This document shows positions 1 to 64,000 of a DNA stretch of 64,000 nucleotides, in pieces. The notes beneath the pieces are model-generated. The model was not told the DNA's origin and searched no databases. It saw only the letters and a program-made list of their open reading frames with translations. The stretch lies in the NCBI RefSeq assembly GCF_034530835.1, contig NZ_JAVRCI010000020.1, forward strand, positions 11,572-75,571, read 5' to 3'. Within the stretch, counting starts at the first letter, position 1. Every line of letters starts with the position of its first letter. Source of the stretch: Nostoc sp. DedQUE12b (GTDB lineage: Bacteria; Cyanobacteriota; Cyanobacteriia; Cyanobacteriales; Nostocaceae). The translations under genes and the position numbers were made by a program.

Positions 1-115
1 ACTGCTCGACAGCCAGTTTTATACCCTTGAAGAACCAGTAGATACTCTATCTATGGATGTTGCACAGCCACCCCAGATAATTGTCCAAAACATTAGAACT
101 GCTCTAGAAATTTAG
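1..115 (+). CDS. hrmK: 3' end of a gluconokinase (gene starts upstream of the window)
   Basis: Frame starting at nt 2 reads LLDSQFYTLEEPVDTLSMDVAQPPQIIVQNIRTALEI*, matching the LLxSQFxTLEEP C-terminal motif of GntK-type gluconokinases. The position fits the N. punctiforme hrm locus. Confidence 0.7.
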   Translation, partial: LLDSQFYTLEEPVDTLSMDVAQPPQIIVQNIRTALEI

Positions 116-252
116 CTGAGTGATGACAACCGTAATATTAAGATTAATCACGTATCTAGGAAAACACGAACTTTTGGCAACTAAATCACATCAGATGTAA
201 GTCTAAAGAAATATCAAAGCAAGCAGATAACTGTAATGGTAGGAGAAAAGTA

Positions 253-573
253 GTGTTTCTAAGATTAGCGCAACAGCATCAACAATTCGTCCAAGACTTG
301 GTAATGAACCTGCAAGCCTTGACAACTATACTTGAGCGGCGTGGCTATACTGCGTCTTGTTATACATGCGGCGAGCAAATGAGTGCTTCATTTATGGTTA
401 GCCTGAAAGAAAAGCACCTGATTCGGTTTTTAGTGTCTGATTACGGAATTACTTGGATGGAATTATGGGACGATCGCGAACTAATGAAGTTGGAGGGTGC
501 AGAAGCGATAAACCAGCTACAAGAGTTGGCTAATCTTGTTAAGTATTCCACGACTGTACAATTGAGAAATTGA
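253..573 (+). CDS. DUF1815 family protein (cyanobacterial hypothetical)
   Basis: MFLRLAQQHQQFVQDLVMNLQAL...RGYTASCYTC pattern recognised as DUF1815. Confidence 0.7.
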   Translation: MFLRLAQQHQQFVQDLVMNLQALTTILERRGYTASCYTCGEQMSASFMVSLKEKHLIRFLVSDYGITWMELWDDRELMKLEGAEAINQLQELANLVKYSTTVQLRN

Positions 574-619
574 TACTAGGGTGATTGAGTCAGACAGAAA
601 GATTCATAATTATAGCTCT

Positions 620-842
620 TGCATACGTGTGTCACCTAAAAGATTAGCTTATATCTAGTAAATTCATGCACGGTTGTGCAAAAAAAACAAAAGCACTGTT
701 TTCAATCTGAACTAAACACATTGGGTAAGACAGTGAGGAAAGTGGATTGTGCATAGGTATGCAAAGATGAAATGAAACTTAACACGCATTTTTGCACACG
801 TGTGCAAAAATAAATCCAAGACAGGTTTTGCACACCTGTGCA
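620..842. promoter_or_regulatory. Array of five TGCAY-N4-RTGCA-like palindromic operator sites, LacI-family type
   Basis: Perfect 24-bp palindrome ATTTTTGCACACGTGTGCAAAAAT at 788-811. Related sites: TGCACACCTGTGCA 829-842, TGCATAGGTATGCA 750-763, TGCACGGTTGTGCA 667-680, and a weaker TGCATACGTGTGTC 620-633. Confidence 0.75.
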
Positions 843-896
843 TAATAGAGTGCGAAAGTCCCATTTAACAAATACAATATCGACAAGTAGGAAGAT

Positions 897-1793
897 ATGT
901 CTCAAACTCTAAATAATGCCATTCTTCAGGCTCAAAACAATCCCTTACATTCACTAGAAGAATGGGAAGAAGACTTACTTAATCGCTATCCCGATCCAGA
1001 TAACATCGTTAAAGAAGGTAAAACCACCGAAGAGTACAGGAATTACGAAACCACTATCAGAGATACGGTGAAAGAGTTTTATCGGTTAAATCATATTAAC
1101 CAAACATATAATTTTGTACTTCAAAAAGAAAAAGAATTTTTGAAGTTTGATAAAAAAGAAATGTCTGTTTGGGATGCGATCGAATTTTTGAATCAATTAG
1201 TCGATGATTCCGATCCTGATACAGACATGGATCAGTTACAGCATCTATTGCAAACATCAGAAGCTATTCGCGCCGATGGTCATCCTGGCTGGATGGTACT
1301 TACTGGCTTCTTTCACGATATGGGGAAAGTGCTTTGTCTGTTTGGTGAACCTCAATGGGCTACTGTAGGCGATACTTATCCTGTAGGTTGTGCATTTTCA
1401 GATAAAATTGTTTTTTCAGAATTCTTTAAAAAAAATCCTGATTATAATAACCCCGATTACAACACTAAATATGGCATTTACGAGCCTAACTGTGGATTGA
1501 ATAATGTACATATGTCATGGGGGCATGATGAGTATTTTTATCAGATGATGAAAAACTATTTGCCCGAACCTGCATTGTATATGCTTCGCTATCACTCATT
1601 TTATCCTCAACATCGTGAAAATGCGTATGAACATTTGATGGATAAACATGATAAAGAAATGTTTAAATGGGTACGTTTATTCAATCCCTACGATTTGTAT
1701 TCCAAAAACCCTATTCCTCCTGATTGGCAAAAATTAAAACCATACTATGAAGATTTGGTGGCTAAATATTTACCCACAACATTAAAATTTTAA
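897..1793 (+). CDS. hrmE: myo-inositol oxygenase (MIOX, HD-domain di-iron)
   Basis: [49 protein letters not shown] and FNPYDLYSK motifs of MIOX; context matches the hrm locus. Confidence 0.9.
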
Positions 1794-2562
1794 ACTGCTT
1801 GGAGAAGAATTCAGGAGCCAGAATTCAGAATCCTCTATTTCTAAGGGAATAGAGTCAGAACAAGAAATTACATCTGCAAAAAATAAAACAGATATGTAAC
1901 TGTTCTTTATCCCTAATCAGGCTTAAAAAAATTACTTCTGTATGGTCTTCAAGTGATGGAGGAGCAATAACAAATAAATACGCTTGGCAAGCAGATTTGA
2001 GTTGATTTTTAAAATCTAACCAAAGGATGTTTACATTTATCAAAATCCAGCAGTCAAATCAAATTATTTGTCCACTATAAGAGGATCTTTTCTGAAGGAG
2101 ATTGATTGAGAAATGTTAACGATTTTAACATTGACCTTAATATTGAATAAGCTAATTTATACGAGTATTTTTGAATGTAGACTTTAAGTTATATCGAGAG
2201 ATTTAAAACCCTTTAAATTTGTAAAGTTCGATAAACAAAATTAATTTCTGTACTAGAGCGGGATAAAATGAAAAAAGTCGATGAACAAATAAAGATTTAC
2301 AATTTTAATAAAACTAGTTTTTGGAAGTTTCACTTAAAAGCTATTTTCAGGCTATGCGCTACGAAATAATTTTACAAAAAAAATGCGATTGTTTCAAGTA
2401 GTGTAATGTTCATAATTGTGCTTGAAGAATAAACTGTTTTCTTTTGTGAAACTAATAGCAATAACTGCAATTAACCAAATTACCAAACTTTTGAAGTTTA
2501 AATTCCAGAAGCTAGTAGTAACGCTAGGTTAGGTCTAAGTTTTTCAGACCTACTTTATCTTG

Positions 2563-2577
2563 TGATAACGTTTATCA
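2563..2577. promoter_or_regulatory. Possible LacI-type operator upstream of frtA1
   Basis: Near-palindrome TGATAACGTTTATCA with a central CG, 25 nt before the frtA1 start. Confidence 0.35.
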
Positions 2578-2602
2578 AATTTAAATCAGTTGTTAGAAAT
2601 AG

Positions 2603-3610
2603 ATGAATATGAAAAGAATTTCGCTCATAGTTGGCATATTAGGTTTCGCGGTTGTTGGTTGCACAAATGGCGCTCAAAATAGCAACACAGCTAGTAATAG
2701 TACTAACAAGGCTACTAATATAAGCGCAGAAAGTCTTAGTACGCCAAATAGAAAATTGCAAACAATTGGCGTAGCTTTGGGTGATTTAGGCAATCCCTTC
2801 TATAATGCAGTGCAGAAGGGGACTGAGACAGAAGCTCAAAAAATCGGAGGGAATATCAGAGTTAATGCAGTTTCTAGTGCCTTTGATCTGAACCAACAAA
2901 GCAACCAAATCGAAAATTTTACGGCTGCTAATACTGACTTAATTATCCTCAGCGCTGTTGATAAAAAAGGAGTTAAACCAGTTATCGATCAAGCAAGGCT
3001 TGCAGGTAGGGTTGTTATTGCATTAGATTCAGCCGTTGATGCAGATGTAGATGCAATGATTAGTTCCAACAATACCCAAGCTGGTGAGGTTGCTTGCCAA
3101 TATATTGCCGATCGCCTCAAAGGTCAAGGTAGTGTAGTCATCCTCAACGGTACTCCGATGGACTCAATCAATCAGCGAGTGAGTGGCTGTGAGAAATCAT
3201 TGTCTAAATATCCGAATATTAAACTCATCTCTAAAGAGCAAAACGCTGAAGGGACAAGGGATGGAGGACTGAGAGTCATGAGCGATTTGCTGACAACCTT
3301 TCCGAAAATTGATGCCGTTTTTGCCACTAACGACCAAAGCGGTGTCGGCGCAGATTTAGCAGCTAAACAAGCGAGACGTAAAGAATTTTTTATTGTTGGG
3401 GTTGATGGATCGCCCGATGCAACCAAAGCAATGGAAGATAAAGATGGTCTATTTGCTGCAACTGCTGCTCAAAATCCCGCAGGGATGGCTCAAAAAGCGG
3501 TTCAGATTGGCAACGATATCATCCAGGGTAAAAAACCTGAGTCACCAAATATCCTGATTCCAGTCAAGTTGGTTACTAGAGAGAACCTCAGCAGCTATCA
3601 AGGCTGGTAA
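2603..3610 (+). CDS. frtA1: Sugar ABC transporter periplasmic binding lipoprotein (fructose/ribose type), copy 1
   Basis: Lipobox (AVVGC), RbsB-like fold motifs (LGNPFY, IDAVFATND, VGVDGSPDA); first of two tandem paralogs. Confidence 0.85.
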   Translation: MNMKRISLIVGILGFAVVGCTNGAQNSNTASNSTNKATNISAESLSTPNRKLQTIGVALGDLGNPFYNAVQKGTETEAQKIGGNIRVNAVSSAFDLNQQSNQIENFTAANTDLIILSAVDKKGVKPVIDQARLAGRVVIALDSAVDADVDAMISSNNTQAGEVACQYIADRLKGQGSVVILNGTPMDSINQRVSGCEKSLSKYPNIKLISKEQNAEGTRDGGLRVMSDLLTTFPKIDAVFATNDQSGVGADLAAKQARRKEFFIVGVDGSPDATKAMEDKDGLFAATAAQNPAGMAQKAVQIGNDIIQGKKPESPNILIPVKLVTRENLSSYQGW

Positions 3611-3743
3611 TTTATAATTCGTAATTCGTAATTATAAAACACAGAAAAAGGCTTGATAAAGGAGGGTTAGTATATTTGACCCGGTTTTTAAAATACATCG
3701 TTTTCAAAATTTGTGTAAGTAAGAAATGACTTGTAGGAGATAT

Positions 3744-4772
3744 ATGAATGTGAAAAATATTGTAATTGCAGCTAGTCTACTAGGTATGATCAGTGGCAGT
3801 CTGATCGGCTGTACAAATAGTTCTCCCGATGGCAACACTGCTACTAATACTGATATTAAACCTGTTACCAATACTAGTGCAGAAATTAAAACCGCCACTG
3901 GGAATAGAAAGTTGCGATCGGTTGCCTTCACCGTTGGCGATTTAAGTAACCCTTTCTTCGTTGTTATGGGACAAGCAGTTGAGGCAGAAGCGAAGAGAAT
4001 TGGCGGAAAAGATGTCAATGTGATTATAGCTTCCAGTGCCTATGACCTCAACCAACAAGCAAACCAAATTGAAAATTTTACTGCCGCGAATACTGACATC
4101 ATTGTTTTAAATGCTGCTGACAAAAGTGGAATTAGACCAATAGTTCAAAGAGCAAAAAAAGCAGGTGGAATTGTCATTGCCGTAGACACAGGTGCAGAGG
4201 GAGGTGTGGATGCCACCATTACGACCAATAATGTCCAAGCTGGAGAAGTTAGTTGTAAATATATTGCTGACCGCCTCAAAGGTAAAGGCAATGTAGTAAT
4301 AGTTAATGGGCCGCCAGTGGACTCAGTAATTCAGCGAGTTAGTGGCTGCGAAAATGTATTATCCAAATATCCCAATATCAAAATTCTCTCTAAAAACCAG
4401 AATGCAGATGGTAGCCGGGATGGAGGGCTGAGAGTTATGACTGATTTGCTCACAACCTTTCCGAAGATTGATGCTGTTTTTGCCATTAACGATCCGAGTG
4501 GACTTGGCGCAGAACTAGCAGCGAACCAAGCACAACGTAAAGATTTCTTTATTGTTGGGGTTGATGGTGCGCCAGAAGCAATAACTGCGATCGCCAATAA
4601 AGATGGTATATATGCAGCAACTGCTACTCAAAATCCGCGAGGGATGGCCGAAAAAGCAGTTCAAGTTGGCAATGACATTTTAAATGGGAAAAAACTTAGC
4701 AGTTCCACCATTTTGATTCCAGTTAAGTTGATCACCAAAGATAACGTCAGTACAGAAAAAGGCTGGAAGTAA
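3744..4772 (+). CDS. frtA2: Sugar ABC transporter periplasmic binding lipoprotein, copy 2
   Basis: Clear paralog of 2603-3610 with lipobox LIGC. Start placed at ATG 3744 after AGGAGA rather than at the ORF-track start 3726. Confidence 0.85.
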   Translation: MNVKNIVIAASLLGMISGSLIGCTNSSPDGNTATNTDIKPVTNTSAEIKTATGNRKLRSVAFTVGDLSNPFFVVMGQAVEAEAKRIGGKDVNVIIASSAYDLNQQANQIENFTAANTDIIVLNAADKSGIRPIVQRAKKAGGIVIAVDTGAEGGVDATITTNNVQAGEVSCKYIADRLKGKGNVVIVNGPPVDSVIQRVSGCENVLSKYPNIKILSKNQNADGSRDGGLRVMTDLLTTFPKIDAVFAINDPSGLGAELAANQAQRKDFFIVGVDGAPEAITAIANKDGIYAATATQNPRGMAEKAVQVGNDILNGKKLSSSTILIPVKLITKDNVSTEKGWK

Positions 4773-4862
4773 TAGAAATTGTGAATTTGCAATTGAAAAA
4801 TATGCCTTTTGATATCAATCTTTTGGTGCGTTTGTAAAGTTTTTGCACATACCTAGAATGTC

Positions 4863-4978
4863 TGGCGGTTTTCACTTAAATTAATACCAAACCTCATCTT
4901 TATTCCTGTCTTTTATTTAATAGCAAGATGGGTTTGGAAAGAGGTTAAAACTCTGCTGCACCCAATTGAGAACCGCTA
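4863..4978. mobile_element. Small MITE-like element
   Basis: Imperfect terminal inverted repeats TGGCGGTTTTCACTT (4863-4877) and AATTGAGAACCGCTA (4964-4978). Confidence 0.4.
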
Positions 4979-5180
4979 TGTATGTGCATCAGGGGAAAAT
5001 CTAAGTGTCTATTTATAGCACTCGAATTTTCCCAACAACCTCTATTAAGTAACCTTAACAACCAAGTATGAAAATATCTCTTCCCCATTCCCTATTTTCA
5101 CACTAGTAGTCAGCTTTTAAAACATGATTTGCGGTCAATCAAATATGAGTTTATTAGTTTCTAATTTACAATCGTGCGAT

Positions 5181-5201
5181 GCCTACGGCGGGCTGCGCCT
5201 A
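5181..5201. repeat. 21-nt small dispersed repeat inserted in a HIP1 site
   Basis: GCGAT|GCCTACGGCGGGCTGCGCCTA|CGC; removing the 21 nt restores GCGATCGC. Confidence 0.8.
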
Positions 5202-5235
5202 CGCGAATTTTAAATAGTTTTTACAGGTTTTGCTC

Positions 5236-6792
5236 ATGACAACCAATATTGAAACCTCACGTTCTGATACACCAACTAGCACCCCAGTGTTAGAAATGCA
5301 AGGAATTACAAAACGATTTCATGGTGTATCTGCGCTCCAAAATGTTAATCTCACGATTTACCCAGGAGAAGTTCACGCCCTCATGGGTGAAAACGGAGCG
5401 GGCAAAAGCACATTGATGAAAATCCTGGCAGGGGCTTACATTGCCGACGAAGGAGAAATTCGCATCAATAGTCAACCCTTGAAAATCACCGATCCGGCGA
5501 CAGCACGCAAGGCGGGTATTAATCTCATTTATCAAGAATTGAATGTTGCACCGAATTTAACCGTTACCGAAAATATGTTTATGGGTAGCGAGTTGCGGCG
5601 AGGTCAGTTTTTAGACCGCAAAGCGATGCAACAAGAAGCAGAAGAAGTGCTGGAAAGCCTTGGAGCCAATTTTACTGCGCAGACTATAGTTGGTACCTTA
5701 TCGATCGCTGAACAGCAGCAAGTGGAAATTGCCCGAGCGCTGAAGGATAAAAGCCGCGTTTTAGTGATGGATGAACCAACAGCTGCCCTATCTGACCGCG
5801 AGAGCGACCATTTATTTGAGGTCATTCGCAAACTGCGGCGTGATGGTATTGCCATTATCTACATCAGCCATCGCATGGAAGAAATCTATGCCCTAGCTGA
5901 TCGGATTAGCGTGTTGCGTGATGGTCAATATATTGGCAGTCTGACACGCAGTGAAATTTCTCCCCAGCGATTAGTGCAGATGATGGTTGGTCGCTCCATG
6001 CAAGACTTTTACGAACATCAACGGCAAATGAATCCTGGGCCAGTGGTGCTGTCAGTCAGAAATATGAGCGACGCCCGCAAAAAGATTGAGCCGGCTAGTT
6101 TTGAACTTCATGCTGGAGAAATTCTGGGTTTAGCTGGGTTGGTTGGTGCCGGACGCACAGAACTATCCCGGCTGATTTTTGGTGCAGACCGTAAAGCTAG
6201 TGGCGAAGTATTCTTGAATGGGATGAAACTGGAAATTAATAGCCCCAGTGATGCCATTGCTGCGGGAATTGGCTACGTTCCAGAAGACCGCAAAGATCAA
6301 GGTTTATTTCTGGAAATGAGTGCCCGCAAGAATATTGCCATCAACACACTCAAGCAAGATGCAAAGGGTGGAATTGTTAACTGGCCTTCAGTGAATCGCC
6401 TGTCAACAGATGCGGTGGAAAACTTTAATATCCGCCTAGCCAATTTGGAAATTAGAGCGCTCGATCTTTCTGGTGGTAATCAACAGAAGCTATTGCTAGC
6501 GCGTTGGTTAGCCATTAAACCGCGAGTGTTGATGTTAGATGAGCCGACACGCGGCGTAGATATCGGTGCTAAAAGCGAAATTTATCGAATCATGAGCGAA
6601 TTAGCAGCACAAGGTGTTGCTATTTTAATGGTTTCCAGCGAACTATCAGAGATTGTCGGCATGAGCGATCGCGTCTTAGTGATGCGAGAAGGACAGCTGG
6701 TAGGTGAGCTGGATGGCAGTCTTGGCAAAGAAATCACCCAAGAAAAGATTATGCACTACGCAACTGGAGCATCGGAGGTATCAGCATTATGA
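5236..6792 (+). CDS. frtB: Sugar ABC transporter ATP-binding protein (two NBDs, RbsA type)
   Basis: GENGAGKS Walker A, VMDEPT Walker B, second half LSGGNQQK and LDEPTRGVD. Confidence 0.9.
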
Positions 6793-7787
6793 GTCAAACA
6801 GTCAGACCGCCTATCAATAAATCAGCCAACAATCCCGCAGCTCGCAACCGGAAATCAATCAGCAGTCTGTTGGAAGTTGCAGGTATTTTGCCAATTTTAG
6901 TAATTATCTGCATCTTATTTGCATTCCTTTCTCCCAACTTCCTCACCGGCGGTAACATCGTCAATATCTTGCGTCAGGCATCAATCAATATTGTGCTGGC
7001 GACAGGAATGACTTTTGTAATTCTCACCGGCGGTATTGACCTTTCGGTTGGGTCAATATTGGCTGTTTCTGCGGTAGTTGCATTGCTGGTATCACTACTA
7101 CCGGCTTTAAGTTGGGCAGCTGTACCTGCTGCGTTGCTTGCAGGATTGCTGTTAGGCTTACTCAACGGTGCGCTCATTACCTTCTTGGATGTGCCACCTT
7201 TTATTGTCACGCTGGGTTCACTTACAGCCTTACGGGGTGTTGCCTTTTTAATTGCCAAGGGTACAACCCTGATTAATCGGGACATAAATTTTGCTTGGGT
7301 GGGTAATACATACGTCGGCCCCATTCCTTGGCTAGTGATAATTGCGTTACTGACTGTGATAGCTAGCTGGTTTATCCTGCGGCAAACTGTTTTAGGAGTG
7401 CAGATATATGCTGTGGGTGGTAACGAACGGGCAGCCAGATTAACAGGGATTAAAGTTAATCGGGTGTTGCTATTCGTCTATGGTATTAGCGGATTACTAG
7501 CAGGTTTAGCAGGAATCATGAGTGCTAGCCGTCTTTATAGTGCCAGTGGCGTAATAGGTCAGGGGTACGAATTAGATGCGATCGCAGCTGTTATTCTAGG
7601 TGGAACCAGCTTTACAGGTGGTATTGGTACCATTGGTGGCACCCTTTTAGGTGCATTAATTATTGCGATTCTCAACAACGGTTTAACCTTGTTGAACCTA
7701 TCTTACTTCTGGCAACTAGTCGTCAAAGGACTAGTAATTATTTTGGCAGTAACGATCGATCGGTTACGCAGACGTTCTAGACGGTGA
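6789..7787 (+). CDS. frtC: Sugar ABC transporter permease (RbsC type)
   Basis: [32 protein letters not shown] and [14 protein letters not shown] motifs; ATGA overlap with frtB. Confidence 0.9.
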
Positions 7788-7901
7788 ACAAAAGGCAGGG
7801 GAGCGGGGGAGCAGAGGAGAAGTTGCAGTAAGTCTTTCCCCTCTGCCCCTCTCCCCCTCCGCCCCTCTGCCTTCTATACCCAATTCTCAATATATAAACT
7901 T

Positions 7902-8206
7902 ATGTCTTCTACTACTGTTCGTCGTAAAGCCAGCACGTTTTATGTAATTTTGATCGCTGGTGCCGCTGCCCTCGGCGGGTTTTTATTCGGTTTTGGCACT
8001 GCTGTAATCAATGGTGCGCACTTTCGATTGCTGCTGCTATGCAATGGGTTGCTAATTTCCTCATTTCGACAACATTTCCTCCGATACTGCAATATTTCGG
8101 TCTAGGTTCTGCCTATGGACTCTATACAGTTGCAGCAGCTACCTCATTCTTTTTCATTCTCTTTTTTATTAAAGAAACCAAAGAAATTGAGTTAGAGGAT
8201 ATGTAA
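7902..8206 (+). pseudogene. glcP: Glucose:H+ symporter (sugar porter MFS) with a large internal deletion
   Basis: N-terminal 39 codons (AALGGFLFGFGTAVINGA) are joined out of frame at about 8017 to the C-terminal 62 codons (ALSIAAAMQWVANFLISTTFPP...IKETKEIELEDM*, stop 8204-8206). Confidence 0.88.
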
Positions 8207-8251
8207 TTTGTACTCTTCATCAAGTCTGATTTTGCTACAAGTATTAAGGTA

Positions 8252-8285
8252 AGAATTCAGGAGTCAGAATTCAGAATTCAGAATA
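8252..8285. repeat. Heptamer-type short tandem repeats (AGAATTC); similar tracts at 1804-1832, 3613-3635, 7795-7870 and 35038-35105
   Basis: agaattcaggagtcagaattcagaattcagaat, typical of intergenic repeats in heterocystous cyanobacteria. Confidence 0.7.
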
Positions 8286-8497
8286 GTTAAAGAATTAGGA
8301 GATAATTGGATACATAAATGTACTAATCATGCTGCATTCCTTTTCAATTATGACTTTTGAGTTCTGAATGCTGAATTATTACATTTGTAGTAAGCACTTT
8401 AGTGCTTAGATGAAAGTTAGAGCCACCCACTACGAACTTATCAAAATTAATTTGGTGAACTAAATACAAACTCTCGCTTCAGTCAATCACTAAAAAG

Positions 8498-9553
8498 ATG
8501 GAAACTATCAATACGGCTCTTTGTTCATCTGGTTTATCCGGCATGGTATTTCATGCGCCGTTTATTGATTTACATCCCGGATTTAAATTAGCTGGTTCTT
8601 GGGAAAGAAGCAAAAAGCTGATACAGGAAAATTATCCTGATGTTAAAAGCTATCCTTCTTTGGAAGCATTGCTAGCAGATGAGCAAGTAATCTTGGTGGT
8701 AGTAAATACACCCACTTATACCCATTACGATTATGCTAAACAGGCATTGCTTGCAGATAAGCATATAGTGGTAGAAAAAGCATTCACCACAACGGTAGCA
8801 GAAGCAGAACACCTCAAAGAATTGGCACACAAACAGGGAAAAAAATTATCTATATATCAAAACCGGAGGTGGGATAGTGATTTTCAAACAGTCAAAAAAA
8901 TTGTTCAAGCGGGCTTATTAGGTGATATTGTTGAAGCAGAATTTCAATTTCAAAAATATAAGCCAACCCTTAGTCATAAACAACATGTTGAAGTTCCCAG
9001 TCCGGGGGCAGGAACATTAAACAATTTAGGGCCGCACTTAATAGACCAAGCTTTGCATTTATTTGGAATGCCCAATGCTATTTTTGCAGATATCCGTATA
9101 ACTAGGCTGCGATCGCAGGTAGATGATTGTTTTGAGTTGATACTATACTACGACAAACTGCGCGTCAAATTAAAAGCAGGTTTCCTTGTACGTGAACCTG
9201 CACCTGCCTACATCATACATGGCACTCATGGTTCTTTTCTTAAAAGCAGAGCCGATAAACAAGAAGAGTATTTAGTGGCGGGTATGAAGCCTAACACACT
9301 TGATTGGTATACAGAACCGGAAAGTGAATATGGCTTGCTTCATACAGAAAAAGACACAAAAGTAATTCGGGAAAAAGTCAAAAGTTCACAGGGCAGTTAT
9401 TTAGATTATTACGATGCAGTATATAAATCTATTGTTAGTAATCAGCCAATTGCTGTTACTGCCGAAAACGGAATTAATGTAATGAAAATTATAGAAGCCG
9501 CTATGAAAAGCAGCAATGAGCAAAAAGTCATAACATTGCTTGAAGTGAGCTAA
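8498..9553 (+). CDS. Gfo/Idh/MocA family oxidoreductase (YdgJ/IolW-like)
   Basis: GLSGMVFHAP N-terminus, HIVVEKAF, YQNRRWDSDF, LGPHLIDQAL. Confidence 0.85.
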   Translation: METINTALCSSGLSGMVFHAPFIDLHPGFKLAGSWERSKKLIQENYPDVKSYPSLEALLADEQVILVVVNTPTYTHYDYAKQALLADKHIVVEKAFTTTVAEAEHLKELAHKQGKKLSIYQNRRWDSDFQTVKKIVQAGLLGDIVEAEFQFQKYKPTLSHKQHVEVPSPGAGTLNNLGPHLIDQALHLFGMPNAIFADIRITRLRSQVDDCFELILYYDKLRVKLKAGFLVREPAPAYIIHGTHGSFLKSRADKQEEYLVAGMKPNTLDWYTEPESEYGLLHTEKDTKVIREKVKSSQGSYLDYYDAVYKSIVSNQPIAVTAENGINVMKIIEAAMKSSNEQKVITLLEVS

Positions 9554-9663
9554 AACTCCAACTTAAAATATGTAACTTTAATGTTGATTAGCTCATACTT
9601 TGGTTCGAGGATAACTTCTTTCGTTACAAGCTCGTAATTCAACCATTTTAAATTAATAAATCA

Positions 9664-11277
9664 ATGCTAAAAACTATTTTTCCTAGCTTTTTTATTTTAT
9701 TTTTGGCAATTCCAGCAGTTTGGGCAGTACCTCCAGAAGACGATCCGAATGCAACAGATGCTAATCGGACTTTGCAGGGACAAGTCACTTCTGTTTCCCA
9801 GTTTTCTGATGTACAACCAACCGATTGGGCATTTGGTGCATTGCAATCGTTAGTCGAACGCTACGGTTGTATTGCAGGTTATCCCAATTCCACCTATCGC
9901 GGCAACCGTGCCTTAACCCGTTATGAGTTTGCCGCAGGTTTAAATGCTTGTTTGGATCGGATTAATGAGTTAATTGCCACAGCTACTAGCGATTTAGTTA
10001 ATAAGCAAGATTTGGCAGTGATGCAAAAGTTGCAGCAAGACTTTGCCGCAGAACTGACAACTCTGCGCGGACGAGTAGATACCTTAGAGGCACAGACAGC
10101 AACATTGGAGGCGCAGCAGTTTTCCACAACTACTAAGTTGAATGCTCAAATTATTACCGCTATTAGTGATACCTTTGGCGATCGAGTAGGTGGTGAAGAT
10201 GATGAATCCAATCTCTACTTTGCAAATCGGGGTCGTCTCAACTTTGAGAGCAGTTTTACGGGCAAAGATTTGTTGCGAGTCCGGCTGGAGTTTGGCAACT
10301 TTGCGAATTCCAATGGTGCAAGCCAAATTGCCGCAGCCACAGGCACAGGGATGACACGCCTGAATTTCGATTATGACAGCAACAATACACTTTTTGTCCC
10401 CCACATCCGTTATTACTTCCCAGTCAGTGAATCCCTAAACTTCGTTGTTGGGCCTACAGGCATTGGTTACACCGACATTTCAACTACCGTCACTCCTCCC
10501 ACAATTGCTGACGACGGCAATGGGGTTCCCTCACTTTTTGGATCGTACAGTCCCTTATTCCGGCGAGGTGGCGGCGGTGCAGCCGCTAACTGGAACATTA
10601 CCAAAGACTTGGTTCTCACCTTGGGCTATTTAGCAAGCACTCCCAATGTGCCATCGGCGAGCAACGGGTTGTTTGATGGTGGCTACAATGCCCTAGCGCA
10701 CTTAGCCTATTATGGTAAGCAAGGAGCGATCGGTGTTGCCTACTCTCATGGCTATAGTCCTGCTGGAGTACCCGATGTCGCAGCTGGGACGGGTAGCGTC
10801 TTGTCAAACGCTCCCTTTGGCAACAACATTGCTACTTCCAACGATATTGTCGGCACACAGGGATACTATCGCTTCTCCCCGAATTTCCAAGTTCACGCTT
10901 GGGGTGGATATATTTGGGCAAATGCCGAGAGTTCTGGTTTGAGTGATATTTCTAATGGTAGGGGTGGAACAGATTCTGTATTTGTGAACAATGGTGACAA
11001 TGCCAATGTCTGGTTTGGGGCGATTGGTGTGTCGTTTCCTGATGTGGGTGGTAGAGGTAATCTGCCAGGAATTCTCTTTGGTATACCACCCCATGTTTCT
11101 AACAGTGATGTCCGTCAAGAGCGAGACAATGCTTACCATATCGAAGCATTTTATCGTTATCGACTAAATGACAACATCTCAGTGACTCCTGGTTTTTGGG
11201 TGATTCTCAACCCGGAAAACGATAGCAGAAATGATACGCAGTATGTGGGTGTGCTTCGCACAACCTTCGATTTTTAA
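9664..11277 (+). CDS. oprB: Carbohydrate-selective porin with SLH domain
   Basis: SLH motif DVQPTDWAFGALQSLVERYGC, coiled coil, FSTTTKL, beta-barrel ending RTTFDF. Confidence 0.85.
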   Translation: MLKTIFPSFFILFLAIPAVWAVPPEDDPNATDANRTLQGQVTSVSQFSDVQPTDWAFGALQSLVERYGCIAGYPNSTYRGNRALTRYEFAAGLNACLDRINELIATATSDLVNKQDLAVMQKLQQDFAAELTTLRGRVDTLEAQTATLEAQQFSTTTKLNAQIITAISDTFGDRVGGEDDESNLYFANRGRLNFESSFTGKDLLRVRLEFGNFANSNGASQIAAATGTGMTRLNFDYDSNNTLFVPHIRYYFPVSESLNFVVGPTGIGYTDISTTVTPPTIADDGNGVPSLFGSYSPLFRRGGGGAAANWNITKDLVLTLGYLASTPNVPSASNGLFDGGYNALAHLAYYGKQGAIGVAYSHGYSPAGVPDVAAGTGSVLSNAPFGNNIATSNDIVGTQGYYRFSPNFQVHAWGGYIWANAESSGLSDISNGRGGTDSVFVNNGDNANVWFGAIGVSFPDVGGRGNLPGILFGIPPHVSNSDVRQERDNAYHIEAFYRYRLNDNISVTPGFWVILNPENDSRNDTQYVGVLRTTFDF

Positions 11278-11283
11278 AAAATC

Positions 11284-11330
11284 GGCGGGAATCTCATCCT
11301 TTCAAAGGGTCTTCGGGATAGTTTCCCGCC
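11284..11330 (+). terminator. Stem-loop after oprB, possible terminator
   Basis: GGCGGGAA...TTCCCGCC inverted repeat immediately after the stop codon. Confidence 0.45.
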
Positions 11331-11442
11331 GCCACAAGTCATTAGTCCTTAGCCTCTAGTCATTAGTACTAATAACTGGTAATTAATAGACTTCTTGGCA
11401 TTTGTCGGGGTAAAGGGGAAGGTGGGGCCCCCTCTGGGAATA

Positions 11443-11667
11443 AGCTACGGTGTACACACAAGTCGAAAAAAGCTTGATTTTCCATTGTTTTCTCGTTGAT
11501 CTCGTTCCCATGAAGAGCATGGGAATGCCTGATTTAGAGGCTCTGCCTCCAGTCAGATATTGAGTCTCTGACTCAATGAATGCATTCCCAGTCTCCGACT
11601 GGGAACGAGGAAAAACAGGAAAGTCTTATCAAGCTAGGTTTTTAGGACTTGTGTGTACACCGTAGCT
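11443..11667. mobile_element. MITE-like element with perfect 22-bp terminal inverted repeats
   Basis: AGCTACGGTGTACACACAAGTC (11443-11464) and GACTTGTGTGTACACCGTAGCT (11646-11667), enclosing a CTCGTTCCCA...TGGGAACGAG inverted element. Confidence 0.75.
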
Positions 11668-12020
11668 GGGGATAAGGGGCAGGGGAAAAGGGTAAAGAAA
11701 CTCAAAATCCTTTCCCTTTAACATGCACCCTTTTCCCTAAGAGTGCAAAAATATATTTTTGCAAGAGACTCCATGAGCTGCGCTCACAAGGAACAATGAA
11801 AATAATCTGGGAATGATTTTGCGTTGTTTCAGCCTCTATTTTTAAGCCAGGTCTAATGACCAATACCTTCGCCAAAAAAAGAGAATTAAGAGAAAGAGCT
11901 GATTAAGTCATACTCATATCCGGCTAATTAGTTATAATTCCCAAATCTATGTAGAAAGCCCAAAAACCCTCCCTCGTTATTTTTATTTTTCTCGGCTACC
12001 CCTATTTATTGAGTCGATAC

Positions 12021-13946
12021 TTACTCGTGATGATTGCTTTTAAGTTGACCATCTTCCATATAAATAATGCGGTCAGCAATATCTAAAATGCGGTTGTCGT
12101 GGGTAACAAGTAAAATGGTACAGTCTTGTTCTTTAGCGAGCTTCTGCATTAGTTCAACAACATCGCGCCCAGATTTTTTATCGAGTGCGGCAGTAGGTTC
12201 ATCAGCTAAGACAATTTTAGGATAACTCACTAAAGCACGAGCAATAGCTACCCGTTGTTTTTGCCCACCAGAAAGATTTTCGGGGTAGTAATTGAGACGC
12301 TCTGCTAAACCAACAGCCTCTAGCATGGTCATTGCTTTGCTGTTTATATCATTATTTAAATACTCTTTATGCAATTCCAATGACATACGCACATTTTCTT
12401 GAGCAGTTAAAAATGTCATCAGGTTATGCGCTTGAAAAATATAACCAATTTGGCGGCGTAATTTAGCTAACTGCTGTTTATTAGCTCCACAAATTTCCTG
12501 CCCCAAAATTTTCAAACTACCTTCTTGAGCAGAACGCAAACCGCCCATTAAAGTCAAGAGAGTAGTTTTACCTGAGCCGGAAGGTCCAGTCAGAATTACA
12601 ATTTCCCCCGCATAAATTTCTAAGTTAATGTTAAATAACACTTGTTTGCGTAATCCACCTGACCCAAAATAATGATTGAGGTTATGCACCGAAATCACAG
12701 GTTCACAAATAGGGAACGATAAATTAGTGATGACTGATTTTACTTCAGGAGTTTGGCTTATCGACGAAACTAGGGCAGTGAGTAACATTATAGTTCCGGC
12801 TCCTACAAATAAACCTGTTAGGCTAACTTCAAGTAATGCTCCAGAAATAGCCTGAGACAAAGGATCAAGAGCTACAGCCGCAAACATTGTTAGACCCATG
12901 ATTCTTCCCTGCATATTTGCAGCTGTATTCTGTTGCAGCCAAGTTATACCCAGTACAGTGACAGTTCCACCCCCTATGCCCATCAGTCCAATTATTCCTG
13001 ATATTATCCAAAGCTGCTGCACAAATCCTAGTGCTATTAGTCCTGCACCCAGACCATAAGACAACAAAATCAGGGGGGTTTTGGGACTCTTGACTGCACT
13101 AAGTTGACTGGCAACTAAGACTCCGATTAATGCACCTATACCGTAAGCTGCTTGCAGATAACCAAATGTTGTGGCGTTACTTTCAAACCGGACATTGACT
13201 AAGGCTGCAACACCGATGATGATTGGCCCTAACATGGCGAAATTAATCATCGCTAGGAGCAATAGGCTGATGCGAATGGGAGGCTGTGTCCAGGCATATT
13301 TTAAACCTAAAATAATTTCACCTATCAAAGCTGGTTCCTGTGTTTCAGTAGCAAGAGGTTGGCGACGACGAATCCGAACCAGGTAGATAAAGAAACTACC
13401 AAACGCAAATATGAGTGTATTGATAGCAAAAGCAATGGTTAACCCAAACGCACCAATTATAAAACCTGCACCAGCAGGACCGATGACTTCGGTGATCTGT
13501 TCACTACCCTGCATCCAAGCGTTTGCTTCTGCCAGTTGGGATTTTCTGACTAATTGAGGCAGTAGGGCAAGAATCGCTGGATATAAAATAGCTTCCAACA
13601 ATCCAAACAGAATAGCGATCGCAATCAAATATATCAGTCGAACAGCATCAAATACTAATAAAGCAGTAGCCAAGGCAATCAAAACAGTATTAATCGTCGC
13701 AGCAATGATGGCAACATTTCTGGTTGACAAGCGATCGCTAATTGCACCTCCTATTAACATAAACAATGCTCGTGGAATGGCAGCCGCCACTAATACAGTT
13801 CCAACAGCCAATCCTGAACCCATTTTTTGGAGTACCAGCCATGTCAACGAGACAAACCAAAATTGAGCAGCACTCAAAATCAGCGTTTGTCCTAACCATA
13901 GCCAGCGAAAGTTAGGAAAATATAACGGCGATCGCAGCATATACAT
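12021..13946 (-). CDS. MFS permease fused to a DevA-family ABC ATPase
   Basis: About 400 aa of hydrophobic MFS (GAISDRLS motif), then EPVISVHNLNHYFG, GPSGSGKT, LSGGQKQRVAIARAL, LADEPTAALD, LLVTHD, all in one open frame. Confidence 0.8.
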   Translation of the reverse strand: MYMLRSPLYFPNFRWLWLGQTLILSAAQFWFVSLTWLVLQKMGSGLAVGTVLVAAAIPRALFMLIGGAISDRLSTRNVAIIAATINTVLIALATALLVFDAVRLIYLIAIAILFGLLEAILYPAILALLPQLVRKSQLAEANAWMQGSEQITEVIGPAGAGFIIGAFGLTIAFAINTLIFAFGSFFIYLVRIRRRQPLATETQEPALIGEIILGLKYAWTQPPIRISLLLLAMINFAMLGPIIIGVAALVNVRFESNATTFGYLQAAYGIGALIGVLVASQLSAVKSPKTPLILLSYGLGAGLIALGFVQQLWIISGIIGLMGIGGGTVTVLGITWLQQNTAANMQGRIMGLTMFAAVALDPLSQAISGALLEVSLTGLFVGAGTIMLLTALVSSISQTPEVKSVITNLSFPICEPVISVHNLNHYFGSGGLRKQVLFNINLEIYAGEIVILTGPSGSGKTTLLTLMGGLRSAQEGSLKILGQEICGANKQQLAKLRRQIGYIFQAHNLMTFLTAQENVRMSLELHKEYLNNDINSKAMTMLEAVGLAERLNYYPENLSGGQKQRVAIARALVSYPKIVLADEPTAALDKKSGRDVVELMQKLAKEQDCTILLVTHDNRILDIADRIIYMEDGQLKSNHHE

Positions 13947-14047
13947 TTCACTACAGTAAATCTTTGCTCAAGTATCATTTCCCTGTTTTATTACTTTAGG
14001 GAGAGAAAAATAAATAATAGTTGGAAAAGCTTGAGGATAGAAGCAAA

Positions 14048-14779
14048 CTACACTTTATTCTCAAAATAATTGTTGTCTTGCTCATTCTTGTCAACATAAT
14101 TCTTGCGAAATATCTTCTCAGTCAAGAGATAAGGAATCGGCAATAAAAACCAGACATACTCCCACCAAGATTGATCTATAATAGCGACTGCTATTGTAAA
14201 TAATGAGAAAACAGGCTCTATCAAGATTATCCATCGCGTCAAAATAATAGTTTTACTATCTAGATCAGGAGTAATTAACCGATGCTTATGAGTCGCGTAA
14301 GTCCAGTTCGCAAATGATAGTAACCCAATCAGCGTAGTGTTTACACTGAAGCAGATTTTGACAATTGCATTTCCTGGAAAATAGATGACTAAGGTATCAG
14401 AATAAGGAATCAGAAACATACTCATCAGATAGAGTAAGTAGAGTGATATATGAATATCATCTGATTTTTTGTAATACCTAAATTGCTTAATATGATCAAG
14501 CCAATAGTAACCTACAATAACAAATGCGATTGCATAGCTGGTAAGTGGTTTTACTTGAGCTAGTAAAAATCTAAAAACTTCTGAATTTGTAGGCTGCTGA
14601 AGCTCTTCTGGAAAACCAAGAGTAAAGAAGCACTGTGCCATTGCCAGTGCGAAGATAATATCAGCTATTCTTCCAAGGCGAACAATAGAGCTATTTTGAG
14701 CAGAATTATTGTCTTGAGCTTCATTCATTAAACTATTTCTTATTGATTTTAGAGGATGTATAAAAAACTCCACCCACAA
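14048..14779 (-). CDS. TMEM175 (DUF1211) family channel protein
   Basis: RLGRIADIIFALAM, SYAIAFVIVGYYWLDHIKQF and LIPYS motifs; alternative start at ATG 14728. Confidence 0.75.
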   Translation of the reverse strand: MWVEFFIHPLKSIRNSLMNEAQDNNSAQNSSIVRLGRIADIIFALAMAQCFFTLGFPEELQQPTNSEVFRFLLAQVKPLTSYAIAFVIVGYYWLDHIKQFRYYKKSDDIHISLYLLYLMSMFLIPYSDTLVIYFPGNAIVKICFSVNTTLIGLLSFANWTYATHKHRLITPDLDSKTIILTRWIILIEPVFSLFTIAVAIIDQSWWEYVWFLLPIPYLLTEKIFRKNYVDKNEQDNNYFENKV

Positions 14780-14899
14780 GGAGATGAAGTTTTACCTAAT
14801 GGGGAATAAGGAAGAGTCACCAATGCCCAATGCCCCAAGTCGGCGGGGGAACTATCCCTCTCTTGGGGATGGAGAGGAATAGCCGACTTTCTATGAAGC

Positions 14900-15556
14900 T
14901 TACCCTATTTCTGCGAGCAGTTTACCCCATTTCTCGTAGAAATTAGCTTGTCGCTGTTGGATTAAGACTAACTGGAATTGCGAATAATCAGGATTACTCT
15001 GTAAGGCATTTATGAGATTCTCTTTACTTTCAGAATCCATAAAATCTAACAATGGCTGCCTAACGTCCAGAGCGCAATTCAAAGCCTCAGTCATCCGAGA
15101 AAACCAGATCGGCGAATAAGTTTTATAGTTTACAGCACGGATATCTTTCCTACAGTTCTGACTACCACACTTACATACCGCATAAGTTCTATCGTTAGAT
15201 TTGAAACATGCATCAAGCAAGGCATAATCTAATGTTATTTCCTCACCTTCAGCAATATTCCTTACGGCAATGGATACCGCATATCCAGTAATAAGAGTGT
15301 TAAAGTCACAGCTATGGTTTATATACTTGGCATTATTCCAATTCAAAACGACATTACCTTCCATATTCACATAAGCAAAAAAATCGATCATTTCCCTAAA
15401 ATTTACATCTAAAGAAGCAAACTTGTCTGGTGTAACCTCTATATCAAGAGGATCTTCATACACAACAATAGTCCCTTTGGGAATTGGTTCAGTGGCAAAA
15501 ATACCATATCCAATTTCTGAATTAACAAAGCGAACTTCAGTTGAATGATGTAGCAT
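14900..15556 (-). CDS. SET-domain protein (putative SAM-dependent methyltransferase) with post-SET cysteines
   Basis: GYGIFATEPIPKG, YINHSCDFN, EEITLDY, CKCGSQNCR. Confidence 0.88.
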   Translation of the reverse strand: MLHHSTEVRFVNSEIGYGIFATEPIPKGTIVVYEDPLDIEVTPDKFASLDVNFREMIDFFAYVNMEGNVVLNWNNAKYINHSCDFNTLITGYAVSIAVRNIAEGEEITLDYALLDACFKSNDRTYAVCKCGSQNCRKDIRAVNYKTYSPIWFSRMTEALNCALDVRQPLLDFMDSESKENLINALQSNPDYSQFQLVLIQQRQANFYEKWGKLLAEIG

Positions 15557-15674
15557 TATTCTTTAACCTTACTTTTGTAAAAACTTGGAATCGCAGCGGC
15601 ACTTTCAGCAACAGTTTCTATCCTTCAGAGGTTGTCTGAAAAGCATACTCTGTAGTTGGCTTTGGTCTTCATGG

Positions 15675-15974
15675 TCAGGTTGAGTGGCAAAAAGAAATAG
15701 AGAATAGGTGATTAATATCTTCGCCAAAATAGAGGTAAATGCCAATACGAAGATGATCTAGGCTATCAACATCAATTTGGTTGTTCCATAATTGTCTATA
15801 AGTATCTAGGATACCGTATAAAATATCTAGATTATCTGCACATAGGCCCTGCTGTGCTTCTGGTAATTTATATCAGGGAATAGTAGGACAAAAATGGTGA
15901 ACATAGTGATAACTTGCATTATGAAAGAAAAAATTAACGACTTTTCTTGAATAAAGTTTGTTTAGGTAATCATG
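15675..15974 (-). pseudogene. C-terminal remnant of a membrane fatty-acid desaturase (not in the ORF track)
   Basis: Minus-strand frame reads KVVNFFFHNASYHYVHHFCPTIP*YKLPEAQQGL. This is the third His box (HxxHH at 15894-15908) followed by P-x-I-P-W-Y-x-L-P, with TGG changed to TGA at 15873-15875. Confidence 0.75.
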
Positions 15975-16165
15975 AAAAGTCTACAGATGATAAGCCTGTA
16001 GGAGGTGTGATGCCACAGCCTAACGCACTGAAAATCTCTGATGGTGCGTTAAGACTAATGTCTATAACGCACCTTACCAGATAGATTCAAGCCAATGTAG
16101 ATCAGGTTTTTTTACTACTATCCCTAGCCAGTACTCAATTAATTTGACACCAGTTAAACACTCAG

Positions 16166-19100
16166 TTATTCAGCACTACTTAGCACAAAATCTACATATT
16201 GATGAGTAAACTGCTTCTCACATGGCGGACACCAGTGTAAATAAGTATCAACTTGGTCTGTATTGATATTCCTGAACATCGTATTAAATTGTTTTTCTAA
16301 CTCAGGTGATACCACTGATTTCAATAGTTTCATGCCCTTTTTATCTGTATTCCGAACATACTCTTCATACTTATCAACAAAAGTTCTGAGTGGCACAATC
16401 TCAACGTCCTTATTCAATTTCTGGAAGTAGCTAATTACATCAGACCAATTCAGTGGTTCTGGATTATAAAAAGTGTAGTTGTGTTTTCTCTCATTAATAG
16501 ATAGTAACGATGTAGAAACGATCGTCTTAGCCGCATATTCAACTGACATCAAATCGAAATCAGCATCCATATCAGGAATACAACCTATATGAGAAATGGC
16601 ACAGAGGAAATTCTCAAAGGCATCTTCATCGATAAAAAAGTCGTCGTCTATATTCTCGTAAGCCTTTTCTATCAAGGCAAATAGTTTGTTCAATGGGGTG
16701 TTTTGCTCGATATGCTTGACCCGCAGGGTATATAAATAGCCTAATCGGTAGTTGACCCACGGGTATCCCTGTTCTGCGAGGCGTAATACGATTTGCTCTG
16801 TCACATACTTGGTTTGTGCATATCCATTAACAAGACCAATGGGGATAGGTTGATTTGCGCAGTCTTCTAGCAAGGACGCGGCACAACTCGACACATTGTA
16901 AAGAGATTTAACCTTTCCGGCTAATGCGAAATCTGCAACTTCAATAGTGCCAATAACATTGGTATTTTTGATGATGTCGTATGGTAGATAGAAGTTATCT
17001 ACAGCCGCTACATGATATACGCTATCAATGTTTTGTGCTAATTCTTCATAGCGATCATTTTCTAGCCCAAATCGCTTCTTAGACATATCACCGATAATAA
17101 TTTGTACGCGATTCTCCCATCCTGGTAAGAAATGAACATCGAACTTTCGCGCTGTTTTTTTGATTCGTTGAAGACCTGCTTCTTCATTGGCTGCTCGAAC
17201 TAAACAAGCAATATTGAGATTAGTAGTGTCGAGCAGTTCTTTTAAAAAATAAGTACCGACAAAACCCGATGCTCCGGTAAGTAAGCAAGTATTGGTTTGA
17301 CGGCTCTGGCTTACACTAACTTCGTTGTCACGACGACGAAGAAGGTATTCTAAAGCATTTTCTATTTCTATATTTAGAGGTTGGCTGTGTGTCAGTCTAA
17401 CTTTCGACCCGCCTTCACCAGAGATGGCACGAACTATATCGTCAATCATCCCCAAGAAGGTATTCGCATAGAAAAAAGCTTCTGTAGGAATTTGACAACC
17501 TAGTTCCCCTTCAAGTGTGCTATGAATTTCAATGATTTTTAAAGAGTCGATTCCATAGAAAAAGATTGACTTCTCTACATCAAAATCAGCCATTCGTACC
17601 TGATATCTCTTAGTTAGAATCTGTATGAGGCTAGTAAAGACCTTGAGGTGCATTGGCCCCATAGATGTGATCCGTTCAAATGTCTTTTCAATATTCAACA
17701 TACTTACGTCTCCTTTTGATTGAGTTCTAGATTCTTCTTTAGGCCATTTAGCTAGAGCATCAAGATTGTTTTGGAGAAACTCTTGTTTGCACTGTTGTCT
17801 ACGGATTTTGCCGCTAGATGTTTTCGGGATTTGCATATGTCCTAAAAACACGAGTTGGCGTAAGGGCATCTCGAAGTTATCTCCCAAAGCGAGACAAATA
17901 GCTTCAGCCAGTTCCTCCAAATAACTAGCTCGACGCAGATTGATGACACCTGTTTTTGTTAATTCAGCAAAAATTACCAATTCCTCGCCAGCTTCACCTG
18001 GGACACTAAAAGCGGCGACACAACTGAAGCGAATATCAGGATGTGCCTGCTGCACACAAATCTCAATGTCTTGGGGGTAGTAATTCACACCATTGACGAT
18101 AATGATGTCTTTGATTCGGCCTGTAATGTATAGTTCGCCCTTCTCATCAATAAAGCCCAGATCACCGGTACGGAGGTAAGTCCGACTGTCATCTGGCAAA
18201 GAAACTAGGGTCTTGTCCGTGGCTTCTGGATTGTTGTAATAACCAGCCATGACGTTAGAACCAGTAGTCCAAATTTCTCCGACATGATTTGGGGATAATA
18301 CACAATTTTTATCAGGATCGACAATATAAATTCTTTGGTCTAGCCAAGGGTGTCCACAACCGACAAAAACCTTTTCTTTGCTGCTGTCGGTCGCTTCTTG
18401 GGCTATGTTGTACTGACCCAGTGCTGTCCAATCAACTGCCTTAAAAACTGGGTCTTGATCAACATATCCAGAAGATATGTATACTGTCGCCTCGGCCATG
18501 CCATAAGCAGGGAGGAACATATGAGGCTTGAATCCGTTTTCCGCAAACTTTTCACAGAAGTCCCGTATAGTTTCTGGATTGATGGGTTCGGCGGCGTTAA
18601 TTGCCATCCGCAACGAGGATAGATCGAGGGTCTTTTGATCGCTGGGCTGGATTTTATCAACACATAGTTGATAGGCGAAGTTAGGTGCACCTGTATATGC
18701 AGCACGGTATTTACTAATGGCACGTAGCCATTGTATTGGTTGGGAGGCAAAGGTTGCTGGGGCGAGTAGCACACAATGACCGCCACTATAAAGGCTGTGC
18801 AGAAGATGAGCGACTAAACCGAGGTCGTGATAGTGTGGCAACCAAGATACTGAAGTAGAATCGGCATCGGCATGACTCATGGCTACAATCATCTCTAGGT
18901 TATTGAGACAATTTTTATGGCTAATCATCACACCTTTTGGTAGTGAGGTCGAACCAGAAGTGAACTGCAAGAAAGCGATCACCGAGCCATCGATCTCTGG
19001 AAGAGGTAACTTCTGAGAGTTCAATGCCTCTTTAGTCATGTCTGTTGGTACATAAATCAGATCCTTAGGCCAGTTTTCTTCTTTGCTTAAGACATCATAA

Positions 19101-19480
19101 AAAGCTTGTTGATGGCTAGCAGGAAGTAGTATTGCTGAGGCTTTTGTGGCAACTACGATATCTGCAATTTTCTTGTTGGAACGATTGTGTTTTGGGATAT
19201 GGATAGGTGCAGGCAATACCCCAGCATAAAGGCATCCGAAGAATGCAACTATAAATTCGATTCCAGGTGGATAAAGCAAAATGGCATTCTGTGATCGCAG
19301 TCCCTGAGATAACAACCCTTGGGCTATATCAATAGCCTGAGAGTACATATCTTTGTAGGTAATATAGCTATTCTCTGCACCATGAGAATCGAGCATTGTA
19401 TAAGCCCTACGGTCAGGCTGTACCTCAGTCCAGTAAGTAAGAACCTCAGCCAAGTTATTAAAGCCTTGAGACTTGATCAT
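16166..19480 (-). CDS. Fatty acyl-AMP ligase - acyl carrier protein - thioester reductase (FAAL-ACP-R)
   Basis: FLQFTSGSTSLPKGV, WLPHYHDLGL, PAYGMAEATV, YLRTGDLGF, IPKTSSGKIRR (FAAL); YGIDSLKI (phosphopantetheine Ser); LLTGASGFVG and YAQTK (extended SDR R domain). Confidence 0.9.
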   Translation of the reverse strand: MIKSQGFNNLAEVLTYWTEVQPDRRAYTMLDSHGAENSYITYKDMYSQAIDIAQGLLSQGLRSQNAILLYPPGIEFIVAFFGCLYAGVLPAPIHIPKHNRSNKKIADIVVATKASAILLPASHQQAFYDVLSKEENWPKDLIYVPTDMTKEALNSQKLPLPEIDGSVIAFLQFTSGSTSLPKGVMISHKNCLNNLEMIVAMSHADADSTSVSWLPHYHDLGLVAHLLHSLYSGGHCVLLAPATFASQPIQWLRAISKYRAAYTGAPNFAYQLCVDKIQPSDQKTLDLSSLRMAINAAEPINPETIRDFCEKFAENGFKPHMFLPAYGMAEATVYISSGYVDQDPVFKAVDWTALGQYNIAQEATDSSKEKVFVGCGHPWLDQRIYIVDPDKNCVLSPNHVGEIWTTGSNVMAGYYNNPEATDKTLVSLPDDSRTYLRTGDLGFIDEKGELYITGRIKDIIIVNGVNYYPQDIEICVQQAHPDIRFSCVAAFSVPGEAGEELVIFAELTKTGVINLRRASYLEELAEAICLALGDNFEMPLRQLVFLGHMQIPKTSSGKIRRQQCKQEFLQNNLDALAKWPKEESRTQSKGDVSMLNIEKTFERITSMGPMHLKVFTSLIQILTKRYQVRMADFDVEKSIFFYGIDSLKIIEIHSTLEGELGCQIPTEAFFYANTFLGMIDDIVRAISGEGGSKVRLTHSQPLNIEIENALEYLLRRRDNEVSVSQSRQTNTCLLTGASGFVGTYFLKELLDTTNLNIACLVRAANEEAGLQRIKKTARKFDVHFLPGWENRVQIIIGDMSKKRFGLENDRYEELAQNIDSVYHVAAVDNFYLPYDIIKNTNVIGTIEVADFALAGKVKSLYNVSSCAASLLEDCANQPIPIGLVNGYAQTKYVTEQIVLRLAEQGYPWVNYRLGYLYTLRVKHIEQNTPLNKLFALIEKAYENIDDDFFIDEDAFENFLCAISHIGCIPDMDADFDLMSVEYAAKTIVSTSLLSINERKHNYTFYNPEPLNWSDVISYFQKLNKDVEIVPLRTFVDKYEEYVRNTDKKGMKLLKSVVSPELEKQFNTMFRNINTDQVDTYLHWCPPCEKQFTHQYVDFVLSSAE
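17701..17716 (-). promoter_or_regulatory. Internal Shine-Dalgarno sequence and in-frame ATG (Met594) at the start of the ACP-R half
   Basis: Minus strand reads AAAGGAG-acgtaagt-ATG with an 8-nt spacer. Confidence 0.45.
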
Positions 19481-20017
19481 CTAACAAAATCCTCAATCAA
19501 ATTTGTTGGATATTGCAAAAGTCATATATTGACTAAATGACAAACTTGTTAACCACAAATCCTGAATAATTATGGTGCAAAGGTGCAGGGGCTTTAGGGA
19601 AAGAACTATTTAATATATGAACAACCCAGTTGAATGTTCCGTTTCACCTACACTGCTACACATTCACACCCAACGTTCAAAAGGGTTTTGGCTTATTTTA
19701 GTGCCATTTTTTCATGAACTGACATCACTTCTTACTTGAATTTTGGACGAATTAATCTTCGTTAAAAAATTGCGTGGATTCCTTAATGTCCATAATTCTA
19801 ATGATTTTTGCAATTCGTTAGCTTAATGCAGTATATCGAAGTAACAATAATACTTAAAAGTAAAAATTAAGTTAAGCAACATTTACTTTTAAGTTAACTT
19901 TCGATAAACAAAGTAAGGGGAAAACCACAATCAGGCGATTCCCCTGCACATTATCGATCAGAAGTTGCATACTTTCTCATATCATTTCACTTTAGAGTTA
20001 ATACATTTAGGCAAGCT

Positions 20018-20066
20018 CTCACGGCAGTGGTGTTTTGGTAAAACCTCAAAACACCACTGCCGTGAG
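20018..20066. other. Perfect 20-bp inverted repeat (9-nt loop) between the Coq4-like gene and FAAL-ACP-R
   Basis: CTCACGGCAGTGGTGTTTTG-gtaaaacct-CAAAACACCACTGCCGTGAG. Confidence 0.8.
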
Positions 20067-20183
20067 GCTGGAGAAGTGAACTGTATCAGTATCTTCGTGA
20101 AATATTATTAGTTCATTTTCTGGATTTTACTTCTACAGTAGACCATGCCAGTTTCCATAGTACACTTATCTATTTGAGGTTCC

Positions 20184-20936
20184 TCAAGTCAGCACAGGTT
20201 CAATCTGGAAAATGGGTTGGATATTCAGTTCTGCCTGCCATACAGCAACTGGTTTTTCCCAGGCTTCTTCCCATTTTTGAGCAATCAATGGTTTAGCTGT
20301 TTGCCCCATTTCCCATCCCTTGGCGATCGCACTTAGAAGTAGAGATAGTTCGTCTGGTTGCAATAATGTAGTACTGATCAGGCTATTAGCGATGAGCATA
20401 CTTGCAAGGGGTAGCTGAAACTGCGCTAGATAGAAAGCTTGCAAACCAATTTCACCGATTTCACTAGTGTCGAATCCGGTAATAATGTGCCAGATATCGT
20501 GGGTTTGTTGCCAGCGATTTTCTACATAGCTGGTATCTGAGTCAATTTTGACTTTTGCCGTTATTGTCTGCAAACCTGCCTCTTTCAAACTACTGGCATA
20601 GGTATAGCCTAAGGAATCTTGGGGATATTCCAACAAGGCTTTGAGATCGTGGGGAGGAGCCATATAGCGTTCAGCAATAATTGAGGCGACTTCTGGCTTG
20701 GCTTTCATAGACTCAACAGTGAGCTGGAAGGCTCGATTGTCAACTAGGCTAGTACTTAACTCCTCAACTAAATCTAGATTTCCTCTATCGTCAAGAAGTA
20801 CTTTCAAAAATGCTTTTGTAGTTTTAAAAATACGAAAGAAGTTTTTTACACTCGTCCATATTGAGCCATTGGCTTGTGGCTTCCCGCTCTGATTACTTGT
20901 GACTGATGATAAATACTTGTAATTCATAGACTCCAT
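20184..20936 (-). CDS. Coq4 family protein
   Basis: YPQDSLGYTY and QTHDIWHIITGFDTSEIGEIGLQAF (HDxxH...E metal motif of Coq4). Confidence 0.85.
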   Translation of the reverse strand: MESMNYKYLSSVTSNQSGKPQANGSIWTSVKNFFRIFKTTKAFLKVLLDDRGNLDLVEELSTSLVDNRAFQLTVESMKAKPEVASIIAERYMAPPHDLKALLEYPQDSLGYTYASSLKEAGLQTITAKVKIDSDTSYVENRWQQTHDIWHIITGFDTSEIGEIGLQAFYLAQFQLPLASMLIANSLISTTLLQPDELSLLLSAIAKGWEMGQTAKPLIAQKWEEAWEKPVAVWQAELNIQPIFQIEPVLT

Positions 20937-20972
20937 TGGATTATCTTTAATGAGTGGAATTATCGTAATATA

Positions 20973-21011
20973 TGAACAATGTTCACATATCTATAATATG
21001 AACATTGTTCA
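20973..21011. promoter_or_regulatory. Twin TetR-type operators TGAACAWTGTTCA
   Basis: TGAACAATGTTCA at 20973-20985 and TGAACATTGTTCA at 20999-21011, between the divergent starts of the Coq4-like gene and TetR. Confidence 0.8.
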
Positions 21012-21036
21012 GATTATGCAAGGGTAATTTTAAATA

Positions 21037-21669
21037 ATGGCAGATAATTTTCCAAAGCCTGTAAGAACGAGACGACAGCCAAAGCAGGCACGTAGCCAGG
21101 AGCGCGTCAACTGCATCCTTGGTGTTGCCGAACAGTTATTTATTGAACTGGGGTATGACCAGACTACAACAAGAGCGATCGCATCTCGTGCCGACATTCC
21201 TATAGGATCGCTCTATCAGTTTTTTCCTGATAAAAAAGCGATCCTTAAAGCTTGGGCAAATCAGTATTTTGAGCAAGAATATCAACTGTTTGTACAACTT
21301 CACTCCGAACTAGCCGAAGTACCAATCGAAGTCTATGTTGAGCGCATGGTTGGCGCTTTTGACCAGTTTGCAACCGATAATCCTGGCTATCGAGCTGTAC
21401 TAGAACAATTGATCGATTTGATGATAGCAAGCGATATTAGTACCCTAGATAATTACGACTCACAAATTCTCAAAGAACTTGCCCATTTTCTGATACAGCG
21501 AAATCCTTCTTTAGATATTGCAATGAGTGAATTAATTGCTACAACTGTTGTGAAAGTTGTTAACGAGATGCTATGGCTTTCGCTTACCCGTGATCAAGTC
21601 TTTCGCAAACAAATTTTAGCAGAGACAAAAATATTAATTACAGCGTACTTACAAACTTACCAAATTTAA
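21037..21669 (+). CDS. TetR/AcrR family transcriptional regulator
   Basis: RRQPKQARSQERV...TTTRAIASRADIPIGSLYQFFPDKKAI helix-turn-helix. Confidence 0.92.
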   Translation: MADNFPKPVRTRRQPKQARSQERVNCILGVAEQLFIELGYDQTTTRAIASRADIPIGSLYQFFPDKKAILKAWANQYFEQEYQLFVQLHSELAEVPIEVYVERMVGAFDQFATDNPGYRAVLEQLIDLMIASDISTLDNYDSQILKELAHFLIQRNPSLDIAMSELIATTVVKVVNEMLWLSLTRDQVFRKQILAETKILITAYLQTYQI

Positions 21670-22092
21670 CACAGAGATAAAATTGCTCCTAATTACAATA
21701 ATATTTGCTATCGCTCTTTTATCACTCTCTTCAGATAAAAAGCTAATAATCCTTGCCACACAAGACTTTAATTTCAAAGAGATTATTTTAGCCGTAATGT
21801 TAAAAAATAAAGTTCTAAACCTAGTTTCTGCCTCTTGTTGAAAAGATAACTGAGATTTTTATCTGTCTAAAGTGATGAAAGAGCAATGTATTATATAGAT
21901 CCCCAGTAGAGACGTAAAAACGTATAACAGGAGTAAGAAGGTAGAAAGTATAATTCTTACTATTCCTAGCATTAACGCTTTCAAAATGTCCTATCATATA
22001 TCCCTCCTGACATCTTGTTTTCTATCTAAGTTATAACCATCCCTTGGATTTTTGATGCTGATGGGTTGGTTTATTATTAGATTTTAATACAA

Positions 22093-23355
22093 TTAAGAAT
22101 CTGTAAATTTTTTGAAAGCTAGGCTGACATTGTGACCACCAAAACCAAAGGAATTAGAAATAGCTAAATCTATCTTCTGTTTTCGACTTTGGTGTGGAAC
22201 ATAATCCAAATCACATGCTGGATCAGGAGAATCTAAATTGATGGTAGGAGGAATTTCATCTTTTGCAACTGTTAATGCTGTGGCGACTGCTTCAATACCT
22301 CCAGAACCGCCCAAAAGGTGGCCAGTCATGGATTTTGGCGAACTAATACTAATATTATAAGCGTGTTGTCCTAAGGCTTTTTTGATTGCTAAGGTTTCAT
22401 TAACATCATTGGCAGGCGTACTAGTACCATGAGCATTAATGTAGCTGACTTGATTCACGGATAAACCAGCATCTTTGATTGCTAGTTCTATAGCTCTAGC
22501 AGCTCCTATACCTCCAGGAATGGGAGATGTCATGTGGTAAGCATCACAGGTCATCCCATAGCCAACGATTTCTGCATATATGTTAGCTCCACGGCTTTTG
22601 GCATGTTCTAGTTCTTCTAGGAACAGAATGCCAGCTCCTTCCCCCATGACAAATCCATCGCGGTCATAGTTAAAAGGACGAGAAGCGCAAGTTGGTTCTT
22701 CGTTACGAGTTGATAGAGCTTTGGCAGCAGCAAACCCAGCAACTAATAAAGGGGTAATGGGTGCTTCTGTACCACCGCAGATCATAGCTTGAGCATAACC
22801 CTGTTGAATTAAACGAAAAGCTTCTCCTATAGCATTGCTCCCCGCAGCACAGGCGGTGACTGTACAGGAGTTAGGGCCTTTTGCTCCTGTATGAATTGCT
22901 ATTAATCCAGCAGCCATATTGGCAATAAACATTGGTATCAAAAAAGGACTACATCGGTCGGGGCCTTTGGTGAGATAAATTTCTTGTTGTTTTTCTAAAA
23001 CATTCATGCCTCCACAACCATTACCGATGATTGCCCCAACTAAAGGGGCATTTAATTCAGTGATTGTGAATTTAGCATCTGCGATCGCTTGTAGGCTAGC
23101 ACACACTGCAAAGTAAGCATAGCGATCCATACGTTTAACTTCCTTGCGCTCTAAATAATCACATGGATCAAAGCCTTTGACCTCTGCTGCAATCTGACAG
23201 TCGTGTTTTGAGGCATCAAAACACCTAATAGGTGCGACACCACTACGGCCTTGCATTAGCCCCTGCCAATATTCTGCTACAGTGTTTCCTATGGGGGTAA
23301 TTGCTCCTAAACCTGTAATTACTACACGTTTTAACTGCAAGTTTTGCATAATCAA
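22093..23355 (-). CDS. fabF: Beta-ketoacyl-ACP synthase II, stand-alone copy
   Basis: RVVITGLGAITPIG, TACAAG (catalytic Cys), INAHGTST, GHLLGG, SNSFGFGGHN; likely ATG at 23349. Confidence 0.92.
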   Translation of the reverse strand: MIMQNLQLKRVVITGLGAITPIGNTVAEYWQGLMQGRSGVAPIRCFDASKHDCQIAAEVKGFDPCDYLERKEVKRMDRYAYFAVCASLQAIADAKFTITELNAPLVGAIIGNGCGGMNVLEKQQEIYLTKGPDRCSPFLIPMFIANMAAGLIAIHTGAKGPNSCTVTACAAGSNAIGEAFRLIQQGYAQAMICGGTEAPITPLLVAGFAAAKALSTRNEEPTCASRPFNYDRDGFVMGEGAGILFLEELEHAKSRGANIYAEIVGYGMTCDAYHMTSPIPGGIGAARAIELAIKDAGLSVNQVSYINAHGTSTPANDVNETLAIKKALGQHAYNISISSPKSMTGHLLGGSGGIEAVATALTVAKDEIPPTINLDSPDPACDLDYVPHQSRKQKIDLAISNSFGFGGHNVSLAFKKFTDS

Positions 23356-23629
23356 GTCTTATTTGTAGATTGTTGTAAATCTCATCAACTGTGCGGGAAA
23401 ATAACTAAAGTAAGAGCGTGAACTCAAATTCGCACTGGTAAGTTCAGTAGTTTTTTGGTTTTAGTACTTTTCATCTTTCATTAACTGCCTGTAAAAGCTA
23501 TCGATAATGAAACTATCACAATTTAATCCAGAGATAATTTATTTTTTCCATAAGGTAAGGTTAAATTTAAAGATCCAAAACTATTTAGTAAATAACCATC
23601 TTTTCATTCTTCGATAAAATAATTTTGCA

Positions 23630-23901
23630 ATGAAGTCTATTGAAGATAGCAGAATTTATCTTAAACGATTGCAGCATTGCTTCTCTAAATCCAAAAAAGC
23701 TGCTAAAAACAGGGCTAAGTTTAGAAACAAATTATCTCGTCAACACCTCAAGGTCAGTCGGCAACGCAAAGAATTTGCTGTAAAGACAGCAAGGTGCGTA
23801 GTAAAAGTAAGTCGAGTCGCAAAAAGAGGAAGCCCAAAGAGTGATCTTTGGAATTCCCTACGCTCATTTGATACTCCAAATCAGTGGTGGGAGGATGTCA
23901 A
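23630..23901 (+). mobile_element. tnpB: Internally deleted IS200/IS605-family element: TnpB fragment plus right end
   Basis: LKRLQHCFSKSKKAAKNRAKFRNKLSRQHLKVSRQRKEFAVKTARCVV is a TnpB segment; the element ends in GTGGGAGGATGTCAA (TCAA 23898-23901). Confidence 0.75.
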
Positions 23902-24473
23902 TTTTGCATATTCCGCTTCATTTGTTCTAACTCATCCTGAGTTTCCCAGCTACGAAACTTCTCTTCTAAGTCATCAAACCCACTAGAAAAATTGCTAGTT
24001 TGATTCGACCAACCACTGGTTTCAAAACGCTGCTGGGTTTGGGCTTTAGCACGGGCTGTCTGTGCTTCGGCGGCTTTAGCTTGCACTTCTTGTCGCCGTT
24101 GCTGAATTTTTTTCAGTAGTTCTTGAGATTGGTTAATGCGTTCTTTCAACCCTTGCATGTGTCCCCAGCGCTGATTTCCTTCGCGCAACAGAGCTGCTTC
24201 TCGCTCACCCGCCGCCGCCGCCAAATCCTCTCTATTAGCGTTTTTGGCTTTTTGAATGCGGATATGCCAACGCTGAATTTCTTGAGCAGTGGAGAGAATT
24301 TCTTCTTGCGATCGCTTCTCTTGTAATTTTAAATCTGCGATTAACTTTAATGTGTCTTCTTCTTGCTCACGCAGCTGTTCTAGCAGCGCCTCTAACTCCA
24401 AATGTGGATTGTTACGCAAGAATTCTTCTAAACGGTTTTCTAGAAACCGACTCAAATCATCAAATAATCCCAC
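23898..24473 (-). CDS. TIGR04376 family coiled-coil protein (PspA/IM30-like)
   Basis: MGLFDDLSRFLENRLEEFLRNNPHLEL N-terminus, long heptad helices. Confidence 0.8.
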   Translation of the reverse strand: MGLFDDLSRFLENRLEEFLRNNPHLELEALLEQLREQEEDTLKLIADLKLQEKRSQEEILSTAQEIQRWHIRIQKAKNANREDLAAAAGEREAALLREGNQRWGHMQGLKERINQSQELLKKIQQRRQEVQAKAAEAQTARAKAQTQQRFETSGWSNQTSNFSSGFDDLEEKFRSWETQDELEQMKRNMQN

Positions 24474-24649
24474 TGCTAGAACTCCAGAGATCGGGTGCGT
24501 GACTATTTTATTGTAGTGGGCGGAATGTAAATTTTAATCTTTCCCATTAGGTAAACTTCTGGCTGTTAGTTAGATTTCAAAGTTGGGAAGAATGTATTTG
24601 GTGAAACTACGCAAATAACCCTGACTTACGAAATAAGGCTTTAATCAGT

Positions 24650-26155
24650 ATGAGTTCTGACTTTCAACCACCACCTAAGAGCTTGTCCATACTAGCTACT
24701 GTAGGAGGAGTCGTTACCGCTGCGATCGCGATCGCACTTTTAAATGGTTGGTCTAAGCAACTTTCCAATACTTCTATAAAAAAACCTGAAATCTCAACAT
24801 CCCCAACTGCTTCTCAACCACAGAAAACCCAACCCCCTGTCTCTATTGCAAATCAAGCTGAAATAATTGCCAGCCTTGATGCTAAATCCGTAGTTTTGCC
24901 AGGTCAACCGATTCCTAAGAATCAATTAACAGTAGCCATAATTCCATACGTTGCCCCTGGAGTTGGAAAACTGACCCCAGAAGAAATGACAACGGCCCGT
25001 CAAGCTTGGTCATACTTCCAGCGCAACTGGAACGATGAAACTGGCTTGATCAATTCTGTTGATGGCTTTGCCTCGATAAGTATGTGGGATCAGACAGCAG
25101 CGATCGCAGCCTTAGTTAGTGCTAAAGAACTGAATATCGTACCTGCGGCTGAATTTGAAGCCAAAATGAGCAAAATGTTGAATACACTGGCATCAATGCC
25201 TTTGTATAAAGGAGAACTACCCAACAAGGTTTACAATGCGAAAACTCTCCTACCTGTTAATTATGGTCAACTAGATAAACGCGAAGAAATTGGCTGGTCA
25301 GCCATCGATTTAGGAAGAATGGCAATCTGGCTAAAGATTGTCGGTGCAAAGTATCCAGAAATGCGATCGCAAACAGCAGCAGTTTGGAAACATTGGCAAG
25401 TCAAGCGTTTGACCACAAATGGTCAAATGTATGGTACTGCTGTCATCAAAGGCAAAGAACAATACAACCAAGAAGGTCGCTTGGGCTATGAAAATTATGC
25501 TGCTTATGGTCTGAAGCTTTGGGGCTTGGATGTTAAAAAAGCTTTAGATTATCAGTCCCATACTGCCTTTGTCGATCTTTACGGACAGGGAATTCCTTAC
25601 GACAAACGGGACTATAAAAACTCTGAAGCCAATAACTACGTTCTTAGCGAACCCTATATCTTGGATGGCATTGAAACTGGGTTTCAAGCTTTGCCTAAAG
25701 CTTATGCCGATCGCATTTTAGCTGCCCAAGCCGCGCGTTATGAAGCGACAAAACAATTAACTGCCGTCACCGAAGATAACTTAGATCGCCCGCCATACTT
25801 TGTTTACAGCACCCTATTTGTCAACGGACAACCTTGGGCAACCATCGCGGATACTAGAGAACAGCACAACAATTTGCGATTTCTCAGTGCGAAAGCTGCG
25901 ATCGGCTGGCATGTGCTTTATAACACTGCTTATACCCGTCAGTTATTTGATTTTGTTCAAGGCAATCTTAAGTCTCAAGATGGCTGGTACAACGGCTTTT
26001 ATGAGTCTCTGCGTCAGCCGAATAAAACTCTCACTGCTAACAATAATGGTGTAATTCTGGAAAGCTTACTGTATAAGCAAGTTGGGCAGCCACTTACTGT
26101 TTGGGCAGGAGTCAGGAGCCATAAGTCAACCGAGAAGACTATAAAAAGACCGTAA
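24650..26155 (+). CDS. DUF3131 domain protein
   Basis: N-terminal TM helix; ARQAWSYFQRNWNDETGL, SMWDQ, LPNKVYN, GWSAIDLGR, GRLGYENYAA motifs. Confidence 0.75.
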   Translation: MSSDFQPPPKSLSILATVGGVVTAAIAIALLNGWSKQLSNTSIKKPEISTSPTASQPQKTQPPVSIANQAEIIASLDAKSVVLPGQPIPKNQLTVAIIPYVAPGVGKLTPEEMTTARQAWSYFQRNWNDETGLINSVDGFASISMWDQTAAIAALVSAKELNIVPAAEFEAKMSKMLNTLASMPLYKGELPNKVYNAKTLLPVNYGQLDKREEIGWSAIDLGRMAIWLKIVGAKYPEMRSQTAAVWKHWQVKRLTTNGQMYGTAVIKGKEQYNQEGRLGYENYAAYGLKLWGLDVKKALDYQSHTAFVDLYGQGIPYDKRDYKNSEANNYVLSEPYILDGIETGFQALPKAYADRILAAQAARYEATKQLTAVTEDNLDRPPYFVYSTLFVNGQPWATIADTREQHNNLRFLSAKAAIGWHVLYNTAYTRQLFDFVQGNLKSQDGWYNGFYESLRQPNKTLTANNNGVILESLLYKQVGQPLTVWAGVRSHKSTEKTIKRP

Positions 26156-26392
26156 GTTATTTCATGTCCGTGATAATATCCCTCCTCAATCCTCCCCTTG
26201 CTACAGTGGATAGATGGGTATTGCCCACTCAAAATAAATCGCAGAAAAAAACCCCTAGCATTTCTACTAGGGGTGAGAAATAATACCATTTCACTTGATG
26301 TTTGTCTGAGATGACCCTGTTTGTGCCTCTGCTCTACGCAAGAGGCTGGAGTGTTTCTCAAATATTACAGTAAAAAGCGATCGGGTATAAAA

Positions 26393-28846
26393 TTAGCCAA
26401 CATTTGCCAAGAGCAATTCTCGTTTTTCTGATTTTTGTACTCTCACTTGAGAGTCATCATCAACATCGATAAGGGCTGTGTCTCCATCTGTAATTTCACC
26501 AGATAGCATTGCTTCGGCGAGAGAATCTTCTAAGAGGCGCATAATTGCCCGGCGTAATGGCCTAGCGCCGTAGCTGGGGTTATAACCTTCCTGTACCACA
26601 AGCTCTTTGAAGCGATCGCTAACTTCTAGGATAATTCCCTTTTCTGTCAAGCGGCTAGCAACATCGCGAAGCATAATTTCGGCGATTTGCTTAACTTCAT
26701 CCTTGGAAAGCTGGGTGAAGACGATAATCTCATCAAGACGGTTAAGGAACTCAGGACGGAAGTAAGCTTTCAATTCCTCATTTACCAAGGTGCGGATGCG
26801 GTTATAACTAGCGTCGGCTTGAGTGTCGAAGTCAAAGCCTAAACCACTACCACCTTTTTCAATCACCTTGGAACCGATGTTAGAAGTCAAAATGATCAGC
26901 GTGTTCTTGAAGTCCACTTTCCGACCTTTAGCATCGGTAAGATGACCGTCATCCAAGAGTTGCAGCAGCATATTGAATACATCAGGGTGTGCTTTTTCGA
27001 TTTCGTCGAATAGCAGCACTGTGTAAGGTTTCCGCCGCACGGCTTCTGTAAGCTGTCCGCCTTCGTCGTATCCTACATAACCAGGAGGCGAACCAATTAG
27101 CTTGGCAACGGTGTGACTTTCCATGTATTCGGACATATCTAGCCGAATCATCGAGTCTTCCGCACCGAAGAAGTAGGAAGCTAGTGCTTTCGCCAATTCT
27201 GTTTTACCAACGCCAGTCGGGCCAGAGAAGATAAAGCTCGCAATAGGACGATTGGGATTTTTCAAACCGACGCGGGCGCGACGGATACCGCGAGATACAG
27301 CCGTAACTGCTTGCTCTTGTCCGATGAGGCGCTGATGCAGAGTATCTTCTAGGTGTAGGAGCAACTCTGACTCAGATTCAGTCAGCTTATTAACTGGTAC
27401 GCCAGTCCAAGAGGCAACGATTTGAGCAATATCTTCTTCGTCAACTACAGTCGAGTTGACAGGTTGCTCGTTTGATGTAAACGTTGCTTGCAGTTGTTCT
27501 GCGAGTTTTAACTCTTGGTCGCGCAGTTGTGTAGCTTTGTCAAAATCTTGGACTCTGACTGCTGCTTCTTTTTCTTTGGTGACGCCAGCGAGTTCACGCT
27601 TGAGTTCTTTATTGGGAGAACTTTGGGAGTTCCGCAGACGAACGCGAGAACCAGCTTCATCAATCAAGTCTATTGCCTTATCTGGCAAGAAGCGATCGCT
27701 AATATAGCGGTCTGATAATTCTGCGGCTGCGACAAGTGCTGAATCCAAAATTGTGACTTTGTGGTGCTGTTCATAAGCACCGCGCAAGCCGTAGAGAATT
27801 TGTACGGTTTCCTCTACCGATGGTTCTCCAACCTGAATCGGTTGGAAACGACGCTCTAGGGCGGCATCGCGCTCAATATGCTTCCGATACTCATCAAGGG
27901 TAGTTGCGCCGATGCACTGGAGTTCACCCCGTGCTAAGGCAGGTTTGAGGATGTTGGCTGCATCCAAACCACCTTCTGTACCACCAGCGCCAACCAAGGT
28001 GTGAATTTCGTCAATCACCAGGATGATATTGCCCACAGTGCGAACTTCTTCTACAACTTTTTTGATGCGTTCTTCAAAATCGCCACGGAAGCGAGTTCCA
28101 GCTACCAATGACCCCATATCGAGGCTGATAACTTGCTTGTCTTGTAAGCTTTCAGGAACATCCTGATTGATAATCCGTTGAGCTAGACCTTCTGCGATCG
28201 CAGTTTTGCCAACTCCTGGTTCTCCAATCAAGACTGGGTTATTCTTGGTGCGGCGACCGAGAATTTGGATCGCTCGCTCAATTTCCTTCTGGCGACCAAC
28301 TACGGGGTCGAGTCTGCCTTCTTGGGCTAATTTGGTCAAATTTCTGCCAAACTCTTCCATTGTTAGCGGTTGGGTGCGCTTTTGATTACCACTACCAGCA
28401 AAAGCCGGTGCATTTTCACCCAAACGGCGAACTATGGCACTGCGGACACTCTTGAAGTCAACCCCTAGATTTTGCAGTACTTTGGCGGCGACACCTTCAC
28501 CAGCCTCGGTTAATCCTAAGAGTAAGTGTTCAGTGTTGATGTAATTCTGTCCCAAACTATGAGCTTCTTTAAACGATTGCTCGAAGAGGCTTTTTACTTT
28601 AGGAGTAAAAGGAATTTCTGGTGGTACAAAGCCAGAACCCCTACCAATAATTTTTTCTACCTCGCGACGTGCATCTTTGAGGGTAACGCCTAATTCAGCT
28701 AGCACTTTAGCAGCAACCCCAGTTCCTTCTCCCATCAAACCCAGGAGAATTTGTTCTGTTCCTACAAAGTTGTGTCCCAGGCGACGGGCTTCCTCCTGAG
28801 CTAACATAATTACTCTAATGGCTTCGGAAGTGAAGTGTTCAAACAT
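26393..28846 (-). CDS. clpC: ATP-dependent Clp protease ATP-binding subunit (ClpC paralog)
   Basis: [37 protein letters not shown], two AAA modules ([16 protein letters not shown]) and a UVR segment; start placed at ATG 28846. Confidence 0.93.
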
Positions 28847-29153
28847 AATGGGTTCTTGCTCCCTCGCTGCTTGGACTTTGGGTGAGATAAAATTCACCCT
28901 CATCTAAAGTTTTTTGTATTTTCTTAAGAACAATGTAACTTTATTTAAAGTTAAGTGGCAGTGGTGAGAGCCGTAAGACATCAGGTGTACTTGCCGTCTA
29001 GTAGGAGTGCTGAGTGGAGTACGGGGAAAGTCAGAAGTTCTAAAGTTGACAGTTAAGCTTTCGGTATTTGACAATTTTCTTTTGTCTGTTCTGTTTTCCA
29101 CTGTCAGCTAAACTTAAAACTTAGGACTTAGCACTCTCAACTCAGGACTGACA

Positions 29154-29450
29154 ATGACTGAAGCAACGGCCGGTAAAGACCAACAACATCCACTTTATAA
29201 CCGCGATCGCCCCCTTATTGATATTTTACTCTCTCAAGAGGCAACAGACTATAACTTAGCAGAATTGGCTAGACTGCGAATGCGCTATCAAGGGTTTCCA
29301 GGAGCGAGAGACATCCAAAAAGACCTAGATAAAGTCTTGCAACAGTGGGGTTTGACCGAAGCCGAGCTTTTTGAGAAAACTCGTCAAATTCACGATTCGG
29401 GTGGAATTTACAAAAGCCGTGGCAAGAAAGATGAACAGGATTGGAATTAG
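29154..29450 (+). CDS. DUF3288 family protein
   Basis: QQHPLYNRDR...YNLAELARLRMRYQGFPGARDIQKDL. Confidence 0.75.
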   Translation: MTEATAGKDQQHPLYNRDRPLIDILLSQEATDYNLAELARLRMRYQGFPGARDIQKDLDKVLQQWGLTEAELFEKTRQIHDSGGIYKSRGKKDEQDWN

Positions 29451-29850
29451 TTATTATTTTCCACTCCTAACTCCTGACTCAGCCTTGGAATGATGTTGGC
29501 AAAGCCCGCCGTAGGCATCGCTAATTCTGTGCCTTTGCCTAATTCAGATGTCAGTGTGAATTGTACACCATGTTTTTCTATAATCGACCGGGAAATGGCT
29601 AATCATCAGCAAGTATTTTTACTCACTGGTTTTGTGGTAAAGAAATAGCCAAATAGTTTTTGGAATATTAAAATAAACCTTGATTGCGATCGCTACCTCG
29701 TTTCCAGAACCAGATGAGTTTAGACAAGTCTTCTTGGAAATAGTCTAAATCGATTGTGGCGATCGCTTCTTCAATTTCTCCTCCTGCGATCGGGAAAGGT
29801 TTGCCAATAAAGCTTGATATCTGCCAGAGAATCGTAAAACTTGAAATATG

Positions 29851-30708
29851 TTAGGAATTCGTGTTGGCAAAAGTATTACATTTCTGAGGATCGCCCGTTT
29901 GGATACCTTGTTTAAACCAACGAACCCTTTGAGCGGAACTACCATGTGTAAAAGATTCTGGCACAGCATAGCCTTTAGCTTGTTTTTGCAAGCGGTCATC
30001 CCCAATACTGCTAGCTGCGTTCAATGCTTCTTCAATATCACCTGTCTCTAGAATTTGCCGTGAGCGTTGAGCATGATTTGCCCAAACGCCTGCAAAACAA
30101 TCTGCTTGTAATTCTAATCGCACAGAAAGCTGATTTGCTTGCGTCTGATTCACTTGATTCTGCAAGGTTTGAACTTGCTGCGAAATCCCCAGTAAATTTT
30201 GGACATGATGTCCAATTTCATGAGCAATCACGTATGCTTGAGCAAAATCTCCCGGTGCCTGATATCGAGTCTTCAAATCACGGTAAAAACTCAAGTCAAT
30301 ATACACCTTTTGATCGCGCGGACAATAAAACGGCCCAACTGCTGAACGTGCAAATCCACAAGCAGACTCCACTGCTCCTGAGTAAAGAACTAACTTTGGT
30401 TCTACATAAGTTTCTCCGTCTTGCCGAAACTGCTCACTCCATGTATCTTCTGTATCAGCCAGTACAACAGATACAAAATCCGCCATTTGATCTTGAGTTT
30501 GAGATCCTGTTGTTTGAGGTGACTCAGCTATTGGGCTATCACTTGATGGGGAATCTTGTTGCCAAAGGGCACTAGGATCGCCACCCAATAGTAAAACCAG
30601 TAGCGATATGAGTGCTGCTCCTACGCCTCCACCCACGACAGGAGCGGAAATCTTCATCCCACGCCGATCTTCAACATTTGTACTCCGACGACCTATTTGC
30701 CAACGCAT
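29851..30708 (-). CDS. Neutral zinc metallopeptidase (YpfJ/KPN_02809 family)
   Basis: RRSTNVEDRRG, GPFYCPRD, IAHEIGHHVQ (HExxH), LELQADCFAG, FTHGSSAQR. Confidence 0.9.
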   Translation of the reverse strand: MRWQIGRRSTNVEDRRGMKISAPVVGGGVGAALISLLVLLLGGDPSALWQQDSPSSDSPIAESPQTTGSQTQDQMADFVSVVLADTEDTWSEQFRQDGETYVEPKLVLYSGAVESACGFARSAVGPFYCPRDQKVYIDLSFYRDLKTRYQAPGDFAQAYVIAHEIGHHVQNLLGISQQVQTLQNQVNQTQANQLSVRLELQADCFAGVWANHAQRSRQILETGDIEEALNAASSIGDDRLQKQAKGYAVPESFTHGSSAQRVRWFKQGIQTGDPQKCNTFANTNS

Positions 30709-30969
30709 AATTACTGTTTACCAAACTCATAAAAAAATCCGGCTTGAACTAGGTAGGATGAAATCTACACAAGCCTTTTAGCTATACAAATAAATATTAC
30801 TTATTCTATGTATCGATCTCTTCTGCCTACGGACAAACTATAAATAAAGGACAATCAGCCTTTAGAAAGGTTTTGTTAAACAGGTTGTTCATCAAATCAC
30901 ACAGAATTCCCAAACTCCTTAATAGAGAAAACCACAGTAAGGACAGAAGCGAAATTTCAAAGACGTAAT

Positions 30970-31065
30970 TTGCACTCCATGACCAAGCTCTGAGGATTTG
31001 GGATATCAACACAAGAGAATTTCGTGATGTCTGCGTTGGACATACACATTTAGTTGAGGCTGTCC
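30970..31065 (+). pseudogene. Possible single WD40-repeat remnant
   Basis: Frame reads HDQALRIWDINTREFRDVCVGHTHLVEAV, resembling cyanobacterial WD40 repeats; no full ORF. Confidence 0.35.
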
Positions 31066-31074
31066 CGTGTCACT

Positions 31075-31200
31075 CAATACGGTTCGGTTAAAGGTGAAAG
31101 GGGAAAGGGTAAAGGTTTTTAATACATCCTTTCCCCTTTACCCGCAAACCCATTCCCCAGACCACAAGGAAAGTGAAAAATGCTTATCCAAACTGTATTG
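31075..31200. repeat. Inverted-repeat-bounded dispersed repeat (MITE-like)
   Basis: CAATACGGTTCGGTTAA ... TTATCCAAACTGTATTG ends with a purine/pyrimidine hairpin interior; a related copy lies near 37000-37110. Confidence 0.5.
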
Positions 31201-31429
31201 CCGTGTCACTCACTAATAATAATTCCGCATCAGTTAGGGATCTTTCCGACTTAGTGAATTCACTTTTTGACTTGCACCGTTGAGGGTGTTATTGCCTACC
31301 TCATGAGCGAAGAATGTATTTTATTACTAAGGATAGTTTTGAGTTGAACCAACTCGTATTTAATATAACAAGTACTGAAGGATCAACTTTGTCAGTGATT
31401 AATCTTTCCCCTGCGACCAAGGAGTAATA

Positions 31430-32392
31430 ATGGTTTTAATTCAATATCAACGTGCTGTAGGCGTATTTACTCATCGAAGAGATGCAGAGCAGGCAATACA
31501 TGAGTTGAGAGATTCTGGCTTGGCGATGGAGAAAGTATCTATACTTGTGCAAAATTCAGATCGCAATCATGAGATTGCCGATAATAAAGTTAAAGAGGAC
31601 ACTGGTGATAAAGCTGACGAAGGTGCAACAGTAGGAGGGCTTTCAGGGGGCGCTGTTGGTGGGTTAACTGGTTTATTAGTGGGTCTTGGAACTTTAGCAA
31701 TCCCTGGAGTTGGCCCAATAATGCTGGCTGGGGCAGCGGCAACTGCTTTGGTTACAACCCTTGTTGGCGCAAGTATTGGTGCTGCCACTGGGACTTTTGC
31801 TGGTGCATTAGTTGGTTGGGGAATGTCGTCAGAGCAAGCTAGAGCATATAACGAGCGAGTAGAGGAGGGACACTATTTAATAATCGTGGATTGTACATCT
31901 TTTGAAATTGCTAAAGTACAAGAAATACTACAGCGTTGGGGTATTGAAGAATTTGGTATTTACGAGCATCTCAACAGTGAATATGAAACTACAAATTCTC
32001 CGACCACAACGACTTCTAATACTGCCATTCCTAATAAAAGTGGGATGATGTCTAAGTATAGTGTTAGTTGCTTTAATAGCATCGCTAATGCTGAAGCGGC
32101 AATTAAGGATATGTGTGTCGCAGGTTTTTCAGTAAATCAGATTTCCTTAATTTGCAAAGACTTTTCTCAATTCCTTGGGTCCACAGGCATTAATTTAAGT
32201 GAACGCTTTGACGCTATGAGGTTAGGAATAGCAGATGAGTGGGCACGCTTTTACAATGAGCAAATAGAGCAAGGAAATTACATACTTATCGTTAGTGGCA
32301 CAGATGGTGAGCAAGATATAGCTAGGTCTATTCTGTGTAACTATGGGGTTCAAGAGTCTCAAATTTATGACCCAATGTTAATTCGTTCTTAA
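31430..32392 (+). CDS. General stress protein (Gly-zipper, YflT/DUF1269-like)
   Basis: RAVGVFTHRRDAEQA, GGAVGGLTGLLVGLGTLAIPGVGPIMLAG, duplicated C-terminal domain. Confidence 0.75.
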   Translation: MVLIQYQRAVGVFTHRRDAEQAIHELRDSGLAMEKVSILVQNSDRNHEIADNKVKEDTGDKADEGATVGGLSGGAVGGLTGLLVGLGTLAIPGVGPIMLAGAAATALVTTLVGASIGAATGTFAGALVGWGMSSEQARAYNERVEEGHYLIIVDCTSFEIAKVQEILQRWGIEEFGIYEHLNSEYETTNSPTTTTSNTAIPNKSGMMSKYSVSCFNSIANAEAAIKDMCVAGFSVNQISLICKDFSQFLGSTGINLSERFDAMRLGIADEWARFYNEQIEQGNYILIVSGTDGEQDIARSILCNYGVQESQIYDPMLIRS

Positions 32393-32648
32393 AAGCGGGT
32401 GCTGTCATGAATGGGAGCAAACTTATTATTTGAGTTTTGGAAGATACAGCAGAATTCAGGAGTAAAAAACGCTTTATATCTGGTTAACAGACTTACCTTG
32501 TGTAGCTCACTTTCCTTGCAATCTGCTGTATCAAAAAGCAATGGGTTTTGCAGCCTGAAAACTTTACTATGTAGAGAATCGACACCTTTCAAGGTTATAG
32601 CAAGTGGTGTCGATGAGCTTCAATATATTCACCTGACAGCAAAATATC

Positions 32649-34163
32649 TTACTTAAAATTCTCAACAGTTTTGCTTTGCTCAGGGTCAGCAGTGAGCGAA
32701 GTTGAAGGGTCAACCTGTATTGCCTCTTTCTCCGTCTCCAGTTCCTCCCGTTGCTTGCCATACTCCCGCAGCTGCTTCAAAAGGTTTTCTTGGGATGAGT
32801 TCGGGATAGACGGACTAGGACTTGGTTGAAGGTCGGTATCGGTACTTGCAAAATTAGCCGCTGAAGGATTATTTTCGTAGACTGGTAGCGACTTGTCATT
32901 AAACATAGCCTCTTGGGTTGGTGCTGAGGTAGGAATTAGATTCTTTGGTTTGCTGACAGCAGCTTTTACCGAATCTAGAGTAGTAGCAACCTGCACTTGT
33001 TGCTGCATCTGTTGTGTAGAAGATACTAAACCACTTAAACCATTCACCAATTGCCGCAAATTTTTACGGAAATTAGGATCGCCTGTCAATTCATCTAAAT
33101 CAGATGTAATTTTTTGGGTATTTTCAAAGGTTACTCGTGCTGAATCTAAAGTTTGTTGCAGCAACACCGCATTCTTTGGATCGTTTAAGGTTTTAGAAGC
33201 ATCACGTAAATTAGCTGAGGCTTGAGCTGCATTTGCTGAAAGCGTTTCTAAATTGTTGAGTAATTCTCCTTGAGTCAATCGATTGACAGATGGTGATAAG
33301 CTACTGACTGTAACACGCAATTGGTTGCTGGTTTCGGTGATATTGTTCAACGCACCAACCAGTGTCGAACGATTTGTTGTCAACAAATTATCCAGGTTGT
33401 TCAGCAATCGATTTGCTTGAGTTGCAGTTGCACCGAATTTATTTACTGTTTGATTTGCAGATGCATTAAGTTGGTTTGTCGCCCGTTGCACTGAATTAGC
33501 CGTAGCGGAAAATGTATTAAGTTGTAGTTGTAAGCTTTTGGTCAAACCTTGTAAATCTTGACTTAGCTCACTAAAACTGGATGCTGCGCCTGTGGTAGTT
33601 TCTAGAACTCTATTGACATTTCTATAAAATTTTGGGTCATTGTATACAGCGGCTAGCTCAGTTGAACTGCGAATTAGTGCATCAACACTGATGCCAACCT
33701 GACCTTTTAACCGAGAGCCATTACAGACGATGAGGCTGGGATCACAACTTTTATCTAAAGGTTTAGCAATCACAACCCCAGCAGGCAAGCTTGCTTTTGG
33801 TGTGATGTCGATAATACTTTCGCTAATTAATCCGCTTTGATTAGCTTCCACTACGACATTACGGGGGATAATCAGGCCAGTTTGGGCAATTTCAATTTCT
33901 ACATCAATGGCATTTGGCCCTGGTCGAACCTGGGAAATAGTTCCTACCTTAACGCCACGATAGCGAACTGCTGCTCCCTTTTGCATTCCGCCAGCGTTGG
34001 CAAATTCTACAATAATTTTGTATGAACGGCCAGCAGCAGTGAATCTATTTAACCACAGAAAGAGTAATCCAAATACCCCTAGTCCTAGCAGGAGTAATAA
34101 CCCCACAGAACCTTCTCTAAATGTTCGCCCAGACGCGAAGCGACTTGTCATAAGACCTCGCAT
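32649..34163 (-). CDS. mlaD: MlaD/MCE family lipid transport protein
   Basis: FREGSVGLLLLLG, GGMQKGAAVRYRGVKVG MCE motif, long helical C-terminus. Confidence 0.88.
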   Translation of the reverse strand: MRGLMTSRFASGRTFREGSVGLLLLLGLGVFGLLFLWLNRFTAAGRSYKIIVEFANAGGMQKGAAVRYRGVKVGTISQVRPGPNAIDVEIEIAQTGLIIPRNVVVEANQSGLISESIIDITPKASLPAGVVIAKPLDKSCDPSLIVCNGSRLKGQVGISVDALIRSSTELAAVYNDPKFYRNVNRVLETTTGAASSFSELSQDLQGLTKSLQLQLNTFSATANSVQRATNQLNASANQTVNKFGATATQANRLLNNLDNLLTTNRSTLVGALNNITETSNQLRVTVSSLSPSVNRLTQGELLNNLETLSANAAQASANLRDASKTLNDPKNAVLLQQTLDSARVTFENTQKITSDLDELTGDPNFRKNLRQLVNGLSGLVSSTQQMQQQVQVATTLDSVKAAVSKPKNLIPTSAPTQEAMFNDKSLPVYENNPSAANFASTDTDLQPSPSPSIPNSSQENLLKQLREYGKQREELETEKEAIQVDPSTSLTADPEQSKTVENFK

Positions 34164-34257
34164 TTTTTTGCCTCCACCAACAACCAATAACCAATTAGGA
34201 GTTAAAAGTTAGGAGTTAGTAGTTAAATTTAACTTTTTACTCCTGGCTTTTAAGTTT

Positions 34258-35040
34258 CTAGCCGGCGACTTTAATCGGGCCTTGAACACTTCCACTGATA
34301 AATTGTCTGATCAAGGGATCTTCTGTGTTGTATATTTCACTAACTGTACCTTGCCACTGCACTTTACCTTCATAGAGAAATATAAGTCTATCAGATGTAC
34401 GGCGGATAGTGCTGTCTTGGTGGGTAACAACAGCATAAGTACTACAAACTCCATGTAAACATTGCAAGTGGCGGATTAAATCTTCGATGACTGTCGAGGC
34501 AATGGGATCGAGTCCAGCTGTTGGTTCGTCGTATAATAGAACTTCTGGCCCTTCATTGGGATTATCGGGGTTAGACATAATCGCACGGGCAAAACTTACC
34601 CGTTTGCGCATTCCCCCGGAAAGTTCGGCTGGGTAGAGGTCGGCTATTTCTGGCAAACCTACCATCTCCAATTTTTCGTTTACCAAATCTCGGATGCGCG
34701 ATCGCCGCAGCCTTGAATTTTGATAAAGTAGAAATCCCACATTTTCCTCCACTGTCAGCGAATCAAATAGGGCCGCCTGCTGAAACACCATACCAATGCC
34801 AACCTGCTGGCCGCCATCCTCAATCAAACCCTCTCGCCGCACTCCTTGCACATAAATTTCTCCTTCATCAGGACTAAGTAACCCCGCTATTACTCGTAAG
34901 ATAGTTGATTTCCCTGTCCCTGATGGCCCAATAATACCCAGTGCTTCTCCCCGGTAAATGGTCAAGTCTACATTATCTAGAACTTTATGGCTACCAAAGG
35001 ACTTAGAAACACCTTTCAGTTCAATCAATGGTTCAGTCAT
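34258..35040 (-). CDS. mlaF: MlaF/TGD3-type ABC ATP-binding protein
   Basis: GPSGTGKS, FQQAALFDSLTVEENV, LSGGMRKRVSFARA, LYDEPTAGLDP. Confidence 0.9.
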   Translation of the reverse strand: MTEPLIELKGVSKSFGSHKVLDNVDLTIYRGEALGIIGPSGTGKSTILRVIAGLLSPDEGEIYVQGVRREGLIEDGGQQVGIGMVFQQAALFDSLTVEENVGFLLYQNSRLRRSRIRDLVNEKLEMVGLPEIADLYPAELSGGMRKRVSFARAIMSNPDNPNEGPEVLLYDEPTAGLDPIASTVIEDLIRHLQCLHGVCSTYAVVTHQDSTIRRTSDRLIFLYEGKVQWQGTVSEIYNTEDPLIRQFISGSVQGPIKVAG

Positions 35041-35691
35041 TAGTTATTAGTCACTTGTACTGAGCACAGCCGAAGTATTGGTCATCGATCGTTGGTCATT
35101 AGTTAGTAGAAAATAAACAAATGACTACTGAGAACTAACAAAGGACAAATATGCCCAATAGTGATTTGATGGTGATTGGTAGGACATTGTATAGTGTATT
35201 ATAAGTAGATAATGAGCATTCTGATTAGCAAACTTTATTTTTTTAGCATAATATTTAGTTACTGGCGATGTTTATCGTCTCAAAATACCCTCAATCCAAG
35301 GCTGAGGAGAAGACCGTAGTAATTAAACATCTCAGTGATGTGAAAATAACATTTCAGTTTTCTGTAGACATCAGCAAAGTTATTTATATATTATTAATAT
35401 CCTACTTAACTTTATAACGATTCAGGTTGATACAAAATAGAAAAATCAAATTTAAGTTGTGAAAACCAAAAAGTTTAGACTTGCTATTTTTATATAAGTC
35501 ACAAACCTGGTTTTTCATTAATTATGAATTATGGTTATAAAAAATTAGCTTCCTGCTATTCAAAGTTGTTGTAATTAGCAGAATTATTAAATAATTGGAA
35601 AAATTAATAGCATTACTCGCCAATGGATTTGGCAAAGTCAAAAATTATTTATTAAAATTATAATAATTAGTTACAAATCAAAATAAAAATT

Positions 35692-36729
35692 ATGAGTAGC
35701 CAATTAGAACAGTTTGCAAGTGATAATTACTCTGGTATTTGTCCTGAAGCACTGGAATATATGATTAGGGCAAATCAAGGTAGTGTTCCAGCTTATGGAA
35801 ATGATGAATGGACTCAAAAAGCAACAGATTATTTTCGGGAACTCTTTGAAATTGATTGTGAAGTATTTTTTACCTTTAACGGCACAGCCGCCAATTCTTT
35901 ATCTTTAGCTGCTCTTTGCCAGTCATATCACAGCGTCATTTGCCATGAGACATCTCACATAGAAACAGATGAATGTGGCGCACCTGAATTTGCATCTAAT
36001 GGCTCTAAATTGTTACTTGCTCAAGGTAAAAATGGCAAATTAACATCAGATTCTATAGAGTCAATTGTCACCAAACGTACTGACATTCATTATCCCAAAC
36101 CGAAAGTTATTAGCATTACACAATCAACTGAATTAGGAACTTTATATTCTATTGAAGAACTTTTAAGTATTAGAGAAGTTGCAAACAAATATAACTTAAA
36201 ACTTCACATGGATGGCGCTCGTTTTGCAAATGCAGTTGCCGCTATGAATAAAAGCCCTGCTGAAATTACTTGGAAAACTGGAGTGGATGTATTGTGTTTT
36301 TGTGGTACCAAGAATGGAATGGCATTAGGTGAAGCCATTCTTTTCTTCAATAAAGCCCTAGCAGAAGATTTTGATTATCGATGCAAGCAAGCAGGCCAGC
36401 TAGCTTCAAAAATGCGGTTTATTTCGGCTCCTTGGTTGGGTTTATTGGAAACTGGTGCTTGGCTAAAAAATGCTAGACATGCTAATCAATGTGCTGAATA
36501 CTTAGAAAATCAACTATTAAACATAGAAGGTGTTAACTTGATGTTTCCTAGACAAGCTAACGCTGTATTTGTAAAATTACCTGAAGAAGTCATTCACAGT
36601 TTAAAAGCCAAAAACTGGCAGTTTTATACATTTATTGGTGTGGGGGGAGTACGTTTTATGTGTTCTTGGAACACTACTCAATTAAGGATTGATGAGTTGA
36701 TTGATGATATTAAAAACGCAACAAAGTAA
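35692..36729 (+). CDS. ltaE: Low-specificity L-threonine aldolase
   Basis: FASDNYSG, FNGTAANSL, HMDGARFANA, CFCGTKNG (PLP Lys), QAGQLASKMRF. Confidence 0.9.
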   Translation: MSSQLEQFASDNYSGICPEALEYMIRANQGSVPAYGNDEWTQKATDYFRELFEIDCEVFFTFNGTAANSLSLAALCQSYHSVICHETSHIETDECGAPEFASNGSKLLLAQGKNGKLTSDSIESIVTKRTDIHYPKPKVISITQSTELGTLYSIEELLSIREVANKYNLKLHMDGARFANAVAAMNKSPAEITWKTGVDVLCFCGTKNGMALGEAILFFNKALAEDFDYRCKQAGQLASKMRFISAPWLGLLETGAWLKNARHANQCAEYLENQLLNIEGVNLMFPRQANAVFVKLPEEVIHSLKAKNWQFYTFIGVGGVRFMCSWNTTQLRIDELIDDIKNATK

Positions 36730-37148
36730 GCGATTTGATTACTTGAATCTATCCCACTAATACCAGAAATGTGATAATCTGCTTTTCAAATCAAAAAGGT
36801 ATAATCACGGTATGGCTGGGCGGTTTGTTCGCGTAGCGTTCCGAAGGAAAGGATTAACAGACTAAGACTGGAGGCTGTTTGAAGATATATTTTCAAAAGA
36901 ACCAGAAAAGCTATGGTCATAAGGGCAAAGGAATTTTAATACATACCCTAACTGACGGCAATGGAATGCCTTTAGCTAATAGTACAACAATCCTAAAATT
37001 AAATACGCTTGGGTTAAGGGTTATTGGTATAGATTATTGGTTTTTAAAGACGCGATAAATCGCGTCTCTACACTAGGGTTTTGTTGCTCATTTTAAACTG
37101 TATTGTCCTAAAATTGCTCCAGGTTATTATAACTGATAATGTCAGCGT

Positions 37149-37589
37149 TTACTTGGTATGTAACTCCAACTGCAATTTTGATTGTTGCCACAAACCCAAA
37201 TGCTTATTTTTAGCATTAGCTTCTGCAATTAAAAATTGGGTTTTGCTCTCATAGCAATTTTGTAAAGATTCTTGGTCAACGACGGCATTACCTGACTCTA
37301 CCAGAAGAAAATTTACTGACCGATTATCTACAAACACTTCACCCGCTGGGCGACCACTTTTAAGTTGTTCTGTGCTTCTAATCACGATAGGAGTTTGAGG
37401 TGGTAATAGCTGTTTTAGCTTTTGTATTGCTGCTAAACCATAACGCTTGTCAGTTGCCTCTGGTGCATTAATACACGCTAACTTGACTATAGTTGTTTGT
37501 CCTGCATTATCTTTTACCAAAATTGTGTTCCCATCTGTAACACCAACTACTGTACCTAGCACCAACATTAGTTGCAGTAATTCCATCAT
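37149..37589 (-). CDS. Thermonuclease (SNase) family protein
   Basis: VVGVTDGNTI, VKLACINAPE, SVNFLLVESGNA, AEANAKNKHLGLW; some catalytic residues look degenerate. Confidence 0.8.
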   Translation of the reverse strand: MMELLQLMLVLGTVVGVTDGNTILVKDNAGQTTIVKLACINAPEATDKRYGLAAIQKLKQLLPPQTPIVIRSTEQLKSGRPAGEVFVDNRSVNFLLVESGNAVVDQESLQNCYESKTQFLIAEANAKNKHLGLWQQSKLQLELHTK

Positions 37590-37737
37590 TTTATATCTGA
37601 GGGGGCGACATGAAAGCTAAAACGTAGACAGAATAAGCTTTATAGCCCTCAAACCTCGTAACTAATGCTCAATCTTATTGCGATTTAATTTCATTAATTT
37701 TTGAACAATACACTAACAATTATCCATGAAACTTACG

Positions 37738-38101
37738 CAGGGTTGACTATATAAACCGACATAAAAACTGTTATGTCTCCTGGTCAATCGTCCATATTCT
37801 TTGACTCTAGCAATATATTTTTGTACACCAATACACTTAATTTTTTGCCCTTGAAAGGTTGACATACTATAAGCATGCTTTCAAATAATATTGGTACAGG
37901 TAAAGCATTCGCCATTTTTTCTAGACTGACTTCTTTAATATCTTGTAGGACATTAATCAGCAGGTTTAAAAACAACAATTCGGACTCCGAGAGTTGATTT
38001 TCTAAGTTAGTTTGATACAATGGAGGTAACATTTTCAATAGATAGGTTTTCTTGACAATGAGTGATCTATCTTTTTTTACCATAATTCAGTCAAACCCTT
38101 G
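37738..38101 (-). mobile_element. Internally deleted IS4-family element
   Basis: MLPPLYQTNLENQLSESELLFLNLLINVLQDIKEVSLEKMANALPVPILFES is a cyanobacterial IS4 transposase N-terminus; imperfect end repeats GGGTTGACT / AGTCAAACCC. Confidence 0.65.
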
Positions 38102-38340
38102 CATCAGTTGGAATATAAGGCGCGTGTCGCCCCTTCAGCGCAAAACGTTCAGCCTAATTATGATCAGGAAGAATTTCAGGGTAGTCAAGAAAATACTACC
38201 ATTGAGAAGCTTTATCTCGTAAAGAACGTAAAAGGTTTATTGCTTCATATTTGCAATATTCTCCCTCAAGTGTCCCCTTTGCCAATACTATGCCACCTGA
38301 ATTCTTACATTAGTGTTCTGCCACTACTAAAAAATACTGG

Positions 38341-59223: not shown

Positions 59224-60136
59224 ATGGCACTGATTACAACACCATTCGGACGACATTCCACCGCCGCCGAGGTCGTAGAAGGAATTGATCTTTCCGGCAA
59301 GCGGGCGATCATTACGGGAGCTGCATCGGGCATCGGCGTAGAAACGGCGCGGGCACTGGCTCAAACTGGAGCGATCGTCACACTCAGCTGTGCGTAATAC
59401 CGATGCTGGAGCGCAAGCCGCGGCTGACATTATGGCTACTACTGGGAACCGGAATATTCATGTTGCTCCGCTTGATTTAAGCGATCGCAACTCAATTGCC
59501 AAGTTCATTGCTGCCTGGCGTGAGCCACTGCACATCCTCGTTAATAATGCAGGGGTAATGGCACTGCCCGAACAGCGCACACCCGAAGGCTGGGAGATGC
59601 AATTTGCCACTAACTATCTCGGACAGTTTGCCCTAGCGCTCGGACTACACGACGCTCTCGCTGCCGAGGGTGCCGCCCGTATCGTGTCGGTTAGTTCTAG
59701 CGGGCACCTGATGTCGCCCATTGTGTTCGATGATATTCACTTCATGTTCCGTCCTTATGATCCGTGGTTGGCCTATGGACAGTCCAAGACCGCAAGTATC
59801 CTCTTTGCTGTGGGTACTACTGCGCGCTGGTTCAAGGATGGCATTACCGCTAATGCCCTGATGCCCGGGGCGATCGCAACCAACCTCCAGCGTCATACGG
59901 GCGGTCTTAGAACCCCACCTGAGCGGCAGAAGACAATAGCGCAGGGTGCGGCAACTTCCGTTCTGTTGGCAACCTCTGGGCTACTAAAGGGCGTTGGCGG
60001 ACGCTATTTTGAGGACTGCAATGAAGCCACTCTCGTCACCAACGGGAACGGCTATATGAGCGGAGTTGCCCCCTACGCCCTGAACCCAGACAATGCCGAT
60101 CGGCTCTGGAATGAATCGTTGCGCCTGCTCGCTTGA
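59224..60136 (+). pseudogene. SDR oxidoreductase (retinol dehydrogenase/WWOX-like), frameshifted
   Basis: ATG 59224, IITGAASGIG; a 1-nt insertion near 59386 shifts to AVRNTDAG...LVNNAGVM...YGQSK. Confidence 0.85.
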
Positions 60137-60205
60137 CCTGGCAGTAACAGTGAGCTTCAGGCTGTTAATGAACAAATTGCCGATCGTAAGCCTGCCAGCC
60201 TTTCG

Positions 60206-60290
60206 TCCATCATGCCCACGATCACCACGGGAAATACGAACGTACCCACTATCATGATTGCTGAGAAGGCAGCAGATTTAATTAAAGCGG
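60206..60290 (+). pseudogene. 3' tail of a second GMC oxidoreductase
   Basis: SIMPTITTGNTNVPTIMIAEKAADLIKA, near-identical at DNA level to 58969-59053. Confidence 0.8.
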
Positions 60291-60432
60291 AGCGTAGCAA
60301 AGTCTTCCCAACAAGCTTAATGTTAAAAATTTGTCACACTTGTCTATCTAAAAACGGCATGAACGCCTGCCTTATCTGAACCGCAAACTTGAGCATTCGT
60401 AACACAATTTATTCATTAGAAGCATCTATTCC

Positions 60433-60864
60433 ATGATAAAATCATTCTGGCTTCTTGGTTCTCGCCTCACTATCCTCGCCGATCACACCACGACTGACGG
60501 TAAATACGACCTGATTGAGGGCTATTTCACTCCTGGTACACAGACTCCACCCCATCGCCATACACGCTATTCCGAACAACTTTATGTGCTGGAAGGAGAG
60601 TTTACTGTCTGGGCAGGTGAGAACAAGGTTGTGCTAGGCGTTGGTGAAAGCTTCTTCATCCCGCCTAACACCATCCATGTAGTCGCCGCACTTAGCGATA
60701 AACCAGCTCGCGGGTTGGTTGTTGCTGCGCCTAGTGCCTTTGCTCAACTAATAGAAGCAACAGGGACGCTAAACGAGAATGAAAAAACTGACTTGGAATT
60801 ATTCATGCGCGTCTCTAGCGAAATTGGCGATGAAACTCTGGGTGCGCCCGGAGATATCCCTTAG
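60433..60864 (+). CDS. Cupin domain protein
   Basis: TPPHRHTRYSEQLYVLEGE and FIPPNTIH cupin motifs. Confidence 0.85.
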   Translation: MIKSFWLLGSRLTILADHTTTDGKYDLIEGYFTPGTQTPPHRHTRYSEQLYVLEGEFTVWAGENKVVLGVGESFFIPPNTIHVVAALSDKPARGLVVAAPSAFAQLIEATGTLNENEKTDLELFMRVSSEIGDETLGAPGDIP

Positions 60865-60949
60865 AGATTAAGCTGACTATTCTTCCTCCTGACTCCACTC
60901 TCCATTCGTAACTGACCACTTTAAACCCAACAATCAAAGGATTAGCATA

Positions 60950-61699
60950 ATGGAAAAACTAGAAGGAAAAATCGCCCTTGTCACGGGTGGCAATAGTGGT
61001 ATCGGTCTTGCCACAGCCAAACAGTTTGTTGCTGAAGGTGCCTATGTCTATATCACGGGTCGTCGCCAAGTCGAACTGGATGCTGCTGTAGAAGCCATTG
61101 GTAAAAATGTTACAGCTGTACAGAGCGATGTTTCTAATCTGGCAGACCTCGATCGTCTGTTTGCCACCATCAAGCAAGAGCAAGGACACCTCGATATCAT
61201 CTTCGCTAATGCTGGCGGTGGACAAATTGCCCCACTTGGAGCAATCACTGAGGAACACTTTGACAAAACATTCAACGTAAACGTCAAAGGTTTGCTGTTC
61301 ACCGTACAAAAGGCGCTGCCACTGTTACCAGAGGGCGCTTCTATTATCCTGAATGCTTCGATTACTTCTATAAAAGGTACGCCAGCTTTCAGTGTTTACA
61401 GCGCTACCAAAGCCGCCGTGAGATCGTTTGCTCGGAATTGGATACTCGACCTCAGAGAACGCAAGATCCGAGTGAATGCCATTAGCCCTGGTGTGGTTCC
61501 GACTCCTGGTTACGATCATTTGGGACTGAATGACCAGCAGTTGCAAGAATTCGTGGACAGCCAAGCTGTCACTATCCCATTAGGGCGAGTCGGCACAGCC
61601 GATGAGATTGCCAAAGCGGTTGTTTTTCTGGCTTCAGATGACAGCAGCTTTGTTAACGGCATTGAGTTGTTTGTTGATGGCGGTATGGCACAGATTTGA
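60950..61699 (+). CDS. SDR family oxidoreductase
   Basis: [34 protein letters not shown]. Confidence 0.92.
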
Positions 61700-61718
61700 A
61701 GTCCAAAAGGAGTTGAAG

Positions 61719-62369
61719 ATGAAGCTGATCTCTGTTAATGTCGGCCTGCCGCGTGAAGTGACCTGGAAAGGAAAACTCGTCCGCACTGGAATTTTCAAAG
61801 AGCCAGTTAATTCGAGAGTGATGGTGCGTGAACTCAATTTAGATGGCGATCGACAGGCTGATCTAACCGTTCATGGTGGTTTAGACAAAGCAGTTTATGT
61901 CTATCCCTTTGAGCATTACGACTACTGGCGAGATGAATTGCCTGACACAGAGTTAACGCCAGGAATCTTTGGTGAAAATTTCACAGTTACAGGATTTAAA
62001 GAAGAGGAAATTAACATTGGCGATCGCTTCAAAATCGGCAATGTAGAACTAATAGTTACTCAACCGCGCTTACCTTGCTACAAACTAAGCATTCGCTTTG
62101 GGCGCTCGGATATGGTGAAACGATTTCTCGCCAGTGGTCGCACCGGATTTTACTTTCGGGTTTTGCAAGAGGGCGAAGTTGGAGTCGGAGACACTTTAGA
62201 GTTGATGAGTCGAGATACTAACAATATTACTGTTACTGATATCACTAAGCTTTATGTTCGTGAGCGAAACAATCCAGAGTTACTGCATCGTGCAGCTCAA
62301 CTCCAAGCGTTACCTGAAAGCTGGCGGGACTACTTTCAGGAACAGATCCGTCGTCAGGATGTGAGATAG
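61719..62369 (+). CDS. MOSC domain protein with 3-alpha domain (YiiM-like)
   Basis: GDRQADLTVHGGLDKAVY, FGENF, QPRLPCYKL, GRTGFYFRVL; start ATG 61719 after AAGGAG. Confidence 0.88.
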   Translation: MKLISVNVGLPREVTWKGKLVRTGIFKEPVNSRVMVRELNLDGDRQADLTVHGGLDKAVYVYPFEHYDYWRDELPDTELTPGIFGENFTVTGFKEEEINIGDRFKIGNVELIVTQPRLPCYKLSIRFGRSDMVKRFLASGRTGFYFRVLQEGEVGVGDTLELMSRDTNNITVTDITKLYVRERNNPELLHRAAQLQALPESWRDYFQEQIRRQDVR

Positions 62370-62426
62370 CTCGACCTGTCGTAAAACGACATCATATCAC
62401 TTTTATCACTTACAAGGAGTAATCCC

Positions 62427-63296
62427 ATGACTACATATCGTACAGTATCGATCGATGGTTTAGATATCTTCTACCGTGAAGCTGGTTCTCGTAATAATCC
62501 GACGATTCTGCTATTGCATGGCTTTCCAACCTCGTCCCACATGTTCCGCAATCTTATACCTGCCCTCGCTGATAAATTCCATCTCGTTGCTCCTGACTAC
62601 CCTGGCTACGGCAACAGTTCGATGCCAACTGTAAATGAATTTGACTACACGTTTGATCGCTTGGCTGAGATTGTGGAAAAATTCATTGCTGCGATCGCTC
62701 TCAAAAAGTACAGCCTTTATGTGATGGATTATGGTGCGCCGATAGGCTATCGGATTGCCGCTAAATATCCAGAGCGCGTGCAATCTCTGATTGTTCAAAA
62801 TGGCAATGCTTACGAGGAAGGTCTGCGCGAATTCTGGGAGCCGATTAAGGCATACTGGCAAGAGCAATCGCCTGAGAATGCTGAAAAGCTCAAATATCTT
62901 GTCACCCTGGAAGCGACGAAGTGGCAATATACTAATGGTGTTCGCAATCTAGAAGCGATCAGCCCCGATACCTGGACTATCGATCAACATTTCCTCGATC
63001 GCCCTGGCAACGGTGAGATTCAACTGGCACTGCTGTATAGCTATGGTACGAATCCACCGCTCTATCCCCAATGGCAAGAGTATTTTCGCCAGTATCAACC
63101 CCCTACCCTGATTGTTTGGGGCAAGAACGACTACATCTTTCCTGCTGACGGTGCTTATCCCTACCAGCGTGACTTGAAAGATGTTGAGTTCCATCTACTC
63201 GATACCGGACATTTTGCCCTGGAAGAGGATGGGGATGCGATCGCAAACTATATCGATCAATTTCTCACATCACGACTGCAATCCGTTCTCACTTGA
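62427..63296 (+). CDS. Alpha/beta hydrolase (haloalkane dehalogenase/epoxide hydrolase-like)
   Basis: [46 protein letters not shown]. Confidence 0.9.
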
Positions 63297-63389
63297 TCGG
63301 TGGAAATGATGGATTATACCAATTCTCTAAAAAAATAAAAATACCTACCTTTGTAAGGGCTTTTAGTGAAAAATTAAGGAGGATTGGTC

Positions 63390-63956
63390 ATGGCAGCAAT
63401 CGATACAGCACCGTTAGAAAACAGCCTGGGATTTCTAGCTTTAGGAGCTTATATTCTCACCTTAATGCCCACGAATCTCAGAATCATTTTTCCTCAAACT
63501 AAACAAGCGAACCTTCCCAAATGGCTGTTAAAATATCGACGACTTATCGGTATTCTGGCTTTCTGCTTGGCTTTGCTTCACGCTTTCCTCTTAGTGAAAA
63601 AGAGAGACCTTGATTTTTTAGATCCCAATACTTATTGGATTTATATCCAAGGTATATCTACCTTCATAATTTTTACCCTATTGGCAATTACTTCTAATGA
63701 GTGGAGTGTCAAAAGACTGAAAAAAAATTGGAACCGATTACATACCCTGACTTACTTAGCTATGTTCCTGCTCACTTGGCACGTTTGGGACAAAATGTTA
63801 GAGCATTGGAGCTATTTAACCCCGATTGGGCTAGTAGGGATTGTCACGACAACCCTTTTATTTCTAATGCGACGCTGGATTGAACATCGGAATAAACAAC
63901 AAAAAGCGAAAGGAAAAGCGTTCTCATCTCAAATTCCAGAAAAAATTACTCTATAG
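63390..63956 (+). CDS. Ferric reductase-like transmembrane protein (MsrQ-like)
   Basis: RRLIGILAFCLALLH, LAITSN, WNRLHTLTYLAMFLLTWH heme-ligand His pattern. Confidence 0.8.
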   Translation: MAAIDTAPLENSLGFLALGAYILTLMPTNLRIIFPQTKQANLPKWLLKYRRLIGILAFCLALLHAFLLVKKRDLDFLDPNTYWIYIQGISTFIIFTLLAITSNEWSVKRLKKNWNRLHTLTYLAMFLLTWHVWDKMLEHWSYLTPIGLVGIVTTTLLFLMRRWIEHRNKQQKAKGKAFSSQIPEKITL

Positions 63957-64000
63957 TACCGCTAGTCTCCGACACCGTTACGCAGTGGGTGCAAGCCAGA

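Follow-up and report, generated by a model that had tools for sequence, protein, structure and literature searches.

CARs such as Nocardia iowensis Car and Mycobacterium marinum CAR/FadD9 are tridomain proteins of about 1100-1170 aa, with adenylation, carrier and thioester-reductase domains, and convert a free acid into an aldehyde via an in-cis phosphopantetheine arm. Myxobacterial ElbD, an acyl ligase-ACP-reductase-acyltransferase of ether-lipid biosynthesis, is another multidomain protein that activates, tethers and reduces a fatty acid for lipid synthesis outside PKS/NRPS logic. In jamABC-type tailoring and in bacterial polyyne clusters, the fatty acid is placed on a carrier protein by a FAAL and modified there by membrane di-iron enzymes, after which PKS extension or a thioesterase follows. 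The DevBCA-HgdD (TolC) heterocyst glycolipid exporter, to be considered here together with MacAB-TolC, exports lipid across both membranes. In the tambjamine fatty-amine branch, composed of TamA (adenylation-ACP), TamT and TamH (transaminase-thioester reductase), a carrier-loaded fatty acid is tailored by dehydrogenation, converted into an aldehyde and then into an amine lipid (PMC9594044). The locus described here lies in a stretch of 64,000 nucleotides of Nostoc sp. DedQUE12b, referred to as the window. Its FAAL-ACP-R protein (16166-19480, minus strand, 1104 aa) shares the tridomain layout and size of the CARs, and the same conversion on an in-cis arm is proposed for it. The adenylating half, however, is a FAAL instead of the CAR A-domain, and unlike the CARs the protein is housed in a conserved island with pumps, a SET methyltransferase and a TMEM175 protein. 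Pfam (AMP-binding, DIP2-like C-domain, PP-binding, NAD_binding_4) and the FAAL subfamilies of NCBIfam resolve it into a fatty acyl-AMP ligase, a carrier domain with the motif GIDSL (Ser645) and a thioester reductase whose TGxxGxxG and YxxxK motifs are intact (TGASGFVG at 735, YAQTK at 887). A CAR-family identity was rejected, as the PDB CAR structure 5MSO matches the R region alone (E = 1e-17), against 1e-62 to 1e-117 for FAAL structures. FAALs are the best PDB matches of the protein, and the R domain of MxaA is that of its reductase. MxaA produces an alcohol by four-electron reduction, and since it is the best solved relative of the R domain, both an aldehyde and an alcohol are possible products. 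ElbD differs by its extra acyltransferase domain and by supplying membrane ether lipids; it is not known to be accompanied by efflux, SET or TMEM175 genes.

We propose, with a probability of roughly 0.6, that the window carries a pared-down version of a rare island, patchily inherited, horizontally mobile and under TetR control, which takes up a fatty acid as substrate and yields a reduced lipid for export. A free long-chain fatty acid would be adenylated by the FAAL, loaded in cis on the carrier domain and released as an aldehyde at the expense of NAD(P)H, with a second reduction to the alcohol as a possibility. In complete islands, DesA and DesB would tailor the chain before release, while the window copy, from which both are deleted, would process an untailored chain. 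The product would then cross the inner membrane via the MFS protein and be expelled by a DevBC(A)-TolC pump. The original prediction had described a pathway that loads, desaturates, reductively releases, possibly methylates and exports a fatty-acid-derived molecule; the conserved unit stands, the desaturation does not, and the jamABC analogy, the exporter and the methylation need revision. The seven intact genes and the desaturase remnant that it listed were all found at the positions and on the strands claimed, with their domains recognised by Pfam.

The orthogroup of FAAL-ACP-R contains about 32 proteins and is sharply bounded, with a gap from E <= 1e-101 to 1e-27. Among 401 cyanobacterial species genomes, two contain an R-domain ortholog, and all 24 congeners lack a full-length one. 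All the orthologs examined (L013, L093, L096, L098, L100, L097, L102, L103, L104, L108, L015, G419, L113 and one 55%-identical ortholog) adjoin efflux genes, mostly of the MFS_3 and/or DevBCA/MacB type, and usually a TetR gene as well; recurrent partners are a cluster-type TMEM175, Coq4, an additional FabF and two di-iron enzymes. The same genes are thus found together in unrelated genomes, across other genera and orders, and the cluster is a real evolutionary unit whose recurrence is beyond chance. The fullest islands, those of Crocosphaera chwakensis and genome G419, have the order FAAL-ACP, ACP-R, DesA, DesB, SET, TMEM175 and MFS fused to DevB or DevA, with the remaining DevBCA genes alongside. 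FAAL-ACP-R, desaturase, SET, TMEM175 and MFS, predicted to be the tightest core, form a single co-directional operon in both. The combination had been considered a candidate new pathway, and no characterised pathway matching it was found in the searchable literature, nor any published description of the island or its product in the literature searched. The window copy is collinear with L093, save for a DesA remnant and SET in place of DesA and DesB, and is a trimmed L093-type island. The only partners that FAAL-ACP-R has almost everywhere are efflux pumps, joined in most contexts by TetR repressors, an association that would also suit detoxification or resistance: TetR would sense a toxic carboxylic or fatty acid, FAAL-ACP-R would reduce it to a milder aldehyde or alcohol, and the pumps would expel it. 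The presence of copies among transposases and, in L102, on a conjugative element, the frequent gain and loss of the island, and the MITE and IS remnants that border it in the window could be read in the same way. The left edge is marked by two adjacent MITE-like dispersed repeats of about 223 bp and 192 bp (11444..11858), with 148 blastn matches in the window's own genome, many 92-100% identical and spread over many contigs; the right edge is an IS605 OrfB (TnpB) fragment (23630..23986, plus strand; Pfam OrfB_IS605 E = 9e-7, below the gathering score). We nevertheless regard detoxification as very improbable: two or three di-iron enzymes, SET, polyamine enzymes and a FabF paralog are tailoring enzymes typical of biosynthesis, aldehydes are generally more reactive than their parent acids, and an in-cis carrier domain would be a costly route.

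The proposed biosynthetic island has lost DesA, DesB, DevB and DevC in the window. What is left of DesA (15675-15980, minus strand) corresponds to the last ~100 codons of a membrane desaturase (Pfam FA_desaturase E = 4e-9), its translation running through FFFHNASYHYVHHFCPTIP, an in-frame TGA and YKLPEAQQGL, with 78% DNA identity to the 3' end of the intact DesA of Aliinostoc (L013 14312-14456). DesB is wholly absent from the window island. The predicted desaturation step has to be abandoned, as the deletion of both di-iron enzymes makes it impossible for the window genome. Intact DesA has the histidine boxes HExxH/HHxxHH/HNGGYHxxHH, and DesB is of the front-end QIEHH type. A JamB-type identity was rejected for both on the basis of their different His-box patterns and their lack of BLAST similarity to the jam-like pair of L096, where a jam-like FAAL/carrier/desaturase set lies directly upstream of FAAL-ACP-R. 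The jamABC analogy in the original prediction is therefore limited to the general logic of a FAAL-loaded chain modified by membrane di-iron enzymes, which the island shares; in contrast to the jamABC and polyyne systems, its release is reductive, and the window copy has no intact desaturase.

The predicted exporter is present as an in-frame fusion of an MFS_3 permease and a DevA-family ABC ATPase (12021-13946, minus strand, 641 aa), the second gene downstream of SET, with Pfam MFS_1/MFS_3 at residues 6-418 and ABC_tran at 438-586. The ATPase half passes the NCBIfam DevA model TIGR02982 (374.9 vs a cutoff of 295.8 bits), which it has in common with the DevBCA and MacAB systems, and DevB-like and DevC-like genes flank the relatives' islands. 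Single-ORF MFS-DevA fusions also occur in L013, L014, L093 and G419. Because the fusion partner of MFS is DevA in Nostocales but DevB in Crocosphaera, a coupling of MFS with DevBCA is proposed, in which MFS-DevA would be the first stage and the energiser of export. The exporter thus appears to be a two-part machine, MFS plus DevBCA, with lipid export across both membranes as in DevBCA-HgdD; it differs from the latter by the permease fusion and, in the window, by the absence of DevB and DevC from the locus. In L093 these two genes follow the MFS-DevA gene, at the place taken in the window by the MITE-like repeats. No description of an MFS_3-ATPase hybrid exporter was found in the literature searched.

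These losses raise the question of whether the window copy is a decaying relic that has lost the ancestral product, its intact frames having only recently been freed from selection. Every stage of erosion is represented among the relatives (L016, L098, L103, G201), the island being pseudogenised in Tolypothrix L016, deleted in G201 and down to two genes in L098. In addition, a three-taxon estimate gives SET a dN/dS close to 1 on the branch of the window copy, which suggests almost neutral evolution, and parts of the window copy may have lost their function. Complete decay is nonetheless unlikely: seven genes are free of stops, one of them over 3.3 kb, and six of these have dN/dS values of 0.11-0.23 against relatives, as expected under purifying selection (FAAL-ACP-R, 0.11-0.15; MFS-DevA, 0.12-0.18; TetR, 0.15-0.23; TMEM175, Coq4 and FabF). 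SET keeps every invariant residue (GxG, NHSC, DY and the post-SET CxCG..NCRK), a desaturase-less arrangement (FAAL-ACP-R > SET > MFS) exists independently in L113, and another contig of the window genome retains the DevBCA+TetR genes that come closest to those linked to the cluster.

A reduced but working island would still include SET and TMEM175, which appear to be dedicated, co-inherited partners. The SET protein (14900-15556, minus strand, 218 aa; Pfam 56.6 bits) has a C-terminal helical extension of ~75 aa and a fold that matches the ASH1L/MLL SET domains with a probability of 1.00. Cluster-type SETs, defined by at least 47% identity, have a FAAL-ACP-R ortholog as neighbour in nine of nine readable contexts, unlike SETs of 42% identity or below; the cluster type therefore seems specific to the island. 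TMEM175 (Pfam 55.7 bits vs a cutoff of 25; minus strand) is linked to FAAL-ACP-R in L013, L014, L093, L100, L103, L104, G419 and L016, and its cluster-type subfamily comprises 45 cluster representatives. The gene is present as predicted, with a start most likely at an ATG (14048-14728, 226 aa) and not at the TTG chosen originally (14048-14779), as homologs begin with MNEAQD. The top 14 Foldseek PDB matches of its AF2 model are all TMEM175, with weak E-values. It is possible, albeit doubtful, that SET, with GNAT in relatives, modifies protein lysines and so regulates or marks a cluster protein, for instance on a lysine in the FAAL domain or in a transporter, and does not act on a lipid. All characterised SET domains known to us methylate protein lysines, and the fold and catalytic residues here match histone-type SETs. 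GNAT acetylation of a catalytic lysine is an established control of adenylating enzymes, GNATs are present in G419 and L102, and the minimal FAAL-ACP-R/SET/MFS set would be explained without an amine-forming enzyme. This would leave the polyamine enzymes, the saccharopine-dehydrogenase-like partner and the SMR pumps unexplained, and SET is dispensable for FAAL-ACP-R, given its absence from the otherwise complete islands L093 and L013.

The possible methylation of the fatty-acid-derived product, as first suggested, is doubtful for a nitrogen-free product: such a lipid is an implausible SET substrate and, SET being an amine methylase, a plain aldehyde or alcohol gives it no target. The recurrence of polyamine enzymes, a saccharopine-dehydrogenase-like gene, Qac-like SMRs and GNATs next to FAAL-ACP-R orthologs hints that the aldehyde may end in a cationic amine lipid. 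It could be hypothesised, tentatively and with substantial doubt, that the R-domain aldehyde is coupled with an amine or a polyamine, that SET N-methylates the resulting N-alkyl (poly)amine as an alkyl-amine resembling the lysine side chain, and that MFS, SMR and DevBCA pumps carry this cationic amphiphile outwards, with TMEM175 conducting or buffering cations or protecting the producer. An AdoMet decarboxylase and an aminopropyltransferase lie between FAAL-ACP-R and MFS/Coq4/TetR in L100, and in Crocosphaera an arginine decarboxylase and a 1,9-bis(guanidino)-5-aza-nonane synthase end 53 bp before FAAL-ACP, although these Crocosphaera genes may be housekeeping homospermidine genes that are neighbours by chance. 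Three Chitinibacteraceae species have FAAL-ACP-R between a saccharopine-dehydrogenase-like gene, 15-21 bp upstream, and a Qac-like SMR, which follows immediately; the GNATs of G419 and L102 would count here too, but the SMR and GNAT matches are under family cutoffs. Primary alkyl amines are substrates of SET, deoxyhypusine-synthase-type enzymes and aminopropyltransferases, saccharopine and carboxynorspermidine dehydrogenases join carbonyls to amines reductively, and SMR pumps export quaternary ammonium compounds and spermidine. On the other hand, we know of no SET domain that methylates a small molecule, none of the cyanobacterial versions, the minimal FAAL-ACP-R/SET/MFS set included, has a transaminase or reductive aminase, and the window island has no polyamine gene. 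The sequence of steps would parallel the tambjamine branch, with the reductase fused to FAAL-ACP, no transaminase, and an amine link suggested only by genes nearby (those for polyamine enzymes, the saccharopine-dehydrogenase-like protein, SET and GNATs).

The remaining genes of the proposed island, Coq4, TetR and FabF, were predicted with less certainty; their membership is real, but only optional. The TetR-family regulator (21037-21669, plus strand; Pfam TetR_N and TetR_C_15) is 78-82% identical to those of L013 and L093, and the divergent gap between TetR and Coq4 contains twin perfect palindromes, TGAACAATGTTCA and TGAACATTGTTCA (20973..21011), with a start-to-start spacing of 26 bp. An identical pair with equal spacing adjoins TetR in L013/L014 and L093/L095, making three lineages in all, which points to TetR operators. 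TetR would repress the Coq4/FAAL-ACP-R side through these palindromes until a lipid ligand binds; they precede the FAAL-ACP-R start by ~1.5 kb, and the 700-bp Coq4-FAAL gap contains no such palindrome. The Coq4-family protein (20184-20936, minus strand, 250 aa; Pfam 90.5 bits) has the metal motif HDIWH...E and matches the PDB entries 3MSQ (E = 1e-39) and 6E12 (Alr8543; E = 1e-29). Its pairing with TetR is common to the window, L093 and L100, so that both together seem to form an optional module. FabF, a KAS II (22093-23355, minus strand; NCBIfam fabF 628 vs a cutoff of 493.75), occupies an equivalent position in the window, L013, L014 and L016. It is a cluster-linked extra paralog, with 72% identity to the housekeeping acpP-fabF pair on contig C9, and could be a special chain-length supplier or a self-resistance copy; its Cys-His-His triad is intact (ACAAG at 168, HGTST at 309, GHLLG at 345).

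At the centre of the island lies FAAL-ACP-R, a 1104-residue enzyme encoded at 16166-19480 on the minus strand, in which Pfam recognises AMP-binding, PP-binding and NAD_binding_4 domains. The AMP-binding domain scores 215 bits, and a FAAL/DIP2-type C-terminal subdomain is detected (PF23024, 37.7 against a cutoff of 27). Comparison of residues 1-580 with the PDB returned solved FAALs at E = 1e-117 to 1e-55 (7R7E-G, which is a PKS loading FAAL, Legionella 3KXW, FadD23, FadD32, FadD28 and E. coli 3PBK), as against CoA ligases at E = 1e-32 or worse. The best NCBIfam FAAL match, PRK05850, reaches 395 bits, below its cutoff of 775, and the ligase is classified from its sequence as a divergent FAAL subfamily. 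The best solved relative of the R part is the myxalamid reductase MxaA. The fatty-acid-type adenylating, carrier and reductase domains are all present and intact, as are their core motifs (TSGST at 174, PKTSSGK at 552, the carrier GIDSL at 643, TGASGFVG at 735 and YAQTK at 887), and the layout is that of a CAR-like A-T-R enzyme with the Ppant serine, TGxxGxxG and YxxxK. Membership of the CAR family itself was rejected, CAR 5MSO aligning only to residues 726-865 of the R domain (E = 1e-17). With a FAAL as its adenylating half and a 5MSO match confined to the R domain, the enzyme is predicted to work like a CAR yet to be built on a FAAL, outside the CAR family. We propose that the R domain would release a long-chain aldehyde, perhaps further reduced to an alcohol; as a biocatalyst, the enzyme would offer a compact and self-contained route from fatty acid to aldehyde.

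The family is rare. With residues 600-1104 as the query, about 32 proteins out of 5.8 billion matched at E <= 1e-101, followed by a gap to the next match at 1e-27. An orthologous R domain occurs in two of 401 sampled cyanobacterial species genomes, namely the window's own and G419. Of 24 congeneric genomes, none has a full-length ortholog. In the gene orders that follow, > and < give the direction of transcription, DesA and DesB are the two membrane di-iron enzymes of complete islands, and DevB, DevC and DevA are a membrane fusion protein (MFP), an FtsX/MacB_PCD protein and an ATPase. Locus L093 (87% for the whole enzyme, 90% for residues 600-1104) reads <TetR Coq4> FAAL-ACP-R> DesA> DesB> TMEM175> MFS-DevA> DevB> DevC>; Aliinostoc and Nostoc CMAA1605 (83%) read FabF> TMEM175> <TetR FAAL-ACP-R> DesA> DesB> MFS-DevA>, with <TetR<DevB<DevC upstream; and G419 reads <DevA<DevC<DevB<TetR FAAL-ACP> ACP-R> DesA> DesB> DesB'> SET> GNAT> MFS-DevA> <TMEM175. 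Crocosphaera chwakensis CCY0110, of another order, carries arginine decarboxylase> DS-like> FAAL-ACP> ACP-R> DesA> DesB> SET> TMEM175> MFS-DevB fusion> DevC> DevA>. Locus L100 (62% for the whole enzyme, 61% for residues 600-1104) has <MFP <TetR SET> TMEM175> FAAL-ACP-R> AdoMet decarboxylase> aminopropyltransferase> <MFS <Coq4 TetR>, and shorter versions are FAAL-ACP-R> MFS> SET> (L096), FAAL-ACP-R> [IS] SET> DesA> ... ABC> <TMEM175 (L103) and FAAL-ACP-R> SET> MFS> (the metagenome-derived L113). All seven genes of the original prediction were recovered from the window's ORF list and Pfam scan, each in its predicted place and orientation. Co-occurrence in other genomes, which that prediction had named as a check, is borne out by these recurring orders and by the linkage of SET and TMEM175 described below. 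On a 233-kb ENA contig (L102), a conjugative element with TraU, TraG and TraI bears a FAAL-ACP-R of 50% identity together with a GNAT and a MacB-type pump. A nine-gene set at 57-82% identity is found in three of 56 Chitinibacteraceae genomes, Chitiniphilus purpureus and two Chitinolyticbacter species (L097, L196, L197), in the order saccharopine-dehydrogenase-like gene, FAAL-ACP-R, Qac-like SMR, DUF2147, then TolC, MFP, ABC, FtsX and TetR.

The supposition that no such cluster had been described agrees with our full-text literature searches, which found no description of the island; fusions of FAALs to aminoadipate-reductase-like domains are mentioned in one paper on FAALs, as uncharacterised. 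The closest characterised logic is that of CAR, of the TamA/TamT/TamH fatty-amine branch of tambjamine (PMC9594044), of jamABC and polyyne tailoring, and of DevBCA export. SET, TMEM175 and the MFS-DevA/DevB fusions are components without known precedent in such clusters.

Efflux genes stand beside FAAL-ACP-R in every context examined: MFS_3 and/or a MacB/DevBCA-type pump in cyanobacteria, SMR with TolC-MFP-ABC-FtsX in Chitinibacteraceae, MFS with a MacB-type set inside an NRPS cluster in L108, and an ABC exporter with AcrB in a Methylococcaceae MAG. In the window, an MFS_1/MFS_3 permease is fused to an ABC ATPase (12021-13946, minus strand), and the ATPase half belongs to the DevA family (TIGR02982, 374.9 against a cutoff of 295.8). 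The window lacks genes for DevB and DevC and has MITE-like repeats instead; in L093, L098, L103, L104 (Crocosphaera chwakensis) and G419, these genes adjoin the island. Another contig of the same genome holds a complete TetR-DevB-DevC-DevA module (C10:79887-84285), which is 74-84% identical to the island-linked modules of relatives and is the own-genome set closest to them. The fusion partner of MFS_3 differs between lineages, being DevA in Nostocales (window 12021-13946) and DevB in Crocosphaera (L104 11507-14101). This attachment of the permease to two different subunits argues that MFS and the tripartite pump would cooperate, and the fusions suggest an undescribed machine in which a proton-driven carrier is coupled to a MacB-type pump. 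MacB-type pumps take their substrates from the periplasmic side, from which we infer two stages of export: the product would cross the inner membrane via MFS and then the outer membrane via DevBCA-TolC.

The SET-domain protein (14900-15556, minus strand; Pfam SET, 56.6 bits) shows GxG, NHSC, the catalytic Tyr and a post-SET Cys cluster; G16, G18, N80, H81 and Y111 are invariant and C130 nearly so. The TMEM175-family protein (14048-14779, minus strand; Pfam TMEM175, 55.7 against a cutoff of 25) probably starts at 14728, in line with all homologs; its TM1 reads RLGRIAD, which keeps the Arg and Asp of what we take to be the comparison motif, RxxxFSD, with IA in place of FS. The structure models, of moderate quality (pLDDT 69 and 73), confirm folds and do not address substrates: Foldseek relates the modelled SET protein to ASH1L and MLL at probability 1.00, and all top 14 matches of the AF2 model of TMEM175 (mean pLDDT 73) are TMEM175 proteins, at E of only about 0.01 and TM-scores of 0.4-0.5. 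Only 27 clusters of the SET subfamily are present in the database of 5.8 billion proteins. Members with at least 47% identity adjoin a FAAL-ACP-R ortholog in nine of nine readable contexts, linkage counts here resting on about 20 contexts; at 42% identity or less, none of the members whose contexts were read lies beside FAAL-ACP-R. The 42%-identical SET of L105 was rejected as an island member, its neighbourhood being unrelated. A metagenome scan with the SET alignment returned mostly distant SETs at 30-39% identity without FAAL linkage, L113 alone being informative. Linkage to the FAAL-ACP-R island also holds for cluster-type TMEM175 of at least 64% identity. The 51%-identical protein of Thermocoleostomius, lying outside such clusters, was rejected as a member, which restricts the linkage to closer relatives. 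To our knowledge, the functions of SET domains in bacteria are largely unknown; the question becomes testable with one small subfamily tied to one lipid-reducing enzyme in all nine readable contexts. We know of structures of bacterial TMEM175 but of no role for it, and its subfamily now has a defined genetic context.

Genes for handling amines recur around the enzyme. L100 encodes AdoMet decarboxylase and an aminopropyltransferase inside the island; the FAAL-ACP gene of Crocosphaera is immediately preceded by those for arginine decarboxylase and 1,9-bis(guanidino)-5-aza-nonane synthase; GNATs are present in G419 and L102; and in the three Chitinibacteraceae species a gap of 15-21 bp separates the end of a saccharopine-dehydrogenase-like gene from FAAL-ACP-R, after which comes the Qac-like SMR. 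Enzymes of these families, like SET, use primary alkyl amines as substrates or couple a carbonyl reductively to an amine. We consider it possible, with a probability of about 25-30%, that the aldehyde from the R domain is joined to an amine and the resulting alkyl-amine methylated by SET, so that the islands would yield N-alkylated and N-methylated (poly)amines, cationic lipids destined for export. The estimate is kept at this level because the cyanobacterial islands lack an amine-forming enzyme. Judging from the context, the substrate of SET would be an alkyl-amine or else a protein of the cluster, and in the more conservative alternative SET and GNAT would modify a lysine of a cluster protein. 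Were the family indeed to make cationic lipids, its SET protein would become the first of its kind to act on a small molecule; bacterial TMEM175 would acquire its first physiological context, with the cluster-type protein as a dedicated partner of the pathway; and the MFS-DevA and MFS-DevB fusions would represent a hybrid exporter of a new type, moving lipids in two stages. Provided that the amine link holds, the family would encode natural cationic lipids of a new class, which might serve as antimicrobial surfactants.

The window copy itself has been trimmed. A DNA alignment with L093 is collinear over two stretches, one extending from TetR to FAAL-ACP-R and the other covering TMEM175 and MFS-DevA; at the position of DesA and DesB, the window has a 3' remnant of DesA and SET. 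The remnant that had been noticed between FAAL-ACP-R and SET is indeed there: the minus strand reads FFFHNASYHYVHHFCPTIP, an in-frame TGA and then YKLPEAQQGLCADNLDILYGILDTYRQLW, which match the final His box of a membrane desaturase and the tail behind it (Pfam FA_desaturase, E = 4e-9). The analogy to jamABC-type desaturation survives only at the level of general logic, as the window has this DesA remnant only and the DesA and DesB of relatives are not of the JamB type. A JamB-type desaturase (delta-9-like, HRRHH/HNNHH) was rejected for the island, since the His boxes differ: DesA has HExxH/HHxxHH/HNGGYHxxHH, with the guanitoxin arginine hydroxylase GntB as its nearest curated family, far below cutoff, and DesB is of the front-end QIEHH type. 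L096 carries at 4602-9039 a jamABC-like set (FAAL, desaturase, ACP, desaturase with HRRHH/HNNHH) just upstream of its FAAL-ACP-R/MFS/SET set, the two being separated by transposase fragments, and BLAST of DesA and DesB against the jam-like pair gave no match. In place of the DevB and DevC genes that come next in L093, the window shows a pair of adjacent MITE-like repeats, of about 223 bp (palindromic, 11444-11666) and about 192 bp (11666-11858), with many copies across the genome at 92-100% identity. This is the sole repetitive gap, blastn against the own genome having confirmed no dispersed repeat in the DesA gap (15557-16165). An IS605 OrfB/TnpB fragment (23630-23986, Pfam) marks the right edge of the island. 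Among relatives, erosion can be seen at every stage: in Tolypothrix (L016), DevB and DevC are broken, as is the FAAL, which is fused to the tail of a SET gene, L098 retains FAAL-ACP-R and MFS alone at the G419 locus, and G201 (L109/L110) retains TMEM175 and an ATPase remnant alone. Within one genus, the same locus is full (G419), reduced (L098, L103) or deleted (G201). The island is dispensable and often eroding.

Simple pairwise estimates place dN/dS at 0.11-0.23 for six genes of the island, FAAL-ACP-R, MFS-DevA, TMEM175, Coq4, TetR and FabF. For SET, the same kind of estimate gives 0.81 between the window and L096, 0.45 between the window and L103 and 0.25 between L096 and L103, and a three-taxon calculation based on the three ratios yields a value near 1 for the window branch. 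Despite the raised dN/dS, the window SET retains every invariant residue, and position 74 is Asn, as against Asp in nearly all relatives. Taken with the lost parts, these values indicate a reduced variant that is probably still functional for reduction and export, with a SET protein that appears to be under relaxed constraint. With the window island reduced, Crocosphaera chwakensis CCY0110 or G419 are likelier places to find the product.

The membership of TetR, Coq4 and FabF had been regarded as less certain. TetR (21037-21669, plus strand; ORF list and Pfam) is separated from Coq4 by a gap holding twin perfect palindromes, TGAACAATGTTCA and TGAACATTGTTCA (20973-21011, 26 bp apart start to start). 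Beside TetR, the pair recurs with identical spacing in L093, in Aliinostoc and in Nostoc CMAA1605; in the latter two it directly faces FAAL-ACP-R. In the window, no copies were found upstream of FAAL-ACP-R, FabF or SET. This conservation supports control of the Coq4/FAAL-ACP-R side by TetR through the putative operators. A second TetR type accompanies DevBCA. Rfam RNA elements were not found across 11000-24600, and promoter and terminator scans gave sites no more numerous than in shuffled sequence.

The Coq4-family protein (20184-20936, minus strand; Pfam Coq4, 90.5 bits) has the solved relatives 3MSQ (E = 1e-39) and 6E12 (E = 1e-29) and the metal motif HDIWH...E, and its gene pairs with TetR and MFS_3 in L093 and L100; no Coq4 remnant was found in the TetR-FAAL gap of Aliinostoc. 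Cyanobacteria make plastoquinone and not ubiquinone, and their Coq4-like proteins may generally belong to acyl-chain pathways. A 36%-identical Coq4 paralog in the own genome (C115:3815-9366) follows acyl-CoA-ligase-like, ThDP-enzyme and KAS III-like genes, functions read by eye from translations. FabF, a KAS II (22093-23355, minus strand; TIGR03150, 628 against an equivalog cutoff of 493.75) with the Cys-His-His triad motifs, is an extra paralog, since the genome already has a housekeeping acpP-fabF pair on contig C9, 72% identical to it. It may supply a chain length; alternatively, it may be a resistant version of some target, for which the platensimycin cluster provides a precedent.

Follow-up and report, generated by a model that had tools for sequence, protein, structure and literature searches.

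The closest described counterparts of the gene cluster reported here are the JamABC and TtuABC terminal-alkyne cassettes and the cay and pgn polyyne clusters, which combine a FAAL, an ACP and membrane desaturases. In known systems of this composition the desaturases work on a carrier-bound acyl chain (PMC10088813, PMC9828172, PMC8406139); thus JamB acts on hexanoyl-JamC (PMC10088813), and the desaturases of thiotemplated polyyne pathways act on acyl-ACP (PMC9828172). The present cluster, on which we found no paper in the literature, differs from these in having the ACP joined to the FAAL in one protein, with a thioester reductase after it where the Jam, Ttu, cay and pgn systems have a thioesterase or PKS, and in its additional SET-domain, Coq4-like and TMEM175-like genes. 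The fusion protein (FAAL-ACP-R) shares its adenylation-carrier-reductase order with carboxylic acid reductases and FadD9-type A-T-R enzymes, although its adenylation domain is, unlike theirs, of the FAAL type. The likeness to the alkyne and polyyne systems is one of gene content, that is, a FAAL, a carrier domain and one or more adjacent PF00487 genes, and this combination occurs in the clusters of relatives but not in the 64,000-nucleotide stretch of Nostoc sp. DedQUE12b DNA analysed here (the window). What the window has in place of the adjacent gene, which belongs to the PF00487 membrane diiron desaturase/hydroxylase family and which we call des1, is almost certainly a non-functional stub of that gene, whose intact form encodes about 300-310 aa and whose ancestral place was just downstream of FAAL-ACP-R. 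The stub is an ordinary deletion pseudogene in a rare and highly plastic cluster.

All genes of the window's cluster lie on the minus strand except that for a divergent TetR (21037..21669, plus strand), which is common to the related genomes G185 and G147, as is the Coq4-like gene (20936..20184). Upstream lies FabF (23355..22093), and downstream of the Coq4-like gene comes FAAL-ACP-R, an intact gene of 1104 aa (16166..19480; Pfam AMP-binding, PP-binding and NAD_binding_4). Beyond the des1 remnant follow a SET-domain gene (14900..15556; Pfam SET), a TMEM175-like membrane protein gene (14048..14779) and a gene for an MFS permease fused to a DevA-type ABC ATPase (MFS-ABC; 12021..13946), which ends every variant of the cluster. 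The remnant itself, identified by Pfam, blastn, tblastn and alignment, occupies 15731..15940 of the minus strand and comprises the 3' quarter of the gene, from codon 234/235 on; for the 174 bp that separate it from SET (15557..15730, minus strand), neither the cluster loci retrieved nor the rest of the genome yielded a homologue.

The first-pass annotation had quoted from this region a minus-strand frame, ...VNFFFHNASYHYVHHFCPTIP*YKLPEAQ..., and had taken it for the last His box of membrane desaturases, altered by a TGG-to-TGA change and deprived of its 5' part. The frame is present letter for letter, its minus-strand reading being ...TFHDYLNKLYSRKVVNFFFHNASYHYVHHFCPTIP*YKLPEAQQGLCADNLDILYGILDTYRQLWNNQIDVDSLDHLRIG...*, and all three parts of the interpretation were borne out. 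It matches PF00487 (FA_desaturase) with 37 bits against a gathering threshold of 29.7 (E 4.2e-9), the match being restricted to profile positions 203-236 of 253, which contain the third His box. The similarity search that the annotation had suggested does recover intact desaturase orthologues: by tblastn the stub is 82% identical in amino acids to residues 234-301 of the 312 in G147 des1 (E 4.7e-31), by blastn it has 90.7% DNA identity to positions 9700-9914 of the G147 locus, and BLASTP alignments of the surviving part with the closest annotated orthologues give 63-82% aa identity. The in-frame TGA (15873..15875) replaces the Trp of PTIPWYKL, for which every intact orthologue has TGG at that codon; when 34 members of the family are aligned, conservation of this residue (W256 in the Mojavia copy) is 90% or higher. 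The three His boxes of PF00487 enzymes bind the diiron centre. Only the third, HYVHH, remains in the stub (15908-15894); boxes 1 (HEAVH) and 2 (HHFPHH) of the relatives fall within a deleted segment of 718 bp.

The deletion could be placed exactly, by alignment and string search, at 15941/15940 (minus strand). Reading down the minus strand, the window aligns without a break from 19624 to 15944 with positions 5282-8971 of the G147 locus, a segment that holds FAAL-ACP-R and its entire downstream spacer, and then from 15941 to 15731 with G147 9700-9914, the 3' end of des1. The missing 718 bp are positions 8983-9700 in both G147 and G185 (loci L135 and L136), so that both flanks of the deletion are collinear with two relatives, and microhomology at the junction amounts to at most 1 nt. 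The lost segment held the Shine-Dalgarno sequence GAGAGGAA, the ATG and des1 codons 1-234 of 312, three quarters of the gene in all. The four membrane helices predicted for des1 likewise lie inside the deleted part; a structure model of an intact orthologue has its long helices at residues 14-67 and 130-220. The remnant carries two further lesions, a 3-bp deletion at 15790..15791 that turns LIRNNQ into LWNNQ, and a 1-bp deletion near the old 3' end at 15743..15744, which shifts the frame so that it runs on to a stop at 15677-15675. Although it scores above the Pfam threshold, the stub cannot be a working PF00487 enzyme, for it lacks a start codon and codons 1-234, is bounded by stops at either end and is interrupted by the TGA. 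An exact match to the junction sequence was found in no metagenome searched.

Dispersed GTGCGTTA/TAACGCAC repeats had been described as sitting in place of the lost 5' part. The copies exist, but they do not stand where the desaturase once was; they are part of the original spacer that follows FAAL-ACP-R (15941..16165, minus strand), which is collinear from 16165 to 15941 with the spacers of G147 and G185. Within it are a hairpin of the form GGTGCGTTA-N13-TAACGCACC at 16073-16043, a third GTGCGTTA copy at 16030-16018 and, at 16001-15971, a terminator-like hairpin with a trailing T-run, all three at the same positions in the spacers of both relatives, and hence the repeats are spacer and not filler. 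The spacer RNA folds more stably than is usual, at -63 kcal/mol (z -3.19), and an Rfam search of 15400-16300 returned no match. The hairpin-bearing spacer is conserved in two other genera, and the hairpin may be a terminator, attenuator or processing site. Genome-wide, the octamer is not enriched, with 162 copies where about 206 are expected, yet its paired form GGTGCGTTA-N-TAACGCACC is found eight times, which by simple arithmetic is far more than chance. The seven further sites of this family, GGTGCGTTA-N(8-14)-TAACGCACC, are at C4:93547, C7:26540, C22:27754, C43:54124, C45:2564, C48:12187 and C50:9228.

Two other candidates for the sequence upstream of the junction were considered and rejected. 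A whole-genome HMM match reaching back to profile position 149 could have marked a degraded upstream part of des1, but it contains five stops and runs on into the spacer, and since the spacer is homologous to those of relatives the extension is an alignment artefact of the run-on kind. Comparison with Aliinostoc and CMAA1605 had suggested 171 bp of non-homologous filler at this place, where closer relatives show the native spacer.

The ancestral state was reconstructed from relatives found in wider scans, outside the 40 genomes nearest to the window; in those 40 neither the stub nor FAAL-ACP-R has an orthologue, and the matches are confined to desaturases of 32-43% identity and FAALs of about 40%. 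When 389 Nostocaceae species genomes were scanned for a FAAL-ACP-R orthologue, it was found in nine, belonging to six genera; within the window's own genus, all the other species sampled lack it. Seven of the other eight carriers have an intact des1 downstream (296-341 aa, three His boxes each), which in five of them is the next gene after FAAL-ACP-R and in two lies beyond SET; their intact FAAL-ACP-R orthologues are 67-91% identical in amino acids to that of the window, which alone among the nine carriers pairs an intact FAAL-ACP-R with a dead des1. The remaining carrier, G170, has a truncated FAAL only (residues 96-585, with internal stops). In a tree of the FAAL domain the window is sister to G185 (support 97/98), itself a carrier of both des1 and a further desaturase-family gene, des2, and is nested within the des1-bearing clade, from which it follows that des1 is ancestral and its loss in the window derived. 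The view of the first-pass annotation that the ancestral operon had a desaturase after FAAL-ACP-R is thus supported both by this tree and by the intact PF00487 gene downstream in all seven relatives with an intact FAAL-ACP-R, a comparison with related strains that it had itself proposed. A homologue from Methylococcaceae (L035, 46%) was discarded as a guide to the ancestral order, having no PF00487 gene downstream and another context.

Gene order among the carriers is fluid. G185, in which FAAL-ACP-R is 91% identical to the window's and des1 is identical to the Mojavia pulchra JT2-VF2 copy, reads FabF, TMEM175, TetR, Coq4, FAAL-ACP-R, des1, des2, MFS-ABC, and G147 (FAAL-ACP-R 88%) reads TetR, Coq4, FAAL-ACP-R, des1, TMEM175, MFS-ABC, the TMEM175-like gene coming directly after des1 here and occupying other positions elsewhere. 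Aliinostoc sp. HNIBRCY26 and Nostoc sp. CMAA1605 have FAAL-ACP-R (83% aa), des1 (296 aa from a shared ATG), des2 (375 aa) and MFS-ABC. The order is FAAL-ACP-R, SET, des1, MFS-ABC, TMEM175 in G107, and the same in G124 except for an IS605 OrfB-type gene before SET; in G111 it is FAAL-ACP and R as split genes, des1, des2, des2, SET, MFS-ABC, TMEM175. Family members in Mojavia pulchra JT2-VF2, Aliinostoc sp. HNIBRCY26, Nostoc sp. CMAA1605 and Dolichospermum are annotated as 'fatty acid desaturase (family protein)'; these annotated intact orthologues are the same gene in the same place after FAAL-ACP-R as the stub, but are complete (296-312 aa, three His boxes), whereas the window keeps about the last quarter, with a stop and two indels. 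Among the variants we also noted that the inserted gene of G124 (L134 5012-6604) is of IS605 OrfB/TnpB type, encodes 530 aa and lies between FAAL-ACP-R and SET, and that in G111 (L141 5106-13263) two ORFs that overlap encode the FAAL-ACP (690 aa) and the reductase (530 aa), des2 is present as a tandem pair and an extra 228-aa ORF follows SET.

Divergence along the window points to more than one source. The des1 3' end (dS 0.09) and the TMEM175-like gene (dS 0.19) are closest to G147, and FAAL-ACP-R (dS 0.30) and MFS-ABC (dS 0.28) are closest to G185, while SET and the 174 bp preceding it are absent from both. In a Tolypothrix locus, counterparts of the window's SET 3' end and TMEM175-like gene follow one another as they do here. 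Across the variants the TMEM175-like gene is found in three positions and SET in three. Judged from these sequence comparisons, the cluster (window 12021-21669) is one rebuilt by recombination between variants, and the occurrence of FAAL-ACP-R in 9 of 389 genomes across six genera points to horizontal spread of the cluster.

The surviving part of des1 has evolved differently from its intact counterparts. Over 63 codons, with G107 as outgroup, 12 substitutions (9 of them nonsynonymous) are specific to the window and none to G147, and dN/dS is 0.73 between window and G147 as against 0.14 between G147 and G107, both intact. Fisher tests set the 9:3 ratio of nonsynonymous to synonymous changes apart from the 60:82 of FAAL-ACP-R on the window branch (p 0.036) and from the 116:184 obtained by pooling four intact genes (p 0.016). 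The stub is under relaxed selection relative to intact copies; this rests on 12 substitutions, and all signs agree.

Its neighbours present another picture: TetR, the Coq4-like gene, FAAL-ACP-R, SET, the TMEM175-like gene and MFS-ABC are all intact. FAAL-ACP-R, at 91% aa identity to G185, has a dN/dS of 0.11-0.15, and its ratio of 60:82 on the window branch compares with 45:71 on the sister branch, the window branch being no more relaxed than that of G185. For TetR, the Coq4-like gene, FAAL-ACP-R, the TMEM175-like gene and MFS-ABC pairwise dN/dS is 0.11-0.29. SET is looser, at 0.3-0.6 in all pairs, and keeps its NHSC and EEITxDY motifs; orthologues stand at other positions in the clusters of G107, G124 and G111, and SET is a recurrent but mobile member of the cluster family. 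The neighbours thus look constrained by pairwise dN/dS, a measure that could miss a very recent loss of function of the whole pathway. The genome holds no second des1, the best other match being 29% identical, and neither des2, which is absent from the genome, nor any other gene has left a remnant in the window. With no PF00487 enzyme of the cluster left and the neighbouring genes constrained, the cluster otherwise looks maintained.

Other explanations of the stub have been weighed against loss by deletion. That des1 is really intact and the region was collapsed or mis-called in the contig might be suspected, given that the deletion is known from one assembly, a draft of 153 contigs; against this, collapse would hardly produce four independent lesions (the 718-bp, 3-bp and 1-bp deletions and the TGA) together with a surplus of nonsynonymous changes, the flanks on either side are unique within a 100-kb contig, and the assembly is without any other des1-like sequence, so we consider such an artefact very improbable. 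Still less credible, to the point of being negligible, is a chance resemblance, or a live gene in which TGA is read as Trp or Sec from an alternative start. The open frame does extend 35 codons to one side of the TGA and 65 to the other, but stops lie in frame just upstream and a start codon is lacking, and chance would not yield an E-value of 4.7e-31 to orthologues at the syntenic position. The mapped deletion refutes both versions: the DNA for the first two His boxes and for the membrane helices is physically absent, so that no reading of the TGA restores an enzyme.

Retention of the stub for a new use, as a leader or promoter region of SET or as a small peptide or RNA, deserves somewhat more attention but is also unlikely. 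It would accord with the position of the stub directly upstream of SET, with the structured spacer before it, and with its 90.7% identity to G147 compared with 86% for FAAL-ACP-R. Yet the adjacent TMEM175-like gene is likewise close to G147 (dS 0.19), and the extension of high G147 identity into that gene argues for mosaic ancestry and not for constraint. No ORF of at least 40 aa spans the His box, the substitutions are mostly nonsynonymous and indels have accumulated, Rfam gave no match, and promoter-like matches are at chance level (3 found, 3.7 expected). The deletion pseudogene thus remains the preferred reading of the stub, and the sequence of events that it implies is short: a single 718-bp deletion removed ribosome-binding site, start codon, codons 1-234, His boxes 1 and 2 and the helices at once, and the surviving 3' quarter has since drifted, acquiring the change of TGG to TGA, the 3-bp and 1-bp deletions and its surplus of nonsynonymous changes.

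What des1 does in the relatives can be approached by comparison with curated families. 'Desaturase' is a family name, and desaturation and hydroxylation are not separable from sequence. The best curated model for des1 is GntB, the guanitoxin L-arginine gamma-hydroxylase (NCBIfam NF041365), to whose profile positions 16-282 of 308 residues 9-270 of des1 align (E 4.9e-25); the score of 88.6 bits falls short of the cut-off of 380, so that des1 is no GntB equivalog, and GntB stands in a gnt gene context where des1 stands in a lipid-type cluster. At the level of sequence the match indicates only that the PF00487 branch of des1 includes hydroxylases. A PDB sequence search for des1 gave no match, and a fold search with its model (pLDDT 88.9) matched only desaturase-like subunits of the Chlamydomonas Ycf2/Orf2971-FtsHi complex (TM 0.68), a predicted-structure result that is uninformative on its chemistry. 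Paralogues of des1 with 57-59% identity (L138 and L140, from the window's genus) adjoin fmt, for methionyl-tRNA formyltransferase, and an amine-oxidase-type FAD enzyme, with no FAAL. This setting suggests that the branch is perhaps not restricted to fatty-acyl substrates, and it leaves the gene neighbourhood as the one source for placing des1 on a carrier-bound chain.

By analogy with the FAAL, ACP and desaturase systems, the most likely role of des1 would be to oxidise an acyl chain while it is bound to the ACP of FAAL-ACP-R. In the relatives des1, with des2 where present, would oxidise the chain on this carrier before its reductive release, and the window's strain would then release an untailored chain, one not desaturated or not hydroxylated. 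We put the prospect that loss of des1 yields such an untailored product at about even. The first-pass annotation had allowed for a saturated product or none; with the remaining genes constrained in sequence, an altered product is probably more likely than none in this strain. A wider reading, which we offer as tentative and on balance doubtful, is that the cluster family represents a thiotemplated lipid pathway, built on FAAL-ACP-R and an MFS-ABC exporter, whose tailoring set (des1, des2, SET, Coq4-like and TMEM175-like genes) is swapped by recombination, and that the window is a selected, oxygenase-free variant. Were this so, the strain would make a distinct saturated or unhydroxylated product derived from an aldehyde or alcohol, and comparative metabolomics of what would be a natural knock-out could reveal both the chemistry of des1 and the product of the pathway.

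Whatever the fate of its product, the strain is a natural des1/des2-null to be set beside Mojavia pulchra JT2-VF2, Aliinostoc sp. HNIBRCY26 and Nostoc sp. CMAA1605, and a lipid common to these strains that differed by 2 Da or 16 Da would reveal the product and also the chemistry of an uncharacterised branch of membrane diiron oxygenases. Genome mining that predicted the product of this strain from its cluster family would mislead. The stub also fixes the ancestral content of a cluster found in so few Nostocaceae species genomes, and indicates a cluster that evolves by deletion, gene shuffling and recombination between variants.

Fragments of the cluster were also encountered elsewhere. In G052, from another genus, L144 8007-8420 is the opposite kind of des1 stub, retaining the N-terminal 141 residues only (73% identity to des1 of G147); on its upstream side is a distant SET-like gene, and its surroundings contain no FAAL-ACP-R. 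In Tolypothrix campylonemoides VB511288, locus L036 is truncated in the same pattern as G170, and the two are probably the same genome. The FAAL of L036, frameshifted near residue 100, breaks off after about residue 578, where it is fused to the last 85 bp of SET; TMEM175 comes next, with no MFS-ABC after it, and ACP-R, the spacer and des1 have been lost along with most of SET. The segment L036 11775-11861, equivalent to window position 17756 joined to 14984, represents a second, independent decay of the cluster.

What the first reader, a model, noticed from the sequence alone, without database searches (positions are those of the whole stretch)
16166..19480. Stand-alone FAAL-ACP-thioester reductase: a CAR-like architecture built on a FAAL
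Seen: a FAAL adenylation domain, a carrier domain with GIDSL, and an extended SDR domain with TGASGFVG and YAQTK, with no KS or condensation domain. Established: carboxylic acid reductases use A-T-R, and cyanobacteria normally make fatty aldehydes through acyl-ACP reductase (AAR). Inference: an AAR-independent route from free fatty acid to fatty aldehyde or alcohol, of possible biotechnological use.
Basis: partly seen in the sequence, partly recalled or inferred. Interest (0 to 1): 0.75.

Follow-up and report, generated by a model that had tools for sequence, protein, structure and literature searches.

The report
Fatty-acid reductase in a lipid-export cassette
The gene is a real three-part enzyme that should turn free fatty acids into fatty aldehydes, and it belongs to a rare, conserved gene cassette that repeatedly sits beside polyamine-making genes and cation pumps, which suggests an undescribed exported cationic lipid rather than a simple aldehyde or alcohol route.

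Summary
Observation confirmed. Window 16166-19480 (-) is one intact 1104-aa ORF: FAAL adenylation domain, carrier domain (GIDSL) and thioester reductase (TGASGFVG, YAQTK). It has no KS or C domain. The A domain is FAAL-type by HMM scores, PDB hits, the FAAL-specific insertion and a tree; it is not CAR or NRPS type.

Interpretation partly supported. Reducing a fatty acid to an aldehyde is the likely chemistry, but the enzyme does not act alone.

- In cyanobacteria the orthologues always lie with desaturase-like genes, a TMEM175-like gene and an MFS exporter fused to a component of a MacB/DevBCA-type ABC pump. SET or GNAT, and TetR/Coq4, are often present.
- In Proteobacteria they lie with Qac-type SMR, MacAB-TolC and TetR.
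- In four separate lineages, four non-homologous triamine pathways lie directly beside the gene: bacterial homospermidine synthase, a deoxyhypusine-synthase-like enzyme, SpeD/SpeE, and ADC/CANSDH/CANSDC.
- In the Chitiniphilus family, homospermidine synthase is present in 4 of 56 genomes. Three of these are exactly the three that carry this gene, and there it is adjacent.

My best reading is that the aldehyde is coupled to a polyamine and the cationic lipid is exported. The coupling step is inferred, not shown.

The window's copy of the cassette is reduced: only a remnant of the first desaturase-like gene remains, and the pump's other two genes lie on another contig. The family is rare (2 of 401 cyanobacterial genomes). 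I found no paper describing it.

The parts
16166..19480 (-). FAAL-ACP-thioester reductase ORF (1104 aa, P0001)
18236..19432 (-). Adenylation domain, N-terminal part (aa 17-415), FAAL type
   Evidence: Pfam AMP-binding 1.7e-63. The best NCBIfam matches are FAAL subfamilies at 385-395 bits, against 183 bits for FACL and 150 bits for amino-acid A domains. The top 15 PDB hits are all FAALs.
18365..18469 (-). FAAL-specific insertion (about aa 338-372, after YGMAE)
   Evidence: An insertion of about 30 aa is shared with FAALs and absent from three non-FAAL ANL enzymes of the same genome. It aligns without gaps to the FAAL structure 7R7F.
17753..18112 (-). Adenylation domain, C-terminal subdomain (aa 457-576)
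   Evidence: Pfam PF23024 AMP-dom_DIP2-like; contains the PKTSSGKIRR motif
17450..17626 (-). Carrier (ACP) domain; the phosphopantetheine serine is Ser646 in GIDSL (codon 17543-17545)
   Evidence: Pfam PP-binding; motif position; the motif is invariant in orthologues; a PPTase is present in the genome
16169..17281 (-). Thioester reductase domain (aa 734-1104) with TGASGFVG, YAQTK and the conserved C-terminal WCPPC
   Evidence: Pfam NAD_binding_4 4.4e-42; TIGR01746 at 195 bits; PDB MxaA 4U7W at 109 bits; motifs invariant in orthologues
15741..15935 (-). Remnant of the first desaturase/hydroxylase-like gene of the cassette (last about 75 codons of Des1)
   Evidence: tblastn with Crocosphaera Des1 gives 48% identity over aa 239-313 of 319; there is no other Des1 or Des2 copy in the genome. 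Des1 follows the reductase gene, directly or after SET, in every other cyanobacterial locus with enough downstream sequence except L004 and L035/L036.
14900..15556 (-). SET-domain methyltransferase (218 aa; NHSC, EEITLDY and post-SET cysteines intact)
   Evidence: Pfam SET 4e-15; PDB hits are histone-lysine N-methyltransferases; sequence; also in the cassette in L004, L010, L012, L016, L018 and L038
14048..14779 (-). Divergent TMEM175/DUF1211-family membrane protein
   Evidence: Pfam TMEM175 7e-15; present in every cyanobacterial cassette with enough sequence; the TM1 motif reads RLGRIAD where I recall RxxxFSD as the canonical form
12021..13946 (-). MFS_3 (EntS-like) permease fused to an ABC ATPase (641 aa), the cassette's exporter
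   Evidence: Pfam; 84-92% orthologues in all Nostocales loci; in Crocosphaera and Aphanothece the same MFS is fused to a HlyD-type adaptor instead
20184..20936 (-). Coq4-family protein, an accessory member of the cassette in some lineages
   Evidence: Pfam Coq4 1.2e-25; PDB 3MSQ and 6E12; next to the reductase gene in L001, L004, L013 and L017
21037..21669 (+). TetR-family regulator, divergent from the Coq4-family gene
   Evidence: Pfam TetR_N and TetR_C_15; conserved in L001, L004, L013-L015 and L017
20973..21011 (.). Two perfect 13-bp palindromes TGAACAWTGTTCA, 13 bp apart, in the TetR/Coq4 divergent gap; a likely TetR operator pair
   Evidence: no similar site (2 mismatches or fewer) lies upstream of the reductase gene
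22093..23355 (-). Second FabF (KAS II) copy, syntenic with the cassette in some Nostocales; a possible accessory gene
   Evidence: TIGR03150 at 628 bits; a second copy on C9 at 72% identity and no acpP upstream; also beside the cassette in L013-L015

Best explanation
Tier 1 (about 0.8). The protein is a self-loading fatty acid reductase. The FAAL domain adenylates a free long-chain fatty acid and passes it to Ser646 of its own phosphopantetheinylated carrier domain. The C-terminal SDR-type thioester reductase then uses NAD(P)H to release it as a fatty aldehyde. Tier 2 (about 0.45-0.5, inferred). The aldehyde is not the end product. The gene is the core of a rare, horizontally spread cassette whose product is an exported lipophilic cation. 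Most likely a fatty alkyl chain is joined to a triamine (homospermidine or spermidine), through imine formation with the aldehyde and a second reduction. Optional tailoring would be N-methylation (SET here, a class-I N-methyltransferase elsewhere), N-acetylation (GNAT), or chain or head-group oxidation (desaturase-like Des1/Des2). Export would be by an EntS-like MFS working with a MacB/DevBCA-type ABC pump in cyanobacteria, or by Qac-type SMR plus MacAB-TolC or RND in Proteobacteria, under TetR control. The enzyme for the imine reduction is not identified. The smallest clusters (homospermidine synthase, the reductase, efflux genes) leave the R domain itself or a housekeeping reductase as candidates. 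In this window the cassette is a reduced version: Des1 is a remnant, and the HlyD/FtsX pump genes lie on another contig.
For: Domains, motifs and FAAL identity. The closest solved structure (7R7E-G, 397 bits) is, from memory, the FAAL of cyanobacterial olefin synthase, whose FAAL prefers octadecanoic acid (PMC11730487). The Rossmann and YxxxK motifs are invariant in the orthologues aligned, so redox function is retained. Purifying selection. A PPTase is present in the genome. Conserved cassette. Polyamine link through four non-homologous routes directly beside orthologues: (1) bacterial homospermidine synthase 14 nt upstream in Chitiniphilus and likewise adjacent in Chitinolyticbacter (535 bits to PDB 2PH5); (2) a deoxyhypusine-synthase-like 1,9-bis(guanidino)-5-aza-nonane synthase 52 nt upstream, with ADC, AguA and AguB, in Crocosphaera; (3) SpeD and SpeE inside the cassette in L004; (4) ADC, CANSDH and CANSDC lying between the reductase and its MFS_3 in L030. 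In the Chitiniphilus family homospermidine synthase is in only 4 of 56 genomes, and 3 of these are exactly the 3 genomes with the reductase, where it is adjacent and single copy. Cation and amine signals: Qac/EmrE-type SMR directly downstream in four proteobacterial loci, of which the three scanned were typed as Qac/EmrE; two non-homologous methyltransferases whose nearest relatives are N-methyltransferases (SET; a sarcosine/dimethylglycine-N-MT-like enzyme) and GNATs in the tailoring slot. The MFS is fused to either the ABC ATPase or the HlyD adaptor of the same pump type. The A and R domains each form a discrete clade found only together.
Against: There is no biochemical or metabolite evidence, and no paper describing such a product was found. 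No imine reductase or aminotransferase is conserved in the cassette, and I know of no precedent for a thioester reductase domain reducing an intermolecular imine. The Nostocales loci, including this window, and the Aphanothece locus carry no polyamine gene nearby. In Crocosphaera and L030 the polyamine genes are probably the housekeeping set that the cassette lies beside, so those two links are weaker than the homospermidine synthase and SpeD/SpeE ones. Two more distant members of the clade (43-44% identity) sit beside NRPS genes.
Confidence: 0.5

Rival explanations
1. One reading: a self-sufficient route from free fatty acid to fatty aldehyde, or by four-electron reduction to fatty alcohol. 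The lipid itself is the product, for example for wax, envelope or signalling use, and the lipid pumps export it. The polyamine genes nearby are coincidental.
For: The domain chemistry fits. The best solved relative of the R domain is MxaA, which from memory makes an alcohol. DevBCA/MacB-type pumps export glycolipids built on fatty alcohols in heterocyst formers (my knowledge). The Nostocales loci, including the window, have no polyamine gene nearby.
Against: Four non-homologous polyamine pathways lie directly beside orthologues in four lineages, and homospermidine synthase co-occurs with the gene in 3 of 3 carriers against 1 of 53 non-carriers. Qac-type SMR pumps carry lipophilic cations, not neutral lipids. 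SET, N-methyltransferase-like and GNAT tailoring enzymes have no obvious role on an aldehyde or alcohol.
Confidence: 0.25
2. A stress cassette for free fatty acids. Under TetR control, toxic free fatty acids released from membranes are activated, reduced and pumped out.
For: TetR regulators and efflux pumps are the most constant neighbours in both phyla. FAALs act on free fatty acids, which cyanobacteria do not accumulate (PMC11730487).
Against: This does not explain the linkage to SET, GNAT, desaturase-like genes and polyamine synthesis. Reduction costs ATP and NADPH and yields a more reactive aldehyde. The family is very rare (2 of 401 and 1 of 400 genomes), unlike a general stress function. 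In the window the TetR palindromes lie before the Coq4-family gene, and none lies before the reductase gene.
Confidence: 0.08
3. An N-acyl polyamine synthase. The reductase-like domain acts without redox chemistry and lets a polyamine amine attack the thioester, giving an amide.
For: The polyamine and cation-efflux links are the same as for the best explanation. N-acyl homospermidine-type compounds are known from sponges (from memory).
Against: The NAD(P)H-binding TGxxGxxG motif and the catalytic YxxxK are invariant in the orthologues aligned. Non-redox R* domains typically lose the tyrosine (my knowledge).
Confidence: 0.05
4. A supplier of fatty aldehyde or a lipid starter to an NRPS/PKS assembly line encoded elsewhere in the genome.
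For: The more distant clade members P0036 and P0039 sit beside NRPS genes with MbtH. The genome has three large FAAL-primed synthetases.
Against: No NRPS or PKS gene lies in any of the cyanobacterial or Chitiniphilus-type loci examined. The genome's other FAALs are built into their own megasynthases and fall in a different clade.
Confidence: 0.05
5. In this particular genome the pathway is a decaying relic, and the enzyme no longer has a physiological product.
For: Des1 is reduced to a 75-codon remnant, and HlyD, FtsX and a separate ABC gene are unlinked on contig C10. A relative carries a truncated reductase fused to the MFS-ABC gene (P0049).
Against: The reductase, SET, TMEM175-like, MFS-ABC, Coq4 and TetR genes are all intact. 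dN/dS of the reductase gene is 0.11-0.15, even against the closest relative. Other natural variants also lack Des2, or lack Des1 and SET.
Confidence: 0.07

Closest known systems
Carboxylic acid reductases (CAR; e.g. Mycobacterium marinum CAR, PDB 5MSO)
   Same: Both have the A-T-R layout on one polypeptide, depend on phosphopantetheine, and use ATP and NADPH to reduce a free acid to an aldehyde. CAR accepts C6-C18 fatty acids (PMC7744569, citing Akhtar 2013).
   Different: The A domain here is not CAR-type. CAR matches only through the R domain, at 66 bits, while FAAL structures score 190-397 bits. This protein has the FAAL-specific insertion. It also sits in a dedicated cassette.
FAAL loading domain of cyanobacterial olefin synthase (Ols); PDB 7R7E-G (identity of the entry from memory)
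   Same: It is the closest solved A domain (397 bits over aa 7-579). Both are FAAL-ACP didomains that take free long-chain fatty acids (PMC11730487).
   Different: Ols continues with KS-AT-KR-ACP-ST-TE. Here the ACP is followed by a reductase. The roughly 690-aa FAAL-ACP proteins that look like split Ols loaders are followed by ACP-R genes, not KS genes.
TamA + TamH (tambjamine fatty-amine module)
   Different: TamH carries a PLP aminotransferase fused to the reductase. No aminotransferase occurs in any cassette examined here. The nitrogen would instead come from a preformed polyamine.
ElbD of Myxococcus xanthus (ether-lipid synthesis)
   Same: It is a multidomain protein that combines fatty acid activation, an ACP and a fatty acyl reductase, and an aldehyde depends on it (PMC9131029).
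   Different: The domain order differs (reductase first) and ElbD has an added AGPAT acyltransferase. It feeds glycerol ether lipids. It is not a member of this clade.
HglB/HetM-type ACP-thioester reductase of heterocyst glycolipid synthesis
   Same: It has the ACP-R layout, like the split form of this family. A 522-aa relative lies beside the PPTase on contig C75 of this genome. Its role in releasing the glycolipid alcohol is from memory.
   Different: It shares only 31% identity with aa 618-911, has no A domain and works with a PKS. The R clade of the present family is separated from all other reductases by a score gap, from 282 bits or more down to 122 bits or less.
FAAL fused to alpha-aminoadipate-reductase-like domains, as listed by Patil et al. 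2021 (PMC8460268)
   Same: That survey notes bacterial FAAL-like domains fused to 'alpha aminoadipate reductases' as PKS/NRPS-independent architectures. This is the same kind of architecture.
   Different: The passages I searched in that paper give no function, context or family definition.

Membership tests
Fatty acyl-AMP ligase (FAAL) | ANL-superfamily core motifs are intact | tested here: met
   FTSGSTSLPKG, YGMAE, TGDLG, GRIKD and PKTSSGKIRR are present; Pfam AMP-binding 1.7e-63
Fatty acyl-AMP ligase (FAAL) | FAAL-specific insertion in the N-terminal domain | tested here: met
   An insertion of about 30 aa after YGMAE is shared with FAALs and absent from three non-FAAL ANL enzymes of the same genome
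Fatty acyl-AMP ligase (FAAL) | Closer to FAALs than to FACL, NRPS or CAR A domains | tested here: met
   NCBIfam FAAL models score 385-395 bits (below their strict cut-offs), against FACL at 183 and amino-acid A domains at 150. The top 15 PDB hits are FAALs and the CAR A domain does not match. The tree places the protein with FAALs, 100* apart from non-FAAL ANL enzymes.
Fatty acyl-AMP ligase (FAAL) | Rejects CoA and transfers the acyl group to holo-ACP | not testable with these tools
   Needs an enzyme assay
Carboxylic acid reductase (CAR) | A-T-R domain order on one chain | tested here: met
Carboxylic acid reductase (CAR) | CAR-type adenylation domain | tested here: not met
   PDB 5MSO matches only aa 726-865 (the R domain) at 66 bits; the A domain matches FAALs
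Terminal thioester reductase domain (TIGR01746 / PF07993) | Rossmann TGxxGxxG motif and catalytic YxxxK | tested here: met
   TGASGFVG and YAQTK are present and invariant in the orthologues aligned
Terminal thioester reductase domain (TIGR01746 / PF07993) | Passes the curated family score | tested here: inconclusive
   Pfam NAD_binding_4 scores 144 bits against a cut-off of 20.1, but TIGR01746 scores 195 bits against a cut-off of 213.35
Carrier protein | GxDS serine motif and a PPTase in the genome | tested here: met
   GIDSL at aa 643-647; PF01648 hit at C75:18097-18396; Sfp-type PPTases lie beside orthologues in L030 and L044
Olefin synthase (Ols) loading module | FAAL-ACP followed by KS-AT-KR-ACP-ST-TE | tested here: not met
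   No KS, AT, ST or TE follows in the protein or in the next genes
TamA/TamH fatty-amine module | PLP aminotransferase coupled to the thioester reductase | tested here: not met
   No aminotransferase domain is in the protein or in any cassette locus

The most novel reading that the evidence does not exclude
This family is the core of an undescribed pathway to natural alkyl-polyamine surfactants, resembling quaternary ammonium compounds when N-methylated. A FAAL-ACP-R enzyme makes a fatty aldehyde that is reductively joined to homospermidine or spermidine, possibly by the reductase domain acting a second time on the imine. A SET-domain enzyme then methylates a small-molecule amine rather than a protein lysine. 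An MFS physically fused to parts of a MacB-type pump exports the cationic lipid.
Probability: 0.35. Interest if true: 0.85.

Novelty: new variant of a known kind. Interest (0 to 1): 0.62.

Why it matters
At the enzyme level this is a FAAL-based counterpart of CAR. It is useful but not surprising, because CAR already reduces fatty acids. The context is what matters. Four non-homologous polyamine pathways, two non-homologous methyltransferases whose nearest relatives are N-methyltransferases, GNATs and Qac-type cation pumps all gather around one rare enzyme clade in both cyanobacteria and Proteobacteria. That pattern predicts a class of bacterial cationic lipids that I did not find in the literature. 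If confirmed, it would give a natural biosynthetic route to alkyl-polyamine surfactants or antimicrobials. It could be a first small-molecule substrate for a bacterial SET domain. It would also explain the fusions between an MFS and components of a MacB/DevBCA-type ABC pump. The prediction can be tested directly with a three-gene cluster from a culturable Chitiniphilus.

Tried and rejected
1. Ols loader idea. The 60-68% identical FAAL-ACP proteins of about 690 aa (Aphanothece, Crocosphaera) looked like split olefin-synthase loading modules. Their next gene is an ACP-R, not a KS, and they nest inside the fused clade. Rejected.
2. Saccharopine-dehydrogenase-like gene as a reductive aminase. The Chitiniphilus gene is an ordinary bacterial homospermidine synthase (535 bits to 2PH5), so it more likely supplies the triamine than couples it.
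3. Riboswitch or other known RNA in the long 5' region and the cassette: no Rfam match at E 0.1 or better.
4. TetR operator upstream of the reductase gene: none at 2 mismatches or fewer. The palindromes occur only in the TetR/Coq4 gap, and not in exact form in other loci.
5. Plasmid-borne orthologues: none covering 80% of the protein or more.
6. Metagenome and genome pattern scans gave only 9 and 11 related loci, mostly already seen.
7. tblastn with a proteobacterial PPTase found nothing in the genome; the Pfam family search did.
9. Literature: six term combinations found no description of this cassette or of a FAAL-reductase-polyamine link.
10. dN/dS for SET at about 60% protein identity is unreliable and was not used.


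Full report
**What is there**

Window 16166-19480 (minus strand) is one uninterrupted ORF of 1104 codons. Pfam finds four domains:
- AMP-binding, aa 17-415, 1.7e-63
- the FAAL/DIP2-type C-terminal subdomain, aa 457-576
- PP-binding, aa 619-677
- NAD_binding_4, aa 734-985, 4.4e-42

There is no ketosynthase or condensation domain.

**Which kind of adenylation domain**

- The best NCBIfam matches are FAAL subfamilies (385-395 bits). Acyl-CoA ligases reach 183 bits and amino-acid adenylation domains 150 bits.
- The first 15 PDB matches are all FAALs: 7R7E-G at 397 bits, then the Legionella FAAL 3KXW, FadD23, FadD32, FadD28 and E. coli FAAL. NRPS A domains score about 103 bits. CAR (5MSO) matches only through its reductase domain, at 66 bits.
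- An insertion of about 30 residues after YGMAE, the FAAL-specific insertion, is shared with FAALs. It is missing from three non-FAAL ANL enzymes of the same genome.
- In a tree of 71 A domains the protein falls in a clade (SH-aLRT 98) of 31 sequences. All of them are FAAL-ACP-R proteins or their split FAAL-ACP forms. This clade is apart from the FAALs of NRPS, PKS and oxoamine-synthase fusions.

From memory, 7R7E-G is the FAAL of the olefin synthase of Synechococcus PCC 7002. The FAAL of that enzyme uses free fatty acids and prefers C18 (PMC11730487).

**The reductase and carrier domains**

The reductase domain matches MxaA (4U7W, 109 bits) and a PKS thioester reductase. Its Rossmann and YxxxK motifs are invariant among the six orthologues aligned. 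It scores 195 bits on TIGR01746, just under the cut-off of 213. A search with the reductase part alone shows a discrete clade. Family members score 282 bits or more, and every other reductase scores 122 bits or less.

A PPTase is present in the genome, next to a HetM/HglB-like ACP-reductase paralogue on contig C75. dN/dS against four orthologues is 0.11-0.15. Reduction of a fatty acid to an aldehyde is therefore the well-supported core function. I put this at about 0.8.

**It is not stand-alone**

I compared loci from Mojavia, Halotia, Nostoc CMAA1605, Aliinostoc, Dolichospermum, Aphanothece sacrum, Crocosphaera and several metagenomes. In these the gene is followed by:
- one or two membrane desaturase-like genes (Des1, Des2) in all but three loci (L004, L035/L036)
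- often a SET-domain gene, or in one Dolichospermum-like variant a GNAT
- a TMEM175-like gene
- an EntS-like MFS fused either to an ABC ATPase or to a HlyD adaptor
- HlyD, FtsX and ABC pump genes in most loci

TetR and a Coq4-family gene lie upstream in several lineages. In some cyanobacteria the gene is split into FAAL-ACP and ACP-R. These split forms nest within the fused ones.

The window carries TetR, Coq4, the reductase, SET, TMEM175-like and MFS-ABC genes. Des1 is reduced to its last 75 codons at 15741-15935. The closest HlyD-FtsX-ABC set lies on contig C10.

In Proteobacteria the constant neighbours are TetR, a Qac/EmrE-type SMR, and MacAB-TolC or RND pumps.

**The polyamine link**

Polyamine genes lie directly beside orthologues in four separate lineages, and each lineage uses a different pathway.

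| Lineage | Genes beside the reductase |
|---|---|
| Chitiniphilus, two Chitinolyticbacter | Bacterial homospermidine synthase directly upstream, 14 nt in Chitiniphilus (535 bits to PDB 2PH5) |
| Crocosphaera | Deoxyhypusine-synthase-like 1,9-bis(guanidino)-5-aza-nonane synthase 52 nt upstream (582 bits, over cut-off), next to arginine decarboxylase, agmatine deiminase and an amidase |
| L004 (61% identical) | S-adenosylmethionine decarboxylase and spermidine synthase, between the reductase and the MFS/Coq4/TetR genes |
| L030 (53% identical) | Arginine decarboxylase, carboxynorspermidine synthase and decarboxylase, between the reductase and its MFS_3; an Sfp-type PPTase and a sarcosine/dimethylglycine-N-methyltransferase-like gene upstream |

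In the Chitiniphilus family homospermidine synthase is found in only 4 of 56 genomes. Three of these are exactly the three that carry the reductase, and there it is adjacent and single copy. So in that family it is an accessory gene that travels with the reductase.

The other links are weaker. In the order of the L030 genome the carboxynorspermidine operon is common (54 of 93 genomes) and exists without the cassette. There the cassette lies around a housekeeping operon. The Crocosphaera set also looks like housekeeping.

By my rough estimate, the chance of a polyamine gene lying within a gene or two of a given gene is below 1% per genome. Four hits among about a dozen lineages is therefore very unlikely by chance.

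**Reading**

Four observations point to a lipophilic cation as the product rather than a neutral aldehyde or alcohol:
- the triamine supply genes
- tailoring enzymes whose nearest relatives act on amines: SET, a sarcosine/dimethylglycine-N-methyltransferase-like enzyme, and GNATs
- SMR pumps of the quaternary-ammonium type
- EntS-like MFS and MacB-type export

The retained redox motifs favour an aldehyde that forms an imine with the polyamine and is then reduced to an N-alkyl polyamine. Non-redox amide formation seems less likely. No cassette contains an aminotransferase or a dedicated imine reductase. The smallest clusters hold only homospermidine synthase, the reductase and efflux genes. The second reduction would therefore fall to the reductase domain itself or to a housekeeping enzyme. 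This step is pure inference and has no precedent that I know of. I give the cationic-lipid reading about 0.45-0.5.

**Rivals**

- Detoxification of free fatty acids: 0.08.
- N-acyl polyamine synthesis: 0.05.
- Supply of a starter to an NRPS encoded elsewhere: 0.05. More distant clade members do sit beside NRPS genes.
- A relic in this genome: 0.07.

The genome keeps an aldehyde-deformylating oxygenase, so this is an extra route and does not replace AAR/ADO.

**Distribution and novelty**

The family is rare and patchy:
- 2 of 401 cyanobacterial species genomes
- 1 of 400 genomes in the class of Chitiniphilus
- 3 of 56 genomes in its family
- 1 of 93 genomes in the order of L030
- two copies on mobile elements

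FAAL-ACP-R architectures outside this clade, such as the Legionella protein, arose separately. Patil et al. 2021 list FAAL fusions to aminoadipate-reductase-like domains without giving a function (PMC8460268). CAR, ElbD and TamA/TamH are the closest characterised systems (PMC7744569, PMC9131029, PMC5939613). I found no description of this cassette.

I class it as a new variant of a known kind of enzyme, with a context that may lead to a new lipid class.

Noticed in passing
window 15741-15935 (-): Remnant of the cassette's first desaturase/hydroxylase-like gene: the last 75 codons, 48% identical to Crocosphaera Des1. No intact Des1 or Des2 exists elsewhere in the genome. The only NCBIfam relative of intact Des1 is GntB, the membrane arginine hydroxylase of guanitoxin synthesis (91 bits), not a lipid desaturase.
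   Followed up: yes
window 12021-13946 (-); L011:16797-19298; L012:17540-20134: The same EntS-like MFS is fused to an ABC ATPase in Nostocales and to a HlyD-type adaptor in Aphanothece and Crocosphaera. Two different fusions to parts of one MacB/DevBCA-type pump suggest that the MFS and the tripartite pump work together.
   Followed up: partly
window 20973-20985 and 20999-21011: Two perfect TGAACAWTGTTCA palindromes, 13 bp apart, in the 100-bp gap between TetR and the Coq4-family gene. No similar site lies upstream of the reductase gene, and no exact copy occurs in the other loci.
   Followed up: yes
window 20018-20066: A perfect 20-bp inverted repeat with a 9-nt loop, 118 nt downstream of the Coq4-family gene. 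No T-run follows it, so it is not a canonical terminator. It lies in the 700-bp gap before the reductase gene.
   Followed up: no
window 16220-16234 (aa 1083-1087): A C-terminal WCPPC motif is conserved through most of the FAAL-ACP-R clade, with variants CPPG, CPHC and APPC. More distant thioester reductases keep only CP. Its role is unknown; it may be redox-active or bind a metal.
   Followed up: partly
window 22093-23355 (-): A second FabF (628 bits on TIGR03150) with no acpP upstream. The other copy, on C9, is 72% identical. This copy is syntenic with the cassette in Mojavia, Nostoc CMAA1605 and Aliinostoc.
   Followed up: partly
window 14048-14779 (-): The TMEM175-family protein of the cassette has RLGRIAD where I recall the channel family's RxxxFSD signature in TM1. 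It may not be a potassium channel.
   Followed up: no
P0049 (a relative; no locus fetched): An 848-aa protein joins the end of the A domain, the ACP and the start of the reductase directly to the MFS-ABC exporter. This looks like a deletion that destroyed the reductase in one Dolichospermum-like lineage.
   Followed up: no
L003:8577-9986, L021, L048, L049: In the Chitiniphilus family, bacterial homospermidine synthase is an accessory gene (4 of 56 genomes). It is adjacent to the reductase in all three carriers.
   Followed up: yes
L023:428-3691: A 1087-aa FAAL-ACP-R, 39% identical, on a 4.4-kb contig assigned to a Candidatus Saccharibacteria MAG. This is unexpected for such a reduced genome and may be a binning error.
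   Followed up: no
G000 C75:18097-21366: A PPTase (PF01648) lies next to a 522-aa ACP-thioester-reductase ORF that is 31% identical to aa 618-911 of the protein. This is probably the hetI/hetM (hglB) pair of the heterocyst glycolipid island.
   Followed up: no
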